DNA of 64,000 nt from Tubulanus polymorphus (taxonomy: Eukaryota; Animalia; Nemertea), in NCBI RefSeq assembly GCF_964204645.1, contig NC_134027.1:12494485-12558484 (forward strand), given 5' to 3'. The translations under genes were made by a program, and so were the position numbers. The notes under the pieces were generated by a model, which was not told the origin of the DNA, made no database searches, and saw nothing but the letters and a program-made list of their open reading frames with translations. Positions 1 to 64,000 of this stretch are shown here, one piece after another; position 1 is the first letter of the stretch, and each line of letters starts with the position of its first letter.

Positions 1-1391
1 TTGAATACCACAGGTCTCAGATTATTGGTTATTGATCGCAAATCAGAAATTCTAGACTCGTACAATCAGTGCCAATGAGGATGAGATGACAGTAGTATTG
101 TTATTAATAGCAAGCAACCTGACACGAATAATCTCCCAACATCTTTTTTTCATCAGAATCGTTGGCATTCGACAAAATACAATATGATTCAAATATCAAC
201 CCATCGCCCGACTGACTGACCAGGTGAAAACTAAGCAAAGCTTCTTCATATCTCTGGTGTGGTGAATTCCTCCAGCTGGATTGTTGATGCGATCCTCATC
301 TCACGGGACTAAACTGAAAAATTATACAGAAACAATTTCTGTTTATTGTTGTGATGTTGCAGGGACGTGGGCAAAAGCTCATACAGGAAATGACAGCTTA
401 TAGAAATAGAGACCGTCTTTGACGTCAGCAAATCATGTGTCTCATATTTTGGCACCTGGATATAAGTTGTCCATAGAGATAAGAATCCACCACGCAGAAT
501 GTATCAAATATGACAGTTACACTAGGGAACGATGATGGTACTCTTTGTAATCTCCACATTGATTTTTTTTTCAAATGATATAAATGTCAGATCATAATGC
601 AAATGGGCATGTGAGTGCGGTATTTTGAAACATATTTTTAGAAAATTTGGACAACGCGGGGTGAAAATTGCTGGCATCTAGGCCAATTTGATTGATAAGA
701 TGTGCAATTAAATGCAAGTCTTTGGGTCATTGCGTGTATTCTTGTAATAGCATACGCTGAATATTAATGAAGTATTTGCGTCAACATATCAGATCATCAA
801 GATGTTAAGATTCGAGCCTATTGCGAAGCCTTGAATACCAAACAGGTTATAACTTACGGTCATTATCTTTAGTTGAATCCGTACTTGATTTAACTTTGTG
901 ATTTAGGTGATGTTTTCTATTTTCAGGCCAGCAAGCGGTTCGAATTTAGATGCTACTATCTCGCTATGCGGCATAACACGTAATTGTACAAATCATGCCC
1001 CAAAGCATTTATCTATATTCTCTCATTCCAAAAAGCCTAATCATGGGCTTGCTTGCAAGGCCATTATTGCTATCACCAGATTTACTTTAAGCTGGGAAAT
1101 ACAATAACTTACGTTACAGACTTCGTAGGATGCTCAAACTTTCACAGATTTTATGCAGTTATCTAAGTAAGCTCCAAATCATTCAATTAGTAAATTGGTA
1201 GCTTTTTCATGAAATTGGAAACAAATCTGACCATTTTTGCAAGTTTTACTGTGGATATCTCATTCAGTGCAAACATTACGCGGTTATGCTGTATTAGTAT
1301 GTTAGCCACGTGTTTTGATTGTCGCAACATCATTCCCCCTCTAATCTGGACACTGATTTTATACAAACTAAAATTGAATGATTGGATTTAA

Positions 1392-1679
1392 CCCTTTCCA
1401 TGCGTCTACACTGCAGTGCGGTGTATGAATCGGTGATGGATTTTGCTAGTACACCGCACTGCAGTGTATTGATATAATAAGTTATTAGTTTTTATCACTA
1501 TTGAAAGATGGCAGCACCTGTCAATCATAATGAAATATTAGTAACTAACGATATGCCGCGCCGCAGTGTAGACGCACTATAGTGGTATTCCCGTTATTCA
1601 GAACATTAGGGTGGAATTTTTCAAAATGTTCAAATTATCTCCAGCACTATAGGGTATTGATTAGTCAGCACTGAAAGGG
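1392..1679. mobile_element. piggyBac-type MITE
   Basis: TTAA flanks at 1388-1391 and 1680-1683. Termini are CCCTTTCCATGC / GCACTGAAAGGG. Internal inverted copies of TACACTGCAGTGCGGTGTA. Confidence 0.75.
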
Positions 1680-2284
1680 TTAATGGCCAGGTATCATTAA
1701 TGAACTTTGAATTGTCACAATATCACAAAATTATCCGTTATTGTTAAATATATTGATTCCATTTCAGTTTAATTTAATGAAAAAAGAATTGAGATTATTC
1801 AGATATCACGCAAATCATTCGAACTGATGAAAAAATCGGATATATTGATTCATAAGTACAACTGTCAGTGCAATATGTTAGTTGACCTTCCAAAGCGAAT
1901 ATTTGCATGTTGTCTTCGACAAACAAAATGACGAATGAAAGCACTATTTAACAAATATGACAGCAACTTGTAAAATGTTTTTAGATTTTTAATCCTAAAT
2001 TATATTTAAACATTTGTATGACATGTTTATTTGTTGTATTATACATTTGGGAAATTATACCAGCCTGAGGCTCTTGATGTTCATTTTCTTCTTGTGTAGG
2101 ACTGGTATTGAAATCCCTCACACAGGGAAGCAAGGGCTAGTATGTCAACAAAACCATGCTAAGAGAGTTAGTCCTTGTTTTAAAAAGGGCCTCGTTGAAA
2201 TTTACAGTGGGTTTTTTGCATAAATGTGAACACAAAAATGCTTCAAAAAGCAAGAAGAGAGGAAAGTTTTCTGCAGATATCAAC

Positions 2285-3035
2285 CTCAGGGGTTTGGCGA
2301 TGGGCTTGGATTTTATTTCCGGGTTGTTGATAATCTCGCGAGAATGGCGCTAAATATGAACTATGAATAAATTCAAAATATCACGGAAATACCTTGTGTT
2401 TATATTGTTTATTTATCCGCTATAAAGTTTCGATAAACAATTGGTCATTAAGAATCATTATCAGACGATCGTCACACTTTACTATATAAAATCACAAGGG
2501 ATGAAACGCCAGGCCTCCGCTGTACTTAAATTTTCAGCCAGAAAGTTGGGACAGTCACATGACATTCTGAGGACGTCATCGCATTTAAAACTTCAACATG
2601 AAAAGTTAACATATTCACAGACCGATATCAATTGTCAGGTTATGATTCATATGAAATAAATAACTTATAGAGAATAAATTATGATGAAATATATAATTTA
2701 TAGTCAAAAAATGCATTTGAATTTAAGTTATTCTCAAATATTTTTCGTATCATAGTTTCCATCTTAGATGCTTCAGGTTCGCGTTCAGTCAAATAAGAAG
2801 CGTTAAGTCACGTGACTGTCCCAACTTTCTGGCTGGCACGACTTGAACTGCGTTTCATCCCTTGTTATTTTATATAGTAAAGCGTGACGACCGTCTGATG
2901 ATGATCCTTAACGACCTATTGTTTATCGGAACTTTATAGCGGATAAATAAACAATATAAACACAAGGTAGCGCCATTCTCGCGAGATTATCAACAACCCG
3001 GAAATAAAATCCAAGCCCATCGCCAAACCCCTGTG
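2285..3035. mobile_element. Foldback non-autonomous DNA transposon with long TIRs and 8-bp TSD (P-superfamily-like or hAT-like)
   Basis: ATATCAAC direct repeat at 2277-2284 and 3036-3043. Termini are CTCAGGGGTTTGGCGATGGG / CCCATCGCCAAACCCCTGTG. Arms are inverted over more than 200 bp. Confidence 0.85.
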
Positions 3036-3858
3036 ATATCAACAAATGATTACATGAACCCGCGATAATGTATTTTATATGCTTTTGGGTTAAAATTTTT
3101 GTAATTGTATTTTGGCTCAATTTCTGTGGAATCCTTGATTAGTTTTTTGGGAGGACTTTTTATTTGCACCACAGAAGATTTGTTTTGACAAATTGTACAA
3201 TGGTTTGCTAAAATAGATTTTTCTAAACTCGGCACCATTTTCCATGTGAGGCTCCAGTAGCAAGCTCAGTGACGGGTTTAAATCTAGTGATTTCCATGGG
3301 CATGTTCCTAGGTGGGACCAACAGTCTCTATGGGCATGTGATATCATACTAGCACACATACTAACAACATACATGATACTTATGATATTCTTATGATATT
3401 CTTTAATGCTCCAACATAATTAAACATGTACGCAATAATTTGTGGTTGCCACGGGTGTTTCACAAGCATAAATATAATTTCCAGGTTGAATTTATTTTAA
3501 TCATAGGCCTATCGCATGGTATCATTTATATCCTTAAAATGGTCACAAAAGAGAGCAAAATTTTCTATTGAATTCAATTCAAAATTTGTTTTTGTGCAAT
3601 TCAATTCATATCACAAGAGTTTAAAATCGCACGAAGGATTGTGACTAGAAAAAGACAAATTGATCTTAAGGTATGATCTGACAAATTTGTTGCTGCCAAC
3701 TGCCTGTGACTTTTCAAATTGACATTCTACGCTTGTAGTGTGTAAATTAATAAATACGAATTGTCACTTTTCAACCCGCGGTTGCATCATTTTATGAAAA
3801 AGCTGTCAAGATTGCTTGACACAGCTTTAGCTGCAATCCGGCCAATGTGCACGCTTGA

Positions 3859-4565
3859 GCCCCGTTCACATGGTAACTAGTTAGACCGGGTCTAAATGGG
3901 TCCGTACTTGGTCCAAATTTAGACTGGACCAAATGTTGGTGAGGCGTTTTGACACGCGTTGATAAAATCGCTTGTCACCGGGCCCACAAGATGTCGCCAT
4001 CTGCTAAATAATTGCTTTCAGATTCCAAGTAGAGCAGGACATTCTTCATTTGACCAATTCGATCCTCTGTCAGGTTTAGACATTTTTTGTGAATTCGATT
4101 TTATTCTATCACGATGAAACTCTTAAGTGTCGTTTAAACATGATTCAAAACACGGAAGAAAACTGATGATGATTGTGACATACGAATAGGAATTACGGTC
4201 CCAAACATTTCCATAGTATAGTGGGAAAAAACAGTACTTAAAAATAATTACATTAACGGTAATTAAAGATTTTAAAACTTAATAAACTGGACACACACTC
4301 TACCGCAGAGGTCGAGACATATACCGCAGAGATTCAGAATTACGATTTAGACCGGACCTGGTACCAGTTTCTGTCCACACACAGATTTAGACCAGTCCAA
4401 AGTTTGGACCGGACCTGGCTCGCTCTTTTAGACCATGCCAAATTAGACCGGTCTAAGCTAGACCGGTCTAATTTGGAACAGTATTTTTGCCTGTGTGAAC
4501 GCTTGGTCCAGTCTAAATTGGACCGGACCAAATTTAGACCGGTCTAAATTTCGTCACGTGGAGCT
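3859..4565 (-). mobile_element. PIF/Harbinger-like non-autonomous element, family A copy 1
   Basis: GCCCCGTTCACA terminus and subterminal TTAGACCGGTCTAA repeats. It is a reverse-complement match to 47897-48597. Myb/SANT-like relic at about 4083-4010 on -. Confidence 0.8.
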
Positions 4566-4999
4566 CTTGTTTATGGAAAGCGGAAATCTTTCTCGACTCA
4601 GCTGCAGCTGTTATTACTATACTTCATTGGGAAAACGTTTGACTAACATCTCAAAATCTTGATATAGCTGCAAAGCAGCAATAACAGGTTTTCTACATGC
4701 GTCGTACAATAAAGTATGTACGAATTTTCGTCGAAATCAGTCGCGATCAGTTGAATAGATATTGTTAGTTTGTAGGAGGGGTCAACATGTGTATAAGACT
4801 TGTGGATTGATACGGGCCACTAAATATAAAGTATGCAAGTACCAAGTTTAGTCAAAAAAGCTTTGAGGCGAACGAAGATATGGGTATTCAACTATACAGT
4901 CTTTTGGTAGTTATACTAACTTATGCTAAATGTCATGTTCTTGTACATAAGTGCAACATTATTTTGAATCAACAGTAACCGCTTCACCAAAAAAAGCAT

Positions 5000-5225
5000 T
5001 TGTCGCAACAAGTAACGAGTTAGCGTAATCAAGCCTGGAAGTAACCAATAAGGAAACTGCTGCCTTACATGATGCATAATCAAGGAGATGGCAAATTTTG
5101 TTGATAGAGTACAGATGGTAGTTAGTTGTTCGACAAATATTATTTACATGGCTGACAAAAGATAGGTTTTCATGAAAAATAACGCCCAAATTTCTTATCT
5201 GGTTAGAAGGAGAAATTACCTTGCC
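5000..5225 (-). pseudogene. Fragment of L2/CR1-clade LINE ORF2 (region C-terminal to the RT core)
   Basis: ORF 4959-5375(-) contains IRNLGVIFHENLSFVSHVNNICR...LVTSRLDYANSLL, a typical L2/CR1 ORF2 motif. No RT core or endonuclease is present. Confidence 0.75.
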
Positions 5226-5759
5226 CTCTGTAATTAGAGCATCATAGAAATTGTCAGCATCATAGCCATCTGTTGGCAGTTGGCATTTGGTTCCGAATCT
5301 GCATATAGAGGTGCTGGGATTTTGGGGCAGACAATTGTTCCTAATACTCATCTCATCTGTGACGTTTCGCTTCAAATCTTCAACCGATATACTGTTATGT
5401 ATGCTTCAGTATTACGTTGATGAATAACTCTAATTAGGGGCCAGAAAACCCTGATTATTTATTATTTATCTACTTTTTTCTAGCTAATTTTATCATGGAA
5501 AATGTAAATGGTATCAAAATTGACAACTACTCGTTAATACACGCTTGGTTATATCATTGTGAAAGCACTTAAAATAATTCCCTGTAATTTTGACCCGACC
5601 CAATTTTGATACAGTAGTCGTGATTGATTTTCCTATCGCACAAAGTGGTGTGATTATAATTTCTGATGATATTGTTTTAACAAGCAATAGAATTAGAGAG
5701 CTAGTAACAAAGTTACCTCATTAAGCCAATTCATTTAAAGAAAACCCTATTGAATATTA

Positions 5760-6631
5760 AATTCACTTTTCGTTAGTCATCTGTCTTGTGTGTTGGCAGA
5801 ATCTAGTTTTCATGCAAAAGTTTGGGATATGCTTTGATGTATGGTCTTGATATTTGATTTCTGTATATATCTACCCAAGCCATATCTGCAGCCCAAAAAT
5901 TGTCTTGATCGGAATCAAGATGGCCAACATTTGGTCATTGTTGCTCGAAATTGACGCTTTTATCAGTTGTCTTGAGGTATGTATATGTATCTCCCTAAAG
6001 CATAGCATCACAAGAAAAATTGGGTCGATCAGGAACAAGATGGCTGTCCTGTGACTTTTTAGTTCAAAAAGCTGATTTTAGGTCTGAAATCTTAGGCCTC
6101 TAGCATCTACATGGTTTGTAATATTACATAATTCATATTAATAATATTACATGATTATTTAGTTTAACATATCGGACAGTTTTTTTGGGAATGTTCAATT
6201 TCACCCAACCAGCAGCCATCTCTCTTATATTAGCTTTTGTTCATTTCCGGGGAATGGTTTTTTAAAAGATAAAATCAACAAGTTTTAACCTATAGTCTTG
6301 ATATTTAATAATTGTTAGCATTTTCATAGGACAGTGTCATCTCACGTTTGTCAGTGTATCATTCTCACCCCCAGGGGAGTCTGAGTGTTTTTCAAGGTCA
6401 CTGGCTGCTGCATGTGTTCGCCAGGGATTTTGAATGGTATACTTAAACAGTATTTTCATTTAATTGGGATCTATGCATATTTTTCTACCTGTGCCATGAT
6501 TGTGGAGAGTTTCAAGGTCATCGGTTTTTGCAATATGTTCACCAGGGGGATTCTAAATATTAATGGTGTCAGATTGTCACGCATTTCAGTCCACTTTTTA
6601 AGTGGGCAAGGTCTCCTGTAGACCCTAGTTT
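5760..6631 (+). mobile_element. Helentron-associated (HINE-like) repeat copy, 5'-degraded
   Basis: Shares CAAGATGGCC blocks, satellite-unit remnants and the 3' end AAGTGGGCA...GACCCTAGTTT with the full copy at 60771-62010. Confidence 0.65.
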
Positions 6632-6980
6632 AAATACATTTAAATCCATATGTTACTACAGCATCTCAACATGAGGGCATCTTGTGATGGAGTCTACAAG
6701 GGTTGATGCCCTGGAGATTCTGTACAATTTGCCACCAATAATATTATGACTAAAATTTCTTTCTATTTTCTCTTCTAATCTGTCTTTTTTCAGCTGTGAT
6801 CTTTTTTATCACTATATAATTATCTACACGGAAATGTATCTCCATCCCTGACCTGCATCACCAACCAAATAACCTGCATTTTCGGTGTTTATCCCAGTCT
6901 ATTAAATATTCAAGCACTCGGGCTTATTCTTGTTCATATACGTATTTGCTATCTGGCAGTAAAACACGACGCTTTTCTGG

Positions 6981-8000
6981 TTTTTAGCCCATTTGAGACT
7001 TAAGCGCCAACAGACTATTGTCTTTTACTTTTCGCCTTTTGTCCATCTGCCCATCTGTCCCTCCGTAGATGGAATCCATTTATTTTGGGCAGTTCTGAAG
7101 ATGCTATAATACATTGCCTTGATATTTGGTTTATACGTGTATCTTCCCTTGACACATCGGCAGCTCAATAACTGGCCATTGTTGTTCACAAAATTTGAAG
7201 ATGCTTTCATCAATTTTCTTGATGTTTCATACTTAAACTTATATATCCCCTACGGCCAATCATAAGAAAAAATTGCATCTATCAGACACAACATGGCCAT
7301 CCTGTGACCTTTTTGTCCCAAAAAGGTAATTTTTTGCCTGAATGCCAAGACTGTAGCTTTTTAGTTTTTACTTACTGGTTTGCCATTTTTCATTGAAATT
7401 TGTGGTGGGTAAAACTTTACGGGATCTTTACATAATAGACCAGTTTTTCGACCAGTCAATGTTCAGGCAATTTGCCGCAATCTTAGTCTTATCAGTCCTT
7501 ATGATGCATACATGTGCAAAAGATTTTTTGAGTAAAATTTCAACAGGTTTTAAGGTATAGTCTTGATATTTATTTATTGTCAGCATTGTCATAGGACACA
7601 TCTCCTTAGGTGGAATCAGGCTTACCTAGATTTTTTTTCTCCCCAGTCGGGGGAGTTGAAGTTAATTCAATTTTTCCATTCATATTGTTACCTTTGCATA
7701 GTTTGTAACCTGAATCCATTGCAATATCATTGGTCGTTACATGCTCTATGATTATGGTGTGTCTCTAGGTTATTGCTTTTGGTATAGGTTCACCAGGGGG
7801 TGTTGAATACCGGAAAAACAGGGTATTTCTTTATATATTGTTCCCTATGCATATTTTGTAACCACAATCAATTGCAAATTTTATTAAGCTCATGACATGG
7901 TTGTGAGGAGTTTCAAGATGATTGATTACTGGATTTGTTTACCTAGGGGTGTTGAATATTGAGATGGTCAGATTATCATGCATTTCTCCAAGTGGGCATG
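6981..8000 (+). mobile_element. Helentron-associated (HINE-like) repeat copy
   Basis: Begins TTTTTAGCCCATTTGAGACTTAAG, has a GTCC-like microsatellite and satellite units, and ends near CAAGTGGGCATGG. Confidence 0.7.
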
Positions 8001-10298
8001 GCACTCGGGTTTCCCAAACTCGAGAAATCCCATAATAAATACAGCCAAAACGAGAAACTTGAATAGAAGAGTACATATTTGCGCAAAGTTTCGGCTAAAG
8101 ACTATTAGCCATCAACAGGCGTACAGGATTTTATACCTGGCACTTATTTTAGCGAAAACAAAGGATGATCAAATTCTATAAATTGCCGTATACTTAGGAG
8201 AGTAATCTGAATATGCGTTGTCTTCTTTCAGTTAGATACTGAATATGTAATTATGAGAATGTTTATTTCATGAAAAGATAAATTAAATCAATTAGATATT
8301 TAGTTATACATCTGTATTTTAAAACAGAATGTAATTTTCGTCACATTCATTAATGGATGTAGTTTCAATTCAGAGTTGTTTCCCGCAAACGGGAAAATCA
8401 ATCTAGATTACTGACGCACTCGAAATTCGCAATGATGCAAATGCTTCACTCAACATAAGTGTTACGCGTAAAATATGTTCCATATATTGCAACAGATAGT
8501 AGTGAATATTTCCGTTGAATTTGCCAATAGAATGAGTAATAAGCAAGCAATTGTGCTGTCATATACTGTGTATTAGATCCACCGAGTTGACAGACTTCGA
8601 TATGATGCGCAATATAATAACCTTTTATTACTGCAAACTGACTAGATGCAATTGTATGGTTGTGAACTCATATCAGTGGTTCAAACCTGTGCAATACATT
8701 CTTTGGGCAATTTTACTTAAGCAACTCGCTTTGCTCCGTCGATTACTATCACGTGGTACAAATTGAATTGCCTTAAATTAATGACCATACCCTCCGGACC
8801 CCTAGACCTGAATTTTTCACGGTTGAAAAAGCCGCTATTTCGTTTTTTTTTTTCAAATCTAGCGATGATCTCTCTTCTGTCATAGACACCATTTTGCAAA
8901 TCGAATCAAAATGCCACGAGGAGCGATTTTGCCGCATTGGATACTTGCGTTGGCACTTTAATTAAATAAATGGAAGCAAATCGTTGTAGATGCATTGCTT
9001 AGATAAATGATCAATTCGTTCTTTGTTGATACGAGTTGCTTTGATAAAAACACCTTTGATCATCACTGCTGAATTGGTGTTGAATCTATTGAGTCCTGGA
9101 AATACTAGAGTGGTAATTGAGGATTCCACTGATGCACCATACTCAGTTATCCTCGCTTGAACTGTTGGACATTCTGAGTAGAGTTAAATCAACTTTTCTC
9201 TTAAGTAAATAGATTATCAATAAAAACTATACCGAACACTGATAGAAAAGTCAATCATAATTCTTTTTGGCTATCGATATATTTTGATACAGGATTTGGA
9301 TTGGAACTAATTTGTCTGGGTAAATCTAAGCTTTTGTCGGGCTGCGACATGACAGATATCGACGCAACTCGGTCTGCTTCGGAAACTAGCGGCCTACAGT
9401 TTGCTCCCAGTTGTTGTCATATCTTCCCAACATAATTCGACTTACGATGCAACCAATAAGTGGAAAACCACTGTGGAAGTTTTCAATATTGTCGCCTAAT
9501 CTGAAAATGAATGAACAACGGTGTCACAAATGCATATATTTCGGGTTTTCTGCTCCCTTCACAGAAAACTCTATTGTTATTCCCTGATTGACTGCTCCGT
9601 TTCTGATCCTGAATGTCGCCTTCATTTTTGGGAAAACGTATCACATTTCCTTTCATTAACTGATTTCTTCTGTTGGCACTCAAAAGTCGTTTGGAATGAT
9701 AATTATTCATTTCTGCATATTTGTGATATCAAATCACGACTTGCAATTCCTTTATCCGTAACTGCGAAAGTCAGCCTATGGCGGTTAGGTCTATAAGCTG
9801 ATGTAACTCGACAAGGCTTCTAGATGACATCCCCCCACGAAGGTGCCATCAAATGATATCCAGTCCACCCATTTCGTGATTGGAATGCTCCATCCGTAAG
9901 CCTCGTTGGCTACTTCTTACAACCTGTTATTTTCAGGATCACAAAATGTTAAAGTAGTCATATCAGGTTTGAATCCCTGACAACACATTTTCATTTCTAT
10001 AACTCACTACTACAGTTTGCGCATCAAGGATGCTACCAGGGGGAAACACATTATTGCTGCTTGGCAGCTATACTCGTCAGTGAATTTCATTTATGAAATA
10101 CACATCAAAGAGGATGAACGGTTATTCTTATTTTGGAAAGCAGTTATAGAACTAATTTATGAATCCTGATATTTTTGCTGCGTTTTTATTTGCATGCCCT
10201 CAATACACACCAACCTGTGAACTTATCGACACACATTTCTATATATTAATTTTTCTATTTCTTTTTTTCTTTCTTTTCATATTTCTTGCTCTGAGCAG

Positions 10299-10307
10299 CC
10301 CAGTGTT
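10299..10307 (+). CDS. Candidate 9-nt microexon of Shal/Kv4 (PSV)
   Basis: About 45-nt pyrimidine tract, TGC, CAG acceptor, CCCAGTGTT, then a GTAAGT donor. Frame-preserving in a phase-0 intron. Confidence 0.45.
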
Positions 10308-13300
10308 GTAAGTATCCCTGCGCTGTTATTATGTCAGAGCTCTTCGCCGGGCACAATAACTTTCACTACCCGGAGTCACATAATCACTACAGCCATCCTG
10401 GCGTGCCTGTCCATCCACTCCTCTGTCGTATAATGTATTATTGACAAGCTTCATATGTTCAGTTATCAAATCACGTTTTATACTGTATGTAACTTTACTA
10501 TATTGTTACATCCCATTTCCTTTGCCAGAGATGCCACGCTACTGTCTGAGCCAGAAATGTATTCAGCATTCTGCTGTGCTTGTGAAAAATGTAGCTTCAG
10601 TCATAATGTGTCATATACATGTTCGATATTTTGTTTATTCATTATCATAACATAATTATGATCATTATTGTGTCAAGATTTATACTTACGTAAATCGGCA
10701 CTCAATATCAAGTTACTCCAACTTAATAATCTGTGTTGCATTGAAATAAAGAAATCCTACACTTAATGTTAAAGCTATGTTGTAAGACTCATTGTCCTGG
10801 CTGTTAAGTGCATACACCCATCATCACATGCGCTACGAAGATTCTGCAAGATCAAAAGTTAATTGATATTCAAAACTTTCTGATATTTTAAGTGTGGGGT
10901 TTCTTTATGCAGCTCATTAATACTCTCTGATAAATACCGAAGAAGGTTTTTATCGATAGAACAAGAAAATGACATCCCAAAATGACAAGAGTATTGATAG
11001 GCTGCCATTTCTTAGACAAGTTGGTAGCAGTTCAACCTTGTGGCAAATGTTGCTAGTTACGTATATCTATTCCTATATACTATTTCATTTATCATTTATG
11101 TATAGTTGTCATATATTGAAAGCCATTATCAGCATAAAAAGTAGAAAATCCATATGTAATTATAGGTTAATGATGGGACAGAAATTTCAATATTTCAGGT
11201 GATATGTCATTTCTCCAACCTAGATTCTTGAATTTATATTCTTGTTTTACTAAAACAGGTATCGTTCTTCGACCAATTCATATCAACGAAACAGAAGTTG
11301 AGGAGCAGCAGATAATGGTGTTTCAAATAAATCAAAAACTTAAGTTCAGAAGTAAAGTTCACTTGACCTAAGACTATAAATGTCATTTGGCATTTTTTTT
11401 TCCTCTCATCCAAAACTGATGTACTTTGAAAGTCTTTTCCACTTGACTAAACAATTCTGATAAGTATCAACCGATTAACTAATTAATGTCTCCTCAAGCC
11501 CTACTTAGGTCACCCCTAACAACCAAAAGCAACTGGATATTGGGTGAAAGGCGACCATTTTCAGTAACCAATTAGTCACCAGTCGCGGTGTCCTGAGCAG
11601 TCGATCGACGGCCAGTGACCAAAACAATCACCATTGGCTTTGAGTGGTGCATGGTCAGGGCCGCCAATAATTTTGCCATTGATGATTTATTCTGAAGGCT
11701 GAACAGTGTTTTATTAAAAATCATTGTGAAATATTTTGCGATCTTTAAATGAAGACGTTTTGGATTTCATCGGATTTATGCTTAACTATCAAATGACTAT
11801 GATAATATTTTCTATCTCATCATTTTCTATCTAATATGAATATATAATCTATCTTTTAATCTAACACCGGATGCAATAATATTGGACGTAAAAATTAGAT
11901 TTGTGCAGGATAACTATGGTCCCAAATAGAGCCTTCAAAATGCATCCATTAATAGAAAAAACTTCTGGGGGAACCTCACACCCTCTGAAAAATTTGCCTC
12001 TTGCACTGGGTATTAGCCGCCTGGGCCAATGACAACTTGGTCAGGTGTGCTTCTGGCAGCCCTGATTTTCTACTTGATACTGCGACTAGCATGCTTGCTT
12101 GGTATCATGGTCGACCTCAGTGCTTTTGCATCTAAGCTCAGACGATTGTTTGAAATGGCAGTGTTGGTTCAGATCCCGCGTGTGCGCTCATTTTGAATAC
12201 AGATTTTCTATGCAGTTTTATCGTGATATCATTGTGTATTTAATGGTTTTTACTGTCATATATTCATGCTACTTACATGAAGCCTAGTTGCAACTTAAAT
12301 CAGTTCCACAGACTTAAGTATTTTTCCGGTTAGGACACTGGAGTGGAAGGTGTTGCCAGGTTTTATTTTTCAATTGAGATTTTTTGCTAATTACTGCAGT
12401 TGGTGGTAAAAGCTGTGACCTGAGCTTAACACAGCATTTCAACCAATGAATGAGGGCCAAAGGTTGCTTCTAATATTGAGTTGTAGCAACCTGAGTCCTC
12501 TCCTTGATTTGTAACACCTGGTTCTGTTATGTCGTAGTCCAATTGCATTTGGGCTTGAGTCTGAATTATGAGATTTTTTTGTCAGAATTCAGTGTCTGCA
12601 GTGGCTACAATTATGATAATTTCATCATAGAATTTTCAGTATTTAGGGTATTCTCTTTATTCTAGGTGTAAATTATCGTAATGATTTCAACATTGATAAT
12701 TATGCTCATATTCTGTAGTATAAAAAGTAGGTTATTTCTAAAGTATAACGATTATACACTATATGTTAGGACCACAATTTTGTAGAGCACAGCCTATTTG
12801 CAGATGCATGAAAACGTATAGAACCATTCAATTCTTCGGTGAAATGATTTTCCAAAGAGTTGTAATAAATATCTGATTTGAAGGGACAAATTTGCTCTGG
12901 CATAGCGTGCATAAGTTTATTAGATGTTACATGTCTTTCTTTGGGTGTCTAAATTAGCCAGAGAGATTTTCCCCTTCGCCATTATCTCGATCGATGTATG
13001 TTTTGTATGAATACAAAAAAGGATTGATCGGGAAAAAATGATGAAAACGTGGATGTTTCATTGTGAGATTGTTCCCTCTCAATGTATGCACACATTTCAC
13101 ATACACACTCGTCACAAATTCTAGTCACATGTCATATAGGCTATAACGAGTTGTCGGAACATATATGACTGTCAAAGAATCGAGTACGGAAAACTAAGAA
13201 AACGTGATTTGATGATTATGTACCGGTATTGGAAAGACACATGTAATGGCTTAACCTTTTGGTCAGTTGATACCTCATTATTTCAACCTACATTCTCTAT

Positions 13301-14121
13301 TCAATCTGAAAAAAAAACATTCACGTACATTGTCATTCATATTGCCAATACAGGTTTCATGTTTCAATTTTCTTAGCAGGAAATAGCCAAAATATTTTTC
13401 TATGTGTGATAAGTACAGTATTTTGAAGATATGTTAGACATCCTATAAGGGCTACCAAATTTCACATATCAAACATATTCTCACATATTCATATTTATTA
13501 TGTATTGCAAATCTTAGCAAAGTATACACTATTCATACATCATAAGTTATGGCAGAGCATGTGACTTTATGCCTTCATATTATAGCGGCCTTAACAAATA
13601 TGATAAAAGATTACAAAAAATTTCAAAATTACACACTAAACCATTAGGAGTTTTAATTGAATATTTTGATTAACTTTCTTTACCCGATACAAGATATTCT
13701 TGTCAGTCATTTAGCTGCTTTAATTTGCTCAATGCGCATTTTCTGTAAGCAGTTGTAAAAAATTAGCATTAAGTTTTTTGTAAGCAGTTGTGCATATTGT
13801 GGTTTACTATTATTGGCTGTTGTACATAGCTATGAATGTATCAATTACTGAAGGCTTTGATATAGGGAAAAATCTTTTTAATAATCTGGGTTGAAATGCG
13901 GGTAGATATGTGTTTATGTATGTATTCCCAACAATTTAAAAACCCAAGATGAATAACATTTCAAACATATTATAGAATCATCATTGGTCTTATCTCTCGG
14001 ACTTTTTTGCATTTCCTTCGTCGGGTTTTGTGCTTACATGCCAAGCTTACTCTTAATCTCGAAGAGCTACTCAAATTATGCTTGAAAAATTCTTCATATT
14101 TTCTATTTGCTGTCTTTGCAG

Positions 14122-14292
14122 AAAGCACGCCTCGCCCGTATACGCATGGCTAAAAATGCCAGTGGTCAAGCATTCCTGGCCAGCAAGAAAAAGATGGAGG
14201 AAGCAGCTAGAACTGGCAATCCATTGGATGGTGATAATGACATATTCTCGGCACAGCATCATCATTTACTATCGTGTCTCGAAAAAACAACA
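14122..14292 (+). CDS. Shal: Shal/Kv4 voltage-gated potassium channel, C-terminal exon
   Basis: Encodes KARLARIRMAKNASGQAFL...FSAQHHHLLSCLEKTT, the conserved Kv4 proximal C-terminus and di-leucine motif. tttgcag acceptor, gtaagt donor, phase 0/0. Confidence 0.95.
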
Positions 14293-14362
14293 GTAAGTTT
14301 TCTTATGATGCTGCTGCAATGAGAGTTATCTCTTACCCCGGTACAACTGTGTGCAGTCATAA

Positions 14363-14804
14363 GGCTCATTTTCACGACCGGTTTCCAGCTAGTTTTTTTC
14401 CTGCTACGTGAAAAGATGTTTGGTAGCATGTTATTTCACGTAGCAGGTTCCAGGCAGCAATTTCCAGTGATCTGAAAAAACCCTGATCAACAACATACGT
14501 GAATGTTCATCCAGACCACCAAGTTTGAATGCCAGCAGCACATGTTTTCACCAGTACCAGTGGTTTCTTACTGCAGGGACAAAAAAGATACGTATAGGTG
14601 GACATTTTTGGGGCAGAGCAGGAAAGCGTGTGGCAAGCATTTTCATGAGTGGTTTCCAGCCGGCAATCTCCTCCTGAAAAATCCAGCAAAATTTTGTCCT
14701 GCTACCGCATTTTCCTGCTTGGGGCCCGTTTTTCGGTGTTTTTATAAGCGATTCCTAGTGGCAACAGCAATAAGCGAGCTGAAAACGGTTCATGAAAACC
14801 AGCC
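14363..14804. mobile_element. Harbinger-like MITE
   Basis: Imperfect ~28-bp TIRs GGCTCATTTTCACGACCGGTTTCCAGCT / AGCTGAAAACGGTTCATGAAAACCAGCC. Preceded by TAA. Confidence 0.65.
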
Positions 14805-14893
14805 TTTAGTGTTGTCACGGCGATGAGTCTCAATTTAATTTTATACCACATCGGGAAAAGCATTGAATTTAAAACATATCCAAGGAGGCATGA

Positions 14894-15268
14894 GCCACGT
14901 TCACACTATCACTGGTTTGTTCTTATTGTGCTCTACCAGGAACGGACCAATTCAGCCTGGATAAATCGATGTTGCGCATTCACACTTGTTTTTAAATCAG
15001 CTATTCTTAATTGGTCCAGCTAGGCGCAACACTGATAGACAGGCAATTAAACCAAAGTTTCTTAAACAGAAGAATAGCACAATCTTGAATTTAGAATGGA
15101 CCTGGATTAGTCTTCTTGGTCCTGGGTTGGTTTTTTTTTGGTCAGCATGAATTGGTCTGTCAATGGAATCAAACTATTTTGAAAAGACTTTTTGCTCATG
15201 TGAAAATTTCATCTGTTTAGGAATGGAATCAATTTAGAACAATCTAAAGTACGTAGTGTAGGCATGGC
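14894..15268. mobile_element. Degenerate Harbinger-like MITE related to family A
   Basis: Termini GCCACGTTCACACTA / TAGTGTAGGCATGGC with GGACCAATT-type subterminal repeats. Confidence 0.5.
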
Positions 15269-17182
15269 TACACATCTTGGGGCTTGTTTTAACCCAATCT
15301 AACTTTACCCCTGTCAACTACGGATCAATGATTAACCCCGGGCTGGTTTTATCCAAGGGAGGAACTGAATTGCAGAGGAATTGAACTCCAAGGTTTCTAT
15401 TATGAGTTGTGGTTATAACAGGTCTATAAAACTGGATTCTTCTAGAAATATTTCATAAGTAGATGATAAACAGATCTGATAAGGTGATTAGAGATGCTCA
15501 GAGACATTGCTATGATGTCATCATCTATTCATTAGCATGACAAAACAATGTAGGTGGCGCCATGTTACGGGCCGCAAAAGCCATTTTTCAGCATTATGGT
15601 ATGGGGAACGATCTTGAATTTGATTTCCGGAAATATTATAGCTAGGTGCTGGCAACACTGATAATAGTATATTTAATTGTATTTTATCACGATGAGGTTC
15701 ATTCCCATCTATAAATCAAAAGCTATGATCACGCAAGCATTTCTTGCAGGCCAATTTGACCGGGGCTAAATCGTCTCCGTGGGATCACGGCTATAATACC
15801 AGAGTAATATAAAACCAGCTTATAATCAAGTTGAGACGATCATGAATTATCACAAAAAATCTGACTACTTGGTATCTAGAATATGCATTTCAAAAACCAC
15901 CTCTAAGGTGCTGTTATTTGATTTTGTACAACAAATTATTTGGAACCTAACAAATATGATAATCGGAAAATCCCCTGAAATATTACGGAAGGCGCAACTC
16001 AATGTTTACAAGGTTGTAATTTCATACAATTTTAACATTTTCTTCATCAAATCTCACACATTTTGTGATTTGATTTATTTTAAGTTTTGTGAGTTTGCTA
16101 CTCTTAAATTCTCTATCACTCGATCTAATGATATCTTACTTGTATAGTATAGTATAGTAGTATCTATTTACTTGCCATCGAATAATCTTATTCCAAGAGT
16201 TAAAAAACTCTAGTGATATTTTATTCATCAAGGTTTTCAATCATATCATATTTGATTTTGGTGTGATATATTATAAATGATTTATTTTCATATTTCTATC
16301 CGAAAAAATCACTCTCTTGTGCATCTTATTCTTCTAATCCTTAAACACAAAACATGCAGAAATTCTGAAAATTCCGGTGAAAGAGCTAGTTACAGTACCT
16401 GTATCCTATTTCAAAATATCAAAGCCAAGTATTGTGTAGACATTGATTTATCCCTTCTTTTACCACCAGATGATGAAAAATATTCTAGTAAATCAAAATA
16501 GATTACCCATTGTTAAATGACATAACAATCCTGATGTGATCGAAAAAGTTTTACTCGAAATTCATATTTTCACGCTGTGAAACTGCTGGTGGTTGATAGC
16601 AGGGAGCCTCCCATTTTATCCTATTTCAACTTTATTACTTTGCCAGTTATTTCCTATGCTATGATATAACTGATCATGACCCACAAGCATGGTATTTGTA
16701 AAGAAATATTTTAAAGCCCTCTGTATTAACTTGTTAAATAAACCAATTTTTATGATTGAATGTTGTGGCGGTCTTTGTCAACACTTATGACAAGGATGTA
16801 ATAATGAAGTTTATTTCCATTTAAGACATTTCTGTCTAAGCAGAACATAGAATAGATTTGCTTCCTAGTTTAAATTTAGAAATATTGTACTGGAATGAAC
16901 TAATCAACAAATTCAGAAGAGTTTTTTCTTCAGTCCACAATTCTTCTTTAACAATAGGATTATGGCGAACCTTGGTTGCCTTATTAACAAAATACAAAAT
17001 GAATCCATTTTACTCTCATGCAAAGGAAATTGGCACAGTTTTTAAGGATAATGAAAACTGTATGGCCACCATTTTCATGTTTCATTATGGAATTCTTCTT
17101 ATGAGTATCAGTAATGCTGACAGCGCATTTGGCTGATTTCAATTTAACTGATTGGCAAAAGTTTATATTGTATCAATTTCAG

Positions 17183-17206
17183 GAATTACCATCGTGCGGT
17201 CCGAAG
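17183..17206 (+). CDS. Candidate 24-nt cassette microexon of Shal/Kv4 (ELPSCGPK)
   Basis: TTTCAG|G acceptor and AAG|GTTAGT donor. Eight sense codons, phase 0/0, at the CLEKTT/DRDF junction. Confidence 0.55.
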
Positions 17207-17442
17207 GTTAGTAAACAAATATTTTTATTCAACAGCATGTGAAAGCACACCTGGGACTACCTACCAGAAAATGATATCATTGTATTTTGCTGCTTTCAAT
17301 ATTCACCTTATTCTTTATTTACCAAACCCCCTCCGAAAACATATCATTTTGATTTCATCTTCAGCATTCAGTTTATGCTTCTTAGAAGGATGCAAAGTAC
17401 TCATGTATTAGTTGTTTTGTAGACAAATTATTAACTTAATGC

Positions 17443-17445
<3 letters not shown>

Positions 17446-17481
<36 letters not shown>

Positions 17482-17547
17482 CGTGCGCGCGCGCGCGCGC
17501 GCGCGCGCGCGTGTGTATACATATATATATATATATATTATACACAC
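17446..17547. repeat. Compound (TG)n(CG)n(TA)n microsatellite
   Basis: About 100 bp of nearly uninterrupted alternating purine-pyrimidine sequence. Confidence 0.95.
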
Positions 17548-18338
17548 ACTGGCTTATGTCGACAAGCAACGCGACGCCTACCGACGCAACTGGGTTTATC
17601 GCCTATTAGCGGCCTACGAGAGGCCGCCAGTTGCTGCTCTATCGGTTCGACATAAGCCGGCTTGCGACGGCAACCCGACGCCTACCGACTCGTCGCAAGC
17701 CCTATCTGGCTAGTTGCCCATGTTCTACTCTGGCCTACGGTATGCGGACAGATGCTTTCGATCGCAACCGACATAAGCTCATCTGCGACGCGAAAGAACT
17801 GAGCGCAGGGGTTCCAGCCAATAGGACACCGCATATACATAGTACAAATTATCACCGCTAGTTAGCGTCATTCGTAATTAGTCATAAACTTTCAAATTCA
17901 AGTAGTTCAAAACGTAAAGCAAACCTTCAGCACGGCAGAGGACTGGACCGAAGATCTAGAAACTAAATTGGTAGAATTATGGTGTAAGCGGCCATCTTCC
18001 TATAATGTCGCTAGCACGTTGTATTCAAAACAGGATCAGAAAGATCAAATGTCTTAAAGAAATAGCTTTTCTGATAGAAATATATTTCCCAATAATTCAA
18101 AATAATTCAAATTCATTCTCAAAATGCTTATCACGTGACCATTTGAGCCGTTGCAGTTGCTAGAAATCGCAAATGATATAAGCAGGGAAGCAACTGGGAG
18201 GAAATCGTATCCCGCTAGTCGGCTTCAGTTGCTGCGAATCGGAGCGCAGTCGACATAAGCTGGGCTGCGATCGCGGTTGCTCTCAGTTGCGTCGGTAGGA
18301 GTCGGTAGGCGTTGCGTTGCTTGTCGACATAAGCCAGT
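17548..18338 (+). mobile_element. Harbinger-like non-autonomous element with MADF relic (family B)
   Basis: 38-bp TIRs ACTGGCTTATGTCGACAAGCAACGC(G/A)ACGCCTACCGAC with 1 mismatch. Internal CGACATAAGC repeats. MADF-like peptide at 17932-18067. Confidence 0.85.
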
Positions 18339-19337
18339 CTTTAAATGACCAAAATGGTCAATGTATAACTTTTATAAGCATGTTCTTTATTTTCTAACAA
18401 TTTTGAATAAGTTATAACCTTCATACCCATTATCCATTCAAAATTTAAAGAGATTTCTTGAAAAAAACTGTGCACCAGCTAAGGTAGCTTAAAAGAGTGA
18501 AGTGGCTTGAAAATTTGTTTTTACCTTTAGCGAATTGTTTATGTCAGGGCTTGATATAATATGCTTTCACCTAACCATTGAAAAATGAGTATACAATAAT
18601 GTTTGTATACCTTCCAAGTGGAGAATGTCTGTCACAACTACAATGATAATGCAATAGCCTTAATGCTCCTTTGCTAATATAAATGTATCCATGACTCCTG
18701 CAGGTCTTCATTGTTGCTTGTCTTCCCGTTCACATCTATATATTTATTATTATGTGTAATTGTTGTACAAGTGCTTGTATTCACCCAGAAGGCAGGACAG
18801 TTCAACCTCTGCCAATAATTGCACATTTCTGCTATTGTTTAACTGAATGAAAGAAATGGAAATTCACCTTTCTATTGTTGAAACCCCTCCTTCCTCCTAT
18901 ACCGTTATTTTAGACAAAATCGATAGTAATACATTTTGTTTCATCCCAATCAGAACCTGTAGATTTAACAGATACAATTTTTGTATGCTAGCATTGAAGC
19001 TTACCTAAACCTACAGTCTCTCTGCATCATCGTAAAGTTGTGTCACATCGTTTTATGACCTACACAGCTGTCGGTGTGGTAGTCCCTGGTCGTGATTTCA
19101 GACGTGCTGATTAGTCGAACATGTATGTGTATATACTCATGTTTGTCACAATATACTAAATCTTCCCACCCTGAGCAGTAGATTAATTCCTTCTCCTATT
19201 CCAGATGTTAGAAATAAGTATCATTTATATGATGTATGTATAATCCATATAACTATATAGACATATCAGTAAAAATAGTGGTGGTGGAGGAGTTCAGTCT
19301 ACAACTTCTGTACCCATGAGATATAGACAAGATTTAA

Positions 19338-19974
19338 GACACATTCACACTATCGCTAGTTAAGAAATATCGCCCGTTCTAAATGGGTCCGTACTTGGAA
19401 TGTGCCAAATTTGGAATGGGCTAAATCAGAGTACTCCTTTGCACATACATTGCTCAATTGGCTACAGATAGTTATCACTGCCTGCTAGATATCGCCATGT
19501 GTATGTTACCAAAAAATTTTTAACTAAATGATAGATTTATGAGTTTGTGGCTGTTATTTATGAAAAAAATTTTGATGACTGCAGTTATCATGTATCTTCA
19601 CACATCTATCTATTGTTAATTCTAGGAAATTTTCAAAACAATTGAAACGGATGCGGTACTCAGCGAGCAACATATGCAAGACTAAGACAATCTGTTATTC
19701 CTTCTTTTTAGGCAATATAGAAATCGTATTGATACTGCAGAATATGGTTTAGAATGGACCTGAAACCAGTTCCACAAAAACACACAAACAGATTTAGCCC
19801 ATTCCAAAATTTAGAACTGACCTGGAGCAGGCTTTTACGTCGCTCCAAATTGGAATGGTTTAAAGTGGAACAGACCAATTTGGACTGGAATTTTCACTAG
19901 TGTGAATGCATGGTCCATTCGAAAATGGAACTGGCCAAATTAGGACCATTTAGATATTGTAGTGTGATCGCTGC
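19338..19974. mobile_element. Harbinger-like MITE related to family A
   Basis: TAA|GACACATTCACACTA ... TAGTGTGATCGCTGC. Shares TCTAAATGGGTCCGTACTTGG with 3859-4565. Confidence 0.65.
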
Positions 19975-22739
19975 TTTATACATTAAACTTTCACCACATT
20001 ATGCTAGACTAGTTAACAACTCTTTGAATTGAATTGATTCTTCAAAGAAACCATCAGCTACCAGTAGAAAAATCTGACAAGAAAACAAGAATAACATTTT
20101 TTGAGTTTTTGAGTGATTATAACAGTTTACAGATACTATCAATACAATAAAGTGAATAAAAGCGTTACATGACGTTCTCTTTTAATCGAATCCATGGGTA
20201 CATTAGTTTTAAGTAGGCAGTACACTTTCAGCCATTATTCTAAAGCATAAGATGATTCATCCGTGTACAAATACAAAATATTGCAAGTGTAGAAGTTCTT
20301 TAACCCTTTCTTGACTGAGGCCATATTTAGGTTTTTTGTGTGGCCCCTTTTCTTCATTGAATCATAAATGTTTTAACTGAAATACCAACTGTTATTGTTG
20401 GTAACGGGCCGGACCTTACTGTCAGTGAAGATCAGGAAAGGGTCCAAGTACTAGATTATCCTATTAGTATTTCCTAGATTATCCTATGAGTATTATCAAC
20501 TTTTCGTTAAACTAATAAAGCCTATTATCATGGGCTATTCCTGTACCTGTTAGCACAAATCAACTTTGAATTGCACACGGCTGCTATCAACATCTTTTAC
20601 ATCTATTGATCATTATGGAGTAAGTATTATAATCTGTGTTAAGAACAGAGAATATGTTATACATTTTTTTCGTACCTCCCGTCACTGTTACAACGGAAAA
20701 TAACTCGATTTTGAGCAACTTATATACAGATGATTTCCTGGTATGGTATCAGTGATATACTAAAGGCTGGCATGTCACTGATTTGATTGAGAGGACCTGT
20801 GGAGTTCCGGCAACTACCTGGAACTACTGGCCTTTACTCCTTTTAGGCAGGTATATCACATCATACATAAGTGCCCGTATAACTCCTACCAACACAACTC
20901 CATTCAGTTCACATAAGTCTATACAGTGTAACGTGATTTTAGTACAGTCACATGCAGAATTCACATGGATTGGCAGGTTCAAATGGCTGGCGGTAAAAAT
21001 CCATCATTCTCCAAAGTAGGTAGAAATCCCCCACCTTTTTTCTTGAAGTGCAATACTTGAGATAAAATCTTAATGCTCAATTTAATCATTTTAATATATC
21101 CAATTTAATCATATTTTACTGTATGGTATAACAAAAGAATATGAGCATACTAATTATTGTACAATTGAATTATAAAATACTAAGAATTGACAGTTCATTA
21201 TTACTGAATTAATGGTTATCGCACTCTTCAAACATAAGTTAAAAAGAGTTCATCACACAGTTGAAATATATTACAAAGCTCGAATTTAAGATATTCCAAA
21301 TCAAAATTGATATTCCAAGTACAAATATATTGCAATTTGATTGCGAATTAGAATTAGATGGAGAGATTTGATAACCATGCCACATTAATCTTTTTCTGTG
21401 TCACATAATTCTCTATCTAGGCTGTGCAAAAGCATACTGTTTTCCAAAATTCTGACAAGTCACTGCAGACTAGCCGACTGACAGTGAATTGCTGCCAATC
21501 TGGTTGCTGAATATCTAAGATACTGAGGAATCTTGTCATCTGTGACCATTTGTCCACAGACAAAAGTTACATCAATTGTGAATTTGTCGCTTGCAATTGG
21601 CAACAAACTGCAGGAAATCACGTAGTGTGCGGCTTACCAGCTACTTCCAGGTTACCTCTGTCCACCTCTTTTTCTGCTACGCCAGCAAAGAGAACATAAG
21701 GGTTTCCATGGGCGGTTTCCTGTTAGCAACTTGCTGCTGCTGCAGGAAACTGCTTACTGAAACTCGCCAAAGCTGGCCCAGGAAATTGCTCTTGAAACCA
21801 GCCTTTGAGGTTGTAGTGACCAGAACTTGGCTTAAGCTTGAGTAAGTACTATAGATTAGGTATAGATGTTTCTTTTGAACTGCCAAGTGAACAGCGCGAT
21901 AAATATGCATCCACTGACTGTCCTTAGATGGTATTTTTGTCATTTTAGCATTTACAACCGGCATTAATCATCACCGCTTAACAACGCAGAATCAGTTGTA
22001 TTTGACTTACTTGACTTTCATAAAGTTTTGTCCATCAATTTCACAGCAGATCCACTCATATTCAGTATTGCCTGCCATTTGCATACCGCCGTATATGTTC
22101 AATGATATCCGAAACATTGAGTGAAATAGATATTTCTCAAAGAAAAAGATTATCTGGAAATTGATTGAATTCTGAAGAAATGAATGATATGTTGTTCGGG
22201 AATCAATGAACAGATTTGTCAAAATCATTTTCAATGAAGGCAGTTGCAGTTAGTCAATTCAAATTTATAGTGGAGCCCTTCAACTATGAAAATATAATGC
22301 TAGGCTGAACTAGCTGTAAGCTGTACACTAAGCTAGATGGCCAGATTTTAAAATTGAACTGAATGGATAGGAAGCATAGATAGAATGTTTCGAACTGCTT
22401 ATTAGGAAAAATTTCAAAATTTTTAGCTTTAAATTGGAAAATAGAGCTCTATAAAGATAAGGGTTGCGTTGTTTTGTCCAGATTACTAATCTATGTTGTA
22501 TGTTTACTTATACTCTACTGTTAGATATGATTTTGTTGAAGACAAATTTACAAATCTTATTGCAGCATGTTGTTTCAATGTATTTCATATCAAAAAGCTA
22601 AAATCACAGATGTATTTATTTCATTTTCTCCTTATATTAAGTCATTCTTAAAACTATAGTGGCTAATAATTATTGTGCTAATGCATTGTGTCTGTCCATA
22701 GACAAATCTACTTATTTAGGGGAAATACTTCACTAGATT

Positions 22740-23580
22740 GACATCATATGCATGTATCTACCCTAGACACATCTGAAACCCAAAAACTGGGCCACTCAGA
22801 TTCAAGATGGCCGACAGGCAGCCATTGTACTTTATAGCCATCGGCACTATGCAAATTTTTGAAGTCTTCAAGGGAAATTTTAACGATGCTTGTATTAATT
22901 GTCTTTATGTGTCATATACATTTATGTGTATATTTAATTCCCATGATCTCGTCAACCGGACTAAAGATGGCCGTCCCATGACCTTTTTTGTGCCCAAAAA
23001 GGTCATTTTTGGCCTGAAGTCCGAGACCTGTAGCTTGTTAAATGTTTATCATTTTTCATTGAAATTCTTGATGGATTCTTTGGAAGGGATCTTTAGCATC
23101 TCATATATGTTTTTCATCAGTCAATTTCAACACAATTGGCAGAAACCTTAGTCGTCCACTTGCGTAGTTGTGAAAAAGATTTATGTGAGGAAAATATCAT
23201 AATGAAAAATAACAATAATGTTTTGACTTTAATCTTGATATTTGATAATTGCAAGCACTGTTATAGGACACTTCTTACATGGAATTTCCCATTTTTTCTG
23301 TTCTCCCCGCTTGGGTGGGTCAAATATTTGATTATATAGAATGTTTCTATTTGTATTGGTACGTATTCATATTCTGTAACCACAATCCATTGATGATTTG
23401 TAGCTCATGATATGTAATTGATTGTGGTGAGTTTCAAGAGGTCATTGGTTTCTGTATATGTACACCAGGGGGTGTTGAATAGCAGAATAACATGGTATTT
23501 CCATATACATGTACATGTATATTGGTACCCATGTTTTGTAAATGACAAGGTCTATGCTTGTGGTGAGTTTGAAGCTCGCA
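22740..23580 (+). mobile_element. Helentron-associated (HINE-like) repeat, internal fragment
   Basis: CATGTATCTACCCTAGACACATCT, AAGATGGCCG blocks and satellite units match 60771-62010 (reverse complement). Confidence 0.65.
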
Positions 23581-25614
23581 GATCTAATGTATCATGAACC
23601 AAGGCCAACTTATAGGGTAAAACCATGGGAACAAAAAAGATTATTTGGTCTTATGTATGATATTTCATAAGTCAGACTATTTTATCATTTTGTTTGGATG
23701 TTTTACACAAAAATGATACATGCAGTGATTATCTACTATGTACATGTGCTATATACTATTTTTCAACTGCTAAGTCTAAAGAGCTTGACATAAGCGAGCT
23801 AAGTTAATTCTAAATTTCTCCATTGTAAGTCATTTCCTTACGCTTAGGTTTAACAAGAAGAATTATTATGTACATTTATTTATTTAACATTATCTGGCAT
23901 CAAAAACATAAGCTATTTTGGGCTACACTTGATCTTTAAAGCCATGCTCAGACCAACCTAATGACATGACTCAACTGTTGGGGAATATCATAGATTGCAC
24001 TCGAAGGGATCACATGAGGGGCTATGACATCGATGAGCCGATGAGCCGATGTCATAGTGTCGTGACTGAATACAGTACGGTTAGTATTGATGTATTATGT
24101 CCCTGTTGTATTATGAATATGAAGTTGTCACGTGTCGCGTCAGCCATATATAATCTTCATTGTACTAGTTTCATGGTTACATGAACATATCATATCATGT
24201 GAATTCTAAGATTTTGAGATTTTGAGTAGTAATAAACGGAATGCCATATAGTTCGAACGTGTGCTTGTTGAGTTGCCTTTTCGTCTTAAGTCCGTCAACA
24301 CACATAGCCCTTCATGAAACCATTTGATCCATTCTATGGCGCCATTCCAGGATGCAGGATACACAATTTTTTTCACAAAATTACCATATGTCTCTATTCC
24401 ATTGATATTTTCATGTATTATGTGCCCATTATTGCTTGGAATAATAAACATGGAAGTTGACTTTTTCAAATTTTCAATGTGGAAATACCCAAATACGCCT
24501 GAAATAAGGCATTTATTCCAAGAAAAGTCCAATTATAAGTTCAAATTAAATTCGTCATTCCTCATGGCAGCCTTGCTGATTTATCTTTTACTACTGTGAT
24601 TGGCTAAAATAGATGATGGGGTTGGCAGCCCGTTGTAGAAATGTGCACATTGACTACGATGGATGGTCAACCAATTCTGTTGCATTGTAGAAGTAGAACG
24701 TGTTCAATCCCAGCAACACAGTTGCTTATCGTAAACAATGGTCGCACACTGATCGACTAGAATCGGCAATACAAATCGTGTTGATGGCTTGCAGTTATCG
24801 CTGGAAAACCAGTCGGCCACCAGATGAGTTGCGTTGTACGGTCAATCTGAGCCCGGCTTTAGATCCGATGATCAGATCGGATTTTATGTGACCTGAGCTA
24901 GTCTTCACTGAATTTTGAAACTTTGAAATTTTATACTTTGAAAAAATGGCTAGGGTTACAAGGCAATAGTCTAGAAAATTCACTTTATCAAACATAATTC
25001 TATGGTTTATGATCTTTTTCTGTTTCAGCACCTCGTTAATGAAATGATTTGCCAAATCATGTACAAACCTGACCATCAGTGTCATCTTAGATGTGCTCTA
25101 AAGACATTTAAATGATTAATCACTTTTTAGAAAATATTTTCTAACAAGCTTTGCGCTTTGAGAAGAGTAAAGCACTTTTGAATAATGAATTATAGTTACT
25201 ATTATTATTCCTAGGAATGATGTACCAGGTATATGTGAAACTCAAATATTCATTGAACTGTTAAAAAAACTATCACTGACACATTAAGCGTACAATTTTA
25301 AGGAAGGTCACATGAAATTTTCCAAGGCCAAGAGGAAGCACAGTGCCTGAAGTGAATTAACACTTTCCTGACTGTTCTGGTTTTTTGCTTGAGGTTTTCG
25401 TAGCCCAATGTCTTCGTTGAATCATGAATTTTCTACTTCGAAGAAATTACAATCTTCGAGCGCAATACTATCATCGGTTATTTTGGTTAGTATGGCCTCT
25501 TTATTTTGGCCTCTTTGCGTTCTGGAAATGTTGGAGTAGTAGATATTATTTTATTGATCGTCAGCTAATCTGAACAGATGATATGACATAAACTTGCCGC
25601 TGTTATCATTTCAG

Positions 25615-25767
25615 GATCGAGACTTTTTAGAGATGGATTCCGCTTTCAATGGAGCACCTAGTAAACCATCAAACACTCCACCGTTGACTCCTTCTCCATC
25701 CATACAGTCCTTGGAGCAGAGGAAAACTGGATGTTGCGCCAGGCGTTCATCAAATCGAAAATACCTG
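25615..25767 (+). CDS. Shal: Shal/Kv4 penultimate coding exon
   Basis: Encodes DRDFLEMDSAFNGAPSKPSNTPPLTPSPS...TGCCARRSSNRKYL, with the Kv4-type SP-rich segment and CCxRR. tttcag/gtaaag, phase 0/0. Confidence 0.9.
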
Positions 25768-26186
25768 GTAAAGTTTAATACAAAAGTAATTATCCCAGCT
25801 TCTATTTTGTGATTTGCGTATCTTATATCGAGAGCATACGTACTGTACAAATTCATGACACTTCCTTTTTTCTTGGAAAAAAAAACCTTTCCTTTCAACA
25901 AGTGTTACTTCTATCGATTGATAATCAATGAGCGCATCGATGATGAATAATGCTCATCATTGATGAATTGTAAGATGAGTATGAGTATGATTATGTCGAG
26001 CCCATAAAATCAAATACACCAAGGTTCTTCATAGTGAGGTGTATTTCTTTCGGCGGGGGGGGGGGGGAACTTACTGAGTGCCAGTGCGTATAGCTCTTTG
26101 TGCTGTTAATGTGAAAGTGTCTCATTGTATTATATACTGTATTTAAGTTAACTAAAGACACACAGTTGAGTTCTTTTTTTTTGATA

Positions 26187-26400
26187 CAGTAGAGCCCGCT
26201 TAATCCGCATAATTTAGAACTGATATAATCAGGTTTGAAATAGATCCGAATTAGACTTCATATTTTAAATACGATTAATACTAGAGAGTTAATGCATAGA
26301 CGCTACGTATGTTGTTCACTTGGCGTCGTACTGGACATCAAATGGCAGTACACTGACTTTTGCTCGATTAGATCAAAATCTGGATAAGCGAGTTTGACTG
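26187..26400. mobile_element. Tc1/mariner (pogo/Tigger-like) MITE
   Basis: TA|CAGTAGAGCCCGCTTAATCC ... GGATAAGCGAGTTTGACTG|TA. Confidence 0.7.
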
Positions 26401-28131
26401 TAATATATCTGCTTTTTTTGCCTTATGCAATATTCAATAATTTTGCGAAATGCATACTTTTGGTTTAAGATTAGTATATCAAGCTATAGATGCATTACGT
26501 ATTAAAGCCTCATTGCTCTCGATAAAAAAGAACCTTACGATATTAATGGGTGGCCATTCCTGCCAAATGACTGGATTCATTTCTTTATCTCTACTTCGAT
26601 AAAATGTTGAAGTGTATCGTCAAATCAGCATCGTTCATATGTCAAAGTGAAACCAGGAGCCACTTCCACAGTTCTGAGTTAAGATTTGACTCAAGGATTG
26701 AAACTCTGGAAAGGGACCTATTCAAAACTCTTGGGTCGAATTTAACCAAGAACTAAAGAATTTGGTCTTGATGACAATGCCACTGATAGATTTCAGTCCA
26801 GTATTCAATGTCTCGGCTTAAAAGATTGATGTATTGCGGATATACATTTGTAATTCATGGCTTACATAAAACTGCAAGTGTATATCCAAATCGAATAAGA
26901 AAAGAACCCATTTTATGCCTCAATCGCAAACTGTTCTTTTATGTAATTTCAAACATAGAACATATATTCTTGTTTCTATGATTTAGCCTACAATTCACAA
27001 GAACAAAATCTCGGATATGATAATTATTTAGTTGGAACAGATGATATTGTAAGACATGGAGAAAAAAAATCTATACAGGTGTACTAATCCTTTCACATGC
27101 ACAAACACAGCATATCTTTGCAGATAATACTATTGGTAATCGTTTTGAAAAATGATAAGTTGGTTTATAAGTTGGTAAATCAAATATTACATGAGAAATT
27201 GTAGGCCACCATTTGAATAGATCTGCCAACAATGAGTAAGCTTATCACTTTCCCCTAAATTTTCGATGGATAGAAATCAATGCTCGTCATCTTTAACTTT
27301 ATTCTAATTTGCAGAATGATGGAATCGTTTTGTATACATGTTTATCGTTATCCTTCACATGGAAATAATTATTCCATTCAGCATAATGCTCTCCTCTTTC
27401 ACAAAGCTGACAGAGTATGACAAATACTAGCTTTGAATCAATTGATGATGATATGACATTTCAACATTTTCTCAAGACAAAACAAGTCACTTTGAAATGG
27501 AATGGCCGCCCATGGATTTTATGAGCTACCTCAACTGTTACTGACAATTTTTATTCACTTTTGGTACAAACGACATCTCTGCATGTACATTTTCACAGTT
27601 TGAAGTGGAGGTTTTTGATCCTGTTTGATTTGATCTTACTTTTTGGTATGTATGCTCACCCATGTTGATGTGCCCTATTTTTACTATTTAGCCAGGAACT
27701 TGTAAGTGAATGTGACTGAGGCTTACTGGTAGCCATTTTGGTTCTCCCCGTTGCCATTTGTTGTCTAATGTGGCTTCTGTGTTGAAAATCACATTTGAAG
27801 AAAGATTTGTTCAAAGTAATCGATAGCATAAGAGGAAAGCATGATGAAAGTAGGCCTCATACACAAAATTATGGAAATGAACTGAAACACCCGTTGGCTG
27901 TGTATTTTCACTATTTGTTGTTACAAGAATTACTTCGATGAAACTTTCATTATATCTTTGTTAATTTTCACCTTCACTATTTCACAGTTCAGACAAATTC
28001 CTGGTTTGCTTGTATTTTGCATGATGAATGTTTTGACATACTGGAATTTTTGACCCTTTGTTTTTGGTTTCCCTGATTTCAAATTTTGATGATGAAAAGT
28101 TTGAAAAAATGATCCGCTCCAAGATGCAATA

Positions 28132-28720
28132 TGGGATATCGACGAATTCAAGTTCTTGAATAACTCGTTTGATGGCGCTAGTCAGAACCGGAAATTGGAA
28201 CCTAAATCCGCCATGTTTTAGTTCATTTGCAATGAAAATCTCTCGCTTCAAGTTTTCTGACGATGTAAAGACTGGTTGCCAGGTATCACATGGTGGCAGC
28301 ACTTGACAGCCCAATTTCGATTGTTGGTTCGAGTCCTAGTACTTTTCATATTTCTATTATGAATCTACGAGCGTAGACCTTATAAAATAAATTTTATTTC
28401 ATAATATTATTTCAATTTTATTTCATAATATTATTTCATATTTATCAGTGTAGCCTGCAATAAATTCACCTTAGAGTCTTGAACTCAACAACAAAGTGAT
28501 GACACCCGGCACCAGTCTTTATTCAACACATTGTCAGGATATCACACTTAAGGATTACGCGTGACGATGTATAGTAAGTAAAATATCGTTAACTAAAAAC
28601 TTGAAGCGAGAGATTTTTATTGCAAATGAACTAGAACATGGCGGATCTAGGTTCCAATTTCCGGTTCTGACTAGCGCCATCAAACGAGTAATTCCAGAAC
28701 TTAAATTTGTCGATATCCTG
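28132..28720. mobile_element. Foldback MITE with ~125-bp TIRs and TA flanks
   Basis: 28132-28257 is the reverse complement of about 28596-28720. TA on both sides. Confidence 0.8.
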
Positions 28721-29590
28721 TATTAATAGGCCTATGATGCAACATATCTTGATAAATTTCCATCATTGAATGAATGAATGAATGAATGAATTTGTTTTCT
28801 CAAATATGTGAACATGGGCATAAAAATTTGTTACTATCATTGATGAAAAATGTTTAAACGATTTGCTGAGTGTGATTGAATTTTTGATTGTATCTTCATC
28901 CTTAATTTCCTTCATGACTACTTAAGTCATTTAATGATAAATTACTGCTTTACTGTCTTTTAGTTACAACCTTGATTTAACGACTTTTTTCAAGTTATTT
29001 TCAATCAGGATCTTCTCCTCCACTCCAGTCTGTATGACCTTTGAAAGAAAATCTCTATAAATAATTATGTATCTTATAATAGTGATTCTAAAGAATCAAT
29101 AGATAAGTCTCAGGGGCGGATCCAGGGACCACTGTCGAGGGTAGCACAACTTATAAAAAGGGCGTTTTGAATTTAAAAAGGGCATTCTGAAATTTTCAAA
29201 ATCTGCTTTTTGCTGCAAATTCCAGGCAATTAAAGTTTTTTTTTGACGCAAAGTGCTTTCTAGGATTTTAACTGCATTGAGATATAGTTTCTAGGAAACA
29301 AAGACAAAATCTTATTTAAGAATTATGTACCTTTTGTTTAAGATTATCTACTTCGTCTTGTAAAAAAGTACCCTTTTCTACTTTGGGCTTGAAAAAAAAT
29401 GAAAAAAGGCACAAGATTTTCGCAATGGTTGCACGCGCCTACGGTGCAACTGTCTGAATCCTGAGTATAGATAAAACTCTGATATCTATAAATGTACGAT
29501 TGGAAATATTCAAATTTGTTAAACAAGAGTTTTGACGCCGAGTCATAATCAAAATCACAACGCTCATTATGATTTTTTTCTTCTTTTTAG

Positions 29591-29863
29591 CCAACACGGA
29601 CTTCTCCGGACTCAGGGCAGGAGGAATTAAATGACATTCAAATAAGAATGCCTACAATGAACAGAACATCACGTTCTAGTCTCAATGCTAACCCGATAAA
29701 TGATAACAATAAATCGAACAATATGACAACGGTAACGACTGCAATTGTCACTATGCCGTCATCGAGTACGAACTCAGATGCAGATTCAACGCAGAGAACT
29801 CCAAGCACGTGCAGTGCATCGCCACAAAATCCACCGAGCATTGTACGTGTATCAACATTATAA
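29591..29863 (+). CDS. Shal: Shal/Kv4 terminal coding exon
   Basis: Strong acceptor ttctttttag. Encodes PTRTSPDSGQEELNDIQIR...TSRSSLNA...VTTAIVTMP...SIVRVSTL*. SRSSLNA, TTAI and the terminal VSTL are Kv4 hallmarks. Confidence 0.93.
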   Translation, partial: PTRTSPDSGQEELNDIQIRMPTMNRTSRSSLNANPINDNNKSNNMTTVTTAIVTMPSSSTNSDADSTQRTPSTCSASPQNPPSIVRVSTL

Positions 29864-32800
29864 CAATAGAATCAAAATAGCAAAAATCGTACAGCAATGC
29901 TGTTTAAAACTACATGCTGTGAAAATGTCCTATGGAAATTGTGTTAATAGTTACAGACATTTTGGAGCTATTTACTCATGAACTAAAAAAAGATGTGAAA
30001 AAACTTCGCCGCCACGGATAGATCTACTTGGATTGCTGTGCATCAACACCTCTGTAATTCCCTGGTAACCATGATGTGATGACAACAATGGTTCAATTGA
30101 CCTTCGCCTACAATTGACCTTCAACCTTGATACAGACGAATGAAATGAATGACAAATGAAAAAGTAATTAGGAATAAAGAGCAGCTACAATTAAGCATAC
30201 CCATGCATTTACCTGTGCCGTACTAGTTTCCAATCATTAATAATATCATAATTATTATCATTGTTATTATCAATATCATTATATGAATATTAAAAATTAG
30301 AGTTTTTGCTCTCCACTCCTTATACACCATTTACTGAAGAATCTCTTTTTCTGAATGTGATTACATTGAGAATGAACATTAAAACTTTTCAAACTTCGGA
30401 GTTTGCGGGAAGTTGATCATTCTTATGTCCTATATAATGCAAGTAGCTGCGTGTTTGGTTTTCTGCGTGGTGGATCTTCTTCGAGGACAAGAATCTATGA
30501 AATTGCGAATCGATGAATGGTTTGAAGACAATCTTGTAAATTATGTCATTCTTGCATCAAATCACCCTGAATCTATATTTATCTCTCATTATATATCCCC
30601 TGTGTGTGATATTTACAAAAAACACTTAGTCTGAGCATATTCCCTATCTAGTGTTAGTTTCTGTGATTCTAAACTTGAGAATTGTTAATCATAAAAGTCC
30701 TTCTCTTGTTAACGTGATATTTTTCGCGGTCTATTTTTATGAGCGTGAAAAGAAATATTCTGTTTTTTATTTCCCTCCAATTAGTGTCTTAATAATTCTA
30801 TGTACCGTATAGTAAGTAAATCATAATAGTTCATGTAAATACTAATTTACATTACCTACCCTGATGCATTCATATGTCTGAATATGTTGACTTTGGTCAA
30901 GTCATTTTTAGATGTATGGCATTTCAAATAGATTAGCAATAATATTGTTCATTTTAAATCTTATCATCTCAATCTCAGCCATAGGACAACTTCGGAGCCC
31001 ACCAAAAAATTACATTTTAGACTATTGTCTGGAAATGAGCTTCCAGAGTTTGTATAATAGATTGCTAAGAAGAAAATTGCCAAGTGCAAGTCAAAAACTA
31101 TTCAGTTTCAATAAGATCATATAAAGAATTATCTTCATATCATGTTTGAGATCGTCTTATTCTTTTCAAATACGTAGAGGCTACTTTGCAGTATACAGTT
31201 TAGGAAGGAACTAATAAAATAGCAAATAATCAAAAAATGTTTGTGTTGCACATACAAATTACTTTGCATTGAAATTTTTGATTTTAGAAAGGTGCTCAAA
31301 CACACATAGGTAATCAAAAATGATAATATCATAATATCAATCATATTATTCTAATGTATTTTAAGTGTTAGAGTTTCCAGGCATTATCAGGGTAACTATC
31401 TAACATTGGCCAGTGGACTTAATATGTATATAAGCCTAAGCTGACAATGGATTATTATTATTATTATGAAAAAGTAAGATACATTTTTTGGGGAAATTAT
31501 AAGCTCCATGTAGTTTTGAATGCTTAACATATATTTTGTTGGCTACATGTATATTATGTTGTTCAATACTGAAGTGAAGGGCTACTTTTTCATGATAGTT
31601 GTCGATTGTGTAAGAATTGTTACATGGTGGTGGTTGACTGGTTCAACAGAACAAAACCCTATCAGTGATGAGGTGTTGTGGACAAAGTTTCATGATATGG
31701 TCCACCAAATTTATAGGGGTTTCAGGCCAAAATATGTCCACCGCAAAAGAATGTTTCTGCAAGCATTCAGCTAAGAAATTCATCTACATTTTGACAATCA
31801 ATTGTTGTTTTTGGATAATTCAAACAAAAAGTTTTTTTAATGATGAAATTCAAACAAGTCCATTATAGGGCACTTTTTCAATGATGATAGCCAGGAGCTA
31901 CTGCGCATATTCACAGAAAAGTCATCTTTCTTAAGAATCTTAAAGATCGTACAGCATTAAGTTTTGGCAGTTATGAATTTTGTTTCATATGAGTGACCCC
32001 TTCATATAGTAACAAAACTGTTCATGTTCTCATCAACAATTCCTTACATGCATATTTGAGATTCTGACAATTCTTAGGAGACTGTGATATCCAAATCTAT
32101 TCTAGTGTATTTATATTTTGAATGTGGTATAATTAATTCTATGTATCAATATGCAATTGTAGAGCTAAGCCTTTATATCTGTGAAAGAATGGTCAGAGTA
32201 ATAGATACTTTGAAATATATCAAACACGAGAAAACAGCAATATGCCCGATTTTCACCACAGAGGACAATTCACATTAACCTCAAACGAATGTTCAAAAAT
32301 ATGAAAAACTATTGTGCATGCGAATTTATTCAATCAAACTTCGTTAGAATTTTGAATTCCTAGAATAAGTTTATAGTTCCTGGAATAGGGTGTATCATTT
32401 CTTCTAGCAGTCTATACTATAAGGTACCGGTACTTACACTATACTTGTACATGATCATGAACTAGAAAAACACCCTGGCATTGTCATTTCACACTGCTAT
32501 ATCCAACTTGTGTTTTATCCTATTCTATGAAAGTGTGTGCGTTTGTTGAAAAATAAGAGCAACTGAATTGAGTGTGCAACAGGTGGTGTGTGACCCTAGT
32601 CATAAATATTTATAAATATTTGAATTATTCTAGTCATGTGCGTTTTTATCAATTACTTTATATATTTCTATATATGTACATTCTCTTATTATGAGAAGTG
32701 GAAGCTTGAATATATGAATGTATATTATGTAAATGCTCGAGTTGGAAACAAGCGATGTGTTACGCTTTCTCTTACAAAATATCTGGGTACGGGCTAAAAG

Positions 32801-35207
32801 TCATGTAAAGTGTATCGTGATAAGGGACAACGTATTACATGTCTCTTGTTGTAAATACAATAAATATCTATGGGATTTAAGATAGTACTGGTCATACTGA
32901 AATCCTCATAGTTTTATAATTCGTTCACTTCTGAACCTCTGTCCATCATCAAACATGTACCTGTAATTTATTCACCCATAATTAGTGGAAGTTTGTTCTA
33001 TTCTTAATAATGATAATGATAACATTTTCTTCATCATGTGTGGCATCCCTTCTGAACCCATGAAAGGCCTGTCAAGTTGGACCTCTGGCGGAAAACAAGT
33101 TGTATGTCAAATATAAGTGGTGTTCACACAAGGATTTCAGTAATAGTACTAAGCGTTCACATGGTAAAAATTCCTGAGGCCTATCCATGGCTTTTTGAGA
33201 ACTGTACAGAAATACCAGAATTAGTAAGCACGGAAACCTGTACTGAGCTGGCCACATATTTTCAGTAGTGTGAACCCAAATTTGGCGCTTAGCAAGCTTT
33301 GTATTGTTGTACATTACACTCAACCAGGGAGATGAGTGTCCACGGGCTTGATGAATTAATCATTTTTTACTCCCGTTTATGAAGCCACTAAAATAAGCCG
33401 AGATATGCAGTTATAGTCGCATTATTTGACACACACTTTTAACAATATATTGGTGACGAACATATTTCGCTCACATTAGCTACATTTGTAATGATAGTTT
33501 TACACCAAATTGGCAATTCAAACTGCCATTTGGAATGCCAGAGAGAAGGAATGGATTTAGAATAGAAGAAAACAAAGATAGTATATTACTTGAAAACCCT
33601 CTCGATATTCGTATGACTAAAGCTGGCTTACTAAGCACCAAATCATGTGTGAACGCAACTCGCACTTCTGGCAAATTCAGCAGCACACAAGTACGATACT
33701 TCGTAACCTCAGAATCTTGTGTGAACGAATCTTGTGTGAACGCCACTATTATTGCACATTATAACAGGTACTGCTATTTCTTAAATCTAAACAATTGGAC
33801 TCTAAATTGCAAATAGCTTCTGGCAACTCTTGAAATAGACTTGAATATTATTCCTCGTTCCCCCCAACCTCGTTTGATGAGTTTTTTTTCAGAACATTAA
33901 ACAATCTGTCTAAGTTAAGGTTTTTCAAAAATTCAAAGATTATTGTGTCTAACCATTGTGTATGTTAGTGAGATCTTGGAGTAATCATTGAATCATTCAA
34001 TGATTACTCCAGGGTGAGATTATGCTACAATGTGAATACACACAAGTTTTTCTCATTCGCGAGTAAAAATACAAATGATCATTGATTGAATTTTGACTTG
34101 TGCGTGTATAGCAGCCAAAATTAGAGTATAGTCGGGGTATTGTGTAAAATTATTGTAGGAATATACAGATTTAGAAAGAGGTCTCCCTTATTACCTTAAA
34201 ACCCTGTTGTGAAGACCAAAATTTATAAACTCATGAAGTCAAACCTTCCGTGTCTATAGAAAACATATGCCGTGTCATGCAATATCTTTATTTCCAAATC
34301 TGTGAGTCTCTTTGATGGGTGATTTCGGCCATGAATAAAAAAGAGAAATATCCATTTGAATAAACCAAAGACATTTTATCATGGCGATAAAACAAAATAA
34401 GTGTTGAAAGGCATGAATTTCTTGTTAAAACTAGATATTTGTGGTTAAAATGGATGATATTTTCCGTTTTACTTTCAATGCACATTTAAACAAATAGATA
34501 TTTCTTCAACACAGCTTGTTCCACACTGAATTGCCAAGATTTTGCAGATCATCTAACCTGCAATTCAAAATCAACTTTCTGGTATACACAGTTACTTTAT
34601 TGTGTGCATACTTAATAAGCAAATGGCAGATGTCATGCAAGATTTGTAGGTTCTTGAAAATGAATGATGAGCCAATTTGAACCAGTTTGATATATCCATT
34701 TGATGTACATTTAAATGTTTCTGCCAACACTGGTATTCAGGTTCTGATACTCTGAACATTCATATATAGTACACACAATCACACTGCAGTTAGAAATATC
34801 ATAATTCGACAATAATGAAATTTTGGCCGTATGTTTAGTTTCTGACTAACTCTTTATGTTGCAATCTTGGACAAATCCTCAGATATATGTTTGATTAAGC
34901 ATGCCTTGCCCGGTGGCTGTAGGCAGCAGATGTAGAAATTATGAATGTTGGTATTGAGCTCGATCTGTATCAGCGATTCACTATTTCATTCACAACGTAC
35001 AAAATTACCCTGATTTAAGATGTTTACTATTAACAGAAGGGTTATAAGAAATTTACACGTTAAAGGTGTATTGGGTTTGGTAAATGAATTAACCCATTGT
35101 GCATCTGCTTGCCTGATTTGATGGGCTGTGAAATGATTTCAAAATGTTTGTGTATAACTTAGAATGTTTTGTTATTATGAAATTTTTATTATTATAGTAG
35201 TCTTTCA

Positions 35208-35740
35208 TTTTTAGTCCACTTGGGACTTAAGCCCCAGTGGCCTATTGCATATACTTTTTCATCCATACGTAGACGGAATCCAGTGATTTTGAAAAGTTTT
35301 GAAGATGCTTCAATGGATTGTTTCAATATTTGGTTTATGCATGTATCTACTTTAGACACATCTGCAGCCCAAACACTGGCCTGCTCAGAATCAATATGGC
35401 CAATTGGCAGCCATTGTTTTTAGATATATTGTCCTTATGTACATGTATATGTATTCCCCCTAGGGCCCATCATCATAAGGAAGAATGGGTCAATTGGAAA
35501 CAAGATGGCCATTCTGTTATCTTTTATGGCTAAAAAGGTCATTTTTGGCTCGAATTATATGCAGTTTTCCATTTATTTAGTTACCTAGGCATATTTTGTA
35601 ATCACAATCAATGGCAAAATTCTAGCTCATGACAAAGTTCTATGATTGATACTGTGTAATCATTAAGGAGTGCTGAATATAAAAACTGTCAGATTTTCGA
35701 GCATTTCACCAAGTGGGCATGGTGTCCCTGGACAGCTGTT
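35208..35740 (+). mobile_element. Short Helentron-associated (HINE-like) copy
   Basis: Starts TTTTTAGTCCACTTGGGACTTAAGCCCCAG and ends CAAGTGGGCATGGTGTCCCTGGAC. Internally deleted. Confidence 0.75.
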
Positions 35741-37556
35741 AGTAGCTATGAATACCCACTGCTGTTTGGTTAGTTAAAAGATGTAAACATCTATATGGAA
35801 AAAAATTAGGTCCAATAATAAGCCAGAATGGTTGAGGAACTTCTTTCGTTAAAGATGTTCATGCTTTTATTTGGTCCATTCTAACTTCGAAGGATCTATA
35901 AACAAGTTTTCTGTTTTACCTGTTACGCAACAGTGAAAATAATCACTCAAGCTAGAAATAATGTATTGATATTAAGATCTTTGTAACTGTTAATCCCCAG
36001 GTCTGTTATTGTTTTGAAGAGTCTGTCCTATTATTGTAATTTATGATTATGTATGCACATAGATTTGAGATGCAAATGCACATTTCTGCTAACCTGGACT
36101 TGCAAATTAAGAAATTAAAAGTCAATTTTACCAAGATGTGTTCCAACAACTTTGGTTATATTTAGAAATAAATGATAAAAACCTTTCAAAATTATTGCCG
36201 ATAACTTTATTCTCTGAGCATATTTCTTACTGAACAATTAGTAATAATTCAACAACCTTAAAGAATGAAAGACCAGGTTAGCACAGGGTCTCGGTTCTTT
36301 AGTTTAGATTGTATATTCGAGAATGAAAAATCGGGCTTCTTCCACATTGAAATGTCAAGTGAGTAGTTGTTTACTTATGATGTGTCTTACTTATAATGCT
36401 TGGTGGCTATTGCCATGCTTTTATGTCACAAGTTTGAAATCAGGGAGATCTCCCTAGCATAATGCATGTGAGTGAACTTTCAAATCTAAAACAGAACTAG
36501 CTGAAACCATAGTCCATGCTTTAACTACGGTAATCACCTAATTGATAATAGTCGTTTGATTTATCCCTCGTTTTCATTACGATCAAAGGAATATTCATAG
36601 AGCAAATTACATTGGTAATTATATACAGCGACTGACCGTTTAGACGCTGATGGAGGTTCAACTGTCAAGCGCATGGGACAGAAGTCGTCTACGTATTGGT
36701 TCTTATTGTCACCTTTATCATCTCCATGTTGGAATCCTTTGACTAATTGTATTGCAAATGGATTTTGAATTATTTGTAAATAGATTTAAAAAGTTCTTAT
36801 ATTAGTCATTCATTACTTTATAATTCTAATCCTCGCAATACTTCTATAATCAATTACTACAACCCTCGTCTATTATGAAGCGATATATCTGATAAAGAGT
36901 AAAGGAAGATCACCGACATTTATTAACATAAACAACAGTAGTTCTCCTAGCTTCTTAATCAGCCAGGTATTTTTCCATTATTGTTAAATGAAACACATCA
37001 GGTTCATGTACTACATGTATCAATAAAAATGTTTATACCGTTGTCAAATGATAAAATTATCGTTTGTTATCTTTTTTTCGAGGGAGCTGAATCATCTCAG
37101 TCCATAGATAAGTCGCGCAGATAGATAGGTTCTCTCCACCAGGCTCGAATGTTCAAATGATGCAATTTGTCGAAATTTGTAAGCAGGTAGTCTTGTAATT
37201 TGCAGTCAAGTCAAATAAATGCAAAGCACAGTCAAACCACGTTATAATGCCACCATCGGGACCTGGCTAATTTTGGCGTTTTTAACGAGAATGGCGGTAT
37301 AGAGAAATGCTCGATGTGATCCTCCAAATGATTACCAAAGCATTAAACTACCATATAAAAATGTGTAGACTTAATACCAGTAACGTTCCGTATTCTGATA
37401 CATCCATACAAAAAACAAAGTTAATTAATCCAACTCATATACACAAAAATCACGAAACACAATTATCAAACGGCAATCCAACTCTTAAACTGCACAGTAC
37501 CTAACACAAAATCGACGTGAGGGCTTACCAGTCTACTACCAGTAGGTAGGCCTACC

Positions 37557-37755
37557 CAGAGCCGTCGGAAGGAATTTTTTAGTGGCGAGGCTTATTTCTG
37601 AAGGGTGGTCTGGGGGCCCTCCCCTAGAAAAATTTTGAAAATTCAATCGATGGAGATGCGTTTTGGGGCCATTTCACGGTCTCATTCACAGAAGCGTGAG
37701 AAGTCGTGAGCCAACCACCTAGTACAGAGAACGACGGGCTGTTCCGACGGCCCTG
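37557..37755. mobile_element. hAT-like MITE with 5-bp TSD (hAT5-like)
   Basis: CTACC|CAGAGCCGTCGGAA ... TTCCGACGGCCCTG|CTACC. Confidence 0.75.
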
Positions 37756-38258
37756 CTACCTGGTCAAAGTATATGATCGATGAACTATTATCAGCTAATT
37801 AGCTATGTAATGGTGAAAAAATCAACTGTTTGAAAATCTGAATAAAAGTTAGTTAATTTATGTACATGTATTAGAAGTTGTAAATCTAGCGGTTCTTCTG
37901 TAGCGCCACCTACAAATCGTGGGAAAAAGAAGAAAATGGATACACATGTACCTGCTAAAAGGCAATCCAGGCCCGACATGATTATTTCTTGCCACGAGGG
38001 GCATACATCCTAAGACACCCTCTCGCTGAATTCAGGATCGGGAGCAATAGAATTACGTTGATGCCAACTAACTTAACAATCTAGATATCGTTAGAAATGA
38101 ACGTCTTCGTAAACATTGTAATCTTGATAAAATCGGCGATGAATTTCATTTTCTTATAGATTATTCCAAATTAAACGAACTTCGAAATGCTCTCCCGTAG
38201 ACCTAACACTCTTTCAAATCGAACAAAACAAAGGGCAGAAACATCTTAAGGCTTAATA

Positions 38259-38372
38259 AGTGAGTGAGTGAGTGAGTGAGTGAGTGAGTGAGTGAGTGAG
38301 TGAGTGAGTGAGTGAGTGAGTGAGTGAGTGAGTGAGTGAGTGAGTGAGTGAGTGAGTGAGTGAGTGAGTGAG
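38259..38372. repeat. (AGTG)n microsatellite, about 28 units
   Basis: Perfect tetranucleotide array. Confidence 0.97.
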
Positions 38373-39133
38373 GTGAAGTGTCCAAATGAGGGAAACAACC
38401 AAGCGAAAGAAAGGCAGGCTAGAAGGGAGAAATTAACATAAAGGGGGTACAAGCGAAGAGATACATTTTGAGATCAATAAGTTATGGCGGAAAAACGTTA
38501 TTCAATTTCACACAGTTTTCAAAATTTCAATTATCAGAGCATGATTCCATAATGTGTCGTTTGGTTTTATCGGGACAGGAAACAAATTGTGGAGGCATTA
38601 TCAAAATCAAAATTGTGGCAGGTTTCGTAGACGTGATTAGCTACCCCACTTTCAAGCTTGAAATTCCTGACGTCAGTTATAATGTTCACGCCCGCTTGTT
38701 CAGATCACTTGTTCGGATATTATTCACTCACGGATATTGTTTATCATCTCGACTTAGATTTGTAAACGTCTGCCTCAAATTACTTAAGTAAATTACGTGT
38801 ATTATGTTATCGGTATGATTATTATATTCTATGCATTTTGTTTCTTCTAAGTTCCTTAAATCAAGTTTCTGTGTATCAAATTAAATTTCATTGTATAAAT
38901 GCTCGCCTCTTTTTGGTTAGAGAGACACTACGTATTCTACTCTATTCTGTTCATTTCACGGTCGGTTATATTCGAGTGTAATTCAGTTAGTATTATTCCA
39001 ATCACAAAACCAGGTATAGGTTACACTTACGTATGCGTAACATGCCATGAATACCCCATGAATATTTTTCAATTTCGTAGTTTCGTACTTTAGAAGTACC
39101 CAAATCTCTGTGGGGCATTTGGACACTTCACCT
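38371..39133. mobile_element. Unclassified MITE with 18-bp perfect TIR
   Basis: AGGTGAAGTGTCCAAATG at 38371-38388 and its reverse complement CATTTGGACACTTCACCT at 39116-39133. Confidence 0.6.
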
Positions 39134-39421
39134 AAGTTTCAAGTAAATTTGTGATGGGATATTTGTGTTACTAGCAGATTATTGATTCGTAGTTATGTTG
39201 CTGCCTATGGTAAAAATAGCACTGCTGCAGTTTCCAGTCCGTAGTCCCCTTTGATTGGGGAATGGAAAAAGAATACACATAAAAATACACGCGCTTGCTC
39301 GTGGAAAAGCCATTAAATAATTTTAGAATCTTTTGCAATTTACTTAAGGAATTTGTAGATTCCGCTTGGTTAGTTGCAACACGCGGTCGGTGATTTAATG
39401 TAAGCATTAAGACTAATAACG

Positions 39422-40552
39422 ATGAATGTGACGGATATTTCCCAATGCGACCAGTGGCGTCGTCTCCCAATCAGATGGGACCTTCAGTTTAGTGTCTTCA
39501 TTTACTTAGGTTTCTATGGGCCCGTCTCCATCTTCGGCATTACGCTCAACGTATTCACGTTTCTAATCCTCGCCAAACTAAATAGTCCCGCCTACTATCT
39601 AGTTAATATATTAGCCATTTTCGATATTCTCTATTCGGGATCAGTTTTCCTGTTGTTTCCTCTACGAACATTGCACATTTATAACGTCCTCGGCGATGTG
39701 ATAATCCGACGCGACGACTGGTACTACGGCTGGGAGTTTATCTCATTATTTCACGTCACATTTTACATCTGTCAGTTTACCAGAAATTGGTCTGTCGTAA
39801 TCTTGAGCGTCGATAGACTAATAGTCGTTGTTTTCCCATTAAAATCGCGCATATTCTGGACGCGGAAAACTATCAACGTCGTTCTCGCATGTATGGTGCT
39901 CTTTTCGTTCTTGCTATTCTGGCCGATTATAGTTCCTACCAACTATCTCAAAAGCGTGAGGTGCGATAAAAGTCAGAGCCTCGTTACATTCGTCCGTCGT
40001 TTGTCACTTATTATCCAGGAAAACAGCCTTTTCGACACTATTAGAGGAAGTTGGTCGTTCTCTATAACTGATACGGTTGGAACAAGTGTTTTATCTGTTC
40101 TCGTGCCAATGATATTGCTTGTTCTAGTAAACTTCATTCTACTAAGTAGCTTATTAGCTAATGACACCTTTCGACAGAAAATGATGAACAATCCTGGAAG
40201 CCTAGGTAAATCGAAAGTCAGAGAAAAGAAAATACTTCGGATGGCATTTGCTATCGTCCTGGCATACATATTCTTCGAATCGTTCACTTTTTTCGAAAGA
40301 CTATATTTGAATATTAAAAACATTGAACTCTTCACAATTACAGGCCTTAGTTACGTCGAAACATCTATGGTACTGCGAAAGATTGGCATAGGCTCGACCG
40401 TATTGGATTCATGTGCTAATTTCTTCGTGTACTGTTTTACAAACAAACACTTCAAAAATGCAGCAAGAGATACAATTTTGAATTGTGCTAGACGTCTGAT
40501 TTATTTCAGGAAAAGACACACTAAGACAATATCAAATGTTATGATAAAATGA
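39422..40552 (+). CDS. Intronless rhodopsin-class GPCR, FMRFamide/peptide-receptor-like (Srw-like)
   Basis: 376-aa ORF with seven hydrophobic segments. Motifs: GITLN (TM1), LAIFD (TM2), SVDRLIVVVFPL (DRY-like), DSCANFFVY (TM7). N-terminal NVT sequon. Confidence 0.9.
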   Translation: MNVTDISQCDQWRRLPIRWDLQFSVFIYLGFYGPVSIFGITLNVFTFLILAKLNSPAYYLVNILAIFDILYSGSVFLLFPLRTLHIYNVLGDVIIRRDDWYYGWEFISLFHVTFYICQFTRNWSVVILSVDRLIVVVFPLKSRIFWTRKTINVVLACMVLFSFLLFWPIIVPTNYLKSVRCDKSQSLVTFVRRLSLIIQENSLFDTIRGSWSFSITDTVGTSVLSVLVPMILLVLVNFILLSSLLANDTFRQKMMNNPGSLGKSKVREKKILRMAFAIVLAYIFFESFTFFERLYLNIKNIELFTITGLSYVETSMVLRKIGIGSTVLDSCANFFVYCFTNKHFKNAARDTILNCARRLIYFRKRHTKTISNVMIK

Positions 40553-42003
40553 TTACCTGGTATCTAAGATAATGTGCAACAGTAGATTTTAGATCCATCT
40601 TATAAAGTGAGACATATACATATACAATGTATTTCAATAGAAAAATGTACTCGTGTCATCAGCGATGTCTGCTCAGATCACTGGCTTATCTTACGGACCG
40701 ACGAATATACAAAACACGTTTGAAATTCAGGCGTATATATTTAAGTTGGTGTATACATCTGACGCTGATTTAAAATCCAGGTTGGTATACTTCCAACGAT
40801 GAAGAGGGGTATCTCAAAATGGGCATAAAGTTTGCATCGAAATAATAGTTATGCATATAGCTACAAAGCAGCAATAACGGGCTTTCTGCCTAGCAGCATA
40901 ATAAAATGTAATATGGAAATAAATAGAAATGAAAATTTGTTTCTTGCCGGGATTTAAACTTTTTGAAATATATTCATATCAGAAAAAATGTATATTTAGT
41001 GGGTCCTGTGATGACACATGCGTTCGGAAGCCTAAGAATTCAGTTCAAAGTTCATTGAAAATGAACGAATTTTGATACTGGTATCGTATCACTGAGTGCT
41101 CGTCACGCCATTAGGTGTCGTGGGTTAACGATTAAATTTTGTCGTTCTAGATACTGATAATAATGTTGACGTACAGTACATCGTGGACTGTCTAATAAGG
41201 AAAATATTTCGAAATAACGGTATCCGATCTCTTGATCCAGAGACGTAGACTGACGTTGGACTTTCCGCGAAGCCATATATCACGGTGTCAACTATCGGTT
41301 TATTTTATACTAATTTGAGAAGAATGCTGACGAACAGAGGCTTCCCGGCTCATCGTCCGTACAACAACCCCCAGACTAATCATCCCACGCAGTTTGAAAA
41401 GCGGCCCGTCCCGTGCATTTTCATTGATACTCTACTTAACACAGCGTGTTCGACAATTCTAACCATGTCGCGTTGGATATGTTACGAAAAGTACGTTCCG
41501 TATATAAGCCATAACTGCAAAAGTAAACACTGATGCCTTGAAATACACAGCGACACTACGAATTGGGTGAAACGGATTATTTTTTCCTGTAATAAAAAGT
41601 TCATTTTCACCCAACGCATTTTTTCCACTATTTCATATATTTCTTGAACTCTGTTATTTATGTGCGAATATCAGTAACGCTTGTTCGATAACTGCGATAT
41701 TCCTGACGCTGATTTGCTTGAAATGCCGAAAAATTACATTTAGAACCCCGGTGATCTAACCGAGGGATCGACTGAAATCAAGACACGCACTTGGAATCTG
41801 CGGGTTAATCAAAATCCTTGTAGGAAATCAATTTCATCCAGAAATAACCCTCTTCCAAAGCTGCCGGGTTTCAGTTGATGCGCTGCCGCATTTCAGTGTG
41901 TTCTACGATGTCCCGATGAACTTCGAACCAACGACATCAAGTGACGTCATTTTTTCGGTGTAAAAAGGGACATCCTCCGGGCACCCCAGTGAAGTTCAGT
42001 GAA

Positions 42004-42262
42004 GTAACTTGTTCCTTGTTCCTTATTTCAATTTTTGCCTTTACCGGTTCAACTTCGTCACTGGTTCATCCGTTACTTATTGAGAATTCATCTCCCAATA
42101 AAGAACAAAGGACAAGTAACTTGTTCCTTGTTCCTTATTCAGATTTCCTCGTCATTACCGGTTCAACTTCGTCACCGGTTCATCCGTTACTTATTGAGAA
42201 TTCATCTCCCGATTAGGAACGTTACTTGTTCCTTATTCAGATTTTCTCGTCGTTACTTATTC
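42004..42262. repeat. Tandem repeat of ~110-bp unit (2 copies plus a deleted third)
   Basis: GTAACTTGTTCCTTGTTCCTTATT...TTACCGGTTCAACTTCGTCAC..GGTTCATCCGTTACTTATTGAGAATTCATCTCCC at about 42004 and 42116, partial at about 42221. Confidence 0.85.
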
Positions 42263-42430
42263 AACAGGTGGCGCTGGTATACACTATTGCGCAGTCCAGA
42301 CATTTTGACGTAACCATGTCTGGTCTGCTTGTCGCATTTTATAGAAATTGGAGTTTGTAGTTTCTTTTGCTTCTAAAATGTAATGTCTTAGATGAGATGC
42401 TGCTTCATTGGAAAATGGTTGATCTGATTT

Positions 42431-43950
42431 GACCGATCATTTCTAATATCAATTCTCCATCATATCGGCTCTCCAAATATCTGGCTAAAGTACTCTCCCC
42501 GGCTTTGGGTACTTTTTCTGATTCTCACATTCGGCACAAAATGGATCTTTTAGACAAACTCAAAAATCTCAAACCTAATGGACAAAAATTTATATCTTTC
42601 GACGCTGTTTCCTTGTTCACTAATATACCATTGCAACCAACTCTCAATTTCTTAAGAAGAAAGCTCCCGGACTCCAATCTTGATCTCCCAATTCCTGTAG
42701 AATGTTTACTTGAACTTTTGGAACTCTGTACAACCAATTTATATTTCCAATTCCAAGACAAATTCTATGAACAAATTTTCGGTTTCGCTATGGGTAACCC
42801 ATTATCCCCGATTTTGGCTAATCTTTTCCTTGAACACTTTCAATCCGAAATTCTCCCTAAGTACGTTGGCTCTAAACCTAACTTTTGGATGAGATATGTT
42901 GATGACTGCATTCTGAGCTTAGTTTCTGATAATTTTGATCTTCATCAACTCCCAATATCCATCTTTGAAATTCACTTTTGAATGGGAACAAAATGACCAA
43001 ATTCCGTTTTTAGATGTTCTAATTCACAATAAATTTTCTCATTTGATTTTCTCAGTCTACCGTAAACCTATCAACGCCGAGGCATACCTTCACTTCTTTT
43101 CGTTTACTGCCACGCCAAATCAATCAAATTGGTCTCGCTCAAGGCCTCTTTCTCCGTGCACTACGGATCTGCGATGAAACCTTCCTTTCGGCTGAATTTG
43201 ACCACATATCCAACTCTCTTAGAAAATTGGCTTACCCTGATCACATTTTGAAAATCGCTATTTCTAAGGCTAAACGTACTTTCTTCAATTCTAAACCTCC
43301 AGAAAATAAAAAACACATTTCAGAGTTCATTGTAGTTCCGTATGTACCTGTTTTGGAAAAGTTTCGTCACTCTCTCCCTTGATTGGATAAACAAATCATT
43401 TTCACGAATGAAAACAAAATTAGTAAGACTTTGGTTAAAAACAATCAATCTAAACCTTTGGACTGCGGAGTTTACAAAATTCCTTGTTTTGGCTGTGATA
43501 AAATTTACTTTGGAGAAACTGGTCGTGATTTAAAAACTCGAATTTTGGAACACAAAGAGGATATAATAAATCAAAAACCGGCTAGTGGCGTAGCCAATCA
43601 CGTTTGGAACACTGGTCATCGTTTTAATTTTGATAAAGCCGAAATTATTTATACTTTCAGCAATTACACTAAACGCCACATAGTTGTGTCTGCCCTAATT
43701 ACTCGTCACTCAGATATTAGTACCAATTTAAATAATGGCTTTTCTCCGCATAATTCCCTTCTTTCTAAGTATATTACTTCATGCCTTGCCAAACACTAAT
43801 TATTTACTCACTCACCAATTGATCAATTAACCTGTCCTCCTCTGTATATATACCCCTGTTTTTAGTCTATTTCTCAAACCTGACGATGATCTCTAGGGTG
43901 AGATCGAAACGTCGTGTCTTTTATATATTTTAGATTTAATAAATAAATTC
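42431..43950 (+). mobile_element. 5'-truncated, frameshifted Penelope-like retroelement (RT + GIY-YIG endonuclease)
   Basis: RT motifs PIISNINSPSYRLSKYL, SFDAVSLFTNIP, GFAMGNPLSPILAN, RYVDD, IPFLDV, VYRKP. GIY-YIG motif GVYKIPC..C.KIYFGETGR.LKTRILEH. Spread over three ORFs (42505-42981, 42935-43177, 43383-43799) by frameshifts and a stop. Confidence 0.92.
43875..43918 (+). ncRNA. Minimal type I hammerhead ribozyme motif in the PLE 3' flank
   Basis: CTGACGA-T-GATCTC-TAGGGT-GAGATC-GAAAC-GTC: core boxes, perfect 6-bp helix II and a palindromic ACGT in place of helix III. Confidence 0.75.
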
Positions 43951-45347
43951 TTGTTTTTTAAATTCTTTTAATCTGTAAATAGTGGGATTTTATCTTATTA
44001 TCCGTTCACCACGTTTGAGTGTGGTCATCGTTCTATTATGACTGGAAACAGTTAGCGTTCAACAAAGATGACGTCAGAAACACGCACCTGCACACATAAA
44101 CAATAACAGTGAGCACGTGCTGAAATTGCCGATTTGAAAGTCTTATCTTTCAGAGAAGGCAAAACTAAAATTGAAATCAGTAGCATATTTATAATTTGTG
44201 AACATATTACTTTAAAGAATAACTTTTATATGATATTCTATTTAGTGGGCATGTGCCCTTTAAGACCAGTCTAAGACCAACTAAGTTCTATAGCCAATCT
44301 AACAACTTAAGACCAACTGGCCCCTGGCGATTTGTTGTCAAGGTCGAGGTCGAGTTTGTTTATCACAATCCTCAAACAATCTTAGAATTTAGAAAATTGC
44401 CATGAAAACAGCGTAATACGCCCATGCAAAAAATCGACGGTCAACCACTCACGTGCGCTTTGCGCTTGACTCAACCGGCGGCCACGCGCGTTTCTTATAT
44501 AATAGATTTAATTTCATATACTTTCCTACGAGAAAAAAATCTTGATAGAATTATTAACTAAATAATCATACAATTGGTCGTTTGAGCTACCCGGTGGCTT
44601 TACCAGGTATAGTTCTCCTAACTAATCTGCTAAAAAGATTAACTCTTTCGATTTAGATCAAGTATATGAATCAAGGAAACCTCTTTGTGAAACCATGATG
44701 CAAAGATTTACATTTACATGTTGTGACTTGCGCAAGAGCCTAGGCCCGAAGAAGAGGAGGAAGTCTTATTAACCCATTTTTTGTTTTTCGATCATTTGTT
44801 TGTTACAAAAAATTACCCTATAATTCCTAAAATTTGTTCAATTTGTGATCGAATTATTTCCAAGTAAGAAAATTAATTTCTTTCATATCTTAACCTTTTT
44901 TTCTTTAATTCTTTTTTCAGTCAAATTCACAACCTTCCCAAGGGTTTACGAACAATGCATCATGCACTGAGTGTGCCGGAAAGTGTTTCTTGATCGCTAA
45001 TCAATTTTTGGTGGCCTCTTTTTGTGTGTATAAAATTGCCTGTAGTTAGTTTCAGTGCTTCTCAGATGGGCATTCGAAAGTCGTCCAGTTCACTCCTGCT
45101 GTGCAAGTCTTATTTGATTAGACGTCCGTGACTAGCAAATTATGACTAGGAAAATCAAATCTGATTTGACAAGATAAATTCGCCTTAGGCCTATTTACAT
45201 GCGTAATATGTGGATAAACTTTTAGATATCGATGCGTATTTGGCGTTTGGCGAAGTCTGCGCCTGGCATACACGCATACATTCGTGTTACGGTCAACTCA
45301 TTCCGTGTTTTACACGTTGCCAGATCCATGTTTTATTCCTACCGCAC

Positions 45348-45380
45348 TGATTGGTCACATGACTGAAAGATGGCTGCTGC
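45348..45380 (+). promoter_or_regulatory. NAGPA proximal motifs: inverted CCAAT, CLEAR/M-box-like GTCACATGAC, YY1-like AAGATGGC over the ATG
   Basis: ATTGG at 45350-45354, GTCACATGAC at 45354-45363, ATG at 45370. Confidence 0.5.
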
Positions 45381-45458
45381 CACTGGCGATAGTGCTTGTG
45401 GTCAATTTCTTTTTATTGTCGTAGTTTTTGACGTTTTTTCATTTATTATAGGATCCAG
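45370..45458 (+). CDS. NAGPA: NAGPA exon 1 (signal peptide)
   Basis: MAAATGDSACGQFLFIVVVFDVFSFIIGS, hydrophobic. The AG|gtaata phase-2 donor joins exon 2 in frame. Confidence 0.75.
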
Positions 45459-45600
45459 GTAATAAATATACGAATCATGTATTGTTTTTGTAATATGACA
45501 TCACAGGAGCTCGTATCAGAGTTGTAGATACTGTAAAAACGATCGGTTTTAGGGACAGGGGGTGTGTAGCGTAGGCAGTCAGTCAGTGAGTGTGCTAGCC

Positions 45601-45790
45601 GGGCTTGGATTTTACTTCCGGGTTGTTGATAATCTCGCGAGAATGGCGCTAAATATGAACTGCAAATAGATTAACATACCTTTTCCTTGCAAAGTTTTAA
45701 ACTTCCTGGCATCCTGAAAAGCACATCAGAATATCACACGACTGTCCCAACTTACGGGGCTGAAAACCCAAGTACAGCAGCAAGGCCTAA
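45601..45790. mobile_element. Fragment of the 2285-3035 foldback family in NAGPA intron 1
   Basis: GGGCTTGGATTTTA.TTCCGGGTTGTTGATAATCTCGCGAGAATGGCGCTAAATATGAACT is near-identical to about 2302-2362. Confidence 0.8.
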
Positions 45791-45990
45791 TTTGATAGCA
45801 GGATGAAACAATACGTATAATATATTCTTTATTTCACATAAAAACACAAAGAAGATATATTGGAAATAGATTGGCACTGCGCTATTTTAATTAGCATCGT
45901 GAGAGATGACACCTCCCATTTTGAGATACAGTAGGCCTACCTACCGGCATTCTTTATCATTACATTCTAGCAATTTCTTTTCTTTTTCAG

Positions 45991-46394
45991 CATTGAACTG
46001 CAGGATATTCTATTGCCTTATTTGCACGAGCACAATCGTCCTAAACATTCCAATAGATACGTCCGAGACTGTCAACATGTGAAGTATAAAAATGTTACGC
46101 ATGAGCTTTATCCAGCTCAAACCTTCAATTCTACATATGTCAACAATAGACTTCCGATAGTCAAAACGTATAATTTCCGTAAAGACACTGGACCGTTTTA
46201 CAACCAAAGGACAGTATACGGGCATTTTAACATTATTCAAGATCCGACGAATACTGTAACTGTGCTGGAGCCAGGAGGCAATGGGGGCTGCAAAAATAAA
46301 GTTCTGGAAACTGTAAAAAATACGGCCAAATTAAAATCTTGTATATGTTCAACGAATGCCGGACTGTTTAACACTCATGATGGTTCATGTCTGG
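45991..46394 (+). CDS. NAGPA: NAGPA exon 2 (N-acetylglucosamine-1-phosphodiester alpha-N-acetylglucosaminidase)
   Basis: DILLPY...RDC...GHF...TVTVLEPGGNGGC...TNAGLFNTHDGSCLG matches the NAGPA N-terminal catalytic region. Canonical splice sites. Confidence 0.92.
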
Positions 46395-47896
46395 GTAAGT
46401 ATCATACATGATGTAAGCAGGAGGGATCATCGGTCCACCTTTTAAATTTCTGTATCTATCTGAAACCTGATATTTGGGGGATAGCGTTCATTTTTAATAG
46501 TTTTCAACACTTTTTTTATGTGATAAGATGTATCATATTGATGTATTATACTCTTAACGTATGTGCAGTTCAAAAATTGGTTCAATCATGCTGGACACCG
46601 GCTATTGCATTTGGATTTCTTTATAATGTTTGTTATAAAGATTGCTAAAATCAATTCGTTTTGAGATAGGACTGGGTTGATATATTTCATGCATATATTT
46701 CAAGGTCATCGATGTGTTCACCACGGGACGTTGAATATTGAAATTCAAACCAGTTCCATATTTGATATTTGTGAATACATCACATTTGAAAATGAATTTT
46801 ACACAATATTCTATTTTAATGGCATTTGCCCTTTAAATAGTTTACTGAGGTAAACAGTACCCAGGAGGAGTCAAGCTGCAATTTCGATGATTTGGTTCGG
46901 ACCAAATTGGCCCTGACCAGACCCGTCATATTTGGCCTGTGCTTAATTAGACTCACTCACTCAATACTAAACAATGTTCAAACGAAGCGAAGTGGGTCGT
47001 TTCCGCAACTACCGGTAGTTGCAATTCGAAGGCAATTTGACCCGTGCTAAAAAAATTTGGCTCGGGCCTATTCCGACATATTTGGCGCATACGCTCCTTA
47101 CAATTTGAAATTTTCACCTTGAAAATTGCTTGTAAGTCCTTGGATTCTGAAATGAATGATCTGTAGGGACCCTGCCTTAGTTTATATCCTAATAAAAAAA
47201 AACTTGAAGTACCATTTCTGTTCAAAATAAGCTAATCTTTCCACTTAAATAACTTTTAAGAGTCTATATCAACACACAACTAGGAAACCGTCCTGACTCT
47301 TGAAGGGTTTGATAGTCTATTGTCAAAATAGTCTAGTCAAAATAGAATGTCAAATGTTTTCATTCTTGAGGAATGTGGATAATTATTGGTATAAACTTCA
47401 ACATAATATATGAGAATTAGCATCAGTTTTCAGCAGAATGCTCGAAATCAAACAAAACCTACGATAATCACCAAAATTCTTTGTTTTTCATGTACTTAAA
47501 TTTGTTATCTTCTACCATATTTTGAAATTCAACTTGGGCTCTTAGATTAGACCTACCAATATTAAACACATAGGTCAAAATTATGCTCTTTACCAATAGT
47601 GTATATCAGTACTCATTTGCTGGATGTTTTTGAAATTGTGATATTTTCCTCTACTGAATGAATAATTGTCTGTATAGGCCCTATGCTTCACCATTGGTCT
47701 CTTGACAGGTTTATTCATGGAAAAATGTGCAAACTATGTAGGAAAATGTTGATTTTTCAAACACATGGTCCATTAATTAATTCCTATGCAGGTTGGTTGC
47801 ATTTATGTGAATATATACATAAAAGCGATACTATATGTTTACGGAAATGATCACATTAATGTACAGGCTGTGGAAATTAAGAATCAAGCATCTATA

Positions 47897-48597
47897 GGCG
47901 CGTTCACACGACGAAATTTAGACCGGGCCAAATTCATGCGGGCAAAAATACCGTTCCAAATTAGACCGGTCTAGTTTAGACCGGTCTAATTTGGTTCAGT
48001 CTAAAAGAGCGAACCAGGTCCGGACCAAATTTTGGACCGGTCTCAATATGTGTGTGTGGACAGAAACTGGTACCAGGTCCGGTCTAAATCGTGATTCTGA
48101 ATCTCTGCGGTAGATGTCGCGACCTCTGCGGTAGAGTGTGAGTCCAGTTTATTAAGTTTTAAATGTTTATGTAATTATTTTTAAGTACTGTTTTTCCTCC
48201 CTATTCTATGGAAAGATTTAGAGCTTATTCGTATACGTATATCGCAATCATCATCCGGTTTACTGCCGTGCTTTGAACCGTGTTAAAACGATACTTCGAG
48301 TTTCAGCGTGATGGAACAAAATCGAATTCACAAAAAATGTCTAAACCTGACAGAGGATCGAATTTGTCACATGAAGAATGTCTTGCTCTACTTCGAATCT
48401 GGAAGCAAGACTTCATCTAGGCGCAATTGATTATTTAGCAGATGGCGACATCTTGTGGGCCCAGTGACAAGCGATTTTATCACCGCGTGTCAAAACGCCG
48501 TGTGAACGCTCACCAAAATTTGGTCCAGTCTAAATTTGGACCGGACCAGGAACGGATCCATTTAGACCGGTCTAACTAGTTGTCGTGTGAATGCGGC
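47897..48597 (+). mobile_element. PIF/Harbinger-like non-autonomous element, family A copy 2 (NAGPA intron 2)
   Basis: TIRs GGCGCGTTCACACGAC / GTCGTGTGAATGCGGC with TA flanks. Myb/SANT relic at 48337-48432. Confidence 0.85.
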
Positions 48598-48850
48598 TAT
48601 ATGAAACTGGGGCCTAGCCGGTAGATTCTTGATTCTTAATTTTGAGTAAGTTGCAACTGTTTAGTTTGTGCCATCCCTCTAAATTACAGTCGGTAAGAAT
48701 TCAAAGTGTGTATATAACTATTTATTCAGCAGAGATGTGTTTAATACATAAACTCCATACAGTAAACACAAAACATTTTCTTAATTTTGGAATGCGTTGT
48801 AGTTGAAGCCATCTGTCACAGGTCTTACCTTCCAGGGTTCATGGTTCTAA

Positions 48851-50138
48851 GGCCTTTTCTTTAATTGCTTGCAGCACAGATTTTATCACCCAAAAAATGG
48901 AAGGGTGGAGGGAAAAAATGAAAAAATAATTTTTTTTTCCTTTCAAACAGGAGTTTCATCGCATAATCTGAAAGAGTGAAGGAAAGAAAAACAAACAAAA
49001 AATTAAAAATTTTCCCTTTTATTGCCTGCTATTACGGGATATGCTGGAGGAATAAAAGAAAAACTATAAAATTGTAAAATCGCATATTTCTTTATTTCAG
49101 AACAGAACACAATGTTATTGATTTCCTTATTTTTGGGAAGTGGATATTTTGCCAATGCGGCATTATTTTAGTAAACACTATTTTTCCAATGGCTATATAT
49201 GATGATATAGTAATAAAATATGACAATAAAATCATTATATTGGGTTAAGGGTTAGGGTTTCGATAGGGTTAGGGTCCAGAGGGTTAGGGTTAGGGTGAGG
49301 TTTAGGGTCCGTTTTTGCCCCTAGGGATAGGGTTAGGGTAAGGTGAGGCTATATCTAGTGAAAACATATGGGTGGTTTTGAGTGATCCGGTGGTCTAGTG
49401 GAAGGACGTTAGACCAGCAACCTGCTGGTCCAGGTTCGAATCCCGCTCTATGCTGCTATTTTCTCTAACTCCATATTTTCCACACTTTCCTTGAATTTTC
49501 TAAGTCGCGCACCTCAGTGCACATGCGCGGAACCAATTAGCCAATCAGAACACGCCATTGGCAAAATAGCGTTAACAGGAATAATACCGCATTGGCAAAA
49601 ATATAGCCTGCCTATTTTTTGCCCTACCAACCACTCACAGTCCAGCATCAAGGCAGGTAGGCCTAATGCAAATTGGTTGCACAGTCTTGTATAATTTCTC
49701 TGCCTCTTTCCATCTTTTATTAACCATCGATACCACATCAGACACCCTGAGATCAAGTGACAGCCTTGACAGTCGTCTGTCAAGCTCTTTTGTTCCTTTC
49801 CGACAAATGAGTTGGAAAGGTGCCTCCGCCATTTAGACTGGTTGCCTGTCTCTACCTTAAGTTAGACTGCGAATGCAGGTGGCGCTGAATAGGACAGACA
49901 ACCAGTCTACATTTTCGCTTGCCGAAATCCTATGTACTGAGAGAAACGTCAATGGCAAACATCGGGAATGTTGAAGACTCGATGGGAGGACGGAAAAACG
50001 TAAAATTTTATTTTTTTTCAGTACTTTAGCGGTCATTGCAGAACGGCGGGCGGGAAAAATAGAAATATTTTTTAATTTTTTTAAAAGTTCGACTGATTTT
50101 CAGCACGGGTGATGCTGCAAGCGATTTAAAAAAAGGCC
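48851..50138. mobile_element. Zator-like MITE with nested insertions
   Basis: TAA|GGCCTTTTCTTTAATTGCTTGCAGCA ... TGCTGCAAGCGATTTAAAAAAAGGCC|TTA. The superfamily call is tentative. Confidence 0.65.
49142..49608. mobile_element. Nested inverted-repeat element with TTAGGG-like array and tRNA-like Pol III boxes
   Basis: ~52-bp inverted ends (49142-49193 / 49554-49608). Degenerate GGGTTA repeats at 49242-49345. A box at 49391-49401, B box at 49433-49443. Confidence 0.6.
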
Positions 50139-50294
50139 TTATCTTGGGTGGCATAAGTGTTTCTTGATCAATGCAATGGGTTTTCTTGGCCTGATCAATA
50201 CTAAAAAGAGACCATTGTAAATTGCTAATGATTCAGTGGTGCTTGGCCGGTTGAGGGATAAAATGAAAAATTAAATTTTTGTGTTGCATTTTAG

Positions 50295-50388
50295 GTAATG
50301 TGATATCAGCAGGCTGTCTAGTCAGGGATAGTCATGGTATTCAAAATGCGCATTTTGGTATCACAAGAAATAATTCATTATTCTTTGG
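50295..50388 (+). CDS. NAGPA: NAGPA exon 3
   Basis: GNVISAGCLVRDSHGIQNAHFGITRNNSLFFG; phases 1/2. Confidence 0.92.
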
Positions 50389-50471
50389 GTAAGTTTCCAA
50401 AAATTCATGGACTGAATTATGAAAACTGAGGAATCCGACCTCTTCACTCCATGAATAATGTTGCTTTTCAG

Positions 50472-50605
50472 GTATTTGTCTGAAAATGATCTTCTAGATT
50501 ATGATTTTTCTAATTTGGTTGGTGGAGTCATTTGGCTGGTAAGAAAAGGAGAATCATATGTTGATGCTAGTCTTAAAGCTGAATGTTCTGATACTGAAGA
50601 AACGG
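50472..50605 (+). CDS. NAGPA: NAGPA exon 4
   Basis: YLSENDLL...LVGGVIWLVRKGESYV...ECSDTEETG; phases 2/1. Confidence 0.93.
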
Positions 50606-52012
50606 GTAAGATTGAAAAATTGATTTCAAAGACTGTTAGTCTGTGGAGTCCTTGGAGATTTTACACTGACCAATTTTAGAAAATCATATTCCAAACCGTC
50701 GTTTCTCGATCAATAATACATTCCCCAGCAAGTAGAATTTCAGGCCTCGGACTTGAAATGTTAGAATATCGATGTAGTAATCTGCCCATCGTGGGACGTG
50801 CCTCTACTGTGAATATGGCTTCATGGCCACATGTATTAAATAAATGCATTCAAGGTTGCTTTACCTTGATTAATCGATGCCTCAAATACAGAGTCCCAGA
50901 TGTAAGTTTAGTGCCATGAAAAGTTTTGCCATTTCCTCCAACGTATGTCTGTACCAGTATGTTGTGTATTAGAATAACAGAATACTGTGTGCATGCTTTT
51001 TGAATGGCTTCTAAACTGAAGTGTACTTATGTTCTCATCTCAATGAAGCGTATGAAGCATTTTTCGTGGGCTTTTTTGCGAGGGCACTATTGCTATCATC
51101 AGCTTGACTTTTTAGTTAGGAAACATATGAACACAACAACTTAAGTTACCGGCTTTGTAGGTTGCTTACACTTTCAAAGATTTTATGCAGTTATGTAAGC
51201 AAGCTCCCTTTCATTCAATTAGTAAATCTGTAGCTTTTTTGTCAAATTTGAAAAAATCTGACTGTTTTTGCAATTTTACTGCCCCAGTAGATGGTTAACA
51301 TCAAAACATGAGGCACTCCTGCTGTCGGAACTGCTGAATGTTCTTTTCTCTGGCCGACCATCCTGTCCTACCACAGCGCACATGTAATGAAATTAGGAAT
51401 TTGAGTAATTACCTTGCCAAGTCAATGGTGCAGGAATTGTAGTGACTGCAGCGACGAGAGCCAAAGCAATAATTTCCTGAATGACATTTCCTTTTCTTTC
51501 TATACTATGTTTTTGACGAAATTGTAATAAATTTGCCGCGGCAATATTAGACCCTGTCAAAAATCGGCAATCAAAAATTGCTTCCAATGCACCTGCAAGA
51601 CATGTGAAGATAATTTACTCCAAGGAGAGCTTAACCCTCAGTGCGATAAGGAAGTTATTGTTGTGCAATAGAGAAATTTATAAGCAAATCCAACCTGCCT
51701 TAGTATGATCCAAATGATTTCGATTAATCGACAACCCTAACTACTACAAATCAAAAGTATTTTTTCCCGACATATGTCTGTGTTACTAAAAATATAACTG
51801 GATTATGAAAATTTAAGCCATTACTCTCCAGTCTGTGGCTTTACCGTTCATTATCCCCACTGTCTGAAACTTCCAATTTTCTTGACAAATTGTACTAGAC
51901 CAAAGACACATCAGTACTTAGTCCAGTAACGAGCCAGCCACCTCTTTAAAGCTGATTATAGTCCCTCACAGTGTCAGCAAGCCCATGTTTAGTCCTTATT
52001 CATTCATTTCAG

Positions 52013-52121
52013 GAACACTTTCTCGGTTTGTAAATGTAATCTCAGCACGTACAGCTATTGGTCATGATAAATTAGGCCGGATACTCATGGTTCACGTGGA
52101 TGGAAAAACAGATCAAGCGGG
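52013..52121 (+). CDS. NAGPA: NAGPA exon 5
   Basis: TLSRFVNVISARTAIGHDKLGRILMVHVDGKTDQAG, with the SARTAIG motif; phases 1/2. Confidence 0.95.
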
Positions 52122-52194
52122 GTAAATCAAGAAGTGCTTAAGATACTGCTCCAGAGTCTCTGTGAAGAATGCATTTATTTGGATTCATTTTCAG

Positions 52195-52323
52195 CATAAA
52201 TTTGTATGATTTTGCCAAACTTTTGATTGGCTTTGGAGCCGTAAATGCCATCAATTTAGATGGAGGTGGATCCTCTACAATGGTTATTAATGACACAGTC
52301 GTAAACTATCCATCAGATGTCTG
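52195..52323 (+). CDS. NAGPA: NAGPA exon 6
   Basis: INLYDFAKLL...NAINLDGGGSSTMVINDTVVNYPSD, with the catalytic LDGGGS motif; phases 2/2. Confidence 0.95.
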
Positions 52324-52371
52324 GTAAATATGAAGTTCATGGATACTTCGAATTTCATTCTGAAAAATATA

Positions 52372-52563
52372 CAGTAGACCCTGCCAATAGCGATAGGGCT
52401 GGAACTGGTAAAATATTAGTCGTATAGTCATATACCAGTATAATAGATTTTCAGATTTTCTAACATTGACCAACTGTAGGGGCAGAAAATGTTTGTAGTA
52501 TTCTACCAGTAGGATTCAGTAGATTACTGAATATACCGGTACTGCTATATGTGGAGTCTATTG
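52372..52563. mobile_element. Degenerate pogo/Tigger-like MITE
   Basis: TA|CAGTAGACCCTGCCAATAGC ... GCTATATGTGGAGTCTATTG. Confidence 0.45.
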
Positions 52564-52649
52564 ATATTCTCAGCTTCTAACTTGTCTTGACTAAATAAGA
52601 ATGTTCTTTCACTGAACCCTGATATACCATTAATAGACTTATCTTCCAG

Positions 52650-52852
52650 TGATCCTGCTCAAAGGCAATTTTTATGCGAACGAAAAATCTCCACAATTGT
52701 GTGCGCTCACAGTCCTGATTGTCCATCAAACTGCAGTAACCATGGTGTCTGTATAAATGGACAGTGTACTTGTCACAAATTCTGGTCGGGACATTCGTGT
52801 AATGTATTAAAATGTCATAAGAACTGTTCAAACCATGGAAATTGTACAGAAG
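52650..52852 (+). CDS. NAGPA: NAGPA exon 7 (end of catalytic domain, EGF-like repeats)
   Basis: CERKISTIVCAHSPDCPSNCSNHGVCINGQCTC...; phases 2/1. Confidence 0.92.
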
Positions 52853-54203
52853 GTATGTATGTATCATTATTCAATACAAGTCTCATTAACATTTGGGCGT
52901 GTTTCAAGTTCAGATGAATTTTATATGGGTACTTCATGCGGTGAAAATCACATTTTTTAAAACGCACCAGTAATATGATATGATCAGATAAAAAAGAAAT
53001 AGAAAACAAAGTAGGAATCGAACCTGCAATGTTGTGATAGAAAAGCATACACGATAAACCTCTGGGCTACAGCTAACAAATTTCAGTTCAATACATACAA
53101 CTATTCTAAGTTTATGTCAACAACAATACTACATGGTTCCCTCAGAACAGAGATATTGGGAAAAACTTGGGAATTTTGAAATAATAATTCCCACTTAGGA
53201 AATATTTCAGAATTTGAGAAATTTTCCTCAAATTAGGGAAATATTTGAGAAATTCATTTACTTTTCACGTATTGCATTTGCCAAAGGCAATTTTCTTCAG
53301 CATTGCACCTTGAAAATCAAATTTATCAACCATCACTAAAATGTTGACTTCCGCATGATGGTATCTGTCCGTTTTTATGAAGGCCTGATTTCCATTTGGG
53401 AAAATTGAAAAATGCTTGAGAATCGCTCGCAGTAATGATCGCAGCAACCGGCGACTAAGAATTGCCTTGTGCGCGCCAGACTTAATCTTGAATGAGCGGC
53501 CCACAGATTGCCAAAGACAGCTGTAAGGATTTGTCTTTGTACATGTGCCTCCACCACTTTTCTTTACCACTCAAAGTTGCTAGAGAGCATCTGAATTGTT
53601 ACACAGTTTGCATTGATATATTACTTCAATTGCAATTGTAGTTTATAGTACTTGCCACCAATTATTTATTTCTGATTACATGCAGTTTATACTCTTGAAA
53701 TCAGTTAGTTTTTGTTTCATCACACCAGGGGAATGGTTATGAAGGCAAATTAACTAATTTGAAAAGAAACATTGAAGAGTACATTTGAAAATGCTGACCA
53801 TGTCGGCTGACATGGTCTAAATCCACCACTGACCACACAGATTTCAAAATGTATTTCGAGGGAAATGAAAAATGGATTGCAGCGATTATCTCATCTTAAT
53901 GTAAACTCATAAGGTGGTGAGCGCATCTTATTTTACCAAATTTATGGTTAGTTTTGTGTTTCCTTGCACACAAAACCACCCTTTGGTACTGATTTATACG
54001 CAAACCACACTCTGGGTGAATTTCAAGGGTTTAGATGCCGTAATAACACAGGAGTAGTGTAAAACAAACCCAGCACTCAAACAATTATACGATATATAAG
54101 ATTGTTCAATGTACTTTGCAGAAATAACTAAAACGAGGAATGTTATTAAAATTTTCTATGTACATTAATTCTTTTTATCTTTGATTGTATTACATACATG
54201 TAG

Positions 54204-54380
54204 ATGGGTGCATTTGTAGTCCGGGATTCGCTGGAAAATATTGCAATAAGATGTGTCCAAAGGGTTACTATGGAAGTGACTGTAAGATGATATGTCACTG
54301 CAAAAATGGTGGAATTTGTAATCCTGTGAATGGATTCTGCGATTGTCTTCGTGGTTATACAGGATTTGCCTGCGATCGCA
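54204..54380 (+). CDS. NAGPA: NAGPA exon 8 (EGF-like)
   Basis: GCICSPGFAGKYCNKMCPKGYYGSDC...GYTGFACDR; phases 1/1. Confidence 0.88.
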
Positions 54381-54554
54381 GTAAGCAGTATTCAATTTTA
54401 GTGTGAACAAAATTTTAGAGATCATGAAATTGGTGTCATCCTACATGTCTAAGTTCTATGAACTGCAGATATCATTCATTTCATACCATAATTTCTAACT
54501 TGTCCACTATGATTTTTGGAATGGTTTTTTAACTGTTGTGTTATGAATTTTTAG

Positions 54555-54686
54555 TTTGTCCATATGGTACATATGGATACCGGTGTCGTGGATTGTGCTA
54601 TTGTCATTCTTCCTGTACTTGTAATCCATTCACGGGTGCCTGTTTCAACTATAATCAGTCTTCCATTGACCATAACTTACAGCAGA
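54555..54686 (+). CDS. NAGPA: NAGPA exon 9 (EGF-like)
   Basis: CPYGTYGYRCRGLCYCHSSCTCNPFTGAC; phases 1/1. Confidence 0.86.
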
Positions 54687-54838
54687 GTAAGTACTGTAAT
54701 TTCATTGATATAAGCTTACTTGCTGCAATTGCTTACTTTAATACTGTTCAGTACATCAAGTTATCTGCTGTTTCATCTGCAGTTAGACTGAGACTGGAGA
54801 TTCACCTGTTTTCTTTATGAATTATTGTGATTTTTTAG

Positions 54839-54908
54839 CTGGACAATGCCTTGCTGATAGAATCATTAAATCAAAGAATCTAGTCAAAGACCACTCGGAA
54901 CAATATAG
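54839..54908 (+). CDS. NAGPA: NAGPA exon 10 (juxtamembrane stalk)
   Basis: TGQCLADRIIKSKNLVKDHSEQYR. ttttttag/gtagat sites; its phases 1/2 bridge exons 9 and 11. Confidence 0.8.
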
Positions 54909-55223
54909 GTAGATGTTACCTACAGATTTTCTATGAATCAAATTAAAAGTACTCAGACTTCTTTAAAAAATATATTTGTTAAGGGCAGTGCAGATTATGG
55001 TGGTCTTTTGGAGTTTGTTGTCCTTAATTTTTTCGAATATTTTACCTACCGTAATTCTTTGATACTGCATCCTTGACCAGTTTAATTAAGGAAGTTCCAT
55101 TCAAGCTTCTGATAGTTATTGTCATTTAACTTTCACATATTACATATAATATAACTTTTAACCTTATTTTAGCATTAAACATAAATAACAATCATAACGG
55201 TTTTGTCTTCATTTCTATTTTAG

Positions 55224-55530
55224 GTTGTGGGTAATTGCCCTTGTTGTGATCAGTATAATGGCTGCTGTTAGTATCATATTGAATATATCTATGCTGTGTA
55301 TGTTCTATCGCTGTGAAATTCCATCCAGAAACACATTAAACTATCGTAAATTCCGTAAGGCAATTGTAGAACCGCGTCAAATCTTGATCGATGATGATAG
55401 CGACGATTCCAATTCATCGTATGACATTTCTGATGCAACGAGTGACGAAATTTTCAAACCTTTGAAAATGACTGAATCAACGAAACTGATTAATGTCTCT
55501 GAAACCAAAATCAATGCTCTGTCTGAGTGA
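55224..55530 (+). CDS. NAGPA: NAGPA exon 11 (transmembrane helix and cytosolic tail)
   Basis: TM segment LWVIALVVISIMAAVSIILNISMLCMF, then YRKF and an acidic DDDSDDS cluster, TGA stop. Confidence 0.87.
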
Positions 55531-56699
55531 AAATTCATTTAGAAGATAGTGTCACTGAATTATAAGCTAATCGAACTTGGTGCATTAATCTCAGAGGGCT
55601 GTTGTTTTCACTTTTCTTCATGGATGATTTGTTTGTCCATAGATGGAATATTCTATATCTCAAATTGATAATGAAGGTTTCAGTTTTCAGTATCATCCAT
55701 TTGTCCACCTGTGCAGTTAGTTTTTATGGGAAGTTCTTGATATATCTTGATAGATGTGTTATCGAAAGCAATACCAATAATTTGGCCGATCAGAGCTAAG
55801 ATCAGGCCACTTGGTGGCCATTTTCATCTTAAAATTGGGGTCAAGGGATACCTTGCCCACTTAGTGAAATGCATGAAAATCCGATTGAATATTGAATTCC
55901 CCCGCTGGTGAACAAAAACAGCAGTCATTGAACTTGAAACTCACTATCATAGAGCATGACATGATCCAGGAAGAAAGACACTCTAAATATTTGGATGGAT
56001 ATATGAAAGCTGTGGGTACTGGAGTGTGTAATGGGTAGTGTAGTGTGATCTGTGTGCATTTGTGGCCAGCACACAGATCACATTGTTCAATGGGGTTTGG
56101 TCCAGGACTCGTGAGATTTTCAACAACACGGAAGTAACGTGTAATAAATGATGACTTGAATTGCATGACTACCTACCACCCCTCATTATTGTTGGTAAAC
56201 TAAACGTTCCGCACTGACTAAAAATTAGTAATAACATTTTAGAAATGGCCAGAATTTTAACTTAGGTTCTATCTCATTTTTATTTTACAATTGTGATTGG
56301 TATAATTTTTTTTTAAACGGCCGTTAAGGCTTCATGTTTCGTCTGCAATTCACTGCAAATAGTTACGCAACTACGCACATTTCAGTGTTTTTGGCAGCTG
56401 TACACTCAATCGGCACCGTTCGTGACTAGCTTCACTGCGGAATTATCATTAATTAACATCGCCATATCACATCATTAACTTATATTGTGCCTTAAAACCC
56501 TAACAGCCGAAATAATTGAAATGCACACATGATTTCTATCATTGAAAATTGAGAGTGGCCATGTTTGTGTTTGCTACTTCGCGTAAATCCCGCGCGGTGG
56601 CGCAGCCGCGCGGAGTGGGGCCGATACGTCCAGAGAAATACATGTATACACATGTATAAATATATTCATATATAAGTTGAATATTTAGCAATATTGCAG

Positions 56700-57049
56700 A
56701 ATGTAGGACTTAGAAGTTAATATCCTGCTAGTTTTAGGGTCTTTGGTTTTTGTATATGGTCACCAGGGGTGTTGAATAGCAGAATATCTTCTAGTATTTC
56801 CGTATTTTATTCGTACGTAGGCATATTTTACGTACCACGATCAATTGCAAAATTGTAACTAATGACAATTTTTATAATGTGGTGAGTTTGAAGGTCATTC
56901 TTATTTGTATATGGTCACAAGGGGGTGTTGAATAGCGGAATGACTCAACGTTTCCTTCTAGGCATATTTTGTTACCACAATCAAATGCAAAATTTTAGCT
57001 CATGACACGTTTTATTTCAAGTGGGCATGGTGTCCCTGGACCCCTAGTT
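56700..57049 (+). mobile_element. Helentron-associated (HINE-like) 3' fragment
   Basis: About two satellite units followed by CAAGTGGGCATGGTGTCCCTGGACCCCTAGTT. Confidence 0.7.
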
Positions 57050-57399
57050 CTTACAATCATGGGCCCTAAGGGGATGCATGTATACATGTTAAACATCAGG
57101 ATGATTGATCATCTTCAAAATTTTCTTTGAAAACTTGCAAAAAATGTGCAAAAAGTGTTGGTTTCGGTGAATAAGATCGAAGGTCTTCAAAACTTCCAGA
57201 ATTAATGTCCAAGGAAAAGTGAATGGAAAAGCCTGCTAGGGCTAAAAATATGCAATACTATTCATGTATGATTATATATCATGATATATTATTGATATAT
57301 TATTGGTTAGTGATAAAGTTAGATTTTATCTGCAGTTATTGCAACGTTCAAATTAAATGCCAAGGAGTATTTTTATATATACAACTGTATCTATTTGTA

Positions 57400-58103
57400 C
57401 AGGGTGGCCCGAGAAAAAAGTCACCGATAGAATTATGTAATTTGATTAATTTGTTCTAGAATAAAGCCATGGAATGTTTACTTCATAAAGTTTAACTTTC
57501 AGGGAAAATCGTTGATGCATAAAGGACTCAGGTCAAGCAATCCAAAGTGTTGCTCATTTTACCAACTTGCGCTTGAATTATGAATTGAGTCACCGATTGA
57601 AAAGATCATATGTTAAACCCAAAACCGTAAGGATTTTATTCTTAAGAACTTACTGGTAAATATTGCACAGTTTTTGGCAGATCCTGCAAAACAATGATCC
57701 TGTCCTTTGCGATTACTTTTAGTCTATTTCATTGCAACCTCTAATGTGCCGGTCGCTATTTGAGGGTTTTTGAAAGCAAAGTTGATGATCATGTCAGAAT
57801 GTTTTGTTGATAAGCTTTGAAGATGAAAAAACGATTGGTTTAGGTTTTGGGTTTAACGTATGGTTTGTTTTAATCGCCGACTCAATTCATAATTCAAGTG
57901 CAAGTTGGTAAAATGACCAATTCGTCACTTTTTGGAGGATCGGTACTGTGGCATTTAAAGCATAAGCAATTTTCCATGATAGATTAACATTAAAAATAAA
58001 CATCCTATGGCTCCATTCTAGAGGAAAGTTTTTGAATTACATAACTTTGTTTATTGATAAGAGATACATTATTGAATTGGTGACATTTTTCCGGGATACT
58101 CTG
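57400..58103. mobile_element. Tc1/mariner-type foldback MITE
   Basis: TA|CAGGGTGGCCCG ... CGGGATACTCTG|TA. Long imperfect arms, e.g. CATTTTACCAACTTGC.CTTGAATTATGAATTGAGTC and its reverse complement. Confidence 0.75.
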
Positions 58104-59388
58104 TACAGCTATGTTAAATGTCACTCTTGTTTTAAAATGCATTTATATATTTTCTCAAATAAAACATGGTGCTGGAAATAAGTAAATAGTTCACGTTTTG
58201 TTTTTCATATGGTAAAGCTTACTAGACATAAAATTATTCACACGTTAAAATGAAACTAAAATACTAACATAAGAAAATGCGTTCCTGAAGCTTTATGAAT
58301 AATTATTCATCAACTGTGATTTTAATTATGAAATACATGTATCGAAATGCTACTACTGTTTTTTCCAATGTCTAACCAAAAACAGGAAATAAGGATTGCT
58401 CCATTAAATGTGTTTATTGATAATTGACCAGCTGCCGTTTGAGACATGACAACGAAATCAACTGAGACAAATTAATCCGTAAAAGAATTGTTGGTCCTCT
58501 TTATTGATTAAGCTGCTCTAGACCTTGTTCAATATCTAGACCATTTTTACCGATGCACAGTTGAGCTCATCCTCGCTTGCCCCCCATGGGTTCGATTGCT
58601 TGCCGCCAAGGTCAAGCCAACAGAAACCCAGGCTAAAAACCCTTGATTGGTTTACAACTATTACATTACCCAAGATTTCTTGGGCAGACGGGTTGCTGCC
58701 AAGCAGCCACCAGTCTATGTTTCTAGCCAATCTGATGCATAGCGAATCTACCGGTGAAAAACAACGTATCTGATTGGCTTAATACATAGACTGGTGGCCT
58801 ATAAGACTATTCCTAGCTTGAAATCAGCGATATATGTCAATAGTCATTATTTTAGTTGCGGTTAGTGTATTAAATAGAAAAATAAAGAATTCAATTTTTA
58901 AATAATTTCTTGTAGATGTTGATTCAATTTTTCCATTTACCGAAATTAATTCTCAAGTTGTAGTTCAGAAAAAGGCTGGAAATCTAACATTTCAGACTTT
59001 TTCTTGGACCGTAAAGATCCAATTGAGGCAAGGTTTACTATAATAATAATTTGGAGGAACGCAATAGGGTTTTATGTGAAAAAGCTGAAAAGCTTAATTA
59101 CAGTAGTATCCACTCAATTCAGATCATTTGGGACTAACAAAATTCATTAGATTCACAAGAAGTTTTCTTGTATATTGAACAATTGGACATCAAATCATGT
59201 CCGGAGTAGACCAAAAACTGGATTAAGCCGATCCGGATTCTGGTTTGACTTCAGAATTATAACAGAACACATCTCGCTAATCCAGTGACTCATACAAATG
59301 ACTAAACAAACCATGAAGCGTAAAATCCACTTAATTTGACAAAGAAATTGACTTTTTAATCGAAAATAATTTATAGAATTTATTCCGT

Positions 59389-60447
59389 TCACCACATAAA
59401 ACGTTGCTTATTTTCACTATCAGGCCACAAAAAAGGCCTCTCAACAAAAATGTATATCGTTAGAGCGTTGACTGCACCATAAACTATGAGTTCAAGAATA
59501 ATTTTCCAATAAGCAGCGATGTTCATATTAAGTCGAAGAATTAGATATGGAATGATAAAATAGCGAAACTCCATCAACTGTTGAGGAACTAGACAAATAC
59601 ACGTACACACCGCGAATAACATCTTCCAGATGATGTTTTTGAAGCGTAGTTCATAGCAAACACTCCACGCCGCATAGACATAAACAGGAATCAAAGCAAA
59701 TTTTACTAAATCGTGACGGCGATAAATTCGCGACCAAACGTAAAATGTGTAGTGGCGATTGTCCGCGAGTAAGTAAGGATGCGCGTACGTTAATTTCCAA
59801 ACACACACAGCGGCAAAAATGACAAGCAGTACAGTAGTCAGTTTATGTCTCCAGATCCACAGAAGACAGGCGATGATTTTATGAATAGATATTAAATGCA
59901 TGAAAGAAAACGCAAGCGTAAAACCGAGAAAATAGAAAATCTGCGGTATGTGTAAGCAAGCTTGATGAGCAGTCCGAGCACCAACGACTATTCCATTATT
60001 CATTATTACGAAAACAACAAAAGCCATGCCAACTAAAATATACGCATAGCACTGTGTTATAATGTTTCTAAGCAAGAGACGAAACCCCGGAGTCCAGTTT
60101 CGTAATTCATTCCACAGAGTTGCTAAAACAATCTTTAGAAAACCGCTGCTCTGTATTGTAACATCACTGATGTCTTTTTTCTTCAGCAAGATCAGATCCA
60201 TAATGAGATGCGCGACGGCTAATCCAGCGGTAAAGAACACCCATATAATGTTCGTCTGTCGGAACAAAATGGCACCTATGCCTGAAACTGCTGCGAGTTT
60301 GTGTTTGTGATGCCTACCTAATAAAATTGTCAGCAAAACGAAAAATGTCGATCCAGAATCCGTATAGTACAGGAACGTAAAGAAATACAATGTCGGTAAG
60401 AGTGTCAGCGCTGTAGCTGTCAGGAGTCCGCGACACTTGTCAAATTC
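59389..60447 (-). CDS. ALG10: ALG10 alpha-1,2-glucosyltransferase, last exon
   Basis: PTLYFFTFLYYTDSGS, FRQTNIIW, NNGIVVG, HPYLLADNRHYTFYVW, VPQQLMEFRYFIIPY and terminal QRFMW*. ttttaag acceptor, in frame. Confidence 0.96.
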   Translation of the reverse strand, partial: EFDKCRGLLTATALTLLPTLYFFTFLYYTDSGSTFFVLLTILLGRHHKHKLAAVSGIGAILFRQTNIIWVFFTAGLAVAHLIMDLILLKKKDISDVTIQSSGFLKIVLATLWNELRNWTPGFRLLLRNIITQCYAYILVGMAFVVFVIMNNGIVVGARTAHQACLHIPQIFYFLGFTLAFSFMHLISIHKIIACLLWIWRHKLTTVLLVIFAAVCVWKLTYAHPYLLADNRHYTFYVWSRIYRRHDLVKFALIPVYVYAAWSVCYELRFKNIIWKMLFAVCTCICLVPQQLMEFRYFIIPYLILRLNMNIAAYWKIILELIVYGAVNALTIYIFVERPFLWPDSENKQRFMW

Positions 60448-60530
60448 CTTAAAAATTAAAAAACTCTGATTTTGGAAAAGTGTTTGAGTAGACCAATTGA
60501 TGAAATTTATCTTTTAAATCAGCTGTTTAC

Positions 60531-60728
60531 CTTAGACTTGCCATGAATGTGCCAAATAAGAAGCAATAGGAGCACAAAATTCCCCATCGAGAATCCGATG
60601 TTGATACAACGTAACCAAAATGTGACGCAAATTTCTCCCATCTTGAAATCTGTCAGCCGGGCGACTAGTTGGAAGATACCAGTTGATACGAGGTAAAGTC
60701 CAGGTAGAGTTGTAATCATAGGATCCCA
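60531..60728 (-). CDS. ALG10: ALG10 internal exon
   Basis: WDPMITTLPGLYLVS...LRCINIGFSMGNF. tttcag acceptor, AAG|gtaaac donor, phase 0/0. Confidence 0.94.
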
Positions 60729-60770
60729 CTGAAATGACCATACAAAAATGCAGTAGGGGTTAATGTAAAA

Positions 60771-62010
60771 CTAGGGGTCCAGGGACACCATGTCCACTTG
60801 GGAAGTGCTTTCAATTGCTCAACAATCTAACAATTTCAATATTCAACACCCCTGACCAACACAATAACTAAAGACCTTGAAACTCACCACAATCATAGAA
60901 TATGTCAGCAGCTATGATTTTTTAATTGATTGTGATAGCAAAATATGCCTCGTTACCAATTTAATATGGAAATACCAAGTTATTCTACTATTCAACGCAC
61001 CCTGGTGACCACATGCAAAACCCAATGACCTTGATACACACCACAATCATAGAACATGTCATGAACTACAACTTTGAAATTGATCATGGTAACAAAATAT
61101 GCCTAGGTACCAATCTAATAAGGAAATAATAAGATATTCTACTATTCAACGCCCCCTGGTGACCACATAGAATAACTAATGTCCTTAAAACTCACCACAA
61201 TCATAGATGATGTCATGAGCTACAACTTTTCAATTTGTGGTAACAAAATATGCATAGGAACGAATATAATATAGAAATACCAAGTTATTGTATTATTCAA
61301 CGCTCCTGGTGGCCATACACAAAAACCAATGACCTTGAAACTCACCGAAATCATAGAACATGTTATGGGCTACAACTTTCTTATTGATTGTGGTAACAAA
61401 TTATGCTTAGGTATCAATATAATATGGAAAAAGTTTTTCCCACCTATGATAGAGTACTGATGACACCAAGATGGCCGCCAATAGCGCAATAATTGGCCAA
61501 TCAAAAATACCTGTCTCAGGTATATAACATCCCTTTCGAAAGAATACCCATCACAAATTGTAATGAGAAATGGCAAACCAGTAGGAAGCTACAGGACTCA
61601 GAATTCGGGCCAAATTTGACATTTTTGGGCACTAAAAAGGTCATAGGACGGCCATCTTGAGTCTGATCAACCCAATTTTTCTTATGCTGATGGGCCCTTG
61701 GGGGATTCAAATGTATACAAACGATCAAGGTAATTGATCTAAGCGTCTTCAAAATTTCCCTCAAAAAATTCAAAAATATGTAAAAAGTGCTGATTTTGGC
61801 GACCAACAATGGCTGCCAGTTGGCCATCTTGATTCTGACAGGGCCAGTTTTTGGGCTGAAGATGTGTCTAGGGTAGATACATGTGTAACCCAAATATAGA
61901 GACATTACATTGAAGCGTCTTCAAAACTTCCCAAAATAACTGGATTCCATCTACGGACGGACGACAAGTGAACGCAATAGCCCGCTGGGACTAAAGTCCC
62001 AAGTGGGCTA
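60771..62010 (-). mobile_element. Full-length Helentron-associated (HINE-like) element with ~152-bp satellite array
   Basis: On -: T-run, AGCCCACTTGGGACTTTAGTCCCAG hairpin, GTCC microsatellite and about 4 tandem units (TATTCAAC on + at 60840, 60989, 61143, 61294). It ends with the inverted CAAGTGGAC subterminal repeat, a GTCCCTGGAC hairpin and a T-run. Confidence 0.8.
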
Positions 62011-64000
62011 AAAATTCCCCGAATTCAAGGAGCACTCAAAATCCGTGGATCCCAATGGCTTACAATACAAGTTCAAATGTATGCAAGGTGCCACCATCTG
62101 TTTTTAACCCACTTGGGACTTAAGTCCTAACATGCTACAAGTTACATGTACCAATTGATTGCCGTTACAAAATATGCATAGACACCAATATAAATAGACA
62201 AATTGTATATGATTCAAAAATCAAATCCCCTAGTGGCAAGAAAAAATTTGGATGATTGCAATTCCATGTGGGGAGAGGTAGCCTATGAAAGTGCTAATAA
62301 ACATCCAACTCAAAAGACTATACTTTAATTAACTGCATCAGCATTAATGCCAGTCTTAATCCCACCATAAACTTTTTTGTTTTTTCAATTCAACTATTTT
62401 TTGAGGCGACTATGTCAAATGTTTTGAGTTATTAAAACGATCACCAAACACTAATTTGGATTATAAATCTATGCCAAAACAGAACTTCCATTGGATTACA
62501 GAAGAGACAGTTTATGGCATTTTAAAGGGCTGAAATGACGCTCAAAGCTTCTTCCCTCAAAATGAGGGACGAAAATTAACCACTTTCGCCCCAGAAGTTA
62601 TTCGGGAACAATGGCTAGATACTTAACTATTGTGACCCGAGATCTAAAACAAAATGAGAAGCATTCATTTATAAGATACAGTGGCACGTATACGCTGTAT
62701 AGATTGGAAAAAGTTTTGAGACTTACGAATGCTCTAGCCCGGTAGACATAATAAGTGATAATGATAACCTACTTGCCCTAATGGAAATATACTTGTCCAG
62801 GGCAGATAGACAAAGCGCCTAGATCGGACCCTGTCCAGATCTGTTCAATCGGCGATACCGACGTACCCCCAGTGCGCATGCATGATTCCACTGTAAAGCA
62901 CATGTACCTTAGTGGTAGACCTACAGCGCTCCAACAACTATAAGCCACCAAGCTGAACTTCCGGACTTCGTTACTACTTAGGTAGGCAAACTCGTCTTGT
63001 ACTCACTTTGAAGTGCCCTCAAAAATGTCACCCCAAAATTTTTTTGACCAAGGTTTTCCACCTATATTTTTTCAACGCATGAAATGACCGAAAGCACCCC
63101 CTAAAATGGTGTAGAAGTATTCGGAGTACGTGGTATTTCGTAAAAAGTGCCCTTTTTTCTCATTGGACACCCCCCATGGAAAATCCTAGATCCGCCCTTG
63201 GTTACCTAATCGTTGGAGGTAAGCTTTTTATAATCGGATGGGCTTATACCAACGTTAAGGATGACAAGGGCCAAAACACGGTTGAAAAAAGAAACACTTC
63301 GAAAATATAGGCTACTTTCTATACACTTCAGTCGACAATTAATGGCTTAATTCACTAACATAGGTACCTTTCGAAATAATTCAATTTTATGTATGTTTCG
63401 AGCGATTAATCAACTTTATTTTGAGAAATTAATCATTTTCACCACAAATTCCGCCATTTCTCTGTATTGCATACATGTGGCATGATAGACAGGGTGACCT
63501 ACAAGGATTTATATAAATCTTCCAAGACGAAACGACAATTTCTATTTTTGATGGTTTTCCAACATATATTTCAAATCTTCGTGCTGTCCATGATAAATAA
63601 TGAAATGATAAATTCTGGATGAAGAAAAATGAGAATTAGTGTTGATTTCTTAATTTTTTCAATTTCGTCGTTTCGTTTCTTTAGTTTGTGCTGTTGTCCT
63701 GGCCTCAGTCCACAGGTGCCAGCACCCTCCACAAGTTTTCAAAATGGCCCCCGTTGAATTGACGGAAATTTACTCTCACTTTACGGCCGATTTGCACATG
63801 GATTAAGATCGTCAGTTGAGGTGTTATAGGTATCAAACAAACAACGAATCTGTTGTGCATTGATTACAACAAAAATTAGACGGATATCTGAGAAGACCAG
63901 AAAATGCCAGGCAAATTACTCATGAGTCAAAATACTCACGAAGATTTCATTGAAAAATTACCTTCCAATTCCTGACTGTGGTTTGTGAAAATATCCGATC

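What the first reader, a model, noticed from the sequence alone, without database searches (positions are those of the whole stretch)
17183..17206. In-frame 24-nt microexon candidate in Shal/Kv4 at the same junction as the vertebrate Kv4.3L insert
Seen: inside the 11-kb intron between ...HHHLLSCLEKTT and DRDF... lies TTTCAG|GAA TTA CCA TCG TGC GGT CCG AAG|GTTAGT. It has near-consensus splice sites, is stop-free and is phase 0 like the host intron. A TTAAC branch-like site lies upstream and a GCATG (RBFOX-type) motif about 29 nt downstream. Known: vertebrate Kv4.3 has a long isoform with a 19-aa insert right after CLEKTT, next to the di-leucine dendritic-targeting motif. Inference: an unrelated 8-aa insert (ELPSCGPK) at the same junction would mean convergent or ancient alternative splicing of this trafficking module. 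Together with the 9-nt and 6-nt candidates it suggests a microexon program that diversifies the Kv4 tail.
Basis: partly seen in the sequence, partly recalled or inferred. Interest (0 to 1): 0.8.

Follow-up and report, generated by a model that had tools for sequence, protein, structure and literature searches.

The report
Spliced microexon in Kv4 channel tail
A 24-base exon is spliced into the Shal/Kv4 potassium-channel message of a probable ribbon worm at the same junction as the unrelated human Kv4.3L insert, and it likely represents one of several independent recruitments of small exons there, which would alter how the helper subunit KChIP controls the channel.

Summary
The exon is real. 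Sequence alone was weak: a strict pattern gave 1 hit in the intron against 0.27 expected. But a contig of public run X2 carries all 24 nt, spliced between exon 14122-14292 and the exon starting at 25615, while DNA run X1 crosses the site unbroken. The junction is the Kv4.3L one, after residue 487. It is an ancient phase-0 intron (GT follows the motif in 45 of 50 loci). Database models from amphioxus, sea stars, mussels, apple snail and Owenia carry 10-25-residue inserts at the same point, unrelated to each other across lineages or to ELPSCGPK. The nearest relative, Lineus, shows no insert in 4 of 4 named isoforms. So the origin is likely convergent, not ancient. The intron lies inside the segment that KChIP1 clamps (Kv4.2 S472-D495), so altered KChIP modulation is likelier than trafficking. 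Not shown: skipping (alternative splicing), neural specificity, any function. The 'microexon program' is unsupported: the two X2 contigs spanning these introns leave no room for 6- or 9-nt exons, and the eMIC UGC motif is absent.

The parts
14122..14292 (+). Shal/Kv4 coding exon (57 codons) ending in the di-leucine/KChIP helix HHHLLSCLEKTT; phase-0 donor follows
   Evidence: Pfam DUF3399 E=3.6e-7; laid by X2 contig
14293..17182 (+). intron upstream of the microexon (GT...TTTCAG)
   Evidence: junction 14292>17183 read in X2 contig
17117..17152 (+). branch-point candidates (CTGAC at -66, CTGAT at -50, TTAAC at -39, CTGAT at -35); which one is used is unknown; no UGC within 60 nt of the acceptor
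   Evidence: such motifs occur in 24% of 30-nt windows of the intron
17183..17206 (+). 24-nt in-frame microexon, ELPSCGPK
   Evidence: spliced in X2 contig; present in DNA run X1 contig 15632-17435
17235..17239 (+). GCATG (RBFOX core 5-mer, lacks the 5' U); role untested
   Evidence: 12 copies in the intron, in 10% of 100-nt windows
17207..25614 (+). intron downstream of the microexon (GTTAGT...TTTCAG)
   Evidence: junction 17206>25615 in X2 contig
25615..25785 (+). next coding exon (DRDF...RKYLVKFNTK); donor at 25786 is used in X2; a second possible donor at 25768 matches a Lineus isoform lacking VKFNTK
29591..29863 (+). last coding exon (PTRTSPDS...VSTL stop), joined directly to 25785 in an X2 contig

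Best explanation
17183-17206 is a real 24-nt exon spliced into this Shal/Kv4 mRNA; it likely arose in this lineage inside an ancient phase-0 intron, is probably a cassette exon, and is predicted to change KChIP modulation by inserting ELPSCGPK into the C-terminal segment that KChIP clamps. Shown: the exon is spliced in one public run; the intron position is conserved; other lineages have unrelated inserts there in database gene models. Inferred: (1) independent origin; (2) skipping in some tissues; (3) the mechanism. In Kv4.2 the segment S472-D495 fits a crevice of KChIP1, the intron falls between T489 and N490, and F493 after the junction packs with H479/L482 and KChIP1 H84. Here DRDFLE aligns to N490-D495, so 8 Pro/Gly-rich residues would push the F493 equivalent away from the helix. 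Predicted result: gating without KChIP changes little, while KChIP's current boost and faster recovery from inactivation are weakened, as for Kv4.3L and the H491A/F493A/V494A mutant.
For: Spliced contig with both junctions; DNA run X1 unbroken over 25450-26000 with no loose end. GT directly follows the motif in 45 of 50 metagenome loci; the other 5 are spliced cDNAs without insert. Of 446 stored proteins, 400 have the motif: 236 join directly, 11 have an insert of 10-35 aa before the next exon, none of 8 aa. The inserts are in Branchiostoma floridae (10 aa), Asterias, Acanthaster and Patiria (22-23), Mytilus (14), Pomacea (25), Owenia (23) and one unnamed protein (35). Isoforms with and without the insert exist in B. 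floridae, the three sea stars, M. edulis and Pomacea. In 36 pairwise comparisons only within-lineage pairs scored high (84 and 41); cross-lineage scores were 6-22. Lineus, the top-scoring relative for all three exons, has no insert in 4 of 4 named isoforms. KChIP contacts and mutant results: PMC8566240 section 6. Kv4.3L impairs KChIP2b augmentation up to 8-fold, and a free 19-mer peptide partly mimics it: PMC5296356 passages.
Against: Only the inclusion form was seen, in one run of one sample; its kind is unrecorded and it is judged RNA-derived from its spliced contigs. The contig is unbroken across both junctions, which fits inclusion being the main form there, so the exon could be constitutive. 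No functional test; no KChIP sequence of this organism was examined. The insert has no S/T-x-K/R site like Kv4.3L T504 (by eye). Most lineages sampled lack an insert (flies, crustaceans, chelicerates, oysters, scallops, abalone, cephalopods, Lingula, hemichordates). Other tail introns also vary by splicing (Lineus, Limulus, hemichordates), so recurrence may reflect a generally plastic tail. The other inserts are gene models whose RNA support I did not see. Window versus Mytilus insert share CxxK (0 of 300 shuffles, P=0.022; 1 of 8 comparisons), a weak hint of shared origin. Lineus was checked only at protein level, not in its intron.
Confidence: 0.5

Rival explanations
1. The exon is real but constitutive or nearly neutral: a lineage-specific exonisation tolerated as a loop next to the helix, with no regulated switch.
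For: Only inclusion seen; the X2 contig runs unbroken over both junctions. No homologous insert among 400 motif-bearing proteins. Regulatory motifs at chance level. Other tail junctions also vary.
Against: Inserts at this junction occur alongside insert-free isoforms in six named species. The junction lies inside a structured, mutation-sensitive segment. The donor GTTAGT is off consensus.
Confidence: 0.22
2. One reading: a neural microexon, under eMIC or RBFOX control, that retunes di-leucine-dependent dendritic targeting as part of a microexon program.
For: The exon lies 7 residues after the di-leucine, where fly Shal isoforms also diverge (PMC11728854 passages; numbering checked). The helix is both a targeting motif and a KChIP site. 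The mouse Kcnd3 57-nt exon responds to RBFOX2 (10.1101/649715 passages). Fly eMIC exons are enriched in ion channels (PMC8797185 passages).
Against: The di-leucine motif itself is left intact. No UGC within 60 nt of the acceptor, an AG at -23, no CUAAY, against the eMIC code in PMC8797185. GCATG lacks the 5' U and is common. The two fly Shal events in that paper's table S2 (550 and 153 nt) are classed ASE, not eMIC. The two X2 contigs leave no room for 6- or 9-nt exons. No tissue data.
Confidence: 0.15
3. The insert is an ancient bilaterian cassette exon, homologous to the Kv4.3L exon and the other inserts, diverged beyond recognition.
For: Same intron in all lineages. Weak CxxK match to the Mytilus insert (P=0.022).
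Against: Lengths of 8, 10, 14, 19, 22-23 and 25 aa. No strong cross-lineage similarity, although within-lineage pairs stay clearly alike. No dipeptide shared with the Kv4.3L peptide printed in PMC5296356 (by eye). The exon is reported as unique to Kv4.3 among vertebrate Kv4s. Distribution is patchy.
Confidence: 0.06
4. The exon arose by copying a short piece of the gene's own first exon: its peptide resembles the S1-S2 loop (Lineus residues 214-221, 5 of 8 identical). This concerns origin and is compatible with the best explanation.
For: Ungapped BLOSUM62 score 29 against Lineus Shal; P=0.0007 against 1500 random stop-free 24-mers of the intron and P=0.003 against 1500 permutations. Best match at the same loop in most other Shal proteins tested.
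Against: tblastn of residues 1-425 against the intron gives only E=4.3 here, no better than other spots. The resemblance was noticed in a scan, not predicted. This animal's first exon is not in the window. The loop is extracellular and the insert cytoplasmic, so no shared function is evident.
Confidence: 0.1
5. Artefact: assembly chimera, splicing noise or a retrocopy.
For: One contig, one sample; the run's kind is not on record.
Against: Exact GT-AG boundaries at both ends, in frame, depth 14.6, no mismatches in the 22 letters read. The DNA run shows no joined form over 25450-26000. A retrocopy would still need a spliced mRNA.
Confidence: 0.04

Closest known systems
Vertebrate KCND3 57-nt exon (Kv4.3L, residues 488-506)
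   Same: Same intron, phase 0, in-frame insert right after CLEKTT, inside the KChIP-binding C-terminal segment.
   Different: 8 vs 19 residues; no sequence similarity; no T504-like PKC site; alternative splicing, RBFOX2 control and KChIP effects are shown for Kv4.3L but not here.
Database isoforms of invertebrate Shal with inserts at this junction (Branchiostoma 10 aa, sea stars 22-23 aa, Mytilus 14 aa, Pomacea 25 aa, Owenia 23 aa)
   Same: Same junction, in frame; most have insert-free sister isoforms.
   Different: No significant similarity to ELPSCGPK after allowing for several comparisons; they are gene models, not functionally studied in the papers I found.
Drosophila Shal splice isoforms
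   Same: They diverge about seven residues after the di-leucine (PMC11728854), i.e. at T489, this junction.
   Different: They differ by alternative 3' ends, not by a short insert; no insert among the fly proteins listed.
Neural microexons of the Srrm234/eMIC (SRRM3/4) program
   Same: Short, frame-preserving exon in an ion-channel gene; programs assembled independently in different phyla (PMC8797185).
   Different: UGC near the 3' splice site, long AG exclusion zone and CUAAY are not present; neural specificity untested.

Membership tests
Microexon (length class) | Very short exon (3-27 nt; cut-off recalled, not from a call) spliced into mRNA with canonical sites | tested here: met
   24 nt, AG|...|GT, both junctions in X2 contig
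Kv4.3L-type cassette exon | Lies in the phase-0 intron after CLEKTT | tested here: met
Kv4.3L-type cassette exon | Sequence homology to the 19-residue insert, with the T504 PKC site | tested here: not met
   No shared dipeptide and no S/T-x-K/R, by eye against the peptide printed in PMC5296356
Kv4.3L-type cassette exon | Alternatively spliced (both forms exist) | tested here: inconclusive
   Only inclusion among the 3 X2 contigs laid; contigs drop rare variants
Kv4.3L-type cassette exon | Changes KChIP/KCNE modulation | not testable with these tools
   Needs electrophysiology; position inferred from PMC8566240
eMIC/SRRM3-4-dependent neural microexon | UGC close to the 3' splice site, long AG exclusion zone, strong CUAAY branch point | tested here: not met
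   Nearest TGC at -68, AG at -23, no CTAAY against the code in PMC8797185; that code is an enrichment, not a rule
eMIC/SRRM3-4-dependent neural microexon | Neuron-specific inclusion lost on regulator knockdown | not testable with these tools
   No tissue-resolved or raw RNA reads were offered
RBFOX-enhanced exon | (U)GCAUG in the downstream intron, conserved and bound | tested here: inconclusive
   GCATG at +29 without the 5' U; in 10% of 100-nt windows; no orthologous intron available
Shal/Kv4 gene (host) | Kv4 C-terminal motif and best match to Shal proteins | tested here: met
   DUF3399; all named hits are Shal/KCND or hypothetical, 47 hits of 200 candidates; pore and T1 exons lie outside the window

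The most novel reading that the evidence does not exclude
The phase-0 intron that splits the KChIP-clamped segment of Kv4 is a hot spot where at least six lineages (vertebrate Kv4.3, amphioxus, sea stars, mussels, apple snail, this probable nemertean, perhaps Owenia) independently recruited unrelated cassette exons as the same switch: a spacer that uncouples the channel from KChIP. The Kv4.3L effect would then depend on insertion at this point rather than on its sequence, and this 8-residue exon would be the minimal natural version.
Probability: 0.3. Interest if true: 0.72.

Novelty: new variant of a known kind. Interest (0 to 1): 0.5.

Why it matters
Papers describe the insert after residue 487 as unique to Kv4.3 among Kv4 channels; it is remodelled in heart failure and mis-spliced in myotonic dystrophy. 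If unrelated animals keep placing exons at the same point, nature supplies a panel of 8-25-residue inserts to test whether the Kv4.3L phenotype comes from spacing within the KChIP clamp or from its own residues. It would also be a clean case of convergent exon recruitment into an ancient intron. If the exon is constitutive or neutral, it is a small annotation gain for one species.

Tried and rejected
No whole genome is held for this window, so the 5' exons, KChIP and Srrm234 of this animal could not be examined. No RNA holder was listed for 29591-30600; X5, a guessed RNA run, laid only 3 records at repeats; X4 laid nothing on 25450-26000. None of these is evidence. No skip-form contig was seen, which does not show absence; the joint and loose-end tables were cut (64 and 888 rows not shown), those were complete for that stretch. 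Three protein searches, three cluster look-ups (up to 15 members listed per cluster), one representative search (best 150 of 289) and one metagenome pattern scan found no ELPSCGPK-like insert and no second nemertean-like protein spanning the junction. Vertebrate Kv4.3L was not among the stored proteins; the PDB Kv4.3 chains are the short isoform. The idea that 51 unexplained letters in an X2 contig were microexons after the DRDF exon was rejected: they are 25735-25785, an exon extension to the donor at 25786. A larger duplication of exon 1 around the microexon was not supported (E=4.3). Literature: ten searches listed no paper on recurrent inserts at this junction or on nemertean Shal; the library lacks most subscription papers, including older crustacean Shal splicing work (lobster isoforms Shal 1.f/1.g appear as proteins). 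Two look-ups of earlier findings returned nothing.

Full report
Observation. The window holds the last coding exons of a Shal/Kv4 gene on the + strand: 14122-14292 (ending HHHLLSCLEKTT), 25615-25785 (starting DRDF) and 29591-29863. No pore or T1 motif was found in 1-32000, so the 5' part lies outside. For all three exons the best-scoring stored proteins are Lineus longissimus Shal isoforms, so the animal is probably a nemertean (inference). TTAAC is at -39 and GCATG at +29.

Chance. A loose scan gave 20 in-frame candidates in the intron. A strict pattern, chosen after seeing the candidate, gave this one alone, with 0.27 expected and P(>=1)=0.23 (300 resamples). GCATG lies in 10% of 100-nt windows and YTRAY in 24% of 30-nt windows. 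Sequence alone therefore did not establish the exon.

Expression evidence. The run search listed five runs, none on record as RNA. Laying X5, X1, X2 and X3 on 13000-31000 showed an X2 contig (373 nt, depth 14.6) covering 14122-14292 at record 29-199 and 25613-25764 at record 222-373, leaving 24 letters between the two exons. Laying X2, X3, X4 and X1 on 25450-26000 printed them: bases 14285-14292, then 17183-17204, then the AG. Both junctions are GT-AG. X1 crosses the stretch in one unbroken piece with no loose end and may be the window's source; X3 gave two unspliced 151-nt pieces; X4 none. X2 also joins 25785 to 29591, so I treat it as RNA-derived (inference). This is one run of one sample. 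No contig of the skip form was among the 3 X2 contigs laid, and contigs drop rare forms, so alternative splicing is neither shown nor excluded.

The junction. The Kv4.3 exon begins after residue 487 and encodes 488-506 (PMC5296356, passages; also 10.64898/2026.07.03.735752, passages). Counting on the PDB Kv4.3 short isoform puts T487 at the end of CLEKTT. A degenerate scan of metagenome contigs gave 50 loci: GT follows the motif at once in 45, and 5 are spliced cDNAs without insert. By their sequences these include arthropod-like and fish-like Kv4s (my reading; the loci carry no organism names), so the intron is ancient. In Drosophila the di-leucine is at 481-482 and isoforms diverge about seven residues later (PMC11728854, passages), i.e. 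after T489.

Other inserts. Of 446 stored proteins, 400 carry the motif: 236 continue directly into the next exon, 11 have an insert of 10-35 residues first, 109 read into the intron and 44 do something else, including skipping the next exon. Named inserts: Branchiostoma floridae 10 aa (B. belcheri has a related one in a truncated model), Asterias amurensis, Acanthaster and Patiria 22-23 aa, Mytilus 14 aa, Pomacea 25 aa, Owenia 23 aa (single model). None is 8 aa long. In 36 pairwise local alignments only the two within-lineage pairs scored high; cross-lineage scores were 6-22. The window and Mytilus inserts share CxxK (0 of 300 shuffles; P=0.022 with both shuffled 10,000 times), one of eight comparisons, which I count as a weak hint only. 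Lineus has no insert in 4 of 4 named isoforms, though it varies at the next intron. Most sampled lineages have none. These are database gene models whose RNA support I did not see. The patchy, non-homologous pattern points to repeated independent gains in one old intron (inference). Whether this intron is a true hot spot or the whole tail is plastic was not tested.

Mechanism. In Kv4.2-KChIP1 the C-terminal segment S472-D495 fits a hydrophobic crevice of KChIP1; H479, L482 and F493 pack with KChIP1 H84; helix S473-T489 is also the dendritic targeting motif; and KChIP1 no longer speeds recovery of the H491A/F493A/V494A mutant (PMC8566240, section 6 read). By my count on the alignment the intron falls between T489 and N490, and the window's DRDFLE matches N490-D495. 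An insert here separates the helix from the F493 equivalent. Kv4.3L shows up to 8-fold lower KChIP2b augmentation and slower inactivation than Kv4.3S, and its insert lowers palmitoylation of downstream cysteines. I therefore predict that ELPSCGPK weakens or alters KChIP modulation while leaving the bare channel nearly unchanged. This is inference by position; no step of it was tested on this channel. The insert lacks an S/T-x-K/R site, so the PKC branch of Kv4.3L biology is not expected.

Regulation. The eMIC code (UGC near the acceptor, long AG exclusion zone, CUAAY; PMC8797185, passages) is not met: nearest TGC at -68, an AG at -23. In that paper's supplement the two fly Shal events are classed ASE (one file searched by word). 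The mouse Kcnd3 exon responds to RBFOX2 (10.1101/649715, passages; its supplements are closed), so shared RBFOX control is possible, but the single AGCATG here is at chance level.

Oddity. The peptide resembles the channel's own S1-S2 loop (5 of 8 identical to Lineus 214-221; P=0.0007 and 0.003 against two nulls), but the match does not stand out in a search of the whole intron (E=4.3). It is left unexplained.

Verdict. Observation confirmed and upgraded from candidate to spliced exon; interpretation partly supported. It works, by position, like the Kv4.3L exon but is not a member of that family (no homology). Ten literature searches listed no account of recurrent inserts at this junction; that library is incomplete. 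Novelty: new variant of a known kind. Interest 0.5; 0.72 if the convergent KChIP-switch reading (probability about 0.3) holds.

Noticed in passing
window 25735-25764 and 32438-~32892, minus strand: An X2 contig (485 nt, depth 6.5) joins 25764 to 32438. The skipped part is a GT-AG intron on the minus strand (donor GTAAGT at 32437, pyrimidine-rich acceptor ending CAG at 25765), so a spliced antisense RNA likely overlaps the Shal coding exon. No ATG frame above 30 aa in the joined sequence. Strand is inferred from the splice sites.
   Followed up: partly
window 25768 and 25786: Two donors 18 nt apart; the distal one (adding VKFNTK) is used in X2. Lineus has isoforms with and without the same six residues, so this alternative donor looks conserved.
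   Followed up: partly
window 17183-17206: The microexon peptide resembles the S1-S2 loop of Shal itself (P about 0.001-0.003; not significant at intron scale).
   Followed up: partly
window 25615-25785 orthologue in molluscs: Abalone, oyster, mussel, scallop and Gigantopelta models include isoforms that skip this whole exon, removing the F493-equivalent KChIP contact and the double cysteine: a second way to alter the same segment.
   Followed up: no
window 27696-27701: 6-nt in-frame candidate (EL) with CAG acceptor and GTAAGT donor; absent from the one X2 contig spanning this intron.
   Followed up: partly
window 17600-18400, 22600-23500, 26654-26693, 28000-29200: High-copy interspersed repeats inside the Shal introns (summed depth up to about 25,000 in X1); 28100-28340 and 28560-28720 look like inverted copies by eye.
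   Followed up: no
window 39404-40552 (+): Intronless rhodopsin-family GPCR open frame (7tm_1 E=3e-8).
   Followed up: no
window 42433-43799 (+): Broken retroelement: reverse transcriptase fragment (RVT_1 E=1.7e-9) followed by frames that look like a GIY-YIG nuclease by eye, Penelope-like (recalled label).
   Followed up: no
window 45971-55530 (+): Multi-exon gene with EGF repeats and a probable transmembrane tail, NAGPA-like by eye (recalled label).
   Followed up: no
window 59389-60770 (-): ALG10/DIE2 glucosyltransferase gene (E=1.6e-86).
   Followed up: no
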